Made by a program: the position numbers and the translations under genes. Under the pieces are notes generated by a model. It had not been told where the DNA came from. It searched no databases and saw only the letters and a program-made list of their open reading frames with translations. Below, piece by piece: positions 1 to 64,000 of a stretch of DNA of 64,000 nt. Position 1 is the first letter of the stretch. Each line of letters opens with the position of its first letter. The DNA comes from Clostridia bacterium (lineage in GTDB: Bacteria; Bacillota; Clostridia; Oscillospirales; UBA644), in contig JAGAPC010000017.1 of the NCBI GenBank assembly GCA_017623475.1, forward strand, positions 37,375 to 101,374, in the 5' to 3' direction.

Positions 1-600
1 GTTTACACCTGTCTGTCGGGATTTTTGGCGGCAAAATGCCCCGAAAACGTGATCCCGGTCTTTGCTCTGTTCGACAATGAAGAAACCGGATCCTTGTCCT
101 TTTCCGGGGCGGCGGGTACGTTGCTAAAGGACGCCTTGGCACGGATCCTGCCCGACGAAGCGGTTCGTCAAAGCGCTTTGGCGCGTTCTTTTCTGGTCTC
201 GGCGGACAACGCCCACGCACTGCACCCCAATCATCCGGAATTGTACGACGGGCAGAACGCTCCGGTGATGAACGGCGGCGTGGTGGTCAAATACAACGCG
301 TCCCAGCGGTATATGTCTGACGGCTTTTCCGGGGCGGTCTTTACGGAGATCTGCAACAGAGCCGCAGTTCCCGTCCAGGTCTTTGCAAACCGTTCCGATA
401 AGCGGGGCGGCAGTACCTTGGGGAATCTTTCCGAAGCCCAGGTTCCGATTCGGGGCGTGGATATCGGGGCGGCGCAGCTGGCGATGCACTCGGCGCGAGA
501 AACGGCGGGAAGCCTCGACGTGGCGCATCTGTCCAACGCGTTGAAGGCGTTTTATCAAGCGGATTTTACTCTGTCGGACGACGGAGTTCAATGGAATTAA
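1..600 (+). CDS. M18-family (aspartyl-type) aminopeptidase, 3' part; 5' end lies upstream of the window
   Basis: Frame open from base 1 to the stop at 598-600. Motifs HALHPNHPE, VVKYNASQRYMSD, GSTLGN and DIGAAQLAMHSARE resemble the C-terminal half of M18 aminopeptidases. Confidence 0.75.
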   Translation, partial: VYTCLSGFLAAKCPENVIPVFALFDNEETGSLSFSGAAGTLLKDALARILPDEAVRQSALARSFLVSADNAHALHPNHPELYDGQNAPVMNGGVVVKYNASQRYMSDGFSGAVFTEICNRAAVPVQVFANRSDKRGGSTLGNLSEAQVPIRGVDIGAAQLAMHSARETAGSLDVAHLSNALKAFYQADFTLSDDGVQWN

Positions 601-613
601 GGAGAGATTTATT

Positions 614-1861
614 ATGAATAAAACGATGTTGAAGAAATACGCCCGGCTGATCGTTCGGGTGGGCGCAAACGTTCAGCGGGGAAGCCGCGTGGTGGTTTAC
701 GCCGACGTGGAACGGGCGGATCTTGCCGCCGAGGTGGTGCGGGACGCCTACCGTTGCGGCGCTTCCCACGTGGCGGTGGAATGGAGCCACGACGAAATTA
801 CGCGGATGCACTACACTCATCGCATGACCGACGTGATGACCGAGATCCCCCGCTGGGAAAAGGAAAAAATGAAGGATATGGCAGAACGGCTCCCCTGCAG
901 AATTTATATCGAGTCCTCCGATCCGGATCTGCTTCGGGGGATCAGTCAGGAAAAGATCCGCGCCGTCCGTGCGGTTCGGGTCAAGACCTTTAAGCCCTAT
1001 CGGGATCAGATGGACAACCGCCACGCGTGGACCATCGCCGCAGCCCCGTCCAAGGCGTGGGCAAAGAAGATCTTCCCCGACCTTACCCCCGGAAACGCGG
1101 TGGAAAAGCTGTGGGACGCGATCCTGAAATCGGTTCACGTTTCCGCCGATACCGATCCGGTCAAGGAGTGGGAAAAGATCAACGACGCCTTCAAGGCAAA
1201 GTGTGATTGGCTCAACAAAAACGCCTTTACCGCCATGGAGTACACCTCGTCCAACGGAACGAATTTCTCGGTGGAGCTGATCCCCGGGGTTCTGTGGATG
1301 GGAGGCGGCGAAGCCTTCCTGAACGGACATTTCTTTAACCCCAACCTTCCCACGGAGGAGATCTTTACCTCTCCCAAGGCGGGGGCGGCGTCGGGGACGC
1401 TGGTCTCCACCAAGCCCTTGTCCTACAGCGGACAGTTGATTGAAAATTTCTCCATCACCTTTGCGCAGGGCAAGGCGGTTTCCTGGACGGCGGAACAGGG
1501 AAAGGAAATGCTGGATCAGTTGTTGGGCATGGACGAGGGGGCTAAAATGCTGGGCGAGCTTGCGCTGGTTCCCAAAACGTCCCCCATCAATCAGTCGGGG
1601 ATCTTGTTCTACAACACCCTGTTTGATGAAAACGCCTCTTGCCACGTTGCTTTGGGCTCCGGATTCACCAATCTGTACCCCGGATTTGAACATCTGACCC
1701 GGGCGGAGTTGACCGAACGGGGCATCAACGATTCCTTGATCCACGTGGATTTCATGATCGGCGCCGACGATCTGACCGTCACCGGCATCCGCGCCGACGG
1801 TACCCGGGTCAAGGTTTTTGAACACGGAGATTGGGCAGAATCCATGCTGGCAGAATTATAA
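614..1861 (+). CDS. M29-family aminopeptidase (AmpS/PepS-like)
   Basis: 415 aa ORF with an AAGGAGAG RBS 7 nt upstream. The N-terminus MLKKYARLIVRVGANVQ and motifs EWSHDE, GGGEAF, TEEIFTSP, NASCHVALG and IHVDFMIG are typical of thermophilic-type M29 aminopeptidases. Confidence 0.85.
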   Translation: MNKTMLKKYARLIVRVGANVQRGSRVVVYADVERADLAAEVVRDAYRCGASHVAVEWSHDEITRMHYTHRMTDVMTEIPRWEKEKMKDMAERLPCRIYIESSDPDLLRGISQEKIRAVRAVRVKTFKPYRDQMDNRHAWTIAAAPSKAWAKKIFPDLTPGNAVEKLWDAILKSVHVSADTDPVKEWEKINDAFKAKCDWLNKNAFTAMEYTSSNGTNFSVELIPGVLWMGGGEAFLNGHFFNPNLPTEEIFTSPKAGAASGTLVSTKPLSYSGQLIENFSITFAQGKAVSWTAEQGKEMLDQLLGMDEGAKMLGELALVPKTSPINQSGILFYNTLFDENASCHVALGSGFTNLYPGFEHLTRAELTERGINDSLIHVDFMIGADDLTVTGIRADGTRVKVFEHGDWAESMLAEL

Positions 1862-1868
1862 AAATAAT

Positions 1869-1907
1869 TCAGGGAAATTCCGATTTCGGAATTTCCCTGA
1901 TTTTTTT
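1869..1907. terminator. Bidirectional intrinsic terminator between convergent genes
   Basis: Perfect hairpin TCAGGGAAATTCCGA-TT-TCGGAATTTCCCTGA followed by T7, with an A-run on the other side. Confidence 0.8.
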
Positions 1908-2427
1908 AAGATTGCTTCGTAAATCGCCGTAACGCCTTCAGCAGAGGAAGGATCAGCGTTCCCATAAAGAGATTCCCAACCCCGTGCATGGCGTCGAAGG
2001 GCAGCCCGGACAGAATCCAAGCCACCGTTTGTTCCAAATTGTAATGGAACAGCAGCGCCTGGGCAGGGGCGTACAGGATGCCGTAGCAAAAGCCGTGCAG
2101 GGCGCAGACCGTCGGAAAGACGAGCATCGCCCACTTGTCCGGGATTTTTTTCGGAATAAGCATCGTCATGCCCCACAGAACCGTCCAGATGTAGAGGTAC
2201 GGAATCCACCAGACGTTAAATCCGTTGGTCAGCCCCATGATAAGAACGTAAACGTAGAGGGGAATCAACGCTTTTCCGCGGAACAGTAAGGTCATCAGCA
2301 TGATGAACATTCCCGTCAGATGAATGTTCGGCAACGCTGACATGGCTAATTGCGCCGCGTAGATGATGGCGGGAAACAATCCGAATAAAACCACTTCCCG
2401 CAAGGTCAAAAAGGAATTCTTTCTCAT
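1906..2427 (-). CDS. Small polytopic membrane protein, putative ECF-type S component (possible cobalamin-specific, CbrT-like)
   Basis: 173 aa with 5-6 hydrophobic spans. ATGA start/stop overlap with the upstream DUF4430-like lipoprotein gene. The operon sits behind a cobalamin riboswitch. Confidence 0.55.
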   Translation of the reverse strand: MRKNSFLTLREVVLFGLFPAIIYAAQLAMSALPNIHLTGMFIMLMTLLFRGKALIPLYVYVLIMGLTNGFNVWWIPYLYIWTVLWGMTMLIPKKIPDKWAMLVFPTVCALHGFCYGILYAPAQALLFHYNLEQTVAWILSGLPFDAMHGVGNLFMGTLILPLLKALRRFTKQS

Positions 2428-2873
2428 CCCTTGGTATAGACCAATTTGTAGTGACCGCCGTCGGTGATCTTGATCTGATCCACGCCGGTCATCGCCATGG
2501 CATCACCCTCGTAAACCGCCCAATAAGCGCCGTTGGTGTTGTAGTCTGCCAGCTCGCCGTTGACGGATTTGATGTAAAGACCGTATTCGCTTTCATCGCC
2601 TTCTACCAGGTTTTCCTGCTCCAGAGCGCCCCGCAGGAATTCTTCGGCGGTTTGGATGGTGAAGGTCGTGGTTTTCTCGTCGCTTCCCACCACGTCCACG
2701 GTGATGGTAACGGTATTTGCCACGTTGGAATCGGCGCCGCCGTCTGAGGAAGCAACGCTGCCGACGTTGGAATCGGTGTTGCCGTCGGGGGCTACGCCGG
2801 GGGCGCAGGCGACCAGGGCAAGGCTCATGAGAAGCGCCAGGATCAGGGATAGGATGCGAAGTTGTTTTTTCAT
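2424..2873 (-). CDS. Lipoprotein with a DUF4430-like (transcobalamin-like) domain
   Basis: The likely true start is the MKKQLRILSLILALLMSLALVAC lipobox at 2873; the upstream part of the long ORF covers the riboswitch. The C-terminal domain (TITVDVVGSD, YGLYIKSVNGELADYNTNGAYWAVYEG) resembles DUF4430. Confidence 0.7.
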   Translation of the reverse strand: MKKQLRILSLILALLMSLALVACAPGVAPDGNTDSNVGSVASSDGGADSNVANTVTITVDVVGSDEKTTTFTIQTAEEFLRGALEQENLVEGDESEYGLYIKSVNGELADYNTNGAYWAVYEGDAMAMTGVDQIKITDGGHYKLVYTKG

Positions 2874-2903
2874 TTTTTTGGTTCTCCTTTGAATTTTAGT
2901 TTC

Positions 2904-2949
2904 AAAAAAAGAACAAACGGAAAGCCGTCTCTTCCAAAGAAAAGACGGC
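2904..2949 (-). terminator. Riboswitch expression-platform terminator
   Basis: On the minus strand: GCCGTCTTTTC-TTTGG-AAGAGACGGC followed by a U-rich tract ending in T7. Confidence 0.55.
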
Positions 2950-3140
2950 GCAGTAACTCCTTGCGTTTCCATCTTCTCTTCCTGTTGCCCAAGAGATTGA
3001 ATTCGCAGACGCAAGACGGGAAGCATTCTGACTGACCGAATTTCTGACGGTAACTCGGATCACAGTAATGGCGGTTGCTCCGGATTTGCACCGGATTTCC
3101 TCCCCACGGCAGGGCCGCACCGCGATCAAACGCCGCGGTG
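2950..3140 (-). promoter_or_regulatory. Cobalamin (B12) riboswitch
   Basis: The minus strand reads GCCGUGGGGAGGAAAUCCGGUGCAAAUCCGGAGCAACCGCCAUUACUGUGA. This fits the conserved GGGAA..GGUG.AAAUCC core and a B12-box-like CGCCAUUACUGU. It lies upstream of a DUF4430 gene and an S-component gene. Confidence 0.7.
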
Positions 3141-3279
3141 AATTGCGTGTTTATTCTGTTTTCGAGGGTATTCTACCACATTTCTCCGTCTTTTGCAAGG
3201 GAGTTTACAAAAATGTGCGTTTTAGACACCTTGCACAAAATTTCCACGTTTTTTTTGTGTCCCGAACGAAGAAAAACCA

Positions 3280-3308
3280 TTGACCTTTTTCTCTATATAT
3301 GGTATAAT
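3280..3308 (+). promoter_or_regulatory. Sigma-A-type promoter
   Basis: TTGACC, 17 nt spacer, TATAAT, about 35 nt upstream of the 3344 start. Confidence 0.5.
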
Positions 3309-3343
3309 ATAAATATATAGATAACGTTGAAAGGAGCAAGGGT

Positions 3344-5200
3344 ATGAAGCGGATTGTATGGATCGGTTGTCTGCTCCTTTCTTTTTTCGTGTTGTGGGGG
3401 CTTTTGCCGGAGCCGCAAACCGAGGCGACGGATATCGTCCCCCAGGGATATATTGAAATCTCTGACCGGGAGGATTTGGAGAAGATTACGCAAGCTCCGG
3501 ACGGAAAGTATTTTTTGACCGAGGATATTGACCTTTCCGACGCTTCCTGGACGCCGTTATGCTCTCAGGACAAGCCTTTTTCCGGAATTTTCGACGGAAA
3601 TAACCATAAAATTACGGGAATGACCGTATCGGATAAGGATAACGACGCCTTTGGTCTGTTTTCTTACGTTTGCGGAGGCAAAATTCAATCCCTGACCTTG
3701 TCCGGCACGGCGTCCGGATCGATTGCCGGCTTGATTGCCGGAAAAATCAGCAAGGGGGAGGTCGTGGATTGCACCGTGGAAGGCACGGTAACCTCGTCCT
3801 TTTTCGGGGGCGGGATCGTCGGGCAGATCTGCGGATCTGCGGCGACGGTTTCCGACTGTACCTCCAACGCAACCCTCGTGGGGACGGGCTCCGACACCGG
3901 AGAATTGCACCTGGGAGGAGTAGTCGGCGCTCTTTACGGCACGGGGCACGTGGTCTCCGATTGTAAATTTACCGGCACGTTGAAGCCCACCGGCGCAACC
4001 CTGCACGCAGGGGGAATTGCGGGAATTGCCAATGCGGATCCCAGCGGTGTAATCACCCTTTCCGGTTGCCGTTCCGAGGGGAAATTAACCCTTTCCTATA
4101 CCAAAACCGCCTGCTTGGGCGGAATCGTGGGGCGGATCGGCGGCAGCACGGAGCAGGGCGACGGCACGGTTGAGGTGAAAAATTGCTCCTTTACCGGAAC
4201 TTGGGCAGGCTCCGGCTGCGGAAAGCCCCTGTTTTTGGGGGGCATCGTCGGGAAGGCGGACGCGATGGGCGTCGTTACCATTTCCCAATGCACCGGTGCA
4301 GGAACTTTAACGGGTGTCGGGCACATGAATTTTGTAAATTCCGAGGACGTGGGCTACCGCTGTACCTCCTGCTCCCAGCCCCAGGGGTCGGTGGAATCGC
4401 AAAACAGCGGAACGATCATCGTGCAGACGAATTTCGGGATCAGTTATTCTTCTTACGTGGGGGGAATTTTAGGACAGGGGATTGCCAACGGCGGAAAACT
4501 GACGGTTTCCCAATGCTCGGCGTCTGCCTCGCTGAAGGGGATCGGAAGCCCGATTTTGTTGGGGCAAATTGCAGGAGCGTGCCAAAGCGTCGGCAAGGGA
4601 GTTGCTCTGATTGAGGATTGCCTTTCCGGGGGCAGAATTACCGACGTTTCCTCAGTTCACGGAGAGTTGGCGTCGGCGCAGGGGGGAATCGTCGGATTTT
4701 TGGGCGGTTCCGGAACTTGTACACTTCGGCGGTGTTTTTCTGCCTGCGAATTGCTCGTGGATTATCCCCTGTGCGACGGCGCGATTGCAGGGCTTGTAAG
4801 CGCGTATTATGGGGAAAATTACCCGAAAAATCCGGCAAAACCAACGGTAACCGCCTGCTATTACCTGATCGGAATGAGGGATTATTACGGCACCGCCCTT
4901 TCGGGGGCGCAGGCCTCCGATCCTGCATCCTACGTCGGCTTTGATTTTACCTCGGTGTGGAAGATCGATCCGGTCTCCGGGCTTGCAAATCTTCAAAAAG
5001 CCGGCATTTCGGTTTCTTCTACACCCTTGGGTGACGTGGACGGAAACGGCAAGGTAACCCGATACGACGCGGCGCTTTTGACCGAGTTTCTGACCGGACG
5101 CACATCCTTGACCGCCGCCCAGCAGAAGCGGGCGGATTACGACAAGAACGGTGTTTTGGATTCCAAGGATGCGGCGTTGATCCTCCGAAACGCTACCTGA
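3344..5200 (+). CDS. Secreted GLUG-motif repeat protein with a C-terminal type I dockerin
   Basis: Signal peptide MKRIVWIGCLLLSFFVLWG. Many G-rich repeats (GGIVG, GGVVG, GGIAG) of the GLUG/parallel beta-helix type. The C-terminal duplicated Ca-binding segments DVDGNGKVTRYDAALLTEFL and DYDKNGVLDSKDAALILRN make a dockerin. Confidence 0.8.
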   Translation: MKRIVWIGCLLLSFFVLWGLLPEPQTEATDIVPQGYIEISDREDLEKITQAPDGKYFLTEDIDLSDASWTPLCSQDKPFSGIFDGNNHKITGMTVSDKDNDAFGLFSYVCGGKIQSLTLSGTASGSIAGLIAGKISKGEVVDCTVEGTVTSSFFGGGIVGQICGSAATVSDCTSNATLVGTGSDTGELHLGGVVGALYGTGHVVSDCKFTGTLKPTGATLHAGGIAGIANADPSGVITLSGCRSEGKLTLSYTKTACLGGIVGRIGGSTEQGDGTVEVKNCSFTGTWAGSGCGKPLFLGGIVGKADAMGVVTISQCTGAGTLTGVGHMNFVNSEDVGYRCTSCSQPQGSVESQNSGTIIVQTNFGISYSSYVGGILGQGIANGGKLTVSQCSASASLKGIGSPILLGQIAGACQSVGKGVALIEDCLSGGRITDVSSVHGELASAQGGIVGFLGGSGTCTLRRCFSACELLVDYPLCDGAIAGLVSAYYGENYPKNPAKPTVTACYYLIGMRDYYGTALSGAQASDPASYVGFDFTSVWKIDPVSGLANLQKAGISVSSTPLGDVDGNGKVTRYDAALLTEFLTGRTSLTAAQQKRADYDKNGVLDSKDAALILRNAT

Positions 5201-5226
5201 TTTCAAAAGGGAAAAGAGGAAAGGGC

Positions 5227-6525
5227 TTGAACGGGAAAAAAACAGTTTTATTTTTAATCTTGGTTTTCGTGACGTTTTTCGGGGTTGTCCTTTGCGCGCA
5301 GGGACAGCCGACGGAAGAACCGTTGCTTTCGGTTGCCTGTATTTCCGATCCCCACGCCGATTACGGCTTGCAACGGAAAGAGCCTTATCTCCGTAATTCG
5401 GTGATTCAGACTTTGAATCGGATTCGGCAGGAGGAACGGGCGGACGTGTTGTTGGTCGGCGGAGATAACACCTCGGACAACGCGGATCTTTCGGAATTGG
5501 GCGGCTGGAGCTATTCCACCTACAAAAAGGTGATCGAGGCGTATCGGAATTTAGCGGAAAACGCCACCGAATCGGGGCGCTCCCTGTGGGCTTGCGGAAA
5601 TCACGATTACGAAGCGGGGGAAGAGGCGGGCTACGACGCCTACGCCGGATACGAAGCCATCATGACCGATTCCTGCGGAGCGCCTCTTTCGGTGTACCGC
5701 CAGCGGGATGACGACGCCCTGACCGACCAAAGATATCCGGATTTTATTATGGGGCTTCATTACGAGATCGAGGGGTTTGATTTTATTATTCTCAATCCCC
5801 CTTACGCGCAAAAACTGACCTATTCTCCCGGCACGTTACAATGGCTGGACGGACGGCTGGAACGGATCGGCGCGGGGAAAACCGTATTTTTGGTTACCCA
5901 TTATCCCTTAAAAGAAAGTCGCGGACTTTCGACTCCTTCCTACGGAATCAGCGGAGAAAATTATACCGCCCTGGTCTCGGTGTTGAACCGCTATCCCAAC
6001 GTGATCTACCTGTACGGACACAATCACGGAGGGAGCGAATCGGTCTATATTTCCGACGATACCTTTGAACGGATCACCTCCTATACCGATCGGGGAAAGG
6101 TAGTAAACAATCGGAACAAAGCGCCGAAATCCTTTATCACCGCCTTTATGGGGTCGATGTCGTATTACAAATATTCTCTCAACCCCGGGTATTTGACCGA
6201 GGAAGATCCGGAAATCGTGCAGGCGTTGATGATTTACGTTTACAGCGATCGGATCGTATTTCAAATGAAAAATTACGGCACCCATCAAGATCACGCAACG
6301 CGGCAGTTAAAATCCTGGACGGTTGCGCGGGACGTGGCGGGATCACTGACGGGCGTGCCGTCTTCTACGGATAAAACAGATCAAACAGGAGATGCACAAA
6401 TGGAGCTTTTTGACGTCATTCTTGCTTCCATCGGCGGAGGAATCGCCGTCGGCGGACTTATTACCCTGGGCGTCGTCCTTTATCGGATGTGGAAAAAAGA
6501 CCGGGCAACCCCCTACAAGGATTAA
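5227..6525 (+). CDS. Secreted, membrane-tethered metallophosphoesterase
   Basis: TTG start after an AAGAGGAAAGG RBS and an N-terminal signal sequence. Calcineurin-like motifs DPH, GGDN, GNHD and GHNH. C-terminal TM helix IGGGIAVGGLITLGVVLY. Confidence 0.75.
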   Translation: MNGKKTVLFLILVFVTFFGVVLCAQGQPTEEPLLSVACISDPHADYGLQRKEPYLRNSVIQTLNRIRQEERADVLLVGGDNTSDNADLSELGGWSYSTYKKVIEAYRNLAENATESGRSLWACGNHDYEAGEEAGYDAYAGYEAIMTDSCGAPLSVYRQRDDDALTDQRYPDFIMGLHYEIEGFDFIILNPPYAQKLTYSPGTLQWLDGRLERIGAGKTVFLVTHYPLKESRGLSTPSYGISGENYTALVSVLNRYPNVIYLYGHNHGGSESVYISDDTFERITSYTDRGKVVNNRNKAPKSFITAFMGSMSYYKYSLNPGYLTEEDPEIVQALMIYVYSDRIVFQMKNYGTHQDHATRQLKSWTVARDVAGSLTGVPSSTDKTDQTGDAQMELFDVILASIGGGIAVGGLITLGVVLYRMWKKDRATPYKD

Positions 6526-6552
6526 CCCCCTCAACCCAGAAAGGAGAATCCC

Positions 6553-7227
6553 GTGGATTCGGATAAGAAAAAAATTTTAGAGCCGGTAACGTCTTTCGCG
6601 GAGCAGGTGTGGGAAGACGACGAAATGCTCCGCCAGCTGGACGGTTATCTGCAGATGCAGCACATTTACAACGCCGCCATTCGGGAGGTAACTACGAAGC
6701 TGCAGATTTTGGACGAGGAATTCCAATGCCGTTACGACCATAACCCCATCCACCACATGGAATCCCGCCTGAAGACCCCTCGCTCCATCGTGGGAAAATT
6801 GCGCCGCAGGTAAGAGGAGGTCAGCGCCGATTCCGCCCGACGGAATCTGACCGACATTGCAGGAATCCGCGTTATTTGTTGCTACATCGAGGACGTTTAT
6901 CGGATTGCGGAATTGCTTCTTCATCAGGACGACGTGACGCTGATCCGAAAATCCGACTACATCAAGGAGCCGAAGGCAAACGGCTACCGATCCCTGCATT
7001 TGGTCATTCAGGTGCCGGTCTATCTTTCCAACCGCACGGAGCAGGTTCCGGTGGAGGTGCAGATCCGCACCGAAAGCATGGACCTTTGGGCAAGTCTGGA
7101 GCATCAGATGCGGTACAAATCGTCCCGCCCGGTCTCCTCCGAATTGCAGGCGCAGCTGCGGGAATGTGCGGAGGATCTGGCGGAGATCGACGTCAAAATG
7201 CAGAGAATCTACAAGCATCTTCAATAA
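6553..7227 (+). pseudogene. relQ: Small alarmone synthetase (RelQ/RelP-type GTP pyrophosphokinase) interrupted by an in-frame TAA at 6811-6813
   Basis: Both ORFs (6553-6813 and 6913-7227) are in the same frame. Reading through the TAA gives KLRRR*EEVSADSARRNLTDIAGIRVICCYIEDVYRIAELLLHQDD, colinear with RelQ. Catalytic-region motifs YRSLHLVIQVPV and VEVQIRTESMDLWASLEH lie downstream. Confidence 0.8.
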
Positions 7228-7269
7228 AAAATCACCTTCGTGCCATACTAACGGTACGGAGGTGTATTT

Positions 7270-8421
7270 ATGGATATTTTAAATGGGGCAAAGGCGTTGG
7301 CGCCCACGCTGGTTTCCTGGCGGCGTACCCTTCACGCCCGTCCGGAGATCGGCTTTGATCTGCCTCGGACGAGGGAATTTCTTTTGGGGGAATTGAAAGG
7401 GATGGGCTATCATCCCCAAGAAATCGGCAAAGGCAGTATCGTTGCCGAGATCGGTCCGAAAACCGACGGCACCGTATTGCTTCGGGCGGATATGGACGGA
7501 CTTGCGGTAGGGGAGGAGACGGATCTTTCTTTTCGGTCGGAAAACGGCAAAATGCACGCCTGCGGACACGATCTTCACGCCGCCATGCTGTTAGGGGCGG
7601 CGATGCTTTTAAAGGAAAAAGAATCTTCCCTGCGCCGTCGAGTGCGCTTGTTGTTTCAGGCGGCAGAAGAGACCTTGCAGGGGGCGGAAGACGCCCGATC
7701 CTTCGGGGTCTGCGACGGCGTTTGCGCGGCGTATATGCTTCACGTCACGGTCAACACCAACCTGCCTGCGGGGACGGTGATCGTGCCCCCTGCCGGGATC
7801 ATCGCGCCGTCGGCGGACTTTTTTGAAATTTCCGTCAAGGGAAGGGGGTGCCACGGTGCCGACCCTGCGGCGGGGATCGATCCGTTGTCGGTTGCCGCGC
7901 GGATTTTATTGGGGCTGCAGAACCTTCCCTCCCGAGAATTTCCGTCGGGGGCGTTGGGAGCGTTGACGGTGGGATCGCTTCGGGGCGGAGATTGCTTTAA
8001 CGTGATCCCCGATACCGCCCGTCTGCAGGGGTCTTTGCGGTGCTACGGAGAAGATCTTCGCGCCTTTTTAAAAACGCGGGTCAAGGAAATTGCATCCTTT
8101 ACCGCCGACGGCTTTCGGGCGTCTGCCGCCGTTTCCTTTCCTGTCGGATGCCCGTCGCTGAAAAACGACGAAGCGTTGCGGAATTCCCTGCCCGCCGTCC
8201 TGGAGCACGTCTTGGGAAAGGAGGGAGTTTTGGTGGCGAACACTCCTTCGGGTACCGCCGGATCGGAGGATTTTGCCGTCATCTCCCACGCCGTCCCCTC
8301 GGTCATGCTTGCCCTTGCCGCCGGCAATCCGGGCGTCCCCCTGCACCACCCCAAAATCGTCTTCGACGAAAACGCCCTGCCCTACGGTACGGCAGCCCTT
8401 GCTGCCCTTGCCATGCAATAA
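7270..8421 (+). CDS. M20-family amidohydrolase (N-acyl-amino acid amidohydrolase type)
   Basis: 383 aa. Motifs LRADMDGL, MHACGHDLH, FQAAEE and GSEDFA are typical of the M20D/ILR1 family. Confidence 0.85.
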   Translation: MDILNGAKALAPTLVSWRRTLHARPEIGFDLPRTREFLLGELKGMGYHPQEIGKGSIVAEIGPKTDGTVLLRADMDGLAVGEETDLSFRSENGKMHACGHDLHAAMLLGAAMLLKEKESSLRRRVRLLFQAAEETLQGAEDARSFGVCDGVCAAYMLHVTVNTNLPAGTVIVPPAGIIAPSADFFEISVKGRGCHGADPAAGIDPLSVAARILLGLQNLPSREFPSGALGALTVGSLRGGDCFNVIPDTARLQGSLRCYGEDLRAFLKTRVKEIASFTADGFRASAAVSFPVGCPSLKNDEALRNSLPAVLEHVLGKEGVLVANTPSGTAGSEDFAVISHAVPSVMLALAAGNPGVPLHHPKIVFDENALPYGTAALAALAMQ

Positions 8422-8437
8422 AAAATAATTTCGGGGG

Positions 8438-8466
8438 TTTACAAATGGGAAAAAGTGTGATATAAT
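8438..8466 (+). promoter_or_regulatory. Near-consensus sigma-A promoter with an extended -10
   Basis: TTTACA, 17 nt spacer, TGATATAAT. Confidence 0.6.
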
Positions 8467-8469
8467 ATA

Positions 8470-8645
8470 GTTACCACATAAAACTCTAACGTAATATTCC
8501 ACATAGAAGTGGGCATTTTACCATTGGTAAAAATGCCGACTTCTTCTCTCGCCTTTCTGTGTGGAATGTCGGAGTTTTGTGTGGTAGCAAAATGAAGTCG
8601 TGCGTTTTTCAGTGTGTGCGATTTCGGTTGCACACACTTTTTTAT
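8470..8645 (+). ncRNA. Candidate structured RNA (unclassified sRNA or cis-leader) ending in an intrinsic terminator
   Basis: 17 bp closing helix 8470-8486/8572-8588. Inner helices ATTCCACA..TGTGGAAT, AGAAGT/ACTTCT and GGCATTTTACC/GGTAAAAATGCC. Terminator AGTGTGTGC-N10-GCACACACT plus T-run at 8611-8645. Confidence 0.5.
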
Positions 8646-8668
8646 TGCAGGAAAGCGGGAAAAAGAGC

Positions 8669-9164
8669 ATGGTTGACGAAAGAAAATTGAACGAATTGGC
8701 GACGGCAGTCTTTACTGCTTGCGAGGTGTGGGATCGCGCTCCGGGATCAAAAGAAATCTCTTATAAGCAAATGTTCGCGGTAGATCTTGGATTGTTTGTT
8801 CTTACTTTTTCCGGGAATGCGCGAGACTCTTTCAAAAAAAATGACGTGGTTTCCGGATGCAAAGTTTGAAGATGATACGGTAAAGCAGATCTTTGAACGG
8901 CTTTCGGATTTAGGAGATCTTTGGCTTGAGTTTAAGTTTGATATTCCTATTCTGTTACAAACGACGGGGGCACAATGGACGGTAACGAATAAAGTTAATC
9001 GGGAAGTACTTTCCGATACGATGGAAGGGTTTTATGAGTTTTTCGAACTTTTAGGGAATTGGCTGTTAGAACAATCGGATAAAAACCTCGATGAAAGAAG
9101 TAAAAAAATGGAACAAGCGTTGAATTTAATGCGAAGCTATATTGATGTAAAGAATAAAAAATAA
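8669..9164 (+). pseudogene. Hypothetical protein; reading frame split at an A8 run (8834-8841)
   Basis: ORF MVDERKLNELATAVF.. (ATG 8669) and ORF ..MTWFPDAKFEDD.. (to 9164) overlap only around the A8 run. Removing one A joins them into a ~165 aa ORF. The region is AT-richer than its flanks. Two separate small genes are an alternative. Confidence 0.45.
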
Positions 9165-9170
9165 AATTAA

Positions 9171-9194
9171 GGGGTCGGCATTCTGCCGACCCCT
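9171..9194. terminator. Bidirectional terminator hairpin
   Basis: GGGGTCGGCA-TTC-TGCCGACCCC between convergent genes. Confidence 0.7.
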
Positions 9195-9204
9195 CGTATT
9201 ATTG

Positions 9205-10386
9205 TTATTGGTAGTCACTCAAGTCGCCCAGCGTTAGCGTGGTGGTGTGGACGGAGTTATCGCGGATATAGGTCAATTCAATGGAATCCCCGATGTTCAT
9301 GGCTTGGAGCAGAGATTTCAGCTCGTCGATGGATTCAATGGTTTGGGTTCCTGCCTGGATGATGATATCGCCGGGTTGTAATCCTGCTTGCTCCGCCGGA
9401 CTGTCGGGGGAGACGGTATAAACGAAAGCACCCTTCAGATTCGGGGTATCGTAGGTGTAGCCGGAAATTCCGATGCCGGGGCGGGAGACCTTACCGGTAT
9501 TCATCAACTGCTCCGCCAGGGGGAGAACGTCGTCGATCTGCAGGGCAAAGCCGAGGTTTTCATAGGTGCCGGAAATTTTGATGGAGTTGATGCCGATGAC
9601 CTGACCGTACACGTTGACCAACGGTCCGCCGGAGTTCCCGGAGTTGATGGCGGCATCGTGCTGGATCAGATCCAGGGTATAGCCCAGCTCGGGGAAATTC
9701 AACCCCTCCCGCAGGGCAGAGACCATGCCTTCCGTTGCGGTGTAGGCGAGGTTGGTATCGTAGGGCGTTCCGATGGCGATGACGTAATCCCCGGCAACGA
9801 CCTTGGAGGATTGTCCGAATTCCGCGGGAACAAGTCCGGTGGCTTCGATTTTAATCACCGCCGTGTCCGAATCCGCGTCCGATCCCACCAATTTTGCGGA
9901 ATAGGTCCTTCCGTTGTAATCGGTGACGGAGATTTTGGAAGCGCCGTCCACCACGTGGGCGTTGGTCAGGATGTATCCGGTATCGGTATAGATAATCCCC
10001 GTGCCGAAGCCTGCCGCCATCTGACCGTTTTCTCCGATCCCTTCCACCGAAACGGTAACTACCGAGGGGGAGACCTTGGCGATAATTTCTTGGGGGGTCA
10101 GCTCGTCGCCCTCGGTCACGTCATCCCGAAAATTGTAGGAGGGGGTGACGCTTTGGGGGATCTGAAAGGATATTTGAGAGTTCTTTGCCGCCCAAATGGC
10201 AAAGGCTCCCATCAAAAGGGAGATGCAGACGGCGATAATGGCAAGGGCCATCCACATTCCGTTTTTTTGTTTTTTGGGGGTGATTTCCACCGGAATCGGT
10301 GCGGCCTCCGCGGGTTGGGGCTGTCCCGTGGGAAGTTGGGGTTGATCCATCAAGGACGTTTCCGGGGAAAAATCGTATCGTTCCAT
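9205..10386 (-). CDS. HtrA/DegP-family trypsin-like serine protease with a PDZ domain, membrane anchored
   Basis: N-terminal TM segment WMALAIIAVCISLLMGAFAIWAA. Catalytic motifs TNAHVV and NSGNSGGPL. C-terminal PDZ (AEQAGLQPGDIIIQ). Confidence 0.9.
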   Translation of the reverse strand: MERYDFSPETSLMDQPQLPTGQPQPAEAAPIPVEITPKKQKNGMWMALAIIAVCISLLMGAFAIWAAKNSQISFQIPQSVTPSYNFRDDVTEGDELTPQEIIAKVSPSVVTVSVEGIGENGQMAAGFGTGIIYTDTGYILTNAHVVDGASKISVTDYNGRTYSAKLVGSDADSDTAVIKIEATGLVPAEFGQSSKVVAGDYVIAIGTPYDTNLAYTATEGMVSALREGLNFPELGYTLDLIQHDAAINSGNSGGPLVNVYGQVIGINSIKISGTYENLGFALQIDDVLPLAEQLMNTGKVSRPGIGISGYTYDTPNLKGAFVYTVSPDSPAEQAGLQPGDIIIQAGTQTIESIDELKSLLQAMNIGDSIELTYIRDNSVHTTTLTLGDLSDYQ

Positions 10387-10569
10387 AGTGGCAATTCTCC
10401 TTTGAGAAAAAAGTATCGGATTCGTCGGAAGCGACCGCCGGCTTATTCCATGGCAGATAAGGACGGCGATCCTTCACGTAAGAAATTCGTTTGAATTTCC
10501 GTAAATTCATTATAACCGACGTTCTCGGTTTTCTTTTGACGCAAATTTGGGAATTTTATGGGATTTTCG

Positions 10570-11151
10570 TTATAGAAGATCCCATCGGGTCACGTGATAC
10601 TGCAGGCAGTCTGCCGTGTTCCCCCGCAGGGAGATATATCCGGGCAGGGTTTTGTGATATTTATACCCCGCCTTTTCCAGCACCCGCAGGGAGGCTGCGT
10701 TGTCCGGGTGGCAGATGGCGATAATTTCGTCCATCTTCAAGACCGAAAGGGCGTAATCTCCCAACGCCTTCAGGGTTTCGGTGGCGTAGCCCTGTCCCCA
10801 GCATTTTCGCTGAAGCCAATACCCCACCTCCGCGGAACGGTTGAAAAAATCCACTTTGTTCAGGTGAATCAACCCCAAAACCTTGGCGTCTTCCTTCCGT
10901 TCCACCGCCCATTCGGTGCAAAGCCCCGCCTCCAGCTGGGCTTGGATATTTTCAATCATCTGAACCGTTTCTTCCCGGTTGTAAGGTCCCCAGGGCTCGT
11001 ATTTGGTCACCCTTGGGTCTGAGGTTGCCTCCAACAGATCGTCGGCGTCTGCCCGAAAGACCTTGCGAAGCCGAAGCCGCGGGGTCTCAATGACCGGGTA
11101 GGGGTTCATCAAGCGGGAAAATTCCCGTTCAAACTGTTTTTCCGGTTTCAT
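10570..11151 (-). CDS. GNAT-family N-acetyltransferase (RimJ/RimL-like)
   Basis: 193 aa. The ETPRLRLRK N-terminal signature and the WGQGYATE acetyl-CoA binding motif. Confidence 0.8.
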   Translation of the reverse strand: MKPEKQFEREFSRLMNPYPVIETPRLRLRKVFRADADDLLEATSDPRVTKYEPWGPYNREETVQMIENIQAQLEAGLCTEWAVERKEDAKVLGLIHLNKVDFFNRSAEVGYWLQRKCWGQGYATETLKALGDYALSVLKMDEIIAICHPDNAASLRVLEKAGYKYHKTLPGYISLRGNTADCLQYHVTRWDLL

Positions 11152-11154
11152 AAA

Positions 11155-12135
11155 TTACTGTTTTCCGTATTTTTCCACGAATTCCTCGTAGCAAATCCCT
11201 TCGCTCATAATAATTTGGGCGGCTTCTTTGCCTACGTAGCGGTAGTGCCAGGGCTCGTAAATGATTTTTGTGATTTCGGTTTTATCCTCCGGATAGCGGA
11301 GAATAAAGCCGTATTCGGCACAATGGGTAATCAGCCATTGATAGGCTTCGGTTTTGTCGAAATCCTTGTTCAGACGGTCAAAGGAGGGGGTGGTAATATC
11401 CGCCGCAAGTCCGGTGTGATGCTCCGACGTGCCGGGGACTGCAACGACGGTGGCTGCGATTTCGGTGGCTTTTTCCTTGGAATAGCCCTGGTTGATATAC
11501 TCTTGTACCTTGTTGTTAAAGCCCTCGGTCTGCAGCTCGATCCCCCGATAGGTGGAGCGAAGCAGCAAAATCACGCCGTCTTCCTTCGCGGCGTTGACCA
11601 TATCCCGGAATGCCTGGGCGCAAAGGGAATTGACCTGCCGATCCTTTCCGTTGAGGGAAACCCAGGAAAGCTTCAGGGGATAATCGTCGGGGATGGGGTT
11701 GTCCGGATTGACTAAAATCATATTCCAGGCGGTAAAATCAAAGCTTCCGTCGTCGTTGATCCCGGGGGTGGGATCGTCGGTGTTGTAGTCGGAATGATCC
11801 GAAGAATCCGAATTTGTGTCGGTATCGGTATAGGTATTGGTTGAGGGATCGTCGCTCTCCGTGTCGGTGTCGGTTTGGGACGCCGATGAAGAATCGGTGG
11901 AGGTGTCGGTTTCGGAATCGGTGGATGGGGAAGGATCGGTGGACGTGATAACGACGGTGTCGGTGTCCGTGCCTCCGAAACCGGCGGGATCGGACGAGGG
12001 ATCCTTCGGTCCGCCCATCAGCTGTACTGCAAGGATTCCCAAAATCAGCAAGACCCCAAGGACGGTGGCACCCGCCAATAGGTGCATCCGTCGGCGGGCG
12101 GCGGCTCTGCGGGCAGTTCTACTCACGGTCGGCAT
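11155..12135 (-). CDS. VanY/M15B-family D-alanyl-D-alanine carboxypeptidase with a TM anchor and an acidic T/D/S linker
   Basis: Motifs SEHHTGLAADI and EPWHYRYVG. TM segment LLAGATVLGVLLILGILAV. Start uncertain (ATG 12135, GTG 12126 or ATG 12087). The longer ORF overlaps the queG 3' end. Confidence 0.8.
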   Translation of the reverse strand: MPTVSRTARRAAARRRMHLLAGATVLGVLLILGILAVQLMGGPKDPSSDPAGFGGTDTDTVVITSTDPSPSTDSETDTSTDSSSASQTDTDTESDDPSTNTYTDTDTNSDSSDHSDYNTDDPTPGINDDGSFDFTAWNMILVNPDNPIPDDYPLKLSWVSLNGKDRQVNSLCAQAFRDMVNAAKEDGVILLLRSTYRGIELQTEGFNNKVQEYINQGYSKEKATEIAATVVAVPGTSEHHTGLAADITTPSFDRLNKDFDKTEAYQWLITHCAEYGFILRYPEDKTEITKIIYEPWHYRYVGKEAAQIIMSEGICYEEFVEKYGKQ

Positions 12136-12925
12136 CCTCCAATATGTAAAGATTTCGGAGCATCGTTGCTTTCCCTTTCCAGGCAAAGGCGCGGTGCTCG
12201 TAGGTTTTTCGGAATTGACGGTCGGACATCCCTTCCACGTCGGCAATCGTCAATTTAGGTAGCAACTCGTTGGGCGGAAGGGCGATGGGCGCCGTCTCCA
12301 GCCCTTGATTATGGGGGCAGACCTCGGAGCAACGGTCACATCCCCACGCTAACTTGTTGGCGCGGATCAGCCGCCGTTCTTCTTCGGTCAATTCTCCTTT
12401 TTTCTGGGTCAGATAGGCAAGGCACTTGGTATAATCAAAGCCGTTCTCGGTCAACGCTCCTCCCGGACAGGCTTGGATGCAGCGGTCACAGGTCCCGCAC
12501 CGCCGGGTTACGGAGGGGGAAGGGAGCGCCGTTTCCAGATCGGTGATGATCTCTCCGAGGAAAATGAACGATCCTTGCTCCGTAATGCACAGATTGTTCT
12601 TTCCCTTAACCGCAAGTCCGCTTTCCAATGCCGCTTTTCGCTCGTCGATGGGGGAATTGTCGGTAAAGGGCTTGAAATAAAATTTCGGATAAATTTCCTT
12701 TAATTCTTCTGCAATTTCCTGCAGAATTCCGCCGAAATACCGATGATAGTCGGGCAGGGCGGCAAAGCGTGCCAGATTCTGCTCCGGCACCGTGGGGAAA
12801 TAATAGGGCAGCGCGGTGATCAAAACCGTCCTTGCCCCCTCCACCTCGTGCAGAGCAACGGCGTCAAAGGGGACGGAAGCCACGGATAAGCCCCGACGGG
12901 TAAAGGGTTCGGTGATGGGGTTCAT
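12119..12925 (-). CDS. queG: Epoxyqueuosine reductase QueG-like 4Fe-4S protein
   Basis: CGTCDRCIQACPGGAL and CDRCSEVCP ferredoxin-type motifs in a QueG-like context. The likely start is MNPITEPF at 12925, downstream of the ftsH stop. Confidence 0.7.
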   Translation of the reverse strand: MNPITEPFTRRGLSVASVPFDAVALHEVEGARTVLITALPYYFPTVPEQNLARFAALPDYHRYFGGILQEIAEELKEIYPKFYFKPFTDNSPIDERKAALESGLAVKGKNNLCITEQGSFIFLGEIITDLETALPSPSVTRRCGTCDRCIQACPGGALTENGFDYTKCLAYLTQKKGELTEEERRLIRANKLAWGCDRCSEVCPHNQGLETAPIALPPNELLPKLTIADVEGMSDRQFRKTYEHRAFAWKGKATMLRNLYILEDADRE

Positions 12926-12953
12926 TTCGTCGCTTCCTTTCCTTATTATATTG

Positions 12954-14882
12954 TTACGCTTCCTCCGCGCCGTCTTTTTGTTCGTCGGCGGCTTCGGGAG
13001 TGGCAAGCTCCGGTTCCGTTTTTGCAAACACTTCCTCGGGAGTTTTTCCGTCCAACAGGGCGCGGAACTGATCCCCGGTAATCTTTTCGTGGACCATCAA
13101 CTGTTCGGCGATGGTGTGAAGCTGGGGAAGCTTTTCCTGCAAGATCTCCTTCGCCCGAGCGTATTGCTCGTCGATGATGCGCTTGATTTCTTCGTCGATG
13201 GTGGCGGCAACCTTTTCCGAGTAGGTTTTGGATTCCGCCGTAAAGTCTCTGCCCAGGAAGACCTCTTCTCTGCCGGTTCCGAAGAGAATGGGACCTAACT
13301 TTTCAGACATACCGTACCGCATGACCATCTGCCGTGCGATGTCGGTCACCTGTTGAATATCCCCCGACGCTCCGGTGGAAATATCGTCCAGGCACAGTTC
13401 TTCCGCGGCTCTTCCGCCCATACCGTGAACGATGCGGTCCAGCATTTCCTTTTTGGACATATAACTCTTATTCTCCACGGGCAGGTACGAGGTGTAACCC
13501 CCTGCCATGCCGCGGGGAATGATGGAAATTTCATTGACCTGACTGTTGCCGTCGGCAACCACCGTGACGATGGCGTGCCCCGCTTCGTGGTAGGCGGTCA
13601 GTTTCTTTTCCTTTTCGGTAATCAGACGGGATTTCTTCTCTACGCCCAATTCCACCTTCATGATGGCGTCGGTGATCTCTTCCATGGTGATCACCTTTCG
13701 GTTGCCGCGGGCTGCCAGAAGGGCGGCTTCGTTCAGGACGTTTTCCAATTCTGCGGGAGCAAATCCGGAGGTGGCTTTTGCTACGTTTTCGAAATTTACG
13801 TCCTTGCCCATAGGCTTTTTTCGAGCGTGGATCTTGAGAATCTCTTCTCTTGCCCGAACGTCGGGCAGATGAATGACGATCTGACGGTCAAAGCGGCCGG
13901 GACGCAACAGGGCGCTGTCCAGAACGTCGGGACGGTTGGTGGCAGCCATGACGATGACGCCCTCGTTTTGTTCAAAGCCGTCCATTTCCACCAATAATTG
14001 GTTCAGAGTTTGTTCCCGTTCGTCGTTTCCGCCGCCCAAACCGGCACCTCTCTGCCGTCCGACGGCGTCGATTTCGTCGATAAAGACGATGCAGGGTGCG
14101 TTTTTCTTTGCCTGGTCGAAGGTGTCCCGAACACGGGAAGCGCCGACACCCACGTACAACTCTACGAAGTCAGACCCGGAAATGCTGAAGAAGGGAACCC
14201 CCGCTTCTCCGGCGGTTGCTTTTGCCATGTAGGTCTTTCCGGTGCCCGGAGGGCCTACCATCAGAACGCCCCGGGGAATCCGAGCCCCCAGATCGGTGTA
14301 TTTCTTGGGATTTTTCAAAAACTCAACGATTTCCTGCAGCTCTTCCTTTTCTTCGTCTGCGCCGGCAACGTCGTTGAAGGTGACCTTGCCCTTTCCGGAA
14401 TCGGCAAGCTTTAATTTGGCGCGGCTGAAGCCCATCGCTCCGTTTTTGCCGCCCCCTGCCATTTGCTTCATCATGATCCATCCGAAGAAGCAGACGGCAC
14501 CTACCAAAAACAGGTAGGGGATATACGTGACCCATGCGGGGATCGAATTTGCCTGTTTAATGTCGTAGCCTTCGGCAAGAACGCCCTTTTGCACGGCGGA
14601 ATCGACGTAGGGCTGTACCTGGTCTAAAAACCGCGCGACGCTGTAAAGCACGAAGGTTTTTTCTTCGGCGGGATTTTCGCCCTCGGTCTTGAGCTTGTAG
14701 GTCAGTTTATTTCCGACGATTTCAAACTCCGTGACCTGTTCGTTTTTGAAATACCCGACCACGTCGGAATATTTCACGGTGTCCTTTTTGGTCATGGTGC
14801 TGATTAAGGATGCGGCGATGACGCATACCAAAAGCAACACCGCCCAAGAGACGATACTGCGGATACGGTTGCTGTTGTTCAA
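12954..14882 (-). CDS. ftsH: ATP-dependent zinc metalloprotease FtsH
   Basis: Walker A GPPGTGKT, Walker [13 protein letters not shown] region and HEAGH zinc motif. TTG start 7 nt after AGGAGG. Confidence 0.97.
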
Positions 14883-14915
14883 GGGGATGCCTCCTGTAAT
14901 ATGATGTTGTGGGTT

Positions 14916-15455
14916 TTAAGATTCTTCGGTAAATTCAACGACGCCAACATAGGGCAGGTTACGGTGCTTTTCGCCGTAATCCAAGCCGTAGCCGACCACG
15001 AATTTATCGGGGATGACGAAGCCGGTATATTCCACCGGAACCTCGTGGGTATGGCGGGCAGGTTTGTCGAGCAGGGAAACGATCTTCAGCGAATTTACCC
15101 CTCTGCCCCGGAGAATTTCGACGATCTTGGAAAGGGTTTTTCCGCTGTCGAGAATATCCTCCACGATCAAAACGTCTTTTCCGGCAATATCCACCGAAAG
15201 ATCCTTGGCGATCTTGATCTTTCCGCTGGATTCGGTGCCTGCACCGTAGCTGGAAACGACCATAAAATCAATCTGGACTGAGACCTCGTCGCTGACGGCT
15301 CGCATCAGATCGGTGAGAAACACCACCGCGCCCTTGAGAATGGAGACCATCAGAACTTCCTTTCCCTTGTAATCTTCGGAAATTTGAGCCGCCAGCTCTT
15401 TCGTCCGCGCTCTCAATTCTTCTTCGGTGATGTAAGGGGTAATTTTGTATCCCAT
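14916..15455 (-). CDS. hpt: Hypoxanthine phosphoribosyltransferase
   Basis: 179 aa with the PRPP-binding motif VLIVEDILDSGKTL. Sits in the canonical tilS-hpt-ftsH order. Confidence 0.95.
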   Translation of the reverse strand: MGYKITPYITEEELRARTKELAAQISEDYKGKEVLMVSILKGAVVFLTDLMRAVSDEVSVQIDFMVVSSYGAGTESSGKIKIAKDLSVDIAGKDVLIVEDILDSGKTLSKIVEILRGRGVNSLKIVSLLDKPARHTHEVPVEYTGFVIPDKFVVGYGLDYGEKHRNLPYVGVVEFTEES

Positions 15456-15493
15456 AGCAGGATTCCTCCGTTATGTATATGTCTTACTTCTTT

Positions 15494-16792
15494 TTATTTT
15501 TCCGAAAGAGAAATAAAATATCCCTCTTCCGTTTCTTTTGGTGCCGTTTCCGGGTTAAATCCGACGCCCTCGCACCAAAAAACGGTTGCGCCGTCGGTTA
15601 AAACCCAAAGCTTATCCCGTTTGTGCGACGGAATTTTTAATTCGATCATCCGTTTTTTTAAGGTTTTGCTTCCTCCGGGGGTGCGCAGGGTATCTCCCAC
15701 TTGTCGGGGGCGCGCCGTCAGGGGCAATTTTGCAGGGATGAGGGAATTTCTGTTTTTTTCGTCGCACACCGCTTTCGTTAAAGTCAAAGTGCGGCCGTCG
15801 GGGAGAAGGGCTGTTTCTTCCGTGATTAAAATCGGGGGGAACGGTTGGGATTTCTCCGAGACCGTCAAGAGGTCTTGCCCCAAATGTAATTGATATTTTC
15901 GGTCAAATTCTACGGTGCCGGTCTCTTTTTTCAATAACGCCAATCCCTGGTTCGTTTGCTCAAAGGAAAGGGTTTTTCCGAATTTTTCAAAGGCTTGCCG
16001 TAAAATTTCCCCTTGCTCTCCCTCCGGAAGGGCGCGCAATTCCGTTGCCGGAAGTCCGTCGGGGTGTGCGTCGAGAAATTGTTTTGCCCGCAGGGACAAC
16101 GCCTCGTGCTGACGCCGGAATCCTTGGGCGGTATTGCAAAGGCTTCTGCGCAGATTCGGGTTGATTTTTTTCATTTCGGGCAACAGAAGATGCCGGATGC
16201 GGTTGCGGGTATAGGTCAGCTCGTCGTTGCTTTGATCGACGGCGTAGGGGATCCCGTGTTCTTCGCAGTAGGCAAGAATCTCTTCCTTTCCGCAATCCAA
16301 AAAGGGGCGGATCAGAGTGAAATCTCCTTCGGGACGCTTGGGAAGGATTCCGCAAAGTCCTTTTCCTCCCGCGCCGTGAAGCAGGTGTAGCAGGATCGTT
16401 TCGCACTGATCGTCTCCGGTGTGGGCGGTGGCGATATGGCTTGCCCCCACTTGGGCGGCAAGGGTGCGGAAAAATCCGTAGCGGATCCGTCGGGCGGCAG
16501 ATTCCACCGTTTCTCTCTTTTGCATTTCCGCCCTTACGTCCGTGCGGAACACGGAGCAGGGGAGGGACAGGGCGTTGCAATATGCAACCACGGTAGATTC
16601 TTCCTCGTCCGATTCGGGGCGCAGTCCGTGGTGGACGTGGGCGACGTATAAGGGAAAGGCCGGGTTTTTTCGGGCGTACCAATGGAGCATCGCCATGGAA
16701 TCGGGTCCGCCGGAAACGGCTAAAATCAGCCCGGTGCAGTTCTCGTGCAGCCGATGAAGCTTTACCGTCTGCGTGGCGCCGTCAAGGGGCAT
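15494..16792 (-). CDS. tilS: tRNA(Ile)-lysidine synthetase
   Basis: PP-loop motif AVSGGPDS and the conserved position upstream of hpt-ftsH. Confidence 0.9.
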   Translation of the reverse strand: MPLDGATQTVKLHRLHENCTGLILAVSGGPDSMAMLHWYARKNPAFPLYVAHVHHGLRPESDEEESTVVAYCNALSLPCSVFRTDVRAEMQKRETVESAARRIRYGFFRTLAAQVGASHIATAHTGDDQCETILLHLLHGAGGKGLCGILPKRPEGDFTLIRPFLDCGKEEILAYCEEHGIPYAVDQSNDELTYTRNRIRHLLLPEMKKINPNLRRSLCNTAQGFRRQHEALSLRAKQFLDAHPDGLPATELRALPEGEQGEILRQAFEKFGKTLSFEQTNQGLALLKKETGTVEFDRKYQLHLGQDLLTVSEKSQPFPPILITEETALLPDGRTLTLTKAVCDEKNRNSLIPAKLPLTARPRQVGDTLRTPGGSKTLKKRMIELKIPSHKRDKLWVLTDGATVFWCEGVGFNPETAPKETEEGYFISLSEK

Positions 16793-18158
16793 CGCCGTAG
16801 CCCTCCGGAATGGTGACGTTCTTGGCGGGAGAGGTAAAGGACGTAAACCGTCCGTCCCAATTCAGGGTGACCTTTCCCACGGAGCCGTGGCGGTTTTTGG
16901 AAACGTGCAGAACGCAGGTGTTTTTCTTCGCCGCGTCCTTTTCGTAATAGTCCCGCGCCAAAAATACGATAACGTCCGCGTCCTGCTCGATAGAGCCGGA
17001 TTCCCGCAGGTCGGACAGCTGGGGGGTGGGGTCTTCCCGCTTTTCAATTCCGCGGGACAGCTGGGAAAGCAGAATAACCGGGACGTTCAATTCCTTTGCC
17101 ATCAGCTTCAGGGATCGGGTAATGGCGGAAATTTCCTGCACCCGATTGTCCTTTGCCGATCCGGTGGCGGAAGACATCAGCTGCAGATAGTCGATGACCA
17201 CCAGCCCCAGATTGGGAACCTTGCGAAGCTTGGATTTCATATCCAAAGCGGTGATATTACCGGTCTCGTCGATAAAGAAGTTCAGATTGCGGAAATTGGA
17301 ATGCCAGACCTTCAGCAATTCCTCCCAATCACGGGCGTCCAGCTTGCCCAAACGGAGCTTTTCGCTCTCGATTTTGCAGGCGGTGGAGATAATACGCCGC
17401 GCCAGCTGCTCCTTGGACATTTCCAAAGAGAAGAATACCACCGATTTTCGGGGATTGTATTGCGAAGATAAGGCAATATTGTAAGCAATATTCAACGCAA
17501 AGGAGGTTTTACCGACGCCGGGGCGGGCGGCTAAAATGAACAGGTCGCTGTTGTTTAATCCTCCGATGAAATTGTCAAAGTCGGAAATCCCCACCTTGAT
17601 GGGGGCGAATTTTCCCGTCTCGTCCTTTTCCATTTCGGTCAGACGGTTGATCTCTTCCTTTGCCACCGTCCCCAGCTGATGCAGCTGAACGGTTTGCTTG
17701 CCGTTGGAAATATCGTAAAATTTCTGTTCCGCAAGCCCCAAAACCGTGGGAAGGTCGGTGTTGGCGTAGGACAAATCGGTAATGTCCTTGCACGCTTCAA
17801 TGACCCGGCGGAGGTTCGCCGTGTCGGAAATAATTTTGGTATAATAGTCGATGCTCTTGACCGAGGAGGCGTTTTCCGCCAAGAGGAGCAGATACTGACT
17901 GTCCTCTTCGGACGTAAATTCTCCCTCTTCCCGGAGCTTGGACAACAGAAGAACCCCCTCGATGGGCTGATTCTTGTCGTACATTTCCAGCATCGCTTCA
18001 AAGATCAGCTGATGCCGCTTTGCGTAAAATTGGTCGATCTGCAGGGCTTGCGCCAGCGCGCCGATGCTTTCCGGGTCGAGAAGCACCGAGCCCAAGACGA
18101 TCTGCTCCGCCTCGATGTTGTGAGGCAGCTGCCGGTCAAAATCGTATCTCTGTTCCAT
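16782..18158 (-). CDS. dnaB: Replicative DNA helicase (DnaB family)
   Basis: PHNIEAEQIVLGSVL N-terminus, Walker A ARPGVGKTSF and DYLQLM motif. 458 aa with no intein-sized insertion. Confidence 0.97.
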   Translation of the reverse strand: MEQRYDFDRQLPHNIEAEQIVLGSVLLDPESIGALAQALQIDQFYAKRHQLIFEAMLEMYDKNQPIEGVLLLSKLREEGEFTSEEDSQYLLLLAENASSVKSIDYYTKIISDTANLRRVIEACKDITDLSYANTDLPTVLGLAEQKFYDISNGKQTVQLHQLGTVAKEEINRLTEMEKDETGKFAPIKVGISDFDNFIGGLNNSDLFILAARPGVGKTSFALNIAYNIALSSQYNPRKSVVFFSLEMSKEQLARRIISTACKIESEKLRLGKLDARDWEELLKVWHSNFRNLNFFIDETGNITALDMKSKLRKVPNLGLVVIDYLQLMSSATGSAKDNRVQEISAITRSLKLMAKELNVPVILLSQLSRGIEKREDPTPQLSDLRESGSIEQDADVIVFLARDYYEKDAAKKNTCVLHVSKNRHGSVGKVTLNWDGRFTSFTSPAKNVTIPEGYGDAP

Positions 18159-18191
18159 CAGTCTTCATTCTTCCTTATAGGAATTTTAAGT

Positions 18192-18641
18192 TCAGGCGTC
18201 TTGCTCCACCATCACGGTCATCTCTCCGGTGATCTCCGGGTAGAGCTTGACCTCGGCGGTGTATTTGCCAAAGCCCCGTACCGCAAGCTTCATGGAGATC
18301 TTTTTCTTGTCGATCTCAATGCCGGTCTGGGATTTCAACGCTTCTGCAATATCCTTGGTGGTAACGGCGCCCTGCAGGCATCCGTTGGCACCGACCTTTC
18401 CTTTGATGATTACCTTGACGGTGGAAAGGCGGGCCTTCAGTTCTTCCGCCGCCTTCTTTTCTTCCGCCTTCCGATGGGCGGCGGCAGCCTGTTGAGAGTT
18501 ATAGACGTTCAGATTTTCCGCGTTTGCTTCCACCGCAAGATTTCGGGGAAACAGATAATTGCGGGCGTATCCGTCGGAGGTGTTGACCAAATCGCCTTTT
18601 TTTCCGAGGGATTTTACGTCGGCTTTCAGAATTACTTTCAT
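18192..18641 (-). CDS. rplI: 50S ribosomal protein L9
   Basis: MKVILKADVKSLGKKGDLVNTSDGYARNYLFP is a canonical L9 N-terminus. Confidence 0.97.
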   Translation of the reverse strand: MKVILKADVKSLGKKGDLVNTSDGYARNYLFPRNLAVEANAENLNVYNSQQAAAAHRKAEEKKAAEELKARLSTVKVIIKGKVGANGCLQGAVTTKDIAEALKSQTGIEIDKKKISMKLAVRGFGKYTAEVKLYPEITGEMTVMVEQDA

Positions 18642-18662
18642 GGTATTTTCATCCTTTCGGGT

Positions 18663-20639
18663 TTATTTCAGAGGATTTCCGGGGAGCGCCTCCGCCAGAT
18701 ATTCGTCGATGTACGCCATCAACTGCTCTTTTGCTTCGGCAACGCCGGTCTTTTCCGCCAAAGCTCCTGCCATGGTCAGATGTCCGCCGCCGTTTTTGAA
18801 TTTCTCCAGAATCAGCTGAACGTTGACCTCGCCGTAGGAACGGCCGGAGATGTTGGTGTTTCCGTTCTTGTCGGTAAACAGGGTGAAGGACGCCTTCGCT
18901 CCATCGACAGAAAGCATTTCGTCGGCGGCCTGGGCGGCGGCGATCTTCAGATTTCCGTGTCCCTCTCCGGGGAGATGGGCGATGGCAAAATGCTTGCGGT
19001 ACAATTCCGCGGCAGAGACGAATTTTACTTTATTGCGGTAGGTTTCCATATCGGTCTGGAAATATTGCTTTACCGCCACCGTATCTGCCCCTGCCTTCCG
19101 CAGGGTTGCGGAGGCGTCAAAGGTGCAGGTATTGGTGCGGATGGTAAAATTCTTCGTGTCCAGGCAGATGCCCGCCAAAAGGGCGTTTGCCTCGATGGGC
19201 GGGAAGGTGTAAACGTCCATGTATTGGAACAGCTCCGTGACCATTTCACAGGTGGACGACGCGTAAGGCTCCTGATAAAGCAGTTGAGGCTCTTCGATGC
19301 AGTCAACGCCCTTCCGATGATGGTCGATGACGTAAACGGTTTTTGCCTTTTTCAAAATTTCCGGAGCAACGGTACTGTCGGCGCGGTGGGTATCGACCAC
19401 CACGACGGCGGTACGCTTGCCCAGATATTCCGCCGCTTCCTTGCGGTTGATAAACCAATCCGCGTGGGAGGGATCGGCGCGCAGATCCTGCAGCAGCCGT
19501 CCGGTCAGGTCGGTGTCCTCATCGACGATGATTTTTGCTTCCAACCCTCTTTGAATTGCGATCCGCGCCATTCCTACGGCGGCGCCGAGGCAGTCCATGT
19601 CTCCGTAAGCGTGACCCATGATAAGCAGAGTGTCAATTTCCTTCAGATGCTCGGACAGAGCGTTGGCAATTACCCGGGTTTTTACGCGGGTGCGCCGCGC
19701 CCCTGCCGTGCTTCTGCCACCGTAGAAGGTATATCCTCCGGCGTGCTTGACTGCCGCCTGGTCGCCCCCGCGGGACAGCGCCATATCCAAGGCGCCCCGG
19801 GCGGCCTCTTCTGCCTTTGCAAAGCTTTCCGCGTCAGCACCGACGCCGATGGATAGGGTGGGGGAAAGCTTGGAGGGGGTTTGCATATTACGGATGCGGT
19901 CCATGATGTCGAATCGGGTTTTTTCAAATTCGGTCAGCGCACGGTTCTCAAAGACGAACAGATACCGTTCCCGTTCTCCGTGGCATAAGATTCCTCCCGA
20001 TTCCTGCGCCCATTGGTCGATGGTTTCGTCGATCAACGCCATGGCGTTGGAGCGTTCCGTTTCCTTCAACCCGGTAAAGACCTCGTCGTAATTATCCACC
20101 ATCAGGTGGGCGACCACGGGACGGGAGCGCTTGTATTCCCGCTTCAACAGATGATGCTCGGTGGTGTCGAACAGATAGAAGATAAACATTTCGTTCTGTT
20201 CCCCGAACCGATAGCAGTCCATGTACGCGGAATAGCATTTTCCGTCAAAGCGGAGATCGGAAATCCGCTGCTCCAAAATATCCTTGTTTAATTGCCGCAC
20301 GTTGTGGAGCGCCAGCAGGGTTTGCTCTCCCGTGGCGTCGGTAAAGGCTTCGTTGTACCAAAGGATGATCCCCTTTTCATCGGAGATCACGATGGGCACG
20401 GGGAAATCCACCAGCCGCTTTTGGGAGGTCATATTCAGCATATCCACGATGGCGTGGGCTAAATTTTTCTTCCGGCGGGTGGAGATGAAAAGACGGATCT
20501 CGTTGGCGATGATGCAAAGGGCAAACAGGATGCAAAGGGGAAGCCAGATTTTCCGTTCTGCCGTCAGTCCCGCAAAGATTCCGGCGGGGATCAAAAACAG
20601 ATAGGAAAGGCGATCCAAAAAGGGATGCAATCGTTTCAT
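18663..20639 (-). CDS. gdpP: GdpP/YybT-type DHH/DHHA1 phosphodiesterase (cyclic-di-AMP phosphodiesterase family)
   Basis: Two N-terminal TM helices, a degenerate GGDEF-like region, the DHH motif (VIDHH) and GGGH in DHHA1. Conserved yybS-gdpP-rplI-dnaB synteny. Confidence 0.9.
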   Translation of the reverse strand: MKRLHPFLDRLSYLFLIPAGIFAGLTAERKIWLPLCILFALCIIANEIRLFISTRRKKNLAHAIVDMLNMTSQKRLVDFPVPIVISDEKGIILWYNEAFTDATGEQTLLALHNVRQLNKDILEQRISDLRFDGKCYSAYMDCYRFGEQNEMFIFYLFDTTEHHLLKREYKRSRPVVAHLMVDNYDEVFTGLKETERSNAMALIDETIDQWAQESGGILCHGERERYLFVFENRALTEFEKTRFDIMDRIRNMQTPSKLSPTLSIGVGADAESFAKAEEAARGALDMALSRGGDQAAVKHAGGYTFYGGRSTAGARRTRVKTRVIANALSEHLKEIDTLLIMGHAYGDMDCLGAAVGMARIAIQRGLEAKIIVDEDTDLTGRLLQDLRADPSHADWFINRKEAAEYLGKRTAVVVVDTHRADSTVAPEILKKAKTVYVIDHHRKGVDCIEEPQLLYQEPYASSTCEMVTELFQYMDVYTFPPIEANALLAGICLDTKNFTIRTNTCTFDASATLRKAGADTVAVKQYFQTDMETYRNKVKFVSAAELYRKHFAIAHLPGEGHGNLKIAAAQAADEMLSVDGAKASFTLFTDKNGNTNISGRSYGEVNVQLILEKFKNGGGHLTMAGALAEKTGVAEAKEQLMAYIDEYLAEALPGNPLK

Positions 20640-21757
20640 CGGTAGGTTCCTCCTCCGAACATTCCCCGAAGATCACGCCCTGTGGAGAACAATCCCAGCA
20701 GGAGCAGTAACGATCCGCCGCAGGACGACAGGCTCACCACTACGGTGACGACCGTCAGCAAAGCGCGGACGCCGACCGAGGGGGCTCGGGTGTTGATAAA
20801 ATATAAGATGACGGAAAATCCGGCAAAGGTCAGAACCGCGGAGACCACGTAGATGACGTTCATCGACGCGATCTGCATCACGGAGCCGGCTTCCGAAAAA
20901 AGATTGACCAGGAAAAACAACAGATAAACGGGGGAAAGGATTCTGCCGGGACGGTATCCGTCCAGCCGCCCCATGGATTTGATTTCCACGCCGGCGTCTT
21001 TTTTTAACGCCGCCTTCATTCCCCACCAGATAACGCACAGAAGGAACAGGACGAAAATGGCGTAGATCCCCGGAGCAGCGGAAAGAAACGCGTTGACCGC
21101 CTGGGTTGCCGTTTCTTCCACTGAGACCTGCGAGAACAGATCGGACAGCGCCGTGCCGTCCGCAAGAACGATTTGCTGGGATTGGGTCAGTTCTTGAAAC
21201 TCCCTCAAGACCGCAATCACGCCGTCGGTCAATTTGGTTGCGACGGACTTCAGGCAGTATTCGGGATCAAAGGAATTTCCGGGGGAGGAAATGAAAACCT
21301 GGACCACTCCGCCCAGGGCGGTTAAGACGATTGACGAGATCAACCCCGTCTGCAGGGACAGCCCGAAGTCGGTGCGGGACAGAACGCAGGCGGCGAGGGG
21401 GATCCCCAATCCGCCCCAGGTAAACAGAGTTAAAAGTCCCAGAATGGCAGAGCCGGAAATCAATCCGACCGCGATCGCCGCGATCAGCGCCGCCAACACC
21501 GAAAGGAAGGGGACGCGGTACATTTGCCCCTCCAATTCCGCAGGCTCGTCTTCGGAGAATTGCGCCAGGGGATTTTTTCGGCGGACGGACTTGATCTCCG
21601 TGCCGCAGACCAATCCGGAGGCGATGAACACGTTTGCCGCAAGGCAGCAGGCAAGCCACGTTCCCCAAAGCCCGAAGAGCAACGCCGCCGTGCCGCACAG
21701 GGCGGCGGCGCTTCCCACGAGGGGGTATATGATGTTGAGATTTTTGGTTCGGTTCAT
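20636..21757 (-). CDS. YybS-like (DUF2232) polytopic membrane protein
   Basis: Multi-TM protein with an ATGA overlap onto gdpP. ATG at 21757 is preferred over the TTG at 21778, which overlaps the RBS. Confidence 0.75.
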   Translation of the reverse strand: MNRTKNLNIIYPLVGSAAALCGTAALLFGLWGTWLACCLAANVFIASGLVCGTEIKSVRRKNPLAQFSEDEPAELEGQMYRVPFLSVLAALIAAIAVGLISGSAILGLLTLFTWGGLGIPLAACVLSRTDFGLSLQTGLISSIVLTALGGVVQVFISSPGNSFDPEYCLKSVATKLTDGVIAVLREFQELTQSQQIVLADGTALSDLFSQVSVEETATQAVNAFLSAAPGIYAIFVLFLLCVIWWGMKAALKKDAGVEIKSMGRLDGYRPGRILSPVYLLFFLVNLFSEAGSVMQIASMNVIYVVSAVLTFAGFSVILYFINTRAPSVGVRALLTVVTVVVSLSSCGGSLLLLLGLFSTGRDLRGMFGGGTYR

Positions 21758-21957
21758 GAGAAAAAATACTCCTGTCAACGCCCGCTTTTGCGTGGGCGCG
21801 CGTGCATAGTCATGTTATAGAGTAATAGTTATTATACTATATTATGGCGGACTTGTCAATACCGGGAGGGGAAAATACCATAAAATGTTTGGAAATAGCG
21901 AATTTTCTTTTGCCTTCGGGTTCATGAAAATGACACAAACAATTCACAGTTTATCCA

Positions 21958-21986
21958 TTGAATTCCTTCCAAATTATGGCTATAAT
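21958..21986 (+). promoter_or_regulatory. groESL sigma-A promoter
   Basis: TTGAAT, 17 nt spacer, TATAAT immediately upstream of CIRCE. Confidence 0.6.
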
Positions 21987-21990
21987 AGGT

Positions 21991-22349
<359 letters not shown>

Positions 22350-22356
22350 GGAGTGA

Positions 22357-24003
<1,647 letters not shown>

Positions 24004-24010
24004 GCCGAAA

Positions 24011-24054
24011 AAAGAGATTTCCCGAGGTCGCAAGGCTTCGGGAAATCTTTTTTG
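24011..24054 (+). terminator. groESL intrinsic terminator
   Basis: AGATTTCCCGA...TCGGGAAATCT hairpin followed by T6. Confidence 0.8.
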
Positions 24055-24082
24055 GAATGCAAAATGCAGAATGCAAAATGCA
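24055..24082. repeat. Perfect 2 x 14 nt tandem repeat GAATGCAAAATGCA (four RAATGCA heptads)
   Basis: Read directly: 24055-24068 equals 24069-24082. Confidence 0.9.
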
Positions 24083-24203
24083 AAGTTAAGGGAGACCCGA
24101 AAAATTCAAGTCGCGGACGCAGAATTTTTAGTTGGTCGATACTTATACGTAGCGGGGCGCAGTTGCAAAATTATTGTAAAAATGTTTCTTTGCGTTCCGT
24201 GAC

Positions 24204-24232
24204 TTGACAAAGGGAGCATTTTATGGTATAAT
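24204..24232 (+). promoter_or_regulatory. Consensus sigma-A promoter
   Basis: TTGACA, 17 nt spacer, TATAAT. Confidence 0.65.
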
Positions 24233-24238
24233 AGTACA

Positions 24239-24452
24239 CAATTACGGAGAGGAAATCTCCGAACAATGAAAGAGACGGTGAAAGCGGAATGGACGATTGC
24301 GGCAGTAGGGCGGGGGCAGACCCCATCCCTTCGGGTGCATACCATCTGTTTCGTTAAATGAATACGGGCATACCATATACGAGGGATAGGGTATGTCCGT
24401 TTGTCGTTTTTTAAGTTGAATTTTTGTAAGGAAAAAGAGGATTATTCATACG
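24239..24452 (+). promoter_or_regulatory. Long 5' leader with an intrinsic terminator (candidate riboswitch or attenuator, class not identified)
   Basis: About 214 nt between the promoter and the ATG. Hairpins GGAGA-GGAAA-TCTCC and GGGG-CAGA-CCCC. Terminator ACGGGCATACC-N14-GGTATGTCCGT plus TTGTCGTTTTTT at 24364-24412. Confidence 0.5.
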
Positions 24453-25751
24453 ATGTTTGGTGCTATTGTACTTCAAATTATTCTGATTTCGTTGAACGCA
24501 ATTTTTGCCAGCGCGGAAACGGCGATGATCTCGTCCAACGCCGCCCGGATCGAGCATCTTGCCGCCGACGGGGATAAGCGGGCGAAGCGCTTGCTGTCCC
24601 TGACCGAAAACCCCTCACGGTTTTTATCCACCGTTCAGGTCGCCATCACGTTGGCGGGCTTTTTGGGGAGTGCTTACGCCGCCGATAACTTTGCCGAGCC
24701 CTTGGTAAAATGGCTTCTGACCGTCGGCGTCCCCGTTCCCGAAGGGGTTTTGGATTCGGTCTGCGTGTTTCTGATTACCATTCTTTTGTCCTATTTCAGC
24801 ATCGTGTTCGGGGAATTGGTTCCCAAGCGGGTTGCCTTAAAGGATCCGGACAAATCCGCCCTTCAGTTGGCAGGACTTTTGAATTTCGTCTCCTTTATTT
24901 TCGCTCCCTTCGTCTGGATTCTGACCAAATCCACCAACGGCGTTTTGCGGTTGATGAATATCGATCCCAACGAAAGCGACGACGAGGTAACCGAAGAGGA
25001 AATCCGTATGATGTTGGAATCGGGCAGCGAAAAGGGCACGATCGACAAGGCGGAAACCGAAATGATCCGCAACATCTTTGAGTTTGACGATACGGACTTG
25101 AGTGAGATCTGCACCCACCGTCGGGACGTGGTGATCTTGTACGAGGGGGAAGGGGCGGAAACCTGGAAAAAGATTTTGAACGAAACCCGCTTTTCCTTCT
25201 ACCCCATCTGCGGAGAGACGGCGGACGATATTCAGGACGTGCTGGACGCGGATCAATTTTTCCGTGCCGCCGCCACCATGAAATTTGAAGACGCCGTGGC
25301 TGCCGCCCGAATCAAGCCCATGTTCGTGCCGGAGCATAGTAAAGCAGACGCCCTGTTCTCCAAGATGAAGGAGACGGGGGAGACCTTCGCCGTTCTCATC
25401 GACGAATACGGCGGGATGCAGGGGATCGTAACCTTCTACGATCTGCTGAACTGCCTGGTGGGGAATCTGCGGGGTGACGAGGAGGAAATCCGATCTTCCG
25501 GGGAAAACCGCTGGATCGTCCCCGGCTCTGCTTCTCCCTCCGACGTGGCGGAAGCCCTGCACGTGGAATTGGAGGCGGAGGGCTACGAAACCTTCGGCGG
25601 CTACGTGCTGGATCTGTTGGGCACCGTTCCCGAGGACGGATCGACCCCCGAGACCGAGACCGAAGAGTTACTGCTGCAGGTCACCAAGGTTTCCGACCGC
25701 CGTATCGAAACGGTCACCGTCACCAAAAAAATCAAAGAAGAGCAAGAGTAA
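24453..25751 (+). CDS. CNNM/CorC-HlyC family transporter (DUF21 + CBS pair + CorC_HlyC domain)
   Basis: The N-terminal 4-TM DUF21 region, a CBS region and the C-terminal transporter-associated domain (FGGYVLDLLG) show the typical architecture of hemolysin-family/CorC proteins. Confidence 0.85.
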   Translation: MFGAIVLQIILISLNAIFASAETAMISSNAARIEHLAADGDKRAKRLLSLTENPSRFLSTVQVAITLAGFLGSAYAADNFAEPLVKWLLTVGVPVPEGVLDSVCVFLITILLSYFSIVFGELVPKRVALKDPDKSALQLAGLLNFVSFIFAPFVWILTKSTNGVLRLMNIDPNESDDEVTEEEIRMMLESGSEKGTIDKAETEMIRNIFEFDDTDLSEICTHRRDVVILYEGEGAETWKKILNETRFSFYPICGETADDIQDVLDADQFFRAAATMKFEDAVAAARIKPMFVPEHSKADALFSKMKETGETFAVLIDEYGGMQGIVTFYDLLNCLVGNLRGDEEEIRSSGENRWIVPGSASPSDVAEALHVELEAEGYETFGGYVLDLLGTVPEDGSTPETETEELLLQVTKVSDRRIETVTVTKKIKEEQE

Positions 25752-25759
25752 GTAAAAAA

Positions 25760-25795
25760 TTATCGCTCCTACAAGCCGTAGGAGCGATGATTTTT
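25760..25795. terminator. Bidirectional terminator
   Basis: ATCGCTCCTAC-AAGCC-GTAGGAGCGAT followed by a T-run, between convergent genes. Confidence 0.75.
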
Positions 25796-25798
25796 TGT

Positions 25799-28132
25799 TC
25801 AGAAGGTAATCGTAACAGATTCGTTGGGCTTGAATTTTCGCGTCAAAATCGAATCTTCCACGGCAAATCCCGTATGGGAGGGGATTTTTTGCCGTTGGGG
25901 AAGCTTCAGACGGAGATCGTTCTCTTTTTCTGCCAAAACGGTAACTTCGGTCAACTTTCCGTCCTTCCAGGCAAAATCAAAGGTAAAGCCTCCTCTTGCC
26001 CGCAAGCCCTTGACCGAGCCGGTCTTCCATTCGTCGGGGAGGGCGGGCAACAATTCCACGATCCGCTGACCGATTCCGCCCAAGTGGCTTTGGATCAGCA
26101 TTTCGTTGACGCCGGCAGTAGCACCGAAGTTTCCGTCGATCTGGAAGACGTGAGGGGGATGCAGGTCAAAGAGGTTCGTGTCGGTGTTGGTTGCGAAAAG
26201 CTGATACAGATGATAAAGCGCCTCGTTGCCTTCTTTGAATCGGGCGTAATAATTTACGATCCACGCTCTCGACCAGCCGGTTTGTCCGCCCCCTTGGGAG
26301 AGACGGCGGGCGATGGTATTCTTTGCCGCCTGATAGATTTCGGGGTCGGCTTCGTTGATCTGATCCGAGGGATACAGTCCAAACAGGTGGGAAATATGCC
26401 GATGCCCCGGTTCTGCTTCTTCGTAGTCCTGAATCCATTCGCAGATGGTTCCGTAGCGTTGGCTGATCCGAAGGGGGGGCATGCGTTTCAGAATTCCGTC
26501 CAATTTTTTCGCAAAAGCAGGATCTTCCTGCAACAGTTCACAAGCGTACTTGACCCGGGTGAACAGGGCGTAGATAATTTCGTAATCGAAGGTTGCCCCT
26601 TGGGTCATCTGGCTTTTCTTTTTAATTCCGTCGGAAGGATCGGTGTAGTAGAAGAAATTTTCCGGAGAATTAGAGGGGGAAGTGATGGGGGTTCCGTCCT
26701 TTGTTTCGGTGAGATAATCGCAAACGAAGGTGCAGGAATCTTTCAAAATCGGATAGATTTCCTTCAGATATTCCACGTCGCCGGTGTATTCGTAATGCTC
26801 CCACAAGGGAAGGCACATCCAGGGACCTGCCATGGGGAAGAATCCGCAACCCACAAAGTCGTGAACACCGGTTCTTCCGAAAACGTCCGTGGTGTGATTG
26901 ACCGCCCAACCGTCGGAGTCAAACAATTCTTTTGCCGTTTGCCGTCCGAATTTGCTGAGCATCTTTACGAAGTGGGTCAAAGAATCTACGGTTGCGGAGC
27001 AGTTTCCGTTTTCCGCGTGCCAATAGTTCATCTGCACGTTGATGTTGGTGTGGTAATCCGCACCCCAGGCGGGACGGAAATCGTGACACCAGATTCCCTG
27101 CAGATTTGCGGGCAGGGTGGAATTTTTGCCGGAGCTTTCAATCAAAAGGTATCTTCCGTAGTTGTAGTACAAAACGCACAGATCCGGGTCGGTTTTCCCT
27201 TCCTTTACCGCCTGCAGCCGTTCGTCGGTGGGGATGTCCGAATAATCGGGAACGTCCAATTCCAACTGCACTTTGGAAAACCATTTTTTGTGATCTTCCA
27301 AATGACGGGCTTTGACTTCTTCATAAGAATGACCCTGCAATTTTTCCATGCAATCGGTCAGGGATTTGCGGTAATCAATGCTTTCGTCGATATCGAAAAT
27401 ATTGACGTTGTAATTGGTGGCAAAGGCGCCGTAAACGATCAGATAAGTAGCGTTTTCCACGGAAATGGAATCGTGGCTCATTTTCCGTTCCCCGTCGGTT
27501 TCGATCTTTAATCTTGCTCCGAAGGACATTCCTTCTCCACCGGCACCGTAGAAATCTTCGTTAAAGTAGGTGACACGATCGTTCATGATGACGGTATCTT
27601 CCGAAAGAACCGCGGTGTAGGCGTCTTGCTTGCGCTTCATGGTTACGTTGCAGGAAAAGGGAGCATCGCAGGAGACTTTGTAAGCAAAAAGGTCAAAGGC
27701 TTCGCTGACGAAGGCTTCCCCGGAAAAGGCTTTTCCGTTCCGCTTCCATTGAACCGACGCCACGGCGTCTTTCAATTCCAATTCCTTGCGGTAATCGGAA
27801 GTTTCCCCTTCTTCTTTGAATTGAACGAAAATTTCACCGAAGCTTTCAAAAAAGCGAACCCGGGGCGGAGATGCGAGGAAGGTTTCCCGGCTCAAAATCT
27901 TCGCTTCTTCCAGGCGCTCTTCCGAAATCAGCCGACGGATCTCCGCCAGCGCCTCGGGGGTGGCGTGGTTTTCTTCCTTGATCTGCCGCCCACTCCAGAG
28001 GGATTCCTCGTTGATTTCAATCACTTCCCGGTCGGGGTTTCCGTAGATCATCGCCCCGATGCGGCCGTTTCCCAAGGGAAGCGCCGCCATCCAATCGTCG
28101 ATAAAGCGATTGTAAAACAGCTTCGTTGACAT
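25799..28132 (-). CDS. Glycoside hydrolase family 95 (alpha-L-fucosidase type)
   Basis: 777 aa. The N-terminus WMAALPLGNGRIGAMIYGNPDREVIEINEESLWSG and internal LPANLQGIWC, YHTNINVQMNYW and FQIDGNFG motifs are characteristic of GH95. Confidence 0.85.
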   Translation of the reverse strand: MSTKLFYNRFIDDWMAALPLGNGRIGAMIYGNPDREVIEINEESLWSGRQIKEENHATPEALAEIRRLISEERLEEAKILSRETFLASPPRVRFFESFGEIFVQFKEEGETSDYRKELELKDAVASVQWKRNGKAFSGEAFVSEAFDLFAYKVSCDAPFSCNVTMKRKQDAYTAVLSEDTVIMNDRVTYFNEDFYGAGGEGMSFGARLKIETDGERKMSHDSISVENATYLIVYGAFATNYNVNIFDIDESIDYRKSLTDCMEKLQGHSYEEVKARHLEDHKKWFSKVQLELDVPDYSDIPTDERLQAVKEGKTDPDLCVLYYNYGRYLLIESSGKNSTLPANLQGIWCHDFRPAWGADYHTNINVQMNYWHAENGNCSATVDSLTHFVKMLSKFGRQTAKELFDSDGWAVNHTTDVFGRTGVHDFVGCGFFPMAGPWMCLPLWEHYEYTGDVEYLKEIYPILKDSCTFVCDYLTETKDGTPITSPSNSPENFFYYTDPSDGIKKKSQMTQGATFDYEIIYALFTRVKYACELLQEDPAFAKKLDGILKRMPPLRISQRYGTICEWIQDYEEAEPGHRHISHLFGLYPSDQINEADPEIYQAAKNTIARRLSQGGGQTGWSRAWIVNYYARFKEGNEALYHLYQLFATNTDTNLFDLHPPHVFQIDGNFGATAGVNEMLIQSHLGGIGQRIVELLPALPDEWKTGSVKGLRARGGFTFDFAWKDGKLTEVTVLAEKENDLRLKLPQRQKIPSHTGFAVEDSILTRKFKPNESVTITF

Positions 28133-28279
28133 GGTGAAATCTCCTTTTTTGCGCGATGTTTTTTTCTTACATTATATCGTATTTTTTTCGGCTTGTCTAT
28201 GAGTTTTTCCGGTTTTTGTATAACGATATCCGGATTTCGTTTCCGACTGTTCTCAAGACCGTTTTATATCAAGATGTGG

Positions 28280-29554
28280 TCATTGTGCTTTTACGATAAC
28301 CGAAATACCGTCGGGGATGGCTACGATCTTGGGGTTTTGCAGATTTACGAGGGATTGTGCCTTTTCCAAAGCCTCCTCCAAGGAATGGGCGGGAATCATA
28401 TGCAGTTTCTCTACCACGTCGTCCGGCAGATCGGAGACGTAAACGACGGAGGCTTTTAACAGAATCCGCAACAGAATTTGTGCCTGCCATTGATCCGGCA
28501 GCGTTTCGTGGCGTTTCTGACGCAGATATGCGTTCATTGCCTTTTGAACGTCCGGTTCTTCTGCCAACTGACGGTAGAAAAAGTCTCCTCCCGTTCCGTC
28601 TCCGGATTTTGCAAGCATGATAACGACTCCGTCCTTTTTGACGGTCGCTTCCGCCGCCGTCATGCCCTTAACTGCCTGATAGACGTTTTGATCTAAGGGA
28701 TAACCTCCGTTGGTCGTAATGGCAATATCTGCGCTTACGGCGTTTACGCTGCAGAGCTTCGATAAAAATTCGGTTCCGGCGCGATGGGCTTCTTCCAAAT
28801 CCCCTGCGACGGCGTAAATAATTTTCTTTTCTTCGTTCAATACTACGTTCACGATATATTGCAGTTTTGCCGTCTTTGCAGCCCAGAGCATATCCTTATG
28901 TACGGGGTTGTTTTCCAAAATTCCCGTTCGTGCGTTGGGGTGGGCGATAAATTCCGCGCAGTGGTTTGCCATCACGGTTTCTCGTCCGCTTATCCCCGGC
29001 AATACGCTTTTTCGACCCCCGGAAAATCCCGCAAAGAGGTGCGGTTCAATAAACCCTTCGGCAATCAATAGATCTGCTTCGGAAGCAAGTTTGTTAATTT
29101 TACAGCTTCCTCCTGAAGGCAAGGTTCCGATGTTTACCTGCATTTGCGTATCATCGCAATCGTGAATGTAAATCTTTTCTTTTTTTACGATTTCTTCTCC
29201 GAATTTTGAAATCAGTTCTTCCTTGGTTGTTCCCCGATGGCAGCCCGTTGCAATCAAAATGGTAATGCTTGCAAGCGGATTTGCCTGCCGAATTTCTTTC
29301 AGCATGAGAGGAATGATCTGTTTGCTGGGAACGGGACGGGTATGATCGCTGGCAATAATGACGACGTTATCTTTTCCCTTGGCAAGCTCCCCCAACGGTT
29401 TGGAACCAATGGGATTTTTCATGGCGTTTTCTACGAGTTCCCGTTCGGTTTGGTTTGTATCGTAGTCGTGAATGGCGGATTCCAATACGGTTACCTCGTC
29501 GGGAAAGGAATATTTGATTTTTTCTTTCCCGTAGGGGAATACGACCTGTTTCAT
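28280..29554 (-). CDS. larA: LarA-family nickel-pincer-dependent 2-hydroxyacid racemase/epimerase (DUF2088)
   Basis: 424 aa. Motifs IIASDHTRP, ILIATGCHR, EPHLFAGFSGGRKS and HC..F resemble lactate racemase LarA. Substrate unknown. Confidence 0.75.
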   Translation of the reverse strand: MKQVVFPYGKEKIKYSFPDEVTVLESAIHDYDTNQTERELVENAMKNPIGSKPLGELAKGKDNVVIIASDHTRPVPSKQIIPLMLKEIRQANPLASITILIATGCHRGTTKEELISKFGEEIVKKEKIYIHDCDDTQMQVNIGTLPSGGSCKINKLASEADLLIAEGFIEPHLFAGFSGGRKSVLPGISGRETVMANHCAEFIAHPNARTGILENNPVHKDMLWAAKTAKLQYIVNVVLNEEKKIIYAVAGDLEEAHRAGTEFLSKLCSVNAVSADIAITTNGGYPLDQNVYQAVKGMTAAEATVKKDGVVIMLAKSGDGTGGDFFYRQLAEEPDVQKAMNAYLRQKRHETLPDQWQAQILLRILLKASVVYVSDLPDDVVEKLHMIPAHSLEEALEKAQSLVNLQNPKIVAIPDGISVIVKAQ

Positions 29555-29576
29555 TCTGTTGTCCTTTCTTCCTGTT

Positions 29577-30062
29577 TTATAAAAGACTGTTTAATGTTTC
29601 AAAAACGAAATCCACCGCCGATCGGCGGACGTTTTGCCGTCCCGTGGCTTCGAAACGCTTGGTTTCGGTAACGATCGTGCCGTTGATGGCAAAGCCGAAG
29701 CAGACCGTTCCCACCGGCTTTTCTTCCGTGCCGCCCCCGGGACCGGCGATTCCGCTGACGGCAACCCCCACCTGGGCGTTATTTGCTCGAGAGATTCCCA
29801 GCGCCATTTCCCTTGCCGTTTCTTCGCTGACCGCGCCGTAGGTCTTCAACGTTTCGGCGGAGACGCCCAACAGGGATTGCTTTGCCTCGTTGGCGTAGGT
29901 GATAAAGGAGGCGTTCAGCACCTTGGAGGCGTTGGCAACGTCCACCAATCGGGCGCACGCCATGCCCCCGGTGCAGGATTCCGCAAAGGAAACCGTCCAT
30001 CTCTTTTCGATCAGCTTTTCGACCACCTTTTCGGCGGTTTGCAGGCGTTGTTCTTCGGTCAT
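29577..30062 (-). CDS. pncC: CinA C-terminal domain / PncC-type nicotinamide-nucleotide amidohydrolase
   Basis: FAESCTGGMACARL and GVAVSGIAGPGGG motifs. ATG at 30062 has a GGAGG RBS 5 nt upstream. Confidence 0.8.
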   Translation of the reverse strand: MTEEQRLQTAEKVVEKLIEKRWTVSFAESCTGGMACARLVDVANASKVLNASFITYANEAKQSLLGVSAETLKTYGAVSEETAREMALGISRANNAQVGVAVSGIAGPGGGTEEKPVGTVCFGFAINGTIVTETKRFEATGRQNVRRSAVDFVFETLNSLL

Positions 30063-30111
30063 AACTTCCTCCGTAAAAAAGGAGATACGCAAAGTACCTC
30101 CTCTTTTTTTA

Positions 30112-30246
30112 TTATTTTTTCCTGTTGGTCACTTTGTTCAAAACGGTAACGGTAAGGATGATGGTCAGAGTAACGATAAAAATACCCAACATTCCTTTTC
30201 CCATATAGGGCAAAGATTCCAGCAAAGCCTGAACGTCAATTTTCAT
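30112..30246 (-). CDS. 44 aa single-TM protein, OadG-like (Na+-decarboxylase gamma-type) small subunit
   Basis: Not in the ORF track (<60 aa). The minus strand reads MKIDVQALLESLPYMGKGMLGIFIVTLTIILTVTVLNKVTNRKK*. It starts 17 nt after the oadB stop and has an OadG-like G-x-G-hydrophobic core. Confidence 0.5.
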   Translation of the reverse strand: MKIDVQALLESLPYMGKGMLGIFIVTLTIILTVTVLNKVTNRKK

Positions 30247-30262
30247 GTCCGTACCCCCTGAT

Positions 30263-31423
30263 TTATGCTAAAAACGAAAGGATCAAGCCCCCGGCGATGA
30301 CCGACGCCACCTGACCGGAGACGTTGACGCCGATGGCGTGCATGAGAAGGAAGTTTTGATCGTCCTCCGCAAGTCCCATTTTGTTGACTACCCGTCCTGC
30401 CATGGGGAAGGCGGAAATCCCGGCAGCCCCGATCATGGGATTGATCTTGTTTTTCAGGAACAGGTTCATGATCTTGGCGATCATGATTCCGCCGAAGGTG
30501 TCGAAGATAAAGGCGAACAGCCCCAAGCCCATAATCAGCAGGGTTTCCCAGCGTAAAAATTCGCCTGCCTTCATCTGGAAGGCGATGGTTATGCCCAGGA
30601 AAATGGTGATCAGATTGGCAAGAACCTTCTGCGCCGTTTCGGACAGGGAATTGAGAACGCCGCATTCCCGAATCAGGTTTCCGAACATCAAAAATCCGAT
30701 GAGGGAAACGGCGTCGGGCGCGACGAAGCCAACGATGATGGTAACGATGATGGGGAACAAGATTCGGGTGGTTTTGGAAACGTCCCGCGCCCCCGAATCG
30801 TCCATGCGGATCAGCCGTTCCTTCTTGGTGGTGCAAGCCTTGATGACCACCGGCTGAATGAGGGGAACCAGCGCCATATACGAATAGGCGGCGACCATAA
30901 TGGCGGCAAGGTAGCCGGAATTCAGCGTCTGCGCCACGAAAATGGCGGTCGGTCCGTCGGCAGCGCCGATGATGGCGATGGACGCGGCGTCGTTTAAGTC
31001 AAATCCGACGAAGGATGCCAGGCACAGGGTGAAGAAGATCCCGAACTGTGCGGCGGCGCCGAAAAGCATATATTTGGGGTTGCGCAGCAACGGTCCGAAG
31101 TCGATCATCGCTCCGATGCCGATAAAGAGGATCAGAGGCATGAGCTCTCCGTTGTCGATCCCGATCTGGAACAACCGTTCCAGGGTGTGGAAGGCGCCGT
31201 TTTGCGCCACCGCTTCTCCGCCCACCATTTCAATTCCGGGCAGATTGACTAAAATTGCGCCGAATCCCATGGGTAAAAGCAGGGTGGGCTCCATCTCCTT
31301 CTTAATGGCAAGATAGATCAGAACGCCGCCGATGATCCACATGACGATCTGTTTGACGATCAGCATCGGATCTGCCTGCATTTGCTCGATGATCGGTGCA
31401 AATAAATCCAAAATAATATCCAT
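30263..31423 (-). CDS. oadB: Sodium ion-translocating decarboxylase beta subunit (OadB/GcdB/MmdB family)
   Basis: 386 aa polytopic protein. The N-terminus ..IVMWIIGGVLIYLAIKKEMEPTLLLPMGFGAILVNLP and FIGIGAMIDFGPLL are typical of beta subunits. Confidence 0.9.
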   Translation of the reverse strand: MDIILDLFAPIIEQMQADPMLIVKQIVMWIIGGVLIYLAIKKEMEPTLLLPMGFGAILVNLPGIEMVGGEAVAQNGAFHTLERLFQIGIDNGELMPLILFIGIGAMIDFGPLLRNPKYMLFGAAAQFGIFFTLCLASFVGFDLNDAASIAIIGAADGPTAIFVAQTLNSGYLAAIMVAAYSYMALVPLIQPVVIKACTTKKERLIRMDDSGARDVSKTTRILFPIIVTIIVGFVAPDAVSLIGFLMFGNLIRECGVLNSLSETAQKVLANLITIFLGITIAFQMKAGEFLRWETLLIMGLGLFAFIFDTFGGIMIAKIMNLFLKNKINPMIGAAGISAFPMAGRVVNKMGLAEDDQNFLLMHAIGVNVSGQVASVIAGGLILSFLA

Positions 31424-31467
31424 TTGGGTTCTCCTTTGTTTTTTCCGTGTCGTGGAAACCGTTTCAA

Positions 31468-31496
31468 ATTATAGCATACTTTTCGGAGATAGTCAA
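31468..31496 (-). promoter_or_regulatory. Sigma-A promoter for oadB
   Basis: Minus strand: TTGACT, 17 nt spacer, TATAAT. Confidence 0.55.
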
Positions 31497-31526
31497 GTAA
31501 AAAAATTGCTTTTTTCTACAAAATCC

Positions 31527-33398
31527 TTAACCCTCGAAGATGACCCCGGACATGGGCGGGAGGGTGAGGGATTTATCGAAGCGCTTTTTGGTAATCAGGT
31601 CGGTGCGGGGGGCTTGAAGATCCACGGTCCGTTCCTTTTGTCCGCAGTTGACCGCCACCGTCACCGGCTGATGCACGCCGTCCTGCCGTCGGTAGATGAC
31701 AAGCCCCTGTTGGGCAAAGAGGATCTTCAGATCTCCTTCCCGGAAGACCGGGTGCTTTTGGCGGATTTTCCCCAGGGTTGCAATCAATTTTTGCAGGCGC
31801 GCGTCTTCCTTGCCCCAGGGGTAAAATTGACGGTTCAAGGGGTCGTGTCCCCCCTCCATGCCCGCCTCGTCGCCGTAATAAACCGAGGGGATCCCGGGAA
31901 GGGTAAACATCAGAATATCCGCCACCGTCAGACGCTTTTTCGCCTCTGCCAACTGTTGCGCGTCCAGGGTTAACGCCACCTGCTTTGCCGGATCCTTGGG
32001 CAGGTTGATTCCGCTTAACACCGTCAGAATCCGGGGCGTGTCGTGGGTTCCGATGAGGTTCATGGCGCAGTGAAGCCCGCAGGGGGGATAATTCTCCAAA
32101 AGTCCGTGGAGGCGCTCGGAAAATTCGTCGCTGTCGCCGGTAAGAACGAAGGCGAGAATGGCGTCTTTCAAGACGTAATTCATCACGCCGTCCAGCTGAT
32201 CTCCCAAAAGGTATTTCCGCCGAAGTCCGTAGGATTCCTTGTTGGTGGCGTCCTCCCAAACCTCGCCGATGAACAAAGCGTCGGGGTTTTCTTCCTTGAT
32301 CGCCCGATGAGAGGCTTCCAGAAAATCGTCGGGGATCTCGTCTGCTACGTCAAAGCGCCAGCCGTCGGCACCTGCGCGGATCCAACGGCGTAAAATCCCG
32401 TCTTTCCCGGTAATATATTCCATATAGTCCGGATTGGATTCATCCACCTCCGGCAGTAATTTAATGCCCCACCAGGCGGTGTAGTCCTCCGGCCAGCGGT
32501 TGAACTTGAACCAGGGATAATAGGGGGATTTTTTGGACTGATACGCCCCTTGGTTGGGGTACGTTCCGTACTTGTTGAAGTAGATGCTGTCTTCCCCCGT
32601 GTGGCTGAACACCCCGTCCAGCATGACCTTGATGCCTCGCTTATGGGCGGCGGCGCAGAGGGATCTGAAATCCTGTTCCGTTCCCAAAAAAGGGTCGATT
32701 TTTTCGTAATTTGCCGTATCGTAGCGGTGGTTGGAATGGGCTTCAAAGATGGGATTCAGATACAAGGCGGTAACGCCCAATCCCTTGAGATAATCCAAAT
32801 TTTCCTCAATGCCCCTTAGATTTCCGCCGAAAAAGTCGGTGGTGTCAAGATCGCCGTTTTCTTCCCGCTTCCAGGTGGGCAATTCGCCGGGGGTGCGCAA
32901 TTTGGCGTATTTCTTTTCTTCGGGCAGGATCTGTTTCCCGGCGCGGAAAAAGCGGTCGGGGAAAATCTGATAAAACGTTCCCCCCGCCCAGCCCTTGGGG
33001 ATTTTCGCGGTGTCGTCATAGACCGTAACCTGCCACGCCGACGGATTCTGCCGTCCGCAAACGGGATTGTTTTTTGCGTCCCTGCCGTAAATTTTTACGC
33101 CGTCCCCCGTCTCCATGCGGAAGGTGTACCAATACACCCCTGCCGCTTCCGGTGTGACGGTTGTCGTCCAGCGTTGGTACTGACGGATATTTTCTGCAAA
33201 TGCAAAGGGGATCTCCGCTGCCTTTTCCCCATCCTTGGAAAACCAAAGGGTGACGTTTTGGGGACGTTCTCCCCGGGGAATCAACAGAGAAAACGACAAC
33301 GCCGTTCCCCGGGAGATTGCTCCGGTAGGGGAACGGTAAAAGGGGTTACGGGAGTCAAAAACGACTCCCGTTTGTCGGTCGGAAATCGGCGGAATCAC
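31527..33398 (-). CDS. GH13 alpha-glycosidase (neopullulanase/cyclomaltodextrinase/debranching-like), last gene of the glycogen operon
   Basis: GH13 conserved regions DGVFSHTG, GWRFDVADE, GEVWED and IGTHD. N-terminal E-set-like domain. Start overlaps the glgP stop by 4 nt. Confidence 0.85.
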   Translation of the reverse strand: MIPPISDRQTGVVFDSRNPFYRSPTGAISRGTALSFSLLIPRGERPQNVTLWFSKDGEKAAEIPFAFAENIRQYQRWTTTVTPEAAGVYWYTFRMETGDGVKIYGRDAKNNPVCGRQNPSAWQVTVYDDTAKIPKGWAGGTFYQIFPDRFFRAGKQILPEEKKYAKLRTPGELPTWKREENGDLDTTDFFGGNLRGIEENLDYLKGLGVTALYLNPIFEAHSNHRYDTANYEKIDPFLGTEQDFRSLCAAAHKRGIKVMLDGVFSHTGEDSIYFNKYGTYPNQGAYQSKKSPYYPWFKFNRWPEDYTAWWGIKLLPEVDESNPDYMEYITGKDGILRRWIRAGADGWRFDVADEIPDDFLEASHRAIKEENPDALFIGEVWEDATNKESYGLRRKYLLGDQLDGVMNYVLKDAILAFVLTGDSDEFSERLHGLLENYPPCGLHCAMNLIGTHDTPRILTVLSGINLPKDPAKQVALTLDAQQLAEAKKRLTVADILMFTLPGIPSVYYGDEAGMEGGHDPLNRQFYPWGKEDARLQKLIATLGKIRQKHPVFREGDLKILFAQQGLVIYRRQDGVHQPVTVAVNCGQKERTVDLQAPRTDLITKKRFDKSLTLPPMSGVIFEG

Positions 33399-35836
33399 TT
33401 GGTTTCCTCCAGAGGCTTGACGTTCCAGATGTCTTGGGCGTAATCCCGAATGCTTCGGTCGGAGGAGAAGAACCCTGCCTTGGCGATGTTGACCAGGGAT
33501 TTGCGGTTCCAGGAGGTCTTGTCGGTGGCGTATTCGCTGCCGATGACGCTCTGGATCTGACGGTAGGATTCAAAATCCGCTAAATTCATATAAGGATCGG
33601 AGAAGCGGCTGTCCATGGTCAGGCTGTCTGCCAGATCGGCAAAGGATTCTCCGCCGATGCCGCTGCGCATGGTGTCGATGATCCGACGGATGCGGGAGTT
33701 GGAGTTATAATAATCCAAGGGACGGTATCCCCGACGGTACAGATCCGCCACCTCCTCGGTACGAAGCCCGAACAGGAAGATATTTTCGTCCCCCACCTCC
33801 CGGTGGATTTCCACGTTGGCGCCGTCCAGGGTTCCCACGGTCAAAGCGCCGTTGATCATCAGCTTCATGTTCCCCGTGCCGCTGGCTTCGGTTCCCGCCT
33901 GGGAGATCTGCTCCGAAACGTCGGCGGCAGGCATGAGGTATTCCGCCATGGTGACCCGATAATTTTCCGCAAAAATTACCCGGAGCTTTTGGTTGACCGC
34001 AGGATCGCTGTTAATCATTTTCGCGATGGACGAAATGAACATGATGATCCGCTTTGCCATATAGTAGCCGGAGGCTGCCTTTGCGGCAAACAGGAAGGTC
34101 TTGGGGGTAAATTCCATATCCGGATTGTCTTTCAGATCCAAATAGAGAGACAAAATGTGCATGGCGTTCAAAAGCTGCCGCTTGTATTCGTGCAGGCGCT
34201 TGACCTGAACGTCCAGCATCAGATCCGGGTCGGGCAGAACGGTGCAGCCCTCCCGCTTTAAAAATTTTGCAAAGCGTTCTTTGTTTTCCCGTTTGATCTT
34301 TGCCAACTGCTCCAGCACCTGAGCGTCGTCTTTATATTTGAGGAAATCGATCATTTTCGACGCGTCGCGAATAAAGCCGTCGCCGATACATTCCTTCAAA
34401 AGGTCGGTCAGCCCCGGGTTGGACTGACACAGCCACCGCCGATGGTCGATGCCGTTGGTGACGTTGGTAAACTTGCCGGGATAAACGTCGTTGAAATCCT
34501 TGAAGACCCGATCCTTTAAGATTTGGGAGTGCAACGCGGAAACGCCGTTGACCTTCCCCGAACCGATGACCGAAAGATTTGCCATACGGACGGAGGAGTT
34601 GGCAAGAATCGCCATGCGGGAGATCTTATCCCAATCGCCGTTGGTCTTTTGGAACATTTCGTCACAGAAACGGCGGTTGATCTCCTTAACGATGGAGTGG
34701 ATGCGGGGCAAAATTGCCTGGAAGGTGGCTTCGCTCCAGGTTTCCAACGCTTCGGACATGACGGTATGGTTGGTGTAGTTGATGGTTCTGCAAACGATAT
34801 CCCAGGATTCGTCCCAGCCGTAACCGCATTCGTCGATGAAAATGCGCATCAGCTCGGGAATACAGAGGGAGGGATGGGTATCGTTGATGTGAATGACCGC
34901 CTTTTCGGGCAGAGTTTTCAGATTTCCGAATTTTGCAAGGTGGGTCTTGATGATGTTCTGCAACGCGGCGGAAACCAGGAAATACTGCTGGCGCAGGCGC
35001 AGAGATTTCCCCTGCAGATGATTGTCGGGGGGATAAAGAATTTTGGAGATCATCTCGGCGTTGGTGTTTTCTTCCGCGGCGCGGATATAATCCCCTTGGG
35101 AGAACAGATTCATATCCACGGGATTTTTCGCCGTCGCCTTCCACAGACGCAGGCGGCTGACCCCCGTCGTATCGTGACCGGGGATCATCAGATCGTAGGG
35201 CGTTGCCCGGATTACGTCGGCGTTGTAATGATGAACCACTAACCGTCCGTTTTCCCAGGATTCCTCAATATGACCGCCCAGGGGAACGTCCACCGCCTCG
35301 TCCAGACGGGGGGAGAGCCATACCTCTCCCATAGGAAGCCAATTATCGGTCAGCTCCATCTGCCAGCCGTCCACGATCTTTTGCTTGAACATTCCCAGCT
35401 CGTAGCAAATGCTGTGCCCGGTGGCAAGGTAATTGCCCGACGCCATCGATTCCATAAAGCACGCCGCCAGCCGTCCCAAGCCCCCGTTGCCCAAGCCGGC
35501 GTCGGGTTCGAGACGGTATAAATCGATGGGGCGAAGGTTGTATTCCTTCAGCGCTTCGGCGAAAATATCTTCTCCGAAAAGGGAAAATACGCAATTTTTC
35601 AGGCTTCTGCCCAACAGAAATTCCATGCACATATAGTACACTTGCTTTCCGTCTTTTTCTTCCACCTCTTTTTCAAAGGCGCGGCGCTTGCGAACCGCTT
35701 CGTCCCGTGCGACGGTAATGGCGCATTTGTAGATCTGCTCCAGGTCTGCGTTGTTCGGATCCGTTCCGTAATAACGCAAGAGGTTGTCGTTGATCCGCCG
35801 GTTCAGCTCCGCGGCGGTAATGGTCTGTGATTTCAT
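33395..35836 (-). CDS. glgP: Glycogen/maltodextrin phosphorylase (GT35)
   Basis: Motifs GLGNGGLGRLAACF and EASGTGNMK (PLP lysine). Start taken at MKSQTITAAEL (ATG 35836). Confidence 0.95.
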   Translation of the reverse strand: MKSQTITAAELNRRINDNLLRYYGTDPNNADLEQIYKCAITVARDEAVRKRRAFEKEVEEKDGKQVYYMCMEFLLGRSLKNCVFSLFGEDIFAEALKEYNLRPIDLYRLEPDAGLGNGGLGRLAACFMESMASGNYLATGHSICYELGMFKQKIVDGWQMELTDNWLPMGEVWLSPRLDEAVDVPLGGHIEESWENGRLVVHHYNADVIRATPYDLMIPGHDTTGVSRLRLWKATAKNPVDMNLFSQGDYIRAAEENTNAEMISKILYPPDNHLQGKSLRLRQQYFLVSAALQNIIKTHLAKFGNLKTLPEKAVIHINDTHPSLCIPELMRIFIDECGYGWDESWDIVCRTINYTNHTVMSEALETWSEATFQAILPRIHSIVKEINRRFCDEMFQKTNGDWDKISRMAILANSSVRMANLSVIGSGKVNGVSALHSQILKDRVFKDFNDVYPGKFTNVTNGIDHRRWLCQSNPGLTDLLKECIGDGFIRDASKMIDFLKYKDDAQVLEQLAKIKRENKERFAKFLKREGCTVLPDPDLMLDVQVKRLHEYKRQLLNAMHILSLYLDLKDNPDMEFTPKTFLFAAKAASGYYMAKRIIMFISSIAKMINSDPAVNQKLRVIFAENYRVTMAEYLMPAADVSEQISQAGTEASGTGNMKLMINGALTVGTLDGANVEIHREVGDENIFLFGLRTEEVADLYRRGYRPLDYYNSNSRIRRIIDTMRSGIGGESFADLADSLTMDSRFSDPYMNLADFESYRQIQSVIGSEYATDKTSWNRKSLVNIAKAGFFSSDRSIRDYAQDIWNVKPLEETK

Positions 35837-35986
35837 GAAGTACCTGCTTTCATCGGTTGATTTATAGAAAGGGAAAAACAGGGATTTTCCCCTAACGTGC
35901 AAGGAGATCCGGAATAAAATTCCTTCGTGCTGTAGGGTAGGGAGTCGGGAGTCAGCACTCCTCCCGACTCCCAAGGAGGAGGGGGA

Positions 35987-37411
35987 TTATTCGAGAAGTG
36001 AGTTGTACATCGCCATGTACTGCTTTGCGGAGGCGTCCCAGGAGAAATCGCATTTCAGCGCCCGAACCAACAGAGTTCTCCACGCTTTTTTGTCTTGGTA
36101 CAGCGCCACGGCACGCTCGATGGCGGATAACATTTCGTGGGCGTTGTAGTTGTCAAAGGTAAAACCGTTTCCGCCCAGGGAAGCGTCGAAGACCGAGTCT
36201 TTCAAGCCGCCGGTTCTCCGAACGATGGGGGCAGCACCGTAGCGGCACGCCACCATTTGAACCAATCCGCAGGGCTCGCTCTGGGAGGGCATGAGGATAA
36301 TATCGGCAGAGCCGTAGATTCGGGACGCCAGATGGCTGTTAAAGTCGATGGTAACCGACATTTTATCGGGATATTGCTCCCGAATGTTGGTCAGCGCCGT
36401 TTCGTATTCCGCGTCTCCCGTGCCCAGAACGACGAATTGCAGGGGCAGGTGGAGAATGTCGTGAATCACCCGCAGGATCAGATCCAGCCCCTTGTGGGAG
36501 ACCAGCCGGGAAATGATCCCGATCATGGGGATGTCCTTGTTGATCGGCAAGCCCAGATCCTTTTGCAGATCCAACTTGTTTTTCACCTTTTGCGCCGGGG
36601 TGCGGGCAGAGAAGGGATGCAGCAGCGCCTTGTCGGTCATGGGATCGTAGCGGACGGTGTCGATGCCGTTGAGGATTCCCGTCAGTTTGCCCTGATTGCG
36701 GGACAGGATCCCTTCCAGCCCGTGGGCGTAATAGGCGTAGAGAATTTCTTCCGCGTAGGTGGGGGAGACGGTGGAAACCTTGTCTGCCGTCTCAACGGCG
36801 CCCTTCATCAGATTCAGCGATCCGTTGAATTCCGAAAGATAAGCGGATTCGTCGGGGATATTGAACAGATCCCCGTGGCGGTCGAGATCAAAAATACCCT
36901 GATACTGAATATTGTGGATGGTAAAGACGGTTTTTATCCCTTTGTATTCGGGCAGCGGGGCGTATCGGGTGCGGTACAGGATGGGAACCAACGCCGTGTG
37001 CCAATCGTGGGCGTGGAGAATTTCGGGGTAAAATCCTACGTAGGGCAGGATCTCCAGGCAGGCGGTGGAGAAAAAGGCAAACCGTTCTCCGTCGTCAAAT
37101 TCTCCGTACAGGCGGTTGCCCCGCTTGAAGTAGTATTCGTTGTCGATAAAATACCAGGTAACGCCTTCTTCCTTTAATTCGAAAATTCCGCAATATTGAT
37201 TCCGCCAGCCTACGGGGATTTCGATACTGCGCAGGAAGGTCATTTTGCTCCGTTGCTCTTCCGAGATCTTTCCGTACAGGGGCAGAACCACCCGAACGTC
37301 GTTTTCCTCGTACTTCGCAAGGGTTTTCGGTAACGCTCCGATGACGTCTCCCAATCCGCCGGAAAGGGCAAAGGGGAAGGCTTCGGATGCGGTGAATAAG
37401 ATTTTTGCCAT
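35987..37411 (-). CDS. glgA: Glycogen synthase (GT5)
   Basis: MAKILFTASEAFPFALSGGLGDV is a canonical GlgA N-terminus (KxGGL variant); SQSEPCGL motif. Confidence 0.95.
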   Translation of the reverse strand: MAKILFTASEAFPFALSGGLGDVIGALPKTLAKYEENDVRVVLPLYGKISEEQRSKMTFLRSIEIPVGWRNQYCGIFELKEEGVTWYFIDNEYYFKRGNRLYGEFDDGERFAFFSTACLEILPYVGFYPEILHAHDWHTALVPILYRTRYAPLPEYKGIKTVFTIHNIQYQGIFDLDRHGDLFNIPDESAYLSEFNGSLNLMKGAVETADKVSTVSPTYAEEILYAYYAHGLEGILSRNQGKLTGILNGIDTVRYDPMTDKALLHPFSARTPAQKVKNKLDLQKDLGLPINKDIPMIGIISRLVSHKGLDLILRVIHDILHLPLQFVVLGTGDAEYETALTNIREQYPDKMSVTIDFNSHLASRIYGSADIILMPSQSEPCGLVQMVACRYGAAPIVRRTGGLKDSVFDASLGGNGFTFDNYNAHEMLSAIERAVALYQDKKAWRTLLVRALKCDFSWDASAKQYMAMYNSLLE

Positions 37412-37435
37412 AATTACGTCCTTTCGTTCGGGAAA

Positions 37436-38554
37436 TCAGACCCGGCTTCCTTTTTCAACGACGATGGGGTAGGTGGGGGCTCCGGACAAATTCCGATTGG
37501 GGGAAACGTAACTTCCCTTGTCAATGATGGCGCAATCGACCGTAGAGCCTTCCGCCACCGTAACGCCCTGCATCAGCAGGGAATTCCGCACCACGGCACC
37601 CTTTGCCACGTAAACGCCTCTTCCCAAAATGGAATTTTCCACCGTTCCTTCGATGCGGCATCCGTTGGCGATCAGGGAATTGCTTGCCTTTGCTTCGGGG
37701 GCGTAGAAGACGGGGGATTCGTCGTGAACCTTCGTGTAAATGGGGCGTTCTCTGGGGAACAGCTCCCGACGGACGTCTGCGTTTAAAAGCGCCATGCCCG
37801 CCCGATAATAGCCGGGAACGGAGCGAACCTGCTCCACGAAGCCGTCAAAGCCGTAGCCTAAAATCTTCCAATCTTGGCAGCGCTGTCCCAAAACGTCCCG
37901 TTCCAGGCTTTGCTTTCCGGTATTTTGGGCGTCGTCGATGATCCGAACCAAAAGATCCTTTTTCATCACCCAGATCCCCAGGGAATTGTTGACGTTGCCC
38001 TCCGACGTGCGGGGGTCTGCCAATACTGCCTGAATCCGTCCTTCGCCGTCAATTTCGTACAAGACCCGATCCTTCGCGTTCTTTTCCTTCAGATCCACGT
38101 TCTGATAAACGCAGGTAACGTCGGCGTCGTTTTCCTCGTGATATTCCAAAACCTTCGCAAGGTCGATGTTGAGGATCACGTTACTGTCTGCCAATACGGC
38201 GTATTCTTCCCTTGCCCGGACGATGTAGCTCAATACGGTTTTCAGCGCCTCCAACCGTCCGTGGTAAAGACCTGCGCCGGCGGTGGCGTAGGGCGGGAAA
38301 ATGGTCAATCCCCCGAATTTTCGGGAAAGATCCCATTCCTTCCCCGATCCCAAATGATGTACCAGGGAATGATAATTATTCCGGGCGATGACGCCCACGG
38401 AGGAGATGCCCGAATTGACCATGTTGGAAAGGATAAAGTCGATCAACCGATAGCGTCCTCCCATCGGGACTGCCCCCAAGGTGCGGTTTTGGGTCAGCTG
38501 GGGCAGGGCGTCGTCGTGAATGTTTGCAAAAATAATACCGAAAGCATTAGCCAT
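37436..38554 (-). CDS. glgD: Glucose-1-phosphate adenylyltransferase regulatory subunit GlgD
   Basis: ADP-Glc pyrophosphorylase fold lacking the GGxGxRL loop ([12 protein letters not shown]...), located directly after glgC as in Firmicutes. Confidence 0.9.
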
Positions 38555-39764
38555 TGTTCGTACCTTCTTTCTTCGTCTCTTCCCGGTCGATGATCTCGCC
38601 GGCGGGAACGGTCTCCTTTTCGTTGACGGTGCAGCCCGGACCGACTACGGTGATGGTGGGGGTATCGCCCTTGGCAGGTGCGCCGACGACGGCACCCTTT
38701 CGGATGACGGCGCCCTCGCCGATGATGGCGTTATAGACCTTTGCCCCCGCTTCGACTACGGCGTGCTGCATGATGACCGAGCCGTAAATTTCCGAATCTT
38801 CCTTTAGGTCCACTTTGTAGGAAACCACGGAATCTTCCACTTTTCCGCAGATGCTTCCCCCTTCGGACACGATGGAATTTTTGATGGACGCCTTATTGCC
38901 GGTGTAGTGAGGCGGCGATACAGGGTTTCGGGCGTAGATCTTCCATTCCGGATCGTTGATCTTCAGCTGATCGGGGTGGAAGATCAGATCCACGTTCGCT
39001 TCCCACAGGCTGTCGATGGTTCCCACGTCCTTCCAATAGCCGTGGAAGGAATAGGCGAAGAGATTTTGTCCGTCGCCCAGCATGGCGGGGATGATATTCT
39101 TCCCGAAATCGTTGGACGAGGCGGGATCGGCTTCGTCCCGTTCCAGGTACTCCTTCAGTTTGCTCCATTTGAAAATGTAAATACCCATGGACGCCTGGTT
39201 GGATTTGGGCTGCGCCGGTTTTTCCTGGAACTCGGTAATTCTGCCTTCCTCGTCGGTGGCAAGGATTCCGAATCGGGACGCTTCCTCCCAGGGTACGTCG
39301 ATGACCGCCACGGTGGCGTCGGCGTTGGCGCGCTCGTGGGCCTCCAGCATTTTGGAGTAGTCCATGGTGTAAATGTGGTCGCCGGACAGGATCAGAACGT
39401 GCTCCGGATCGTACTGCTCAATGAAGGGGAAGTTCTGATAAATGGCGTTTGCCGTTCCCTTGTACCAATCGGCGCCGGAATTCTGCTGATAGGGGGGAAG
39501 CACGTAAACGCCCCCGTACAGACGGTCCAAATCCCAGGGATCTCCGGTGCGGATGTAGCGGTTCAGCACCAGGGGCTGGTATTGGGTCAGTACTCCGACG
39601 ACGGTAATATCGGAGTTGATGCAGTTGGACAGGGGGAAATCGATGATGCGAAACTTCGCTCCGAAGGGAACGGCAGGCTTTGCCACGTTTTTGGTCAAAA
39701 CCTTCAGGCGGCTGCCCTGCCCTCCTGCAAGGAGCATTGCGATACATTTTTTCTTCTGGATCAT
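38547..39764 (-). CDS. glgC: Glucose-1-phosphate adenylyltransferase
   Basis: [13 protein letters not shown] and [14 protein letters not shown] motifs plus a left-handed beta-helix C-terminus. Confidence 0.95.
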
Positions 39765-39865
39765 TGTGAGACCCTCCTCTTGTTGTGTCTGTTTGAAATT
39801 TATGCCTCGGTTCCGCCGGTCGGGGTTTTCTCTCTGTCTCTCGGTCGGTTTCGCCGGATGGTGCG

Positions 39866-41800
39866 TTAGGATTGTTTCAATTTTCCCGAAGCCTTTCGGG
39901 GAGCTTTTTCTTTTGCTCCGATGCGGGGGATCGGAGGGGCGGCTTTCCGCTTTAATACCACGGCGCCCAAGGGGGGTACGGTCAGCTGGGCGGAATATTC
40001 CCGTCCGTGCCAGGGAATCGGCTCGGTAACGGGATTGGAGATCTCAAACCCCCAACCGCCGAATTCTGCTCGGTCGGAATTGAAGATAATTTCGTAAGTG
40101 CCGCCGTCGGGAAGCCCGAATCGGTAATTTTCCCACCGCTGGGGGGAGAAGTTGACGGCGACGACTAATTCCTCTTCTCTGCATCGGCGGATAAACACCA
40201 CCACGTTGTTCCGGTTATCGTCGGGGGAGATCCACTCAAACCCCTCGGGGGAGCAATCTTCCTCCCACAACGCCGGGTGCGCTAAATAAAACAGGTTGAC
40301 CGCGCGGGTAAAATCCTTGAGCTTCCGATGGGGCTCGTAATCGAGCATAAACCATTCCAGCTCGTGCTCAAAATCCCATTCCCGGAAGGGGCCGTATTCG
40401 CTTCCCATAAAGAGCAGTTTTTTGCCCGGATGGGTGTACATATAACTCAAAAATGCCCGGAATCCGCCAAACTTATTTTCGTAAGGTCCGGGGAATTTAT
40501 CCAACAAGGATTTTTTGCCGTGTACCACTTCATCGTGGGAGATGGGCAAAACGTAATTTTCCGAAAAAGCGTACATGAACGAAAAAGTCAGGTTGTTGTG
40601 ATGATCCTTGCGGAAGAAGGGATCCAGTTCGATATAATCCATCATATCGTTCATCCAGCCCATATTCCACTTAAAATTGAACCCCAGCCCCCCTTGATCC
40701 GGGTCTTTGGTCACCTTTGGCCAAGAGGTGGATTCTTCGGCGATCATCAAAACATCGGGAAGACGGGAATGGACGGTGGAATTGAGTTTTTGCAAAAATG
40801 CCACCGCTTCTTTGTTTTCGTCGGTGCCCTCGGCGTTTTTGACCTCAAAATCTTTCCCGAAACTTAAATAAAGCATGGACGTGACCGCATCCACCCGAAG
40901 TCCGTCGATGTGGTATTGTTCCAGCCAGAACAACGCCGAGGAAATCAAGAACGATTGCACTTCCGGTCTGCCGTAGTCGAAGACCACCGTACCCCATTGG
41001 GGCTGCTCCCGCTTTTCGTGGGATTTGTATTCGTATTGAAATTCTCCGTCAAAGCGGTAAAGCCCGTGGGCATCTTTCGGATAGTGGGACGGAACCCAGT
41101 CCAAAATGACCCCGATGCCTTGTTTGTGACACTCGTCCACGAAATACATCAGATCGTGGGGTGTTCCGAAGCGGGAGGTGGGCGAAAAATAACTGCAGCA
41201 TTGATATCCCCAGGATTCTTCCAGGGGATGCTCGGTAATGGGGAGAAGCTCGATATGGGTATATCCCATTTCCCGTGCGTAGGGGATCAGTTCTTCCGCC
41301 ATTTTTCGGTAAGAAAAAGGATTGCCGTCGGCGTATCTCCGCCAAGAGCCGGCGTGAACTTCGTAAATATTCATCGGTTCCCGATAGGGGTTGGATTTTT
41401 TGCGGCTTTTCATCCACATTCCGTCGCCCCATGGGTATCCGTCGGGATCAAAGATCCGGGATTCGGTCTCCACGCCTGTCCCTGCGTGGAAGGCGTAGGG
41501 GTCCGCCTTATCGAAAACCTCTCCCTGCTTGGAGACGATGTGGAATTTGTATTTGTCGTAAATCTTTACGCCGGGAACGAAGCCCTCCCAAATGCCTTTT
41601 TCCAAGGACATGGGATTAGCACCGGGATCCCAGCCGTTGAACGAGCCGATGACCGATACGGAGGCGGCGTTGTCCGCCCAGACCCGAAAGGTAAAGCCCT
41701 CCACACCCTCCGAAACCGCGGGATGGGCGCCGAAAAAACGGTAGCTTTCGAAATTCGTTCCCTGACGGAACAGATAAACGGGAAGATCTTGCACAGGCAT
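39866..41800 (-). CDS. glgB: 1,4-alpha-glucan branching enzyme
   Basis: CBM48 plus GH13 motifs (DWVPSH, GLRVDAV, AEEST). Start taken at [11 protein letters not shown] (ATG 41800) downstream of the promoter. Confidence 0.95.
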
Positions 41801-41841
41801 AGTTCGGACTCCTTTCACAGACCTTTGGCGTAAAACACCCT

Positions 41842-41870
41842 TATGATATATATTATAGCACATCAAAAAA
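41842..41870 (-). promoter_or_regulatory. glg operon sigma-A promoter
   Basis: Minus strand: TTGCAA, 17 nt spacer, TATAAT. Confidence 0.55.
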
Positions 41871-42123
41871 TATTTTGCAACGGTTTTTTTGACGAAAGAT
41901 ATACAATTTTCATAAATTTCACAAAATGTACGCCACCACTTTGTAAAAATGCACAAAAATCGTCATCACTTCTTATGGATATTGACCGCCGCCGAAAAAA
42001 CGCCCTGTAATTATGAATAAAAACCGACAAAAATAAAACGATTTTGTAATGATTATTGCTTTTTCTTCATTTTTGTGGTATTATATTGATACATATAGCG
42101 TAATTTTTTACCGCGAGGTTTTT

Positions 42124-43266
42124 ATGAAGTATCAGTTGATTGCGCCCGCGGCCTTCGGCCTGGAGGCGGTCACCGCCCGGGAGCTGCAGACTTTGGGGTT
42201 TGAAGATACCCACACCGAGGACGGTCGGGTGTTTTTTTCCGGGGACGAGTACGGCGTGGCAAAAGCCAATCTCTGGCTGCGTACCGCCGCCCGGGTGCAG
42301 ATCTGTCTTGCCCGCTTTTCCGCCGTCACCTTTGAAGAGCTGTTTCAAGGGGTCAAGGCGCTTCCCTGGGGCGATTGGCTGCCGGAGGACGCCCGGTTCC
42401 CCGTGGACGGCAGGTCGGTCAAATCCACGTTGTTCAGCATTTCCGACTGCCAGGCGATTACCAAAAAGGCAATCGTTGAAAAATTAAAGGAAAAATACCA
42501 TCGGGATTATTTCGAAGAGACCGGCGCTCTGTACCGCATTGAGGTGGCTCTGTTAAAAGATACCGTCACCGTTACGCTGGATACGTCCGGTGCAGGACTA
42601 CATAAGAGAGGGTATCGCAAAATCGCCGGAGAAGCCCCCTTAAAAGAGACTATGGCGGCGGCGTTGATCGATCTGACCTATTGGAAGCCGGGACGGATCC
42701 TGGTCGATCCCATGTGTGGAACGGGGACGATTCCCATCGAAGCGGCGCTGATCGCCGAAAACCGCGCTCCGGGGTTGACGAGATCTTTTTCTGCAGAACA
42801 ATGGGACGGCTTTGCCTCCGCCTTTGCAAGGGCAAGGGAAGAGGCGGCGGATCTGATCCGTCCTTCCAAAGAAATTACCATTTTCGGCAGAGATATCGAC
42901 GCCAAAGCCGCCGACGTATCCCAAACCTGCGCCCGCCTTGCGGGGGTGCAGAACGCCATCCGGTTTGAACGGGCGGATATGCGGAAGTTTACGTCGGAAG
43001 AAAAATACGGATTCATTCTTACCAATCCCCCTTACGGCGAACGGCTGGGACAGGAGGAAGAAGTTCAGGCAATCTATCGGGATATGGGCAAGGTGTTCCG
43101 ATCTCTGGATACCTGGTCTTATTACGTCATTACCGCCCATCCGGAGTTCGAAAAATTATTCGGACGCAAGGCGGACAAGCGGCGGAAGCTGTTCAACGGT
43201 AGGTTGCCCTGTCAGTATTATCAGTATTTCGGTCCCAAGCCCCCGCGTCCGCCCAAGGGCGAATGA
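42124..43266 (+). CDS. THUMP-domain class I SAM-dependent RNA methyltransferase (RlmL/YpsC-like, COG0116)
   Basis: The N-terminus MKYQLIAPAAFGLEAV.. (ferredoxin-like/THUMP), DPMCGTGTIPIEAA SAM motif I and TNPPYGERLG motif IV. Confidence 0.85.
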   Translation: MKYQLIAPAAFGLEAVTARELQTLGFEDTHTEDGRVFFSGDEYGVAKANLWLRTAARVQICLARFSAVTFEELFQGVKALPWGDWLPEDARFPVDGRSVKSTLFSISDCQAITKKAIVEKLKEKYHRDYFEETGALYRIEVALLKDTVTVTLDTSGAGLHKRGYRKIAGEAPLKETMAAALIDLTYWKPGRILVDPMCGTGTIPIEAALIAENRAPGLTRSFSAEQWDGFASAFARAREEAADLIRPSKEITIFGRDIDAKAADVSQTCARLAGVQNAIRFERADMRKFTSEEKYGFILTNPPYGERLGQEEEVQAIYRDMGKVFRSLDTWSYYVITAHPEFEKLFGRKADKRRKLFNGRLPCQYYQYFGPKPPRPPKGE

Positions 43267-43309
43267 ATTTGAAAATAATTTACATAAAAATTAAAGAGGA
43301 GAAAATTTT

Positions 43310-44743
43310 ATGCAGAAACGAATTCTTTCCATTCTTCTGTGCCTTGTTCTGGCGCTGTCCCTCGCCGCGTGCGGGACGGTGACGGAAAATCCCACCGACG
43401 GTTCGGTTGGGGGTAGTATCACCGGCGATTCGGTGGATGCCTCCAATTCTTCGTCTTCGGAGACGAATACCGATTCTTTGACCGATCCTTCCTCCGGAAC
43501 GGTTACCGATTCGGTGACCGACGTTCTTTCCTCCGACAGCTCGGAATTTTCGGATCTGACCGACATGACGGACGACGTGGTTGACGTTGCCCCCGGCGGA
43601 GACGATTTGGGGGGCGGAAATCAGGATGCGTCCGATTCTTCCGGTTCCTCGGACTATATCCCGGAGGATACCTCAGGATCTTCTACGGATGGGGGAGATT
43701 GGTGGGAGGATACAAACTCTGGCACAACGACGCCCGAATCCGATTCCTCCGTTTCTTCGGATCAAAATACCGATTCTTCCGACACCTCGGAGGATGAATC
43801 GGAAAAGGTGGATGTTACGGAAGGACGCAAATTCCTTGCCACGGACATTACCAATCACGGCATCGTGGTCTTTAATCTGGACGCCTGTAACGGCGATTAT
43901 CAAAAATTGACCGACGACAGCGTTTCCGTTTTTTGGGAATGGACCTACGCCGATGACGTCAACGCAACCATGCGGGGACCCGGCTACGGAATCGATTCCG
44001 CAAAGCTTCGGTATTCTGCGTATTACGAGAAAGACGTAGTCATCGCCTGCTCCTCCGGCGGCTGGGCGGGGATCATCGATTATGAAAACCGCACCCTTCT
44101 GTGGGAAAGTAACGCAACGGAGATCGCAAACGCCCACTCCATCGAAATGCTTCCCAACGGAGACGTGGTGGTTGCTTCTTCTCAGGTGGCGACCAACGGA
44201 AAGCCCGGTCTGACTTATTTTGCCCTGTCCTCCGGGTCGCAAACGCCGACGCACACCATCATCAGCGATTCTGCCCACGGCGTCAGCTGGGATCCTGCCA
44301 ACGAATGTCTTTGGGTTTTGAATAACAAAGAGATCTACGCCGTGAAGGTGCAAAATCCGGGACGGAACGGAACCCTGCAGGTGGTGGAAGGAAGCGCCGT
44401 TGGCGGATTTGCCGGCGGGCACGCCCTATCGCCCGTTACGGGAAGCCCCGGAAAATATTGGGTCGGCGCCAACAGTACCATCTTCCAATTTGATACCAAG
44501 ACCAAAACCCTGACCAAGTGCGCCGACGTTTTGCAGCAGCCCGGCATTAAGGGAATCGCCTCCTTTGCCGACGGCACGGTGATTCTTGCGGCGCATAAGA
44601 TCGGCGGAGGCACCCCCACCTACGGCTGGTCGAGCGACGGCTTCCGTATCGTTTCTGCCAACGGAACGAGCGTTACCGTACCTTTCGATACCGATCACCG
44701 GGAATTTTATAAGGTTCAGCCCTTTACCCGGGATTATCAATAA
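43310..44743 (+). CDS. Paralog 1 of an uncharacterised lipoprotein family (long acidic S/T/D linker + ~300 aa conserved domain)
   Basis: Lipobox LSLAAC-G, a ~160 aa low-complexity linker, then the shared motif series ending REFYKVQPFTRDYQ. RBS AAGAGGAG. Confidence 0.9.
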   Translation: MQKRILSILLCLVLALSLAACGTVTENPTDGSVGGSITGDSVDASNSSSSETNTDSLTDPSSGTVTDSVTDVLSSDSSEFSDLTDMTDDVVDVAPGGDDLGGGNQDASDSSGSSDYIPEDTSGSSTDGGDWWEDTNSGTTTPESDSSVSSDQNTDSSDTSEDESEKVDVTEGRKFLATDITNHGIVVFNLDACNGDYQKLTDDSVSVFWEWTYADDVNATMRGPGYGIDSAKLRYSAYYEKDVVIACSSGGWAGIIDYENRTLLWESNATEIANAHSIEMLPNGDVVVASSQVATNGKPGLTYFALSSGSQTPTHTIISDSAHGVSWDPANECLWVLNNKEIYAVKVQNPGRNGTLQVVEGSAVGGFAGGHALSPVTGSPGKYWVGANSTIFQFDTKTKTLTKCADVLQQPGIKGIASFADGTVILAAHKIGGGTPTYGWSSDGFRIVSANGTSVTVPFDTDHREFYKVQPFTRDYQ

Positions 44744-44756
44744 AAAAAAGAGGTGT

Positions 44757-45887
44757 ATGATGATGAAAAAGATTTTTTGCCTATTCCTTTGCCTTTTGAT
44801 GGCGCTGTCTCTGGTTGCCTGCGGAGAAACGGGAGAACCCACCACCGGCGGATCTGATACTTCCGTCCAGGGCGGAACCGACGGCGGCAACACCGACACC
44901 TCCTCCGATTCGGGGGACGTGACGCTGAAGGGCTACGACGAATCCATCGAGCATAAGATTGTTGCCTGCGATATCCGAAACCACGGCATCGTGGTCTTTG
45001 ACCTGAACGCCGTCGGCGGAGATCCGGAGAGACTGACCGAGGACGCCGCCGTGATCTGGGAATGGGACGCGGAAGAAGACCCCAACTGTACGGGCGTTGC
45101 AAAAATTCAAACCAGCATTTCCGGCGTCCGCTACCGCTATTCCGAATATTACAAAAAAGACGTGATCGTTGCCTGCGCCACCTACGGCTGGGTCGGCATC
45201 ATTGATTACGAAACCTGCACCGTCCTTTGGGAAAGCACCGCCCCCATTTTGAACGGCGTTCACTCGGTGGAAATGCTTCCCAACGGTGACGTGGTCGCAG
45301 GGGTTTCGTCGAATCCGGGCGCAGTCGTTTATTTTGCCGTTTCCGCCGGGATCAAAGATCCGGTTCATTCGATTGACAGTCTTTGGTGTCACGGCGTTTG
45401 CTGGGATCCGGAAAACGAATGTCTCTGGGTTTTGGAAACTTACGGCGCCTACCAAGCGTTGATCCAAAATATGGGAACGGAAAACGCCAAGCTGGTGCGG
45501 ATCTCCGGCAGCGGCGCGAACTTCGTCGGGGACGGCGGCGGACACGCCTTTGCTCCCGTTTTGGGCGAGCCCGGTAAGTATTGGGCGTCTGCCGGAAAAG
45601 CCCTTTGGAAATTCGATACGGAAACCGAAACCATGACGAAAGCAAGCAAGCTGTTGAGTAAGGGCAGCATCAAGGGGGTATGCTCCTTCTCCGACGGTAC
45701 GGTGGTGGAATCCATCGCCGGGCTGTGCAAGACCAACGAAAGAGAGTTCGGAAGCGACGGGCTTCGGGTTATTTTAAAGGAATTGAACACCGGCAAGGTT
45801 TCTTCCGTAAAGGACGTGGAATATATCGTTCATTTCCCTGCCCGTGAATTTTATAAGGTGCAAGCCTTTACGAAAAATTATCAATAA
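44757..45887 (+). CDS. Paralog 2 of the uncharacterised lipoprotein family
   Basis: MMMKKIFCLFLCLLMALSLVAC-G lipobox; the start is 13 nt after the paralog 1 stop. Conserved motifs HKIVACDIRNHGIVVFDL, HSVEMLPNGDVV, HGVCWDPENECLWVLE and ending FYKVQAFTKNYQ. Confidence 0.9.
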   Translation: MMMKKIFCLFLCLLMALSLVACGETGEPTTGGSDTSVQGGTDGGNTDTSSDSGDVTLKGYDESIEHKIVACDIRNHGIVVFDLNAVGGDPERLTEDAAVIWEWDAEEDPNCTGVAKIQTSISGVRYRYSEYYKKDVIVACATYGWVGIIDYETCTVLWESTAPILNGVHSVEMLPNGDVVAGVSSNPGAVVYFAVSAGIKDPVHSIDSLWCHGVCWDPENECLWVLETYGAYQALIQNMGTENAKLVRISGSGANFVGDGGGHAFAPVLGEPGKYWASAGKALWKFDTETETMTKASKLLSKGSIKGVCSFSDGTVVESIAGLCKTNEREFGSDGLRVILKELNTGKVSSVKDVEYIVHFPAREFYKVQAFTKNYQ

Positions 45888-45905
45888 CAGAGGAGATGTC
45901 GTGCT

Positions 45906-47024
45906 ATGAAAAAACGCATTTTAGCGCTATTTCTGCTGATTGCACTTGCATTTTCCTTGACTGCCTGCGGCGGAGATGCGGGAAGCACCGATTCTTCCCT
46001 CAATTCCGACGTTTCCGTGCAGACGGGTACGGAGGACGGATCGTCCGATACGGGGGAAGATGTGCAATTAAAGGGATACGACAGTTCCATTGAGCATAAG
46101 TTTATCGCTTGCGATATCCGAAATCACAGCGTCGTGGTTTTCGATCTGGACGCCGTCGGCGGTGATCCCACGCGGTTGGAAGAGGATGCCGCGGTGGTTT
46201 GGGAATGGGATGCGGACGACGATCCGAAGGTGACGCTGGGCATCGGTCCCAATTACGGCATTGACTCTGCAAAATACCGCTATTCCGAATATTACAAAAA
46301 AGACGTTATGATCGTCTGCTCCTCCAACGGTTGGGTCGGCATCGTGGATTACGAGGCAAAATCGCTGCTTTGGGAATATCAGTTGAGCTCCGGACCTCAC
46401 TCGGTGGAAATGCTTCCCTGCGGGGATTTGGTCGTAGCTTCCTCCTTTGATCCCGGTGCTTTGTATTATTTTGCGATTTCCGCCGGCATCGACGCGCCGG
46501 TTCATTCGATCCCCAGCCTCTATTGCCACGGCGTTTCCTGGGATCCGGAAAACGAATGTCTGTGGGTTTTGGAGCATTACGGCGCCTACCAGGCGGTAAT
46601 CCAAAATATGGGAACGGAAAACGCCAAGCTGGTACGGATCTCCGGCAGCGGTGCGAGCTTTGTCGGGGATGGCGGAGGACACGCCTTTGCTCCCATTTTG
46701 GGCGAGCCCGGCAAGTATTGGGCATCGGCAGTAAAGGGACTTTGGAAGTTTGACACCGAAACCGAAACCATGACGAAGGCAAGCGCCTTGCTGACCAAGG
46801 GGCACGTCAAGGGAATCTGCTCGTATTCGGACGGTACGGTGGTGGAAGCGGTCGCCGGACTGTGCAAAAACAACACGTTGGAGTTCGGCAGCGACGGGCT
46901 TCGGGTAATTCTGAAGGAATTAAAAACCGGGAAGGTTTCCTCGGTGAGAGACGCGGAATATATCGTTCCCTTTGTAAGCCGTGAATTCTATAAAATTCAA
47001 CCCTTTACGAAGGATTATCAATAA
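45906..47024 (+). CDS. Paralog 3 of the uncharacterised lipoprotein family
   Basis: MKKRILALFLLIALAFSLTAC-G and the same motif series. The 3' half is nearly identical to paralog 2 at nucleotide level. Confidence 0.9.
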   Translation: MKKRILALFLLIALAFSLTACGGDAGSTDSSLNSDVSVQTGTEDGSSDTGEDVQLKGYDSSIEHKFIACDIRNHSVVVFDLDAVGGDPTRLEEDAAVVWEWDADDDPKVTLGIGPNYGIDSAKYRYSEYYKKDVMIVCSSNGWVGIVDYEAKSLLWEYQLSSGPHSVEMLPCGDLVVASSFDPGALYYFAISAGIDAPVHSIPSLYCHGVSWDPENECLWVLEHYGAYQAVIQNMGTENAKLVRISGSGASFVGDGGGHAFAPILGEPGKYWASAVKGLWKFDTETETMTKASALLTKGHVKGICSYSDGTVVEAVAGLCKNNTLEFGSDGLRVILKELKTGKVSSVRDAEYIVPFVSREFYKIQPFTKDYQ

Positions 47025-47042
47025 TAAAAGGAGTATCATGTT

Positions 47043-48191
47043 ATGAAAAAACGTATTTTAGCGCTGTTTCTGTTGGTCGTGCTGGCACTTTCTTTGGTCG
47101 CCTGCGGCGGAGATCCGGTGAATCCCGATCCCGGTTCTGATTCCAACGTCCCCGTTTCCTCCGGAAATACGGATGCGGAATCCTCCGATTCCAACACCTC
47201 CGATCAAGGAGAAGACACGAAGGTGGAGGGCTACGACGCTTCCATCGAGCACAAATTCCTTGCCTGCGACATCACCAGCCACGGCATCGTGGTCTTTGAC
47301 CTGAACAAATGCGAGGGAGATTGGCAAAACCTGACCAACGACAGTATGTCCGTTGTTTGGGAATGGATTCCCGAACAGGATCCGAACCTGAAAACAGCCG
47401 GCCCCGGTCTTGGAATCGACTCTGCAAAATACCGTTATTCTCCCATTTATGAAAAGGACGTCATCATCGCCTGCTCCTCCAATGGTTGGGTGGGGATCAT
47501 CGATTACGAAGCAAAAACTCTGCTTTGGGAAACGGTCATTCATTCCGGACCTCACTCGGTGGAAATGCTTCCCAACGGAGATCTGATGGTTGCTTCTTCC
47601 TACGATCCGGGCGAATTGGTGTATTTTGCCCTTTCCGCCGATATTAACGAGCCGGTTCACTCTATTCCCAGTATCTACTGTCACGGCGTTTCCTGGGATC
47701 CGGAAAACGAATGTCTGTGGGTTTTGGAAGACAATGGGGTTTACCAGGCATACGTTCAAAATCCGGGCGAAAACGGTAAGATCGTCCGTATCAGCGGCTC
47801 CGGCGATATCTTTGATAAGAACGAAACCGCAGGACACGCCCTTGCTCCCGTCGCCGGTCAGCCCGGTACTTATTGGGTTTCCTCCGGCTCTCAGCTGTGG
47901 CAGTTCAGCGTGGAAGATGAGGATCTGATCAACAAATTCTCCCGCTATAACGATTTGACGCAGGTCAGCATTAAGGGAATCTGCTCCTTCTCCGACGGTA
48001 CGGTCGTGCAGTCGGTTGCCGGGTTGTGCGGCAGCAGCACCCAGCAGTGGAGCAGTGACGGACTCCGTATTATTACCAGAGAGCTGACCCCCGGAAAGGT
48101 TCAGACCCTGAAGGACGTGGTTACGGTTGTTCCCTTCAATCACCGGGAATTTTATAAGATTCAGGCATTCACCAAAGAATATCAGCCCTGA
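47043..48191 (+). CDS. Paralog 4 of the uncharacterised lipoprotein family
   Basis: MKKRILALFLLVVLALSLVAC-G, the same motif series, ends FYKIQAFTKEYQP. Confidence 0.9.
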   Translation: MKKRILALFLLVVLALSLVACGGDPVNPDPGSDSNVPVSSGNTDAESSDSNTSDQGEDTKVEGYDASIEHKFLACDITSHGIVVFDLNKCEGDWQNLTNDSMSVVWEWIPEQDPNLKTAGPGLGIDSAKYRYSPIYEKDVIIACSSNGWVGIIDYEAKTLLWETVIHSGPHSVEMLPNGDLMVASSYDPGELVYFALSADINEPVHSIPSIYCHGVSWDPENECLWVLEDNGVYQAYVQNPGENGKIVRISGSGDIFDKNETAGHALAPVAGQPGTYWVSSGSQLWQFSVEDEDLINKFSRYNDLTQVSIKGICSFSDGTVVQSVAGLCGSSTQQWSSDGLRIITRELTPGKVQTLKDVVTVVPFNHREFYKIQAFTKEYQP

Positions 48192-48210
48192 TGAAAAGGA
48201 GTTTAACGCA

Positions 48211-49335
48211 ATGAAAAAACGCATTTTAGCCTTGTTTTTGCTGGTTGTGTTGGCATTTTCGTTGGTGGCGTGCGGCGGCGATCCCGTTGACACGAACACC
48301 GGATCCGATTCCAGCCTTCCGGCCTCTTCCAATAATTCCGACGTATCCTCCAATACCGACAATTCCGATTCCGGGGATGAGGTAAACAAGGGATATGACG
48401 AAACCATGGAACATAAGATCATTATTTCCGACCGGGAAGCCCATAAGATCCTTGTCATGGATCTGAACGCTTGCAACGGTGATTTTGAGGCGTTGCCCGA
48501 TTCGGACAGCGCAATCGTTTGGGAATACGATCTGGCAAATGATCCCAACCGGAAGACGAGAGACGCCGGTGCCGGTTTGGACTCTGCAAAATATCGTTAT
48601 TCTCCCTATTATGGGAAAGACGTTGTCATCGCCTGCTCTTCCGATGGATGGGCAGGGGTAGTCGATTATGAAGCAAAAACGTTGCTTTGGGAATCGGACG
48701 CTCCGGTTTTGCACAATGCCCACTCGATTGAAATGCTCCCCAACGGCGACGTTGTCGTTGCCGTTGCGAAGGATACTGATGATGCAGGATTGGTGTATTT
48801 CCCCCTTTCTGCCGGTGTTAACACTTACAGCTCTGCCATCCCCAGCAAATATAGTCACGGCGTTTGTTGGGATCCGGAAAACGAGTGGCTTTGGGTGTTG
48901 GAAAATACGGAAACCGTCGCCATTAAAGTAAACGGCATGGGGACGGAAGATGCCAAATTGGTTCGTCTTTCCGGACTTGGTGCACAATCTCAAGGGGGCG
49001 GTGGCGGTCACGCCTTTGCTCCGGTAGGCGGACAGCCCGGAAAGTATTGGGCTTCCTTCGGCGGAAAAGTATATCAGTTTGATTCCGTGGAAGAAGAAAT
49101 GATTCCCGATGCCTATTTCAGCTCCCGCGATACGAAGGGGATTTGTTCCTTTTCCGATGGAACGGTCGTTCAGATCGTCGCCGATGAGGATACGGTGGTT
49201 TCTTCCGATATTCACATCGTGATCCGTAAGCTTTCCGGCGGGAAGAAGCAAGAGCTTCGCAACGTGGAAACGGTGGTCAATTTCCCCGGAATGGTTTTCT
49301 ATAAGGTTCAGGCATTTACGAAAGACTATCAATAA
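48211..49335 (+). CDS. Paralog 5 of the uncharacterised lipoprotein family
   Basis: MKKRILALFLLVVLAFSLVAC-G (ATG 48211, 19 nt after the paralog 4 stop), the same motif series, ends FYKVQAFTKDYQ. Confidence 0.9.
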   Translation: MKKRILALFLLVVLAFSLVACGGDPVDTNTGSDSSLPASSNNSDVSSNTDNSDSGDEVNKGYDETMEHKIIISDREAHKILVMDLNACNGDFEALPDSDSAIVWEYDLANDPNRKTRDAGAGLDSAKYRYSPYYGKDVVIACSSDGWAGVVDYEAKTLLWESDAPVLHNAHSIEMLPNGDVVVAVAKDTDDAGLVYFPLSAGVNTYSSAIPSKYSHGVCWDPENEWLWVLENTETVAIKVNGMGTEDAKLVRLSGLGAQSQGGGGGHAFAPVGGQPGKYWASFGGKVYQFDSVEEEMIPDAYFSSRDTKGICSFSDGTVVQIVADEDTVVSSDIHIVIRKLSGGKKQELRNVETVVNFPGMVFYKVQAFTKDYQ

Positions 49336-49353
49336 TCGAAAGATCGTTATTTT

Positions 49354-50493
49354 ATGAAGAAGCGCATTTTTTCCTTATTTCTTTGTGTTTTAATATCGCT
49401 TTCATTCGTCGCCTGCGGGGGAACTTCTCCCGCAGACGATTCTGTGCAGACCGATTCCGATAAGACAAGCGTGAACGTAAGCACGAAGACCGATAAAAAC
49501 ACCGATACCAACGACGGAGACACCGACGAAAAGGAAGAAGAAATCCCGGGTTATGATCCGACGATGGAGCATAAATTCATCGCCTGTGATATTATCAGCC
49601 ACGGGATCGTCGTCTTTGATCTGAACGCCTGCGACGGAGATTTTCAGCGGTTGACCGACGACGACGTTGCCGTGGTGTGGGAATGGGATCCGGAAGAAGA
49701 TCCAAACCTGAAAACCAAGGGCCCCAATTTGGGAATCGACTCGGCAAAATATCGTTATTCTTCCTATTATGAAAAAGACGTGATGATCGCCTGTTCTTCC
49801 AATGGATGGGTGGGTATCATCGATTACGAGGCAAAAACTCTGCTTTGGGAAACGACCGTCAGCGGTGGCCCTCACTCGGTGGAAATGCTTCCCAACGGAG
49901 ATCTGGTGGTGGGATGTTCCTCAAAACCGGGAGCGTTGGTGTATTACGCCATTTCTGCCGGTTATAACAAAAAGGTTCATTCGATTCCCAGTTTGTACTG
50001 CCACGGCGTTTCTTGGGATCCGGAAGAAGAATGTCTTTGGGTGCTGGAACACACCGGCGTTTACGCGGCGGTCATTGAAAATATGGGGACGAAAAACGGA
50101 AAGATCATTCGCATCGACCGTTCCGGCGCCCAGTTCCCCAAAAACTATACCGGCGGACACGCCTTTTCCCCCGTTGCAGGACAACCGGGCAGATATTGGG
50201 CTTCCTCCGGTGGAGATCTCTGGCAGTTCGACGCCAACGATGAGAAGATGTACAGCAATTACCCCATGAATCTTTACCTGTCACGGGGCTCAATCAAGGG
50301 CGTTACGTCCTTTGCCGACGGCACGGTTATCGAAACCATCGGCGGAATTGGGAACAACTCTCAAAGCTGGAGCAGTGCCGGATTTTTGATCGTCACCCGG
50401 GATCGGGAAACCCAGGAGGTCAAATCGGAATACGTCTTATTCGACCATCGGGATTTTTATAAGATCCAACCCTTCACGAAGGATTATCAATAA
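49354..50493 (+). CDS. Paralog 6 of the uncharacterised lipoprotein family
   Basis: MKKRIFSLFLCVLISLSFVAC-G, the same motif series, ends FYKIQPFTKDYQ. Confidence 0.9.
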   Translation: MKKRIFSLFLCVLISLSFVACGGTSPADDSVQTDSDKTSVNVSTKTDKNTDTNDGDTDEKEEEIPGYDPTMEHKFIACDIISHGIVVFDLNACDGDFQRLTDDDVAVVWEWDPEEDPNLKTKGPNLGIDSAKYRYSSYYEKDVMIACSSNGWVGIIDYEAKTLLWETTVSGGPHSVEMLPNGDLVVGCSSKPGALVYYAISAGYNKKVHSIPSLYCHGVSWDPEEECLWVLEHTGVYAAVIENMGTKNGKIIRIDRSGAQFPKNYTGGHAFSPVAGQPGRYWASSGGDLWQFDANDEKMYSNYPMNLYLSRGSIKGVTSFADGTVIETIGGIGNNSQSWSSAGFLIVTRDRETQEVKSEYVLFDHRDFYKIQPFTKDYQ

Positions 50494-50507
50494 CCCAAAA
50501 CGAAGAA

Positions 50508-50545
50508 ATACCGCCCTCGAAAGGGGACGGTATTTTTGTATAAAG
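50508..50545 (+). terminator. Intrinsic terminator after the lipoprotein array
   Basis: ATACCGCCC-TCGAAA-GGGGACGGTAT followed by TTTTTG. Confidence 0.7.
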
Positions 50546-50650
50546 ACGATCGGAAAGATGGTTTTCCGCTTTTTGCGTGTGATTTATATATTTGATTTAT
50601 AATTCGTCGGCAAAGCCGACCCCGAAAGTATTCATCAGCGTAAGCGCCTT

Positions 50651-50687
50651 CATTATTCATTACGAAAATCCGTTTTAATGAATAATG
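50651..50687. repeat. Perfect 12 bp inverted repeat CATTATTCATTA-N13-TAATGAATAATG, followed by degenerate AATGAA repeats
   Basis: Read directly from the sequence; intergenic and AT-rich. Confidence 0.8.
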
Positions 50688-50715
50688 AAAAATGAACAGT
50701 GAATAATACAAAACA

Positions 50716-50750
50716 AAAATCCTGCCGACAAGAATCGACAGGATTTTCGT
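50716..50750 (-). terminator. Probable displaced native terminator of tRNA-Ser
   Basis: On the minus strand, directly after the left copy of the tRNA 3'-end repeat: AAAATCCTGTCG-ATTCTTG-TCGGCAGGATTTT then GTTTTG. Confidence 0.6.
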
Positions 50751-50765
50751 TTTGGCGGAGAGTTA
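50751..50765. repeat. Left copy of the 15 bp direct repeat TTTGGCGGAGAGTTA (att-like; duplicates the last 13 nt of tRNA-Ser)
   Basis: An identical 15-mer occurs at 60470-60484, where it overlaps the tRNA 3' end. Confidence 0.85.
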
Positions 50766-51024
50766 AAAACACAGTAAAAATCAGGGTCTAAAAGTCTTCT
50801 CCGATTTTACCGAGTTCTAATGGATTTTTGAGAAAGTCTATTAGAATTTTTTATAGAACTGCGCTTATTTTCACTCCAAAATCATCCCTTTGGCAGTGCA
50901 ATAAAAAGCACCGGTTGAGGCATACAGCACACAAAATCGTGTTGACTTTTTACAACCGAGAATAAAAATGCGGTAATCTTTATGGCATTATTTCGAAAAA
51001 ATTATAAAATACAACGTTTATATA

Positions 51025-51053
51025 TTGCTATTTTAGTGATTTTATTGTATAAT
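51025..51053 (+). promoter_or_regulatory. Sigma-A promoter of the pilus locus
   Basis: TTGCTA, 17 nt spacer, TATAAT. Confidence 0.5.
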
Positions 51054-51131
51054 GTAGTATCCTGGAATAGTTGTATCTAATATTAAATCATCACAAAATG
51101 TCTTATACATTTGTTTAGGAGATAAAAGACA

Positions 51132-51671
51132 GTGGCAAAACATTCAAAGAAAAAGGCTAACTTTTTTCAGACTGCCTTATTTAAGACAACTTTGAAAATC
51201 GTTATTATCGTGATTATAACCGCTTCTCTTCTTCTGAATCTGTTTACCTTTATCATGCCGGTAGTCAAGTACTATGGCACAAGTATGTCGCCCACATTGG
51301 AGGACGGACAGATTTTAATCGTCAGCAAAATGGCTGAGATAGAAAGCGGAGATATCATAGCGTTTTATTATAATAACAAGGTTTTGGTGCGACGTGTTGT
51401 GGCGACAGGTAACGAACAGATATCCATCGACATTTTCGGTGCTGTTTCCGTAAACGGCGAGGAACTGAATGAACCTTATATAGAAAGCAAAACCTTGGGA
51501 CAATGCAATCTCGATTTCCCCTACAATGTGCCGACAGGAGCCTTTTTTGTTCTCGGCGATAACAGGGATGCTGCAATGGATAGCCGATTAGAAGAAATCG
51601 GAGTTGTAACGGATGACAGACTGATCGGAAAGGTTGTTTTCTCGGTCAAACCTTTTGGGTCAATAAAGTAA
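51132..51671 (+). CDS. Signal peptidase I (S26) homolog, SipA-like pilus-associated
   Basis: GTG start after TAGGAGA, an N-terminal TM helix, box B GTSMSPT and box E GDNRDAAMDSR. Box D reads VRRVVA instead of the usual KR(I/V)(I/V)G. Confidence 0.8.
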   Translation: MAKHSKKKANFFQTALFKTTLKIVIIVIITASLLLNLFTFIMPVVKYYGTSMSPTLEDGQILIVSKMAEIESGDIIAFYYNNKVLVRRVVATGNEQISIDIFGAVSVNGEELNEPYIESKTLGQCNLDFPYNVPTGAFFVLGDNRDAAMDSRLEEIGVVTDDRLIGKVVFSVKPFGSIK

Positions 51672-51698
51672 TTTTCTTTTGCAAAGAGTGGAACGACA

Positions 51699-54600
51699 AT
51701 GAATGCTTTTGAAAATAGAAAACTGAATATAAAAAGCATTTTATTTGTTGCAACCACGGCGGTTCTTACTGCCGCGGTTTGCGTTTTGTTGTTCTGCCTT
51801 AATATCACTCCTGCCGTGGCGCTGGAGCAGGAAATTCGTTGCGGTATCGAGGAACATACACACACGGATAATTGCTATAACGGTGATTTTCTCGTTTGCG
51901 AAAAACCCGCACATACCCACGACGGGAACTGCTACATTGTTCTACTGAAAGACAACAATATAAACGGCATTTTAACGTTGCTTGGTAACAGTGAAACCCG
52001 TTCTCTTGAATATGTTATAACCGATACAATGTCATCGGCATTGACTTTTAATTCAAATATAAATAGTGCCGAGTCATCCGGCGGTGTTAGCACAATGGCT
52101 TTGAATCAGGATACAGTCGCAGAGCTTAACAATACCATCTCGGATGAAGAGGAATTGCCCGATATCGTACTAAATGAAAACATTAATAATGTTCAAACTC
52201 TTGCTGTAGAGGATGAAGAACAACAGCAACAGCAGCCGTCAAGTAATGTATCCACATTAAATATTGAGGAGGAAGCTGACACTTCAAATTACACAGCAAA
52301 CTTTTACATTTATTTAGATGGAGAATGGACGTGCATTGGCTCACTTCCATTCACATCAGCAAGAAACGGTAGCCGTTATAACGGCACAATCGCAACATCG
52401 GATATTCTGGATCTTGTCAACAACAAATTGGGTACTGAATATGCTTACAATTCTTTTGATATTGCAGTATCTACATCGCAGAACAGCGGCTATTCTAAAA
52501 GCAATATCGGAATGGCTTCGGTAACGACAACGATTGCTTACAGACAGTCAAGCACGAATATACGATATGCACGACACATTCGACTAATACCGGAAGGCGG
52601 TTCTGCAAGCAGTACAGCCTTTGCCTTCTATACGGTTAAATATGTCTATCCTGACGGGAATACAGTAACTACATACGTGCGTTCGGGAACGACGGTAACC
52701 CTACCTACAGGAAACTACGAGTGGTCAGACGGTGATAATACCTATTCTGCTGATGAAGCGGTCACCATAACCGGAACCACAACGTTTGAAGCAACAATGC
52801 TTGGTCCTCCCACCTATATTAATATCAATTACGACGTTAATTTCCCGACTGTTAGCGGTGTTACTGTGACTACGGCTCCTACCATTGCCGGACACGCTAC
52901 AACAACACTCAAGGATGAATATACTGAAAATTCCGTTGCAACTGTTCGCAATGTTTCTATGCAATCTGTTCAAGGAACTGTGAATAACAACAGCACGGGA
53001 CTAACCCGTGTGATACAGTTCAAGGGTTGGAGGGTTGGCAATACCGATGTTATTCTTCAGCCAAACACCAAACTTATATGGGAAGAGCTGCTTCAGTATT
53101 CGAATAATACGACCAGTTTAAAACTAACTGCCGTGTGGGATTACAGTCCTCTGCAAACAGCAACCTTCTTTATTCGTTTTGACTCGGTTGCTGTAGATAC
53201 CGACGGAAATATCACCGGACAGGATTCCAATAAATACACGAAACAAATTTTTGCGGCTTATGTCGGTGGAGTTGATACATCCCTTAGCACGTCTCAGCTT
53301 CAAACAAAATACGGAATTGCAGATACAACGTCAGACAATTCTTACGGAGCCGACCAAGAAATTCGTGCTCTTTACGGTGAAAGAACAGACGGTGCGTGGC
53401 TAAGTGCCTTCCCGACAGACGAATTTGTTTTTGAGGAATTGGTAGAATATGCTCAAACGGGGTATCTTTCGGTAGATGGTATAGCCGTAAAAGCAGAAGA
53501 TCGGAACAGTAAGGAATATGCTATACGTTGGTATGTGTTTAAAAGCCAGGACGATGCGTGGCATATCGACGGAAAATTGGTTAAAAAGGTTGGACTTATC
53601 CACGTCTATAAGACGTTTGCAGGTAATCAGGAACTGATAGCCGAAGCAAAGACTGACTTTTACATTGATGCAACCGATGTTTCTACTGGCGTAAACACGG
53701 TTTTGAATTTGGATAATTATACTTCCTATGATTCAGCAACCGATACGTATATGTGGGAAATCACTGATGTTGATTACGGAGAGTATTGGGAAATAACGGA
53801 GCATCCCCACCAATTTAATGATGGTTCTGTCGACTTTAGCATATATTCCGAGTACACGGTTATGGATGCTCACGGTGACCAATCCATTACCGGCACAGGA
53901 ACATCTCTTACGGTTAGCGGTATGACCTATGCGCTTGATGAGGGCAGTGATGAAGTTCTGCGAGCTGAATTTACAAACATATATAACCGTAGCGATTCGA
54001 TCATCATTAAAAAGCAGGATAGCTTAACCGGTGTTTCAATCGGTGGTGCTGTATTCCAGTTATCACAAAATGGACAGGCTCTTAAATTTACATACAATGC
54101 CGAAACTGACCGTTATCAATACGATCCTGAAAACGGAACTGTGGTGAATCTCGAGGGTAATGCGAACGGTTATTACGAAATCTGTATTGATAATTTCAGT
54201 TATGACCTTGGCCCGATTACCATCAAGGAAAAAACTGCGCCAACAGGATACACACCGATCGGAAACATCGAAATTGGTTATACTGACGATGGCAAAACGG
54301 TCGGCATACTCAGCGGTAATAGCGAACTGATAAAATACATGAGTGGTGTTTTGATTGTTGGAAACAGCACGGATTCATCCTCAGTTACAGTAAAAAAAAG
54401 AATGGGAGTGCGACGAATCCGAGTGGCAGGATGTTACTGTTCAGCTTTTAGCAAATGGTAAGCTTGTTACTACCGTTATTGCAGGTGTCCAGCCGCAGGT
54501 GGTTTTGAATGCCGACAATAATTGGCAGTATTCATGGGATAACCTTCCTGTGTATGTCAACGGTGTAAAGATTGATTGGTCTGTTAAAGAAACAATGATT

Positions 54601-55188
54601 GGCCCAGAGGCTGCCAAGGCAGACGGCTCGTTTATCAACTGGCTGGTATCCTATGAATTGCCAATGATATCAACTGATGTCGATGGCAATGAAAACACCT
54701 TGCTTACCATTATCAATACAACCAAACGTGTCATGCTTCGTCTGACAAAAACCGACCTTGGCAAAACAACGCAGCTTTCGGGCGCAACCTTTATTCTCGA
54801 AGCGGTAGATGCCGACGGAAAAGTACTGACGAGTGAAGTTTCCAAAACAGCCACAACCGGTGCGGCAGGTACATTAGTGTTTGATAACTTAAAGTGCGGT
54901 GTGAGGTATCGTTTGACTGAAACTGAGGCCCCAAGCGGTTATCTAAAAACGAATGAATATATTTATTTCGTTATTAACGAAGACGGTACTGTTTCGGTGG
55001 AAGAAAGTTTTTATGCCGAAGCCGGTTCTACAGCCTACAACCTTATCGTTCGTAACGGTATGGTGGTTGACCTTCCTGAATCGGGAAGTAACGGAACAAG
55101 TATGTTTTATGCACTTGGCTTGTTGCTTATGGCAATAACCGCGAGCATTTACATAAGATATCTCCGTAAAAGGAGGTGTCACGATTAA
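51699..55188 (+). pseudogene. Large pilus tip adhesin-like surface protein (SpaA/Cna-B-type domains, LPESG sorting signal) split by a 1-nt frameshift in an A8 run
   Basis: ORFs 51699-54461 and 54499-55188 are linked through A8 at 54392-54399. The downstream frame is open from 54394 and reads VKKEWECDESEWQDVTVQLLANGK.., a Cna-B-like repeat. The C-terminus has LPESGSNG, a TM helix and RKRR. Confidence 0.8.
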
Positions 55189-55237
55189 TATGCTTTCAAT
55201 AAATTCAAAAAATAATTTAAGAAAAGGAGTTAAAACA

Positions 55238-56950
55238 ATGAAAGCAATCAAAAAGTCCCTCGCGATCCTCGTATGCCTTTGCCTGGTGTTTAGTTGCATG
55301 GCCATGACGGTTTTCGCAACTGAAGCTACAGGCAGCATCACCATCCAAAACCCCGGCAACTCTGCAGCAACTGTTGCAGGCAAAACATTTAATGTCTACA
55401 AGATTTTCAATGCAATTACCAACGGTAACAACACCTCATACAGTTGGCATACACACGAAAACGACGAGATTCCGTTCTACGATTTCTTCTATGGAGAATG
55501 GACAAATAGCAAAAACCAAACCGTTACCGGTGTTTTAGGAAAGCAAGAAAACGGCAATGTTCAGGGCGCAGTTGAGTATGTAGCAAAAATTACTGACAGT
55601 TTATCGCTTTCTCAGTTTGCAGAAGATCTGCATAAGTATATCATTGACACCGGCATTGAAACCGAGATTCCCTCTGTTGAAGCAGGAGACACCGCTACCT
55701 CTGTGAATATTCCCAACCTGAGCTACGGTTATTATCTGGTATATGATGCTACAACGCTTGAAGGCGGCTCTGTTCGTTCGGCTGTTATGCTCTCAACCGT
55801 TAATAAGGATGCGGTTATTACCCTGAAAGCAAACCGCCCCCAGATTGAAAAGCAGGTTTTAGAAAACGACGGAGAAACTTGGGGCAAGGCGACATCGGTT
55901 GCTATCGGTGATGAGGTTGAATTTAAGATTACCACCCTCGTTCCTTCCCACACAATGTATACGGAATATTCATACTACATTGAAGATGTTCTCCCCGAAG
56001 GCTTGGAGCTGAAAGACGGTTCTATTAAGGTTTTCAAAAATGATGTTGAAGTAGATAACACCGATAACGCCTATTACACCCTTAGCGACGCAGGTGAAGG
56101 TCTTGAGGGACCCTATGATTTCAAAGTAGATTTCACAGGCCCTATCAGTGATAAAAATAAATTTGAGGTAAACGATGTTATTACCATTGAATACACTGCC
56201 ATTGTGGATGAAGATATCGCTCCTCACGTTGCCAACAAGAACGAAGCTACGCTTTTTTACCACAATGACCCCACTGCCGCAACTCCCACCTTTGGTAGCA
56301 GCTCAGCTACAGCAAACGTATATACTTATATGTTCGTTATGACTAAGTTCTCTGAGGATGCTAACGGCAACTTCTCTAATCACACCCGTCTTGCAGGCGC
56401 AAAGTTTAAATTCTATGAAAAAGGCTCCAGCGAACCTATTAAGTTTATTCTTAAAAATGTTGACGGTATTGACCGCTATTTTGTAGCACCGGCTGATACT
56501 ACCGAAACAATATATACTGAGATTGAAGTAATCAGCAGCGGACTTCCCGAAGGAGATATTGAAAACTCTACATATCTTGGCGGAAATATGGGTGATATTA
56601 CTCTGTTCGGTCTTGCCGAGGGCGAATATGAAATAGAGGAAACAGCAGCTCCCGATGGCTATGTTCTTCCTGAAAACCGTTTTTCAATTAAAATTGAAGA
56701 CGTTGTTGATGACTACGGCAACATTTCAACCCTGACCGTTACAGGTGACCATACCGGAAACGGTTCTTTGGGTAATGCGGGCGGTAACTACCGTAATTTG
56801 CTTACCTGGGTTGATATTGCTAACAAACCCGGTGCAGCACTTCCCGAAACCGGTGGTATCGGTACCACAATCTTCACCGTTTTAGGTATCGTACTTATGG
56901 CAGGTGCAGCAGCTTTTTTTACTTCAAGAAAAAGAAGTAGTGTGGCATAA
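55238..56950 (+). CDS. Major (backbone) pilin, LPETG-anchored
   Basis: Signal peptide MKAIKKSLAILVCLCLVFSCMAMTVFA, E-box-like YEIEETAAPDGY, and a C-terminal LPETGG, TM helix and RKR. RBS AAGGAG. Confidence 0.8.
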   Translation: MKAIKKSLAILVCLCLVFSCMAMTVFATEATGSITIQNPGNSAATVAGKTFNVYKIFNAITNGNNTSYSWHTHENDEIPFYDFFYGEWTNSKNQTVTGVLGKQENGNVQGAVEYVAKITDSLSLSQFAEDLHKYIIDTGIETEIPSVEAGDTATSVNIPNLSYGYYLVYDATTLEGGSVRSAVMLSTVNKDAVITLKANRPQIEKQVLENDGETWGKATSVAIGDEVEFKITTLVPSHTMYTEYSYYIEDVLPEGLELKDGSIKVFKNDVEVDNTDNAYYTLSDAGEGLEGPYDFKVDFTGPISDKNKFEVNDVITIEYTAIVDEDIAPHVANKNEATLFYHNDPTAATPTFGSSSATANVYTYMFVMTKFSEDANGNFSNHTRLAGAKFKFYEKGSSEPIKFILKNVDGIDRYFVAPADTTETIYTEIEVISSGLPEGDIENSTYLGGNMGDITLFGLAEGEYEIEETAAPDGYVLPENRFSIKIEDVVDDYGNISTLTVTGDHTGNGSLGNAGGNYRNLLTWVDIANKPGAALPETGGIGTTIFTVLGIVLMAGAAAFFTSRKRSSVA

Positions 56951-57051
56951 AAGAAATATTCGTTTTTGACGGAGCGACTCTTTTAGCCACCCCGCAAAGC
57001 TATTTCTTTTTCTAAACTCAAAGGATATTTTATGAAAGGAGGGAAAGACCA

Positions 57052-57912
57052 ATGAAAAAACATTTACCAACGATCATTGTGGGGATTATATTTCTCTGCG
57101 GTCTTTCCCTCTTTTTGTATCCTACTGTTAGTAATCTGTACAATCAGCATCTGAACAACAAGCTGATTGGCGATTATAATGAAGCGTTTGAAAATACAAC
57201 ACCTGAAGAATTTAATCAAGCTATGAAGGATGCGGTTGATTTTAATGAAAACCGTGCAAATCCCGAAAAACTGAAAGAGCTTGGTTTAACCTATGAAGAA
57301 GTACTTAATGTTGCGGATAACGGTGTGATGGGATATATTGAAATTCCTAAGATCAGCGTATCACTCATCATTTATCACACAATAGATGAGGATGTGTTGC
57401 AGAAAGGTATTGGTCATGTTCCGGAGTCCCATCTGCCCGTAGGCGGCAAAAGCACGCACAGCGTTCTTGCCGGGCATACCGGACTTCCATCTGCAAAATT
57501 ACTTACAAATATCGATCATCTAAAAGTTGGGGATCGATTCTATCTTCATGTGTTAAACGAGGTTCTGGAATACCAAATTGATGATGTATCTGTCGTAGAG
57601 CCGGATGAAGTATCAAGGCTCAATGTAATCAGCGGGAAAGACTGTGTTACTTTAGTCACCTGCACACCCTACGGTGTTAACTCTCACCGCCTTTTAGTGC
57701 GGGGTGTTCGCGTAGATGGTTCCGATCTGTCTGCTAATAAAGACGGCGTTACTAACGAACTTTTGAATATAGATATGAAATACCTGCTAACCTTTTCTTT
57801 GATTGGGCTCTGCATTATCTTTATAGCGGTAGTGAAATTGCGTTCCATTTATAAAAAGAGAAAGGCACAGAGCAATGAAGGCGGCGAAAACAAGAATGAA
57901 AAAGACAGTTAA
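57052..57912 (+). CDS. Class C (pilin-polymerising) sortase
   Basis: N- and C-terminal TM helices, HTG His motif (LAGHTGL), TLVTCTPYGVNSHRLLVRG with the catalytic Cys/Arg. Confidence 0.85.
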   Translation: MKKHLPTIIVGIIFLCGLSLFLYPTVSNLYNQHLNNKLIGDYNEAFENTTPEEFNQAMKDAVDFNENRANPEKLKELGLTYEEVLNVADNGVMGYIEIPKISVSLIIYHTIDEDVLQKGIGHVPESHLPVGGKSTHSVLAGHTGLPSAKLLTNIDHLKVGDRFYLHVLNEVLEYQIDDVSVVEPDEVSRLNVISGKDCVTLVTCTPYGVNSHRLLVRGVRVDGSDLSANKDGVTNELLNIDMKYLLTFSLIGLCIIFIAVVKLRSIYKKRKAQSNEGGENKNEKDS

Positions 57913-58783
57913 AACAATCTGTGTGCTACTGCTTAGTATGTTGTTTATTGTCGGGGCAGTTATACCCTGTTATGCGGCAACTGAAAGCGGAAAGATCTCC
58001 GTATTGTTGGAAGATAAAGATAATAATATAATTGATGGAGTGAATGTACATATTTGCAAAATTGCAGATATGAATAACACAGGATATTACCCGTCTAAAA
58101 GCTTTGAAAATTCCGGTATATCTATTTCGGGAATTATTAACGCTCCTACTGAGCCTACAGCAAAGGATATTACAGACTACATCAGAGATAACAATATAGA
58201 ATCTGCATCTGCTATAACAGAAAACGGTAAGGTGTCCTTTTCTGATTTGGGCTTAGGAATATGGCTGGTGTTCTGTGAGGAAGATGGCAAATACACATTT
58301 AATCCTTATTTTGTTTTCTTACCGTATGAATCTGAGGGCAAACTGTATTACGAAATCACATCCTCTCCCAAGGCAGAGGACAGTAAACCCAATCTAATCA
58401 ATGTATATGTTATAAAAAAATGGGACGATAAAAACAATGCCGCAAAGAAAAGGCCTGAATCGGTAACGGTAGAACTTCTTGACGGAGAGAAGGTTATTTC
58501 CTCTGCGGTCTTAAATGAACAAAACGGATGGGCTCATACTTTTACCGATGTTTCGAAAGACGGTGATTATTCCGTCAAAGAAAAGAAAGTTGAAAATTAT
58601 ACTGCCCAATATAACGGCGATATATCCAACGGTTTTATCGTTACCAATTCCTATAATGGAGAAAAACTGCCTCAAACCGGACAGCTCTGGTGGCCGATCG
58701 TGATTATTTCCGTTGCCGGTATTGCCTTTGTTCTGCTCGGAATTATGGAACTGGGAGCAAGAAAAAATGGAAAGAAGAAATAA
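57875..58783 (+). CDS. Minor/basal pilin with a Cna-B-type domain, LPQTG-anchored
   Basis: Signal peptide (alternative start ATG 57896), VIKKWDDKNNAAKKRPESVTVELLDGEKV Cna-B signature, and a C-terminal LPQTGQ, TM helix and RKNGKKK. Confidence 0.8.
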   Translation: MKAAKTRMKKTVKTICVLLLSMLFIVGAVIPCYAATESGKISVLLEDKDNNIIDGVNVHICKIADMNNTGYYPSKSFENSGISISGIINAPTEPTAKDITDYIRDNNIESASAITENGKVSFSDLGLGIWLVFCEEDGKYTFNPYFVFLPYESEGKLYYEITSSPKAEDSKPNLINVYVIKKWDDKNNAAKKRPESVTVELLDGEKVISSAVLNEQNGWAHTFTDVSKDGDYSVKEKKVENYTAQYNGDISNGFIVTNSYNGEKLPQTGQLWWPIVIISVAGIAFVLLGIMELGARKNGKKK

Positions 58784-59345
58784 GCGAGGACGAATGTTTC
58801 TCATAATTGGATTGCTCCTTATCTTCGTTGCCGGTGGTTGGTATGTTTATAACATTGTAGAAGATAATAATGCGGGCAAAAGCGCAACCGATTTGCTCGA
58901 GAAAATTGAGAAGCAGCAAACGGAACAAGACAATGACGAGGAATCTCCGGTTATCATTGTTGAGGGGGATGCTTTCTGCGGGAGGCTCGCTATAGAAAAA
59001 CTTGATATTGAACTTCCGGTTTATGATGAGTGGAATTATACAAGACTCAAAACTGCGCCGTGCCGTTACACAGGCAGTATTGATACAAATAATATCATTA
59101 TCGCAGCACACAATTATAAAAGTCATTTCGGTAACCTAAAGCAACTGCAAATTGGTGACGAAATTTCATTCGTAGATGCATATGGTACACAGCATCGTTA
59201 TTCTGTTAAAGAAATCACGACTTTAGATGGAACTGCCGTTACGGATATGAAGTCAGGTGAATGGGATTTTACGCTGTTTACCTGTACCAAAGGCGGCGAA
59301 CAACGAGTAACAGTGCGTTGCAACCGTATTATTAATAATAAATAA
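58767..59345 (+). CDS. Second sortase (small, housekeeping-like; class not assigned)
   Basis: N-terminal TM helix, IIAAHNY His motif, FTLFTCT catalytic Cys, RVTVRC Arg. Confidence 0.75.
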   Translation: MERRNKRGRMFLIIGLLLIFVAGGWYVYNIVEDNNAGKSATDLLEKIEKQQTEQDNDEESPVIIVEGDAFCGRLAIEKLDIELPVYDEWNYTRLKTAPCRYTGSIDTNNIIIAAHNYKSHFGNLKQLQIGDEISFVDAYGTQHRYSVKEITTLDGTAVTDMKSGEWDFTLFTCTKGGEQRVTVRCNRIINNK

Positions 59346-59439
59346 TTATTTGACAAAGAGCCTTGCTATATGCAAGGTTTTTTGTTTTTTCGCTGGACTT
59401 GTGAAAAGTATTGTGATATGTATTTGTGTTGCAACGCAC

Positions 59440-59856
59440 ATGACAACACTTGAAGATTTATACTACGGCAACATCAGTCCGCACGAAAGGTATATCAAGC
59501 GTGGTACAAGGGTGGACAAACTCGTAAAATTAATATGCAAAAACGAGGAAGAACTCAATGCCGGTCTTACGGAAAAGCAAAAGGAAGAAACCAAGCCAAC
59601 GCAAACCACAATGAAGGCTAACGATCTGACTACACGTTTCCCTGAAATCCTCGAAAAGAAAGGGCTGCGCCGTATGCGATTTCACGATCTTCGCCACTCC
59701 TGCGCCTCGGTGCTTCTCGCACAAGGCGTGCCTATGAAACAGATTCAGGAATGGCTCGGACATAGTGATATGAGCACCACGGCGAATATCTACAGCCACC
59801 TCGATGCCGTCACCAAAGCAGACACCGGCGCCGCAATGAGTAAAGCGCTGGGGTGA
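59440..59856 (+). pseudogene. Chimeric remnant: N-terminal fragment of a small conjugative-element-type protein fused to the C-terminal ~80 aa of a tyrosine recombinase
   Basis: MTTLEDLYYGNISPHERYIK... then ...RFHDLRHSCASVLLAQGVPMKQIQEWLGHSDMSTTANIYSHLD (HxxR and the catalytic Tyr region). The whole N-terminal and core-binding part of an integrase is absent. Confidence 0.7.
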
Positions 59857-59868
59857 GAGTATAAGTAA

Positions 59869-59894
59869 AGGGCTGACCGTGCGGTCAGCCCTTG
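59869..59894. terminator. Bidirectional terminator hairpin
   Basis: AAGGGCTGACCG-TG-CGGTCAGCCCTT between convergent ORFs. Confidence 0.7.
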
Positions 59895-59898
59895 ATAT

Positions 59899-60387
59899 CT
59901 ATAATAAAAAAGCAATAACACAAGCAACAACAACGAAAAATGACGCTACAATAGTGAAACATCCGGTGGGAGTTTTTGGTGGGGTGGTGTAAGTATAATT
60001 TGGTTGCTGATGCTGTTTTTGTTGTGAGTTTGAAGCAGGACGAGGTTGAGTTGTTTGCTTCCTCAACATGGCGATGGGGTCTGTTTGATTTAATATTCTT
60101 GTCCTAAAAGAACGAACAAAGTCAATGTCTTCCTGAGAACAGATATCAACCATCATTGAATTACGAGAATGCGCCAGTTCATTCCGCACATTTCTTGCTG
60201 ATTTTAAATGATTATAATCAGATGTCCAGCCTGAAACTTTAAATGTTCCTTGATATGCTTTTCTGTCCATATCTTCAAGATACAAGGTGACACCAAGCTT
60301 CTTATCAATAGATTCGCCGTAGATATCTCTACACAAATTGTCAAGTGCTTTGAACTCATCAAAAAACTCATAATTCAAATAGCCCAT
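59899..60387 (-). CDS. Hypothetical protein with a Q/P/T-rich linker and a C-terminal TM anchor
   Basis: 162 aa ORF, AT-rich codon usage like the rest of the island. C-terminal CFTIVASFFVVVACVIAFLL. Contains the string RNELAH. Confidence 0.6.
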   Translation of the reverse strand: MGYLNYEFFDEFKALDNLCRDIYGESIDKKLGVTLYLEDMDRKAYQGTFKVSGWTSDYNHLKSARNVRNELAHSRNSMMVDICSQEDIDFVRSFRTRILNQTDPIAMLRKQTTQPRPASNSQQKQHQQPNYTYTTPPKTPTGCFTIVASFFVVVACVIAFLL

Positions 60388-60471
60388 AAGTGTCTCCTTT
60401 CGTAATTATAAAAGTAAAAGCCGCAAAGCATCATTACTTTGCGGCTTTTCGTGTGCGGTGAAAACCGCATT

Positions 60472-60559
60472 TGGCGGAGAGTTAGGGATTCGAACCCTAG
60501 GTCCCTTTCGGGACACAGCATTTCGAGTGCTGCACCTTCGACCACTCGGACAACTCTCC
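60472..60559 (-). tRNA. tRNA-Ser (anticodon CGA), CCA encoded
   Basis: The minus strand reads GGAGAGTTGTCCGAGTGGTCGAAGGTGCAGCACTCGAAATGCTGTGTCCCGAAAGGGACCTAGGGTTCGAATCCCTAACTCTCCGCCA. It shows a 7 bp acceptor stem, anticodon stem CAGCA/TGCTG with loop CUCGAAA, a long variable arm and a GGTTCGAATCC T-loop. Confidence 0.92.
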
Positions 60560-60641
60560 GTTTTATTCGGTTACGGTTAAATTTTGCGCGGCCGAGGGGC
60601 GCGTTTGCTCAAAATTCAATCCGTTTCCGAATTACTAAACT

Positions 60642-60670
60642 ATTATAATATATTTCCCTTGGTTTGTCAA
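60642..60670 (-). promoter_or_regulatory. Consensus sigma-A promoter upstream of tRNA-Ser
   Basis: Minus strand: TTGACA, 17 nt spacer, TATAAT. Confidence 0.6.
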
Positions 60671-60706
60671 GGGGTTTTCAAAAAGTTTGCTAATGGTTTT
60701 TGGTTG

Positions 60707-61459
60707 TTACCATTGGAGTTCCACGCAAACGGGGTAGTGGTCGGAGAGGTAGATGCCGTCGCGTTCGTCGGTCCAGGGGGTGGCGGTGTGGGGGAGGGAC
60801 GCGGTTTCGGCGCTGGTAAAGACGTAATCGATCTTCCAGGGGTTTTCGATTCTGCCGAACTCGTGGAAGGTGTGTTCGACGTTTTCGGCCAGGTCGGTTA
60901 GCGGAAACGCCTTGCAACGCTGAATGGGTTCACTATCCGGCTCGGCGTTGAAATCTCCGCACAGGAAGAAGGGGGAAGGTTGTTTTTCGTTATCGTTTTT
61001 GATTTGATTCAGTACGACGTCAACTGCGAGACTGCGCGCCGCCTCGCATATGTGATCCAAATGGACGTTATATACGCGGAAGATTTTGTCTTCGCAACGG
61101 AGCGTTACCGCCTGGCAAATACGGGGTGACGGGCTTTGTTCTTCAAAGCGGCTTCCGGGAACGTGGGGGGTGGGAGAGAGCCAAAAGGCGTTCAGCGCCA
61201 AAAGCTCGGTGGTTTGTTTTCGGTAGGCAAGTGCCAGCCCTTCTCCTTTGTATTGGCTGTCCCGTTGGTTGAATATGATATGGTATTCCGAAAGGAAATT
61301 CCGCAAAAACGCGATATTTTTGCCGGTTGCTTCTTGAAAGAAAACCGCGTCGGGTTTTTCTTCCGTGATTTTTTGTAAAATGCCCCCTGCACGGTGGAGG
61401 AAGTTGTTGATGCCGTCCTTGTCCCAGGAACAACGGATGTTAAAGGTTACGATTTTCAT
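60707..61459 (-). CDS. Endonuclease/exonuclease/phosphatase (EEP) family protein
   Basis: 250 aa. MKIVTFNIRC N-terminus, FQEA, GDFN and SDHYPV motifs. Confidence 0.85.
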   Translation of the reverse strand: MKIVTFNIRCSWDKDGINNFLHRAGGILQKITEEKPDAVFFQEATGKNIAFLRNFLSEYHIIFNQRDSQYKGEGLALAYRKQTTELLALNAFWLSPTPHVPGSRFEEQSPSPRICQAVTLRCEDKIFRVYNVHLDHICEAARSLAVDVVLNQIKNDNEKQPSPFFLCGDFNAEPDSEPIQRCKAFPLTDLAENVEHTFHEFGRIENPWKIDYVFTSAETASLPHTATPWTDERDGIYLSDHYPVCVELQW

Positions 61460-61475
61460 AAGAAACTAATCCTTT

Positions 61476-62195
61476 TTATACGCTTAAAGATTTGATTTCC
61501 GGGTGCTGATCCATAAAGGAGACGACCTCGGAGAAGGGAATGGTTTCTTTCAGGCGAACCTGTAAAATCATGTTCAAAGTATTGTTGTCGCAGGCGGTAA
61601 CTCGGGAAGAAATGATGGTGATGCCCAGCTCCTTTTGTTTTTCCTTTAACGCCTTGCGGATTTCGGGAGAATCCACGAGGGTAATGCGGATTTCACTGTT
61701 GGAGTAGGCGTCGTTGCCCACGTTGAACCAGTGCATGACCAGCTGAACGCCCAAAATGACTCCGGTGACCAAAAACGCCACGCCGTACATTCCGGCACCG
61801 CACGCCATTCCCACGGCAGCCATTGCCCAGATTCCGGCGGCGGTGGTCAAGCCTTTGACGGTGTTTCCGTTTTTAAAGATAACGCCGGCGCCCAAAAAGG
61901 AAATGCCGGTGACGACCTGTGCCGCAATACGGGCAGGGTCTGCCCCCCGGGTGCCTTCTGTGTACGTTCCCAGCTCGTTTAAAAGATCGGCAAAGCCGTA
62001 TTTGGAGATGATCATGATCAACGCCGCCCCGACGGCGATGATACAGTGGGTGCGGATCCCCGCTTCCTTGGAGCGTTTGGTTCGCTCCAGACCGATGATT
62101 GCGCCGCAGACCATCGCCGCAAGGATTCGGACGAGGTAGGTCAATAGGGGATGAAGGGCGAAAAATGCTTGGATTTGTTCAATAAATTCCATCAT
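61476..62195 (-). CDS. MgtC/SapB family membrane protein
   Basis: LERTKRSKEAGIRTH, 4-5 TM helices and a C-terminal ACT-like soluble domain. Confidence 0.85.
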   Translation of the reverse strand: MMEFIEQIQAFFALHPLLTYLVRILAAMVCGAIIGLERTKRSKEAGIRTHCIIAVGAALIMIISKYGFADLLNELGTYTEGTRGADPARIAAQVVTGISFLGAGVIFKNGNTVKGLTTAAGIWAMAAVGMACGAGMYGVAFLVTGVILGVQLVMHWFNVGNDAYSNSEIRITLVDSPEIRKALKEKQKELGITIISSRVTACDNNTLNMILQVRLKETIPFSEVVSFMDQHPEIKSLSV

Positions 62196-62207
62196 GCTCT
62201 CTCCTTT

Positions 62208-62873
62208 TTATATCGAAATTTTCCGAATGGATTTGTTCTCTTGAATTACCCGTAACACGTCCTTTAAGGGGACGGTTCCCAGCATCCGAAAGCGGAAGCG
62301 GACGATGACGGTGCCGTTTTCTTCGTCCCTCGTGTATTCGCAAGAAAGAAGATTTGCGTGGTATTTCCGTTTGCTTTTGTAAAGCAGCGGCTTCAGGTCG
62401 TCCACGTGATCCACCTCAACGGTCAAGGTCTGGACGGTGTATCCGAAGGATTCCATGTTCGTGACGTTGAGAAGAATATGGAATAAAATCAAAAGCGCCG
62501 TTACGCAGGCTGCCAGGGCGTACATTCCGATGCCGCAAGCCATGCCGATGGCTGCCGTTGCCCAAAGCCCCGTTGCGGTGGAAAGACCGGAAATGCCGAA
62601 GGTATCGCTTTTGTAGATGATCCCGACCCCCAAAAAGCCGATTCCGCAAACGATCTGGCAGGCGATTTGGGTGATATCCATATTCCCGATAAAATCGGAA
62701 AATCCATAGACCGAAAGGATCATAAACGTGCAAGCCCCGACGCAGATGATTCCGTGGGTGCGCTGACCGGCTTCCTTTCGCCGAAAGCCCCGTTCTAAGC
62801 CGATTGCCCAGCCGCAGAACGCTGCGAGAAGGACGCGGAGTAAAAGCTCCGTATCCAAATCAATTCCGTGCAA
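62208..62873 (-). CDS. MgtC/SapB family membrane protein (second tandem paralog)
   Basis: GLERGFRRKEAGQRTH with the same architecture. TTG start with its own TTGACA-17-TATAAT promoter at about 62914-62942. Confidence 0.8.
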   Translation of the reverse strand: MHGIDLDTELLLRVLLAAFCGWAIGLERGFRRKEAGQRTHGIICVGACTFMILSVYGFSDFIGNMDITQIACQIVCGIGFLGVGIIYKSDTFGISGLSTATGLWATAAIGMACGIGMYALAACVTALLILFHILLNVTNMESFGYTVQTLTVEVDHVDDLKPLLYKSKRKYHANLLSCEYTRDEENGTVIVRFRFRMLGTVPLKDVLRVIQENKSIRKISI

Positions 62874-62993
62874 CGCGCCTCACCGCCCTCTCTAAATTAT
62901 TTTATATTATCCAAATATTATATAGCGTTTTCATTTCTTTGTCAAGGAAATTCGAATAAGGTTCAAAAATTTGTTACATTCCGAAAAAACAAA

Positions 62994-63019
62994 GGAGAGA
63001 TACCAATTGGTATCTCTCC
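62994..63019 (-). terminator. nagB intrinsic terminator
   Basis: GGAGAGATACC-AATT-GGTATCTCTCC followed on the minus strand by TTTGTTTTTT. Confidence 0.8.
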
Positions 63020-63030
63020 GGGATTTTGGA

Positions 63031-63753
63031 TTAACCGTTGTAAGCCCCTTCGTCGCAGATAACGGTAACGTCGGGGTGCAGGTTCAGCATGGTGGCGGGG
63101 CATTGGGTGGTAATCTTGCCCGAAAGCAGCTTGGAGATGGCGTCGTGCTTGTTCTTTCCGCTTGCCATGATGATGATACTGCGGGCGGTGAAGATACTGC
63201 CGATGCCCATGGTCAACGCCTGCTTGGGAACCTCGTCGATGGAGGCGAAGAACCGGGAATTGACCTGAATGGTATCTTCGGTCAGATCGACCAGATGGGT
63301 ACCGGAAACCAGCTCCTCGTCCGGCTCGTTGAAGCCGATGTGACCGTTTTGTCCGATCCCAAGAATCTGCAGATCAATTCCGCCCAGATTGGCGATAATC
63401 TTGTCGTACCGCGCTCCTTCTTCCTCCGGATTTTCGGTCATTCCGTTGGGGACGTTGGTGTTCGCCTTGTCGATGTTGACGTGGTTGAAGAGCTTGTCGT
63501 TCATGAAATAACGGTAGCTTTGGTCGTTATCCGGCTTGATGGGATAATATTCGTCCAGGTTGACCGAACGGACGGCGGAAAAATCCAGGCTTCCTTCCTT
63601 ACATTCCTGCACGAGCTGTGCGTACATTCCCTCGGGGGTAGAGCCGGTGGCAAGCCCCAACACGCAGTCGGGTTTATTTTTAATCAGTTCAGAGACGATC
63701 TTTGCGGCGGCAGAAGACATTTCTGCGTAATCCTTGGTAACGATGACGTTCAT
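63031..63753 (-). CDS. nagB: Glucosamine-6-phosphate deaminase
   Basis: 240 aa. LGLATGSTP, NLDEY and GIGQNGHIGFNEP motifs. Confidence 0.95.
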   Translation of the reverse strand: MNVIVTKDYAEMSSAAAKIVSELIKNKPDCVLGLATGSTPEGMYAQLVQECKEGSLDFSAVRSVNLDEYYPIKPDNDQSYRYFMNDKLFNHVNIDKANTNVPNGMTENPEEEGARYDKIIANLGGIDLQILGIGQNGHIGFNEPDEELVSGTHLVDLTEDTIQVNSRFFASIDEVPKQALTMGIGSIFTARSIIIMASGKNKHDAISKLLSGKITTQCPATMLNLHPDVTVICDEGAYNG

Positions 63754-63894
63754 AATATTCCTCCGTATCTTGTTGTTTACACCTTATAATATAACATTAT
63801 AGCACGGAAAAATACCTTTGTCAAGCACTTTTTCGTTGCATCGCTCCGCAAATTGTCTTTCCACGAAAGTCCCCGTGAGGGAATGGGGCTTCGG

Positions 63895-64000
63895 TTACCG
63901 TGTTTGGAATTCCAATCGGTCAATCAGCGCGGCGGCGCGGGTGACGGTTTCGGCGAAATCTCCCGAGATCCGATCCATTTCCGCCAGAGGAGTTTGGAAG
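63895..64000 (-). CDS. 3' end of an unidentified CDS continuing beyond the window
   Basis: A minus-strand frame is open from the window edge to TAA at 63895-63897 (..FQTPLAEMDRISGDFAETVTRAAALIDRLEFQTR*). Too short to identify. Confidence 0.3.
   Translation of the reverse strand, partial: FQTPLAEMDRISGDFAETVTRAAALIDRLEFQTR

Follow-up and report, generated by a model that had tools for sequence, protein, structure and literature searches.

Attachment sites that span a tRNA gene from its anticodon loop up to the 3' end, as in pSAM2-type elements, are a classic example of the use of tRNA genes as integration targets. Genomic islands inserted into tRNA genes by tyrosine integrases are defined in the Islander database; in these islands the target tRNA gene is whole, the distal boundary carries a displaced 3' fragment of it in the same orientation, tyrosine-recombinase sequence adjoins the tRNA gene, the composition is foreign, and alternative islands are found at the same site in other strains (PMC4383910). 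In Firmicutes, cis-mobilisable decayed remnants of ICEs and IMEs which keep attL and attR are described as CIMEs (PMC5704250). The sortase-assembled heterotrimeric pili of the FCT region of Streptococcus pyogenes, which come with a SipA/LepA accessory protein (PMC4049620), are the closest described systems for the cargo.

The locus analysed here lies in a DNA stretch of 64,000 nucleotides from an uncultured Clostridia bacterium of the ruminant gut, referred to below as the window, and shares all of the listed features with the Islander-type islands. However, of the integrase gene just the final ~80 codons are present, the displaced fragment is very short with 13 nt of the tRNA, and excisionase and transfer genes are absent. 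It is an ordinary integrase-type genomic island, now crippled, and we consider it very likely that a tyrosine-integrase island with pilus cargo was horizontally acquired at tRNA-Ser(CGA) and decayed later.

The ends of the island are marked by the 15-mer TTTGGCGGAGAGTTA. The 64 kb contain exactly two copies of it (50751-50765 and 60470-60484) and no additional match when up to two mismatches are allowed (0.11 expected). The positions of the two copies at the boundaries agree with the preliminary description, and the 15-mer is not a frequent word within the window. The tRNA-Ser(CGA) gene, the integration target, was placed by ARAGORN at 60472-60559 on the minus strand, and the proximal, attL-like copy therefore consists of 13 nt from the 3' end of the tRNA, including the CCA, and two further nucleotides, which agrees with the earlier reading. 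The distal, attR-like copy corresponds to the displaced tRNA 3' end and, on the tRNA strand, leads into a hairpin of 20 pairs with a T-run behind it (50754 to 50709, minus strand), which was detected by the terminator scan and has a folding energy of -29.9 kcal/mol (z = -9.1). This is presumably the original terminator of the tRNA-Ser gene, as proposed before, and now lies 9.7 kb from it; in a related genome (L020/L021) a near-identical tRNA gene is directly followed by a similar hairpin. The tRNA-Ser promoter is located at 60642-60670 (TTGACA-17-TATAAT, 12/12), and a stub of 14 nt (60615-60628), which stems from the 5' end of an older tRNA gene, matches the start of the tRNA gene at two other loci (L019 and L060) in register, directly past the shared promoter. 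A conserved element end on the minus strand (60416-60469) adjoins the proximal repeat and contains a small hairpin (60454-60469) and a terminator hairpin (60416-60449), which, presumably, as fold and terminator scan suggest, now ends the tRNA-Ser transcript. This end resembles the post-CCA sequence of L015 and L019 with a score that was reached by 0 of 500 shuffles. The arrangement is consistent with an integration in which the attP of a tRNA-Ser(CGA)-targeting tyrosine-integrase element recombined with the 3' end of the host tRNA gene, an event that would have duplicated TAACTCTCCGCCAAA and moved the tRNA's own terminator 9.7 kb off, while the element end supplied a new one.

The composition and codon usage of the island are strongly foreign. 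Between the repeats (50766-60469) the GC content is 41.3%, as opposed to 52.9% for the rest of the window, in which no other 9.7 kb segment falls below 0.517. The previous estimate of roughly 40% inside is thereby borne out, whereas the mid-to-high 50s given for the outside were somewhat high. GC3 is 0.40 inside and 0.66 outside, ACA is chosen in 34% versus 3% and ATA in 22% versus 2% of the cases, and the shift in composition and codon usage is confined to the island interval. Since the source is a MAG contig, the repeat is short and tRNA genes are classic chimera points, a metagenomic chimera at a conserved tRNA gene, or a coincidental 15-mer beside a native operon of odd composition, has to be considered. 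This is highly improbable, as the 15-mer is found at the boundaries alone, where the step in GC, the end of the tRNA gene and the terminator fall together, and a native operon would not show such codon usage. A misassembly is all but excluded: the two junctions were recovered with 99.97-100% identity in separate assemblies of four or more additional samples, and a 32 kb contig from another assembly spans the entire island.

The cargo is a predicted six-gene operon with the full gene set of a sortase pilus, and the gene order given in the preliminary description (SipA-like protein, adhesin, LPETG pilin, class C sortase, LPQTG pilin, sortase) was confirmed by the open reading frames and domains, all six genes being on the plus strand. 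An AT-rich, non-coding left arm (50766-51110, 30% GC) precedes the operon and contains a promoter-like site at 51025-51053 (TTGCTA-17-TATAAT). The first gene (51132-51671) encodes a SipA/LepA-like signal-peptidase homologue (Peptidase_S26, 6.5e-28; TIGR02227), in which the catalytic Ser is kept and the catalytic Lys is replaced by Arg; in an alignment with SpsB and SipA, SMSPT is retained and YVKRVIG is changed to LVRRVVA. It is followed by the tip-adhesin gene (51699-55188) with Cna_B/SpaA domains and an LPESG sorting signal. The large adhesin described earlier exists as a single gene of 1162 aa in a sibling contig (L001/L008), but it is not whole in this window, where a +1 frameshift divides it into ORFs of 920 and 229 aa; direct comparison shows a one-base insertion, an A8 run at 54392-54399 versus A7. 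The major (backbone) pilin (55238-56950) belongs to the SpaH/EbpB family (NF033902, 101 bits, cut-off 95; also matched by TIGR04226), contains the domains GramPos_pilinBB, SpaA and Gram_pos_anchor, ends with an LPETG sorting signal and has FimA-like pilins as its relatives in the PDB. Its LKAxRP motif (K197), the E-box YEIEETAAPDGY and the LPxTG motif are near-invariant in 17 homologues. The class C, pilin-polymerising sortase (57052-57912; NF033745, 249.6 bits, cut-off 160; Sortase domain) is followed by a minor pilin (57896-58783; Cna_B, 8.5e-19) with an LPQTG sorting signal read from the translation, which, judged by its size and gene position, is probably the basal pilin. The second sortase (58794-59345; Sortase domain, 4.2e-17) remains under all NCBIfam class cut-offs, with the Ebp class C sortase as its best PDB match, and the operon terminator lies downstream of it at 59352-59386.

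With the FCT pili of S. pyogenes and the SpaH/EbpB-type pili, this operon shares the tip adhesin, the small basal pilin, the class C sortase, the major pilin with pilin-motif Lys, E-box and LPXTG, and the signal-peptidase-like accessory gene. However, the gene order is different, and a second, unclassified sortase lies inside the operon. Furthermore, SipA of S. pyogenes has lost both Ser and Lys, whereas the SipA-like protein of the window has lost the Lys alone, and the host is an uncultured gut commensal and not a pathogen. By analogy, the SipA-like protein may act as an assembly chaperone and the class C sortase would polymerise the LPETG major pilin via the conserved pilin-motif lysine, with the 1162-aa adhesin at the tip of the pilus, the LPQTG minor pilin at the base and the second sortase probably anchoring the fibre to the cell wall.

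The search for homologues, which had been recommended for the identification of donor lineages, revealed the six-gene operon with conserved order in 25 further MAG species from the ruminant gut. Where the host is a low-GC member of the Acutalibacteraceae, the GC content of the operon equals that of its flanks, and these low-GC ruminant-gut Acutalibacteraceae are therefore the likely donor pool, from which transfer to the present host would have taken place. The best DNA matches of donor-type loci are 81% (L030) and 90% (L033), no locus exceeding 90%. Homology to them is confined to 51111-59350, ending exactly at the operon limits with nothing left of 51111, and the backbone of DUF6809, integrase and DUF6548 genes stands beside the operon in 0 of 25 donor-type loci; cargo and backbone have therefore never been observed travelling together. 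These observations fit a two-step mosaic, in which a small tRNA-Ser(CGA)-targeting element integrated and decayed and the operon of an Acutalibacteraceae donor recombined into the remnant later, so that the 15-bp repeat would date from the old element rather than from the entry of the pilus genes. The operon comes with a promoter-like site and a terminator of its own, and in a pilus-less variant from other samples (L011, L012) the left arm agrees with the window over its initial 87 nt (50766-50852), past which the variant departs from the window sequence with a different interior. The integrase part of the backbone (59602-59856) has a host-like GC content of 53.7%, unlike the remaining island, which indicates that the backbone is mosaic. 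However, the AT-richness of the operon extends to the two non-coding arms and the DUF6548 gene (GC 0.30-0.39), in keeping with a common foreign source, the operon is not flanked by recombination scars or IS elements, and a locus with the same layout exists elsewhere (L014), where DUF6809 and an integrase remnant lie at tRNA-Ser(CGA) with adhesin/fimbrial cargo directly upstream of them. The latter suggests that the family targeting this tRNA carries surface-structure cargo at that position. We regard the two-step course as possible but doubtful. In the preferred reading, a horizontally acquired adhesion module, as claimed in the preliminary description, agrees with the foreign composition, the geometry of repeat, tRNA and terminator, the integrase remnant and the donor-type homologues, and the operon, of a type native to the Acutalibacteraceae named, may have been carried by the element, in a single step, or acquired later.

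The mobility backbone of ~1.1 kb comprises the fusion of DUF6809 with an integrase C-terminus, the DUF6548 gene and the conserved element end. What had been described as a tyrosine-recombinase fragment near the tRNA gene is indeed an integrase remnant, but not a plain fragment: it is an in-frame fusion (59440-59856, plus strand) of the N-terminal half of DUF6809 (PF20648) with the C-terminal ~75-85 residues of a tyrosine integrase (PF00589), and in tblastn with a full-length relative only residues 320-392 of the latter match in the window. A later deletion may have joined DUF6809 to these last ~80 integrase codons. The fusion occurs elsewhere with 83% identity and an identical junction (P0002), which is also in line with the two-step mosaic, and the truncation may thus predate the arrival in this host. 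The gene closest to the tRNA (59899-60387, minus strand) encodes a DUF6548 protein (PF20185, 2.8e-41) with a C-terminal membrane helix and without a match in PHROG or NCBIfam. Relatives of the integrase fragment and of the ~60 nt after the CCA are located at tRNA-Ser(CGA) in unrelated hosts, with family members beside this gene in L014 and L015-L018. In L015 the repeat is clear, 53 bp long and derived from the tRNA, and its 3' boundary is that of the window, CCGCCAAA|TGCGG, whereas the window repeat comprises just 15 bp and its distal flank has no longer tRNA-like stretch.

Since the integrase is only a stump, we infer that the island is not autonomously mobile; its loss through the DUF6809 fusion would have locked the island in place with att-like ends and no recombinase of its own. 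From the reduced backbone and its relatives at the same tRNA elsewhere, the island looks like a decayed, CIME-like remnant, but no relaxase or conjugation genes that would indicate an ICE/IME ancestry of the backbone, as in CIMEs, were found in any relative examined. Streptococcal elements are documented to behave as CIMEs (PMC5704250), the two 15-bp repeats match perfectly, and intact integrases of the same broad family, which target the same tRNA, are abundant in the same samples, so that a related integrase and excisionase from another element, for example one of those which occupy this tRNA in other strains, could still excise the island and move it in cis or in trans. This is unlikely, as the intact integrases at the locus cut the anticodon loop and not the 3'-end repeat, no arm-type binding sites are identifiable, and the similarity of the left arm to L015 is not above chance. 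Moreover, neither circular forms of the island, in the fetched same-species contigs and the JGI metagenome collection, nor an orthologous empty site with the tRNA followed by the 50709-50754 terminator, among these contigs, were recovered, and a search of the JGI collection for the exact empty-site 39-mer gave no match.

The surroundings do not correspond to the otherwise core region of the preliminary description, but form a multi-element hot spot with various elements at this tRNA. In other strains of the species, a different tyrosine-integrase element occupies the same tRNA-Ser; it interrupts the gene in the anticodon loop, does not restore it and brings along a complete tRNA-Ser with the same anticodon. 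Tyrosine-integrase elements that break tRNA-Ser in this manner were also observed in at least eight other host contexts. The alternative element resembles the tRNA-dependent lysogeny described in actinobacteriophages (Guerrero-Bustamante and Hatfull, 2024; PMC10865867), in that it breaks the tRNA-Ser and brings a complete copy of its own, a resemblance which does not include the pilus island itself. However, its hosts are gut Clostridia and not actinobacteria, it carries Xis and MazF-like genes, and it is not recognised as viral and is absent from IMG/VR by exact pattern. The tRNA-Ser is a much-used integration site for mobile elements of several kinds, and the alternative occupant with its own tRNA-Ser is the most interesting by-product of this analysis.

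The island at 50766-60469 is most probably the CIME-like remnant of an integrase-mediated insertion at a tRNA 3' end: an integrase would have inserted an element at the 3' end of tRNA-Ser, a pilus operon of the Acutalibacteraceae type would have been its cargo, and the recombination module would have been lost afterwards. The island is bounded by two exact copies of the 15-mer TTTGGCGGAGAGTTA (50751-50765 and 60470-60484). The preliminary description had placed the two copies at these positions, and they form a unique pair: no additional copy was found in the 64 kb with two mismatches tolerated, and among all fetched loci the 15-mer occurs in contigs of the same species only, at these same two positions. 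The single tRNA gene called by ARAGORN in the 64 kb is a tRNA-Ser(CGA) on the minus strand (60472-60559), and according to these coordinates the right copy comprises the final 13 nt of the tRNA including the encoded CCA, plus two bases, as had been read from the sequence. The hairpin and U-run reported next to the left copy were likewise recovered, since on the tRNA strand this copy leads directly into a 20-pair hairpin followed by a T-run (50754 to 50709; -29.9 kcal/mol, z = -9.1). Two features listed by the Islander criteria are present, namely an intact tRNA-Ser(CGA) at one island end and a displaced tRNA fragment in direct orientation at the other. The switch to AT-rich sequence between the repeats was estimated correctly for the island itself, where about 40% GC had been expected and 0.413 was calculated, whereas the remainder of the window has a GC content of 0.529 instead of the supposed mid-to-high 50s. 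Every other 9.7 kb window has at least 0.517. The GC3 value is 0.40 in the island as opposed to 0.66, with strongly different preferences among synonymous codons. The DNA that directly adjoins the island on its left side (43310-50493) holds a tandem array of six paralogous DUF6528 genes, whose products have 372-477 amino acids and lipoprotein-like N-termini; the last two genes share about 77% DNA identity over 650 nt.

Both junctions of the island were seen again with 99.97-100% identity in separately assembled ruminant-gut metagenomes, and one 32 kb contig of the same species (L001/L008) runs across the whole island, so the junctions are not chimeric. An orthologous empty site was not found among the same-species contigs, each of which shows either the island or another element, and the exact 39-mer of an empty site had no match in the JGI metagenomes. 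Two strain states can be distinguished. The first, with the island, is present in at least 4 samples. In the second, the left side diverges 87 nt into the island, after 50852 (contigs L011 and L012), and the right side diverges within the tRNA directly after the anticodon loop, at 60520 (contigs L002 and L003). On the left side, the shared repeat and 87 nt are followed by unrelated sequence from the equivalent of 50853 on (L011 11500-11551; L012 4295-4344), and this interior had no match in any fetched locus; the left arm seems to be joined there to a second element or to other cargo. In the syntenic relative L019, whose flanking EEP protein is 67% identical, an element end likewise lies after the tRNA. 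In the more distant L020/L021, which has another neighbourhood, a near-identical tRNA is directly followed by a hairpin terminator, and this locus shows what an unoccupied tRNA end would look like. The flanking EEP protein itself had no relative in the genome contig collection, so the species lacks a close representative there.

The cargo consists of six genes bracketed by a promoter-like site (51025-51053) on the 5' side and a terminator (59352-59386) on the 3' side. They encode a SipA-like protein (51132-51671), which is a Peptidase_S26 homologue; a tip adhesin with Cna_B and SpaA domains and an LPESG signal (51699-55188); a major pilin of the SpaH/EbpB family with LPETG (55238-56950), matching NF033902 above the cut-off as well as TIGR04226; a class C sortase (57052-57912; NF033745 with 249.6 bits against a cut-off of 160); an intact minor pilin with a Cna_B domain and an LPQTG signal (57896-58783); and a second sortase (58794-59345), which fits none of the curated classes. 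Two features that characterise a sortase-pilus cluster are found here: a major pilin with sorting signal, pilin-motif lysine, E-box and isopeptide domain, together with a pilin-specific class C sortase. Across 17 major-pilin homologues, the lysine of LKAxRP (K197), the E-box YEIEETAAPDGY and LPETG show hardly any variation. Compared with SpsB and SipA of S. pyogenes, the SipA-like protein, which has the S26 fold and is encoded inside the pilus cluster, keeps the catalytic serine (SMSPT), and its catalytic lysine is replaced by arginine (LVRRVVA where YVKRVIG is expected). Signal peptidase homologues of the SipA type in pilus clusters occur with or without the catalytic dyad; S. pyogenes SipA lacks both dyad residues and some SipA homologues retain both (PMC4049620), whereas the island's protein retains the serine only.

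The adhesin is a single gene of 1162 amino acids in the sibling contig L001/L008, and in the window it is split by a one-base insertion that lengthens a poly-A run to A8 (54392-54399), where the sibling contig has A7. A conserved phase-variation tract was ruled out: the run varies between 2 and 7 nt in 21 homologues, where it merely reflects Lys-Lys-Glu codons. Because the run is not conserved, we regard the frameshift as a plain homopolymer indel and not as a contingency tract; it would stem either from a true mutation or from a homopolymer or assembly error. The N-terminus of the adhesin (51830-51930, residues ~45-80) contains a repeated Cys/His motif, CGIEEHTHTDNCY ... CEKPAHTHDGNCY, which looks like a putative metal-binding site.

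In order to place the operon, species-representative genomes were scanned with the class C sortase of the island, which yielded 25 loci. All of them belong to ruminant-gut MAGs (Acutalibacteraceae, unclassified Clostridia and Eubacteriales, Faecousia, Faecalimonas), and the six genes are present in identical order in 25 of 25. In the low-GC MAGs the GC content of the operon (0.38-0.42) equals that of its flanks, and in the hosts with higher GC content (L039, L041, L045) the operon is GC-rich to match. From this agreement it follows that the operon is native to those lineages and foreign in the window. Chimera, chance and a native operon are effectively excluded as explanations of the island. 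The DNA homology between the donor-type loci and the window covers exactly 51111-59350, with the best matches in L030 (81% over the entire operon) and L033 (90% over 55451-59333). At the protein level, the identity to the donor-type loci is 96-97% for the major pilin and only 74-85% for the sortase and the adhesin, which indicates that the operon itself is a mosaic. DUF6809, DUF6548, the integrase family of the stump described below or a tRNA-Ser adjoin the operon in none of the 25 loci. Cargo and backbone may have arrived together or, less probably, in two steps. The same six-gene operon begins directly after tRNA-Met and tRNA-Trp in a goat-caecum MAG (L035 3264-13574), where the GC content changes from 0.50 to 0.40 at the operon start, an unrelated 396-aa tyrosine integrase follows the operon, and AATCGTGGTCAAA repeats adjoin the tRNA; this locus may be an independent island with the same operon at a different tRNA.

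Right of the operon, a 138-aa ORF (59440-59856) combines the N-terminal half of a DUF6809 protein with the C-terminal ~75-85 residues of a tyrosine integrase. A tyrosine-recombinase fragment is thus present near the tRNA as described earlier, but it is in fact a C-terminal integrase stump in a fusion with DUF6809, and it matches only residues 320-392 of a 404-aa relative. Thousands of relatives of the stump exist, many of them likewise fragments, and DUF6809::integrase fusions recur with differing junctions, one database protein (P0002) having the same junction with 83% identity. The next gene, on the tRNA (minus) strand, encodes DUF6548 (59899-60387), which had no match in PHROG and NCBIfam, and two hairpins (60416-60469) are now located 3' of the tRNA. 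A complete integrase, which the Islander criteria also include, is absent from the island, no other integrase-like sequence occurs in the window, and comparison of all island ORFs with Pfam, NCBIfam and PHROG revealed no complete recombinase, excisionase, relaxase or conjugation gene. The literature searched contains no mention of DUF6809, DUF6548 or DUF6528. The island shares with CIMEs the loss of integration and transfer genes and the retention of both attL and attR (PMC5704250), as its repeats are perfect and its tRNA-proximal end is conserved with relatives; mobilisation by a cognate incoming element would be a further, putative parallel. No integrase arm sites were identified. We think it unlikely that a helper integrase could still act on the island ends. 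The left arm of the island had no match in IMG/VR, and its similarity to the distal arm of the related element L015 was dropped, as it did not exceed shuffled controls. Ahead of the start codon of DUF6809, ~50 nt (59391-59440) are conserved at the DNA level with the human-gut contig L014 (82% over 59391-59586) and are translated as "protein" in several database entries, e.g., P0030 and P0062; they are possibly a conserved leader or regulatory element of the element family.

Close relatives of this remnant are found at the same tRNA. In L014 (867-12008), five Mfa_like_1 fimbrial-type genes are located immediately upstream of a DUF6809 gene, and this gene together with an interrupted integrase remnant lies between the fimbrial-type cluster and tRNA-Ser(CGA). 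The layout is like that of the window, with a different surface-structure cargo. Contigs L015-L018 contain, beside tRNA-Ser(CGA), an element of ~6.7 kb with a pseudogenised integrase, bounded by a 53-bp repeat from the anticodon loop through CCAAA, in comparison to which the 15-bp repeat of the window is short. The 3' repeat boundary, between CCGCCAAA and TGCGG, is identical in the L015-type element and the window. Significant similarity also links the ~60 nt after CCA in the window with those in L015 and L019 (0 of 500 shuffles reach the score). The tRNA bodies of the three hosts differ. The contexts of these relatives, the shared 3' boundary and the shared sequence after CCA link the remnant in the window to an element family with tRNA-Ser(CGA) as its integration site. 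L015 also contains two separate integrase 3'-end remnants in one element (10391-10574 and 11947-12167), and its main integrase gene has an in-frame stop and a frameshift; its displaced tRNA half (6557-6645), called tRNA-Ser(TGA) by ARAGORN, has probably been mistaken for a gene.

In L002 and L003 the broken tRNA continues into a sequence, referred to here as X, which is also present elsewhere (L049, L050). An IS element, proposed from contigs ending 46-52 nt past the divergence, was rejected, because the X end in L049/L050 adjoins a complete tRNA, an integrase and Xis. The layout of X begins with the 5' half of the host tRNA-Ser ending in CTCGAAAT, followed by a conserved spacer of ~150 nt, a complete tRNA-Ser(CGA), a terminator and an integrase module with a full-length integrase (390-404 aa), Xis and a MazF-like protein. 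The junction was read in L002, L003, L049, L051, L053, L054-L056, L058 and L060: the host 5' half ends directly after CTCGAAAT (CGA) or CTTGAAAT (UGA), where element sequence starts, and ~150 nt past the junction lies the element's complete tRNA-Ser(CGA) or (UGA), whose anticodon is in every case that of the disrupted tRNA. The same architecture stands beside different host genes and with different host 5' halves in L051 and L053, and a sister group targets tRNA-Ser(UGA) and carries a UGA tRNA (L054-L058). Altogether, nine or more host contexts, other strains of the window species among them, contain X-type elements (L002 6927-7013, L003, L049 219-498, L050, L051, L053 11228-11500, L054-L058, L060 8100-8600). 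The replacement tRNA apparently has its own promoter. The far junction (attR) was not recovered in these contigs, all of which end 1-3 kb beyond the integrase module, and the X end had no match in IMG/VR. [quoted passage not shown]

Successive insertions at one tRNA are suggested by L060 (8100-8787), from the close relative GCA_017623895.1. Behind a shared promoter, two truncated tRNA-Ser 5' halves are stacked, both ending at the anticodon loop and with an X-type spacer after each, and a complete tRNA and an integrase 3' end come after them, which looks like serial replacement of the tRNA. In the window, alignment of the promoter regions revealed a 14-nt stub, GGAAACGGATTGAA, on the minus strand immediately after the tRNA promoter (60615-60628), in register with the first 14 nt of a different tRNA-Ser(CGA) that occupies this position in L019 and L060. 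On account of this stub, the present tRNA-Ser of the window may be a copy delivered by an older element, a reading that is suggestive only. We cautiously favour the view that tRNA-Ser in gut Clostridia is contested by a large undescribed family of integrative elements with a tRNA-dependent strategy, which would cut the CGA or UGA gene at the anticodon loop, leave it unrepaired and supply a replacement tRNA with the same anticodon and a promoter. Under serial replacement, the 5' tRNA halves piled up in L060 may be what successive hits leave behind. The pilus island could then be a single layer of the hot spot, and 60615-60628 may be the stub of the ancestral tRNA.

Many cases are known of islands anchored in tRNA genes, of decayed integrases and of sortase-pilus clusters acquired by horizontal transfer, and the island adds another from a lineage that has not been cultured; the putative tRNA-replacing element family and the layered hot spot are a more interesting by-product than the island itself. 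In the island, the genes for an entire adhesion organelle have probably passed, not long ago, from low-GC bacteria of the Acutalibacteraceae type to an uncultured Clostridia lineage with ~53% GC in the ruminant gut, and the island provides a precise, testable map of a DNA insertion and its presumed later immobilisation. Sortase pili rank among the main factors by which bacteria attach to mucus, to plant fibre and to other cells, so that presence or absence of the island at the strain level could affect niche occupation. The locus also illustrates, in nature, how a number of mobile elements compete for a single tRNA gene, and by analogy X would extend to gut Firmicutes a recently described tRNA-dependent integration strategy that, to our knowledge, has so far been demonstrated for actinobacteriophages alone.
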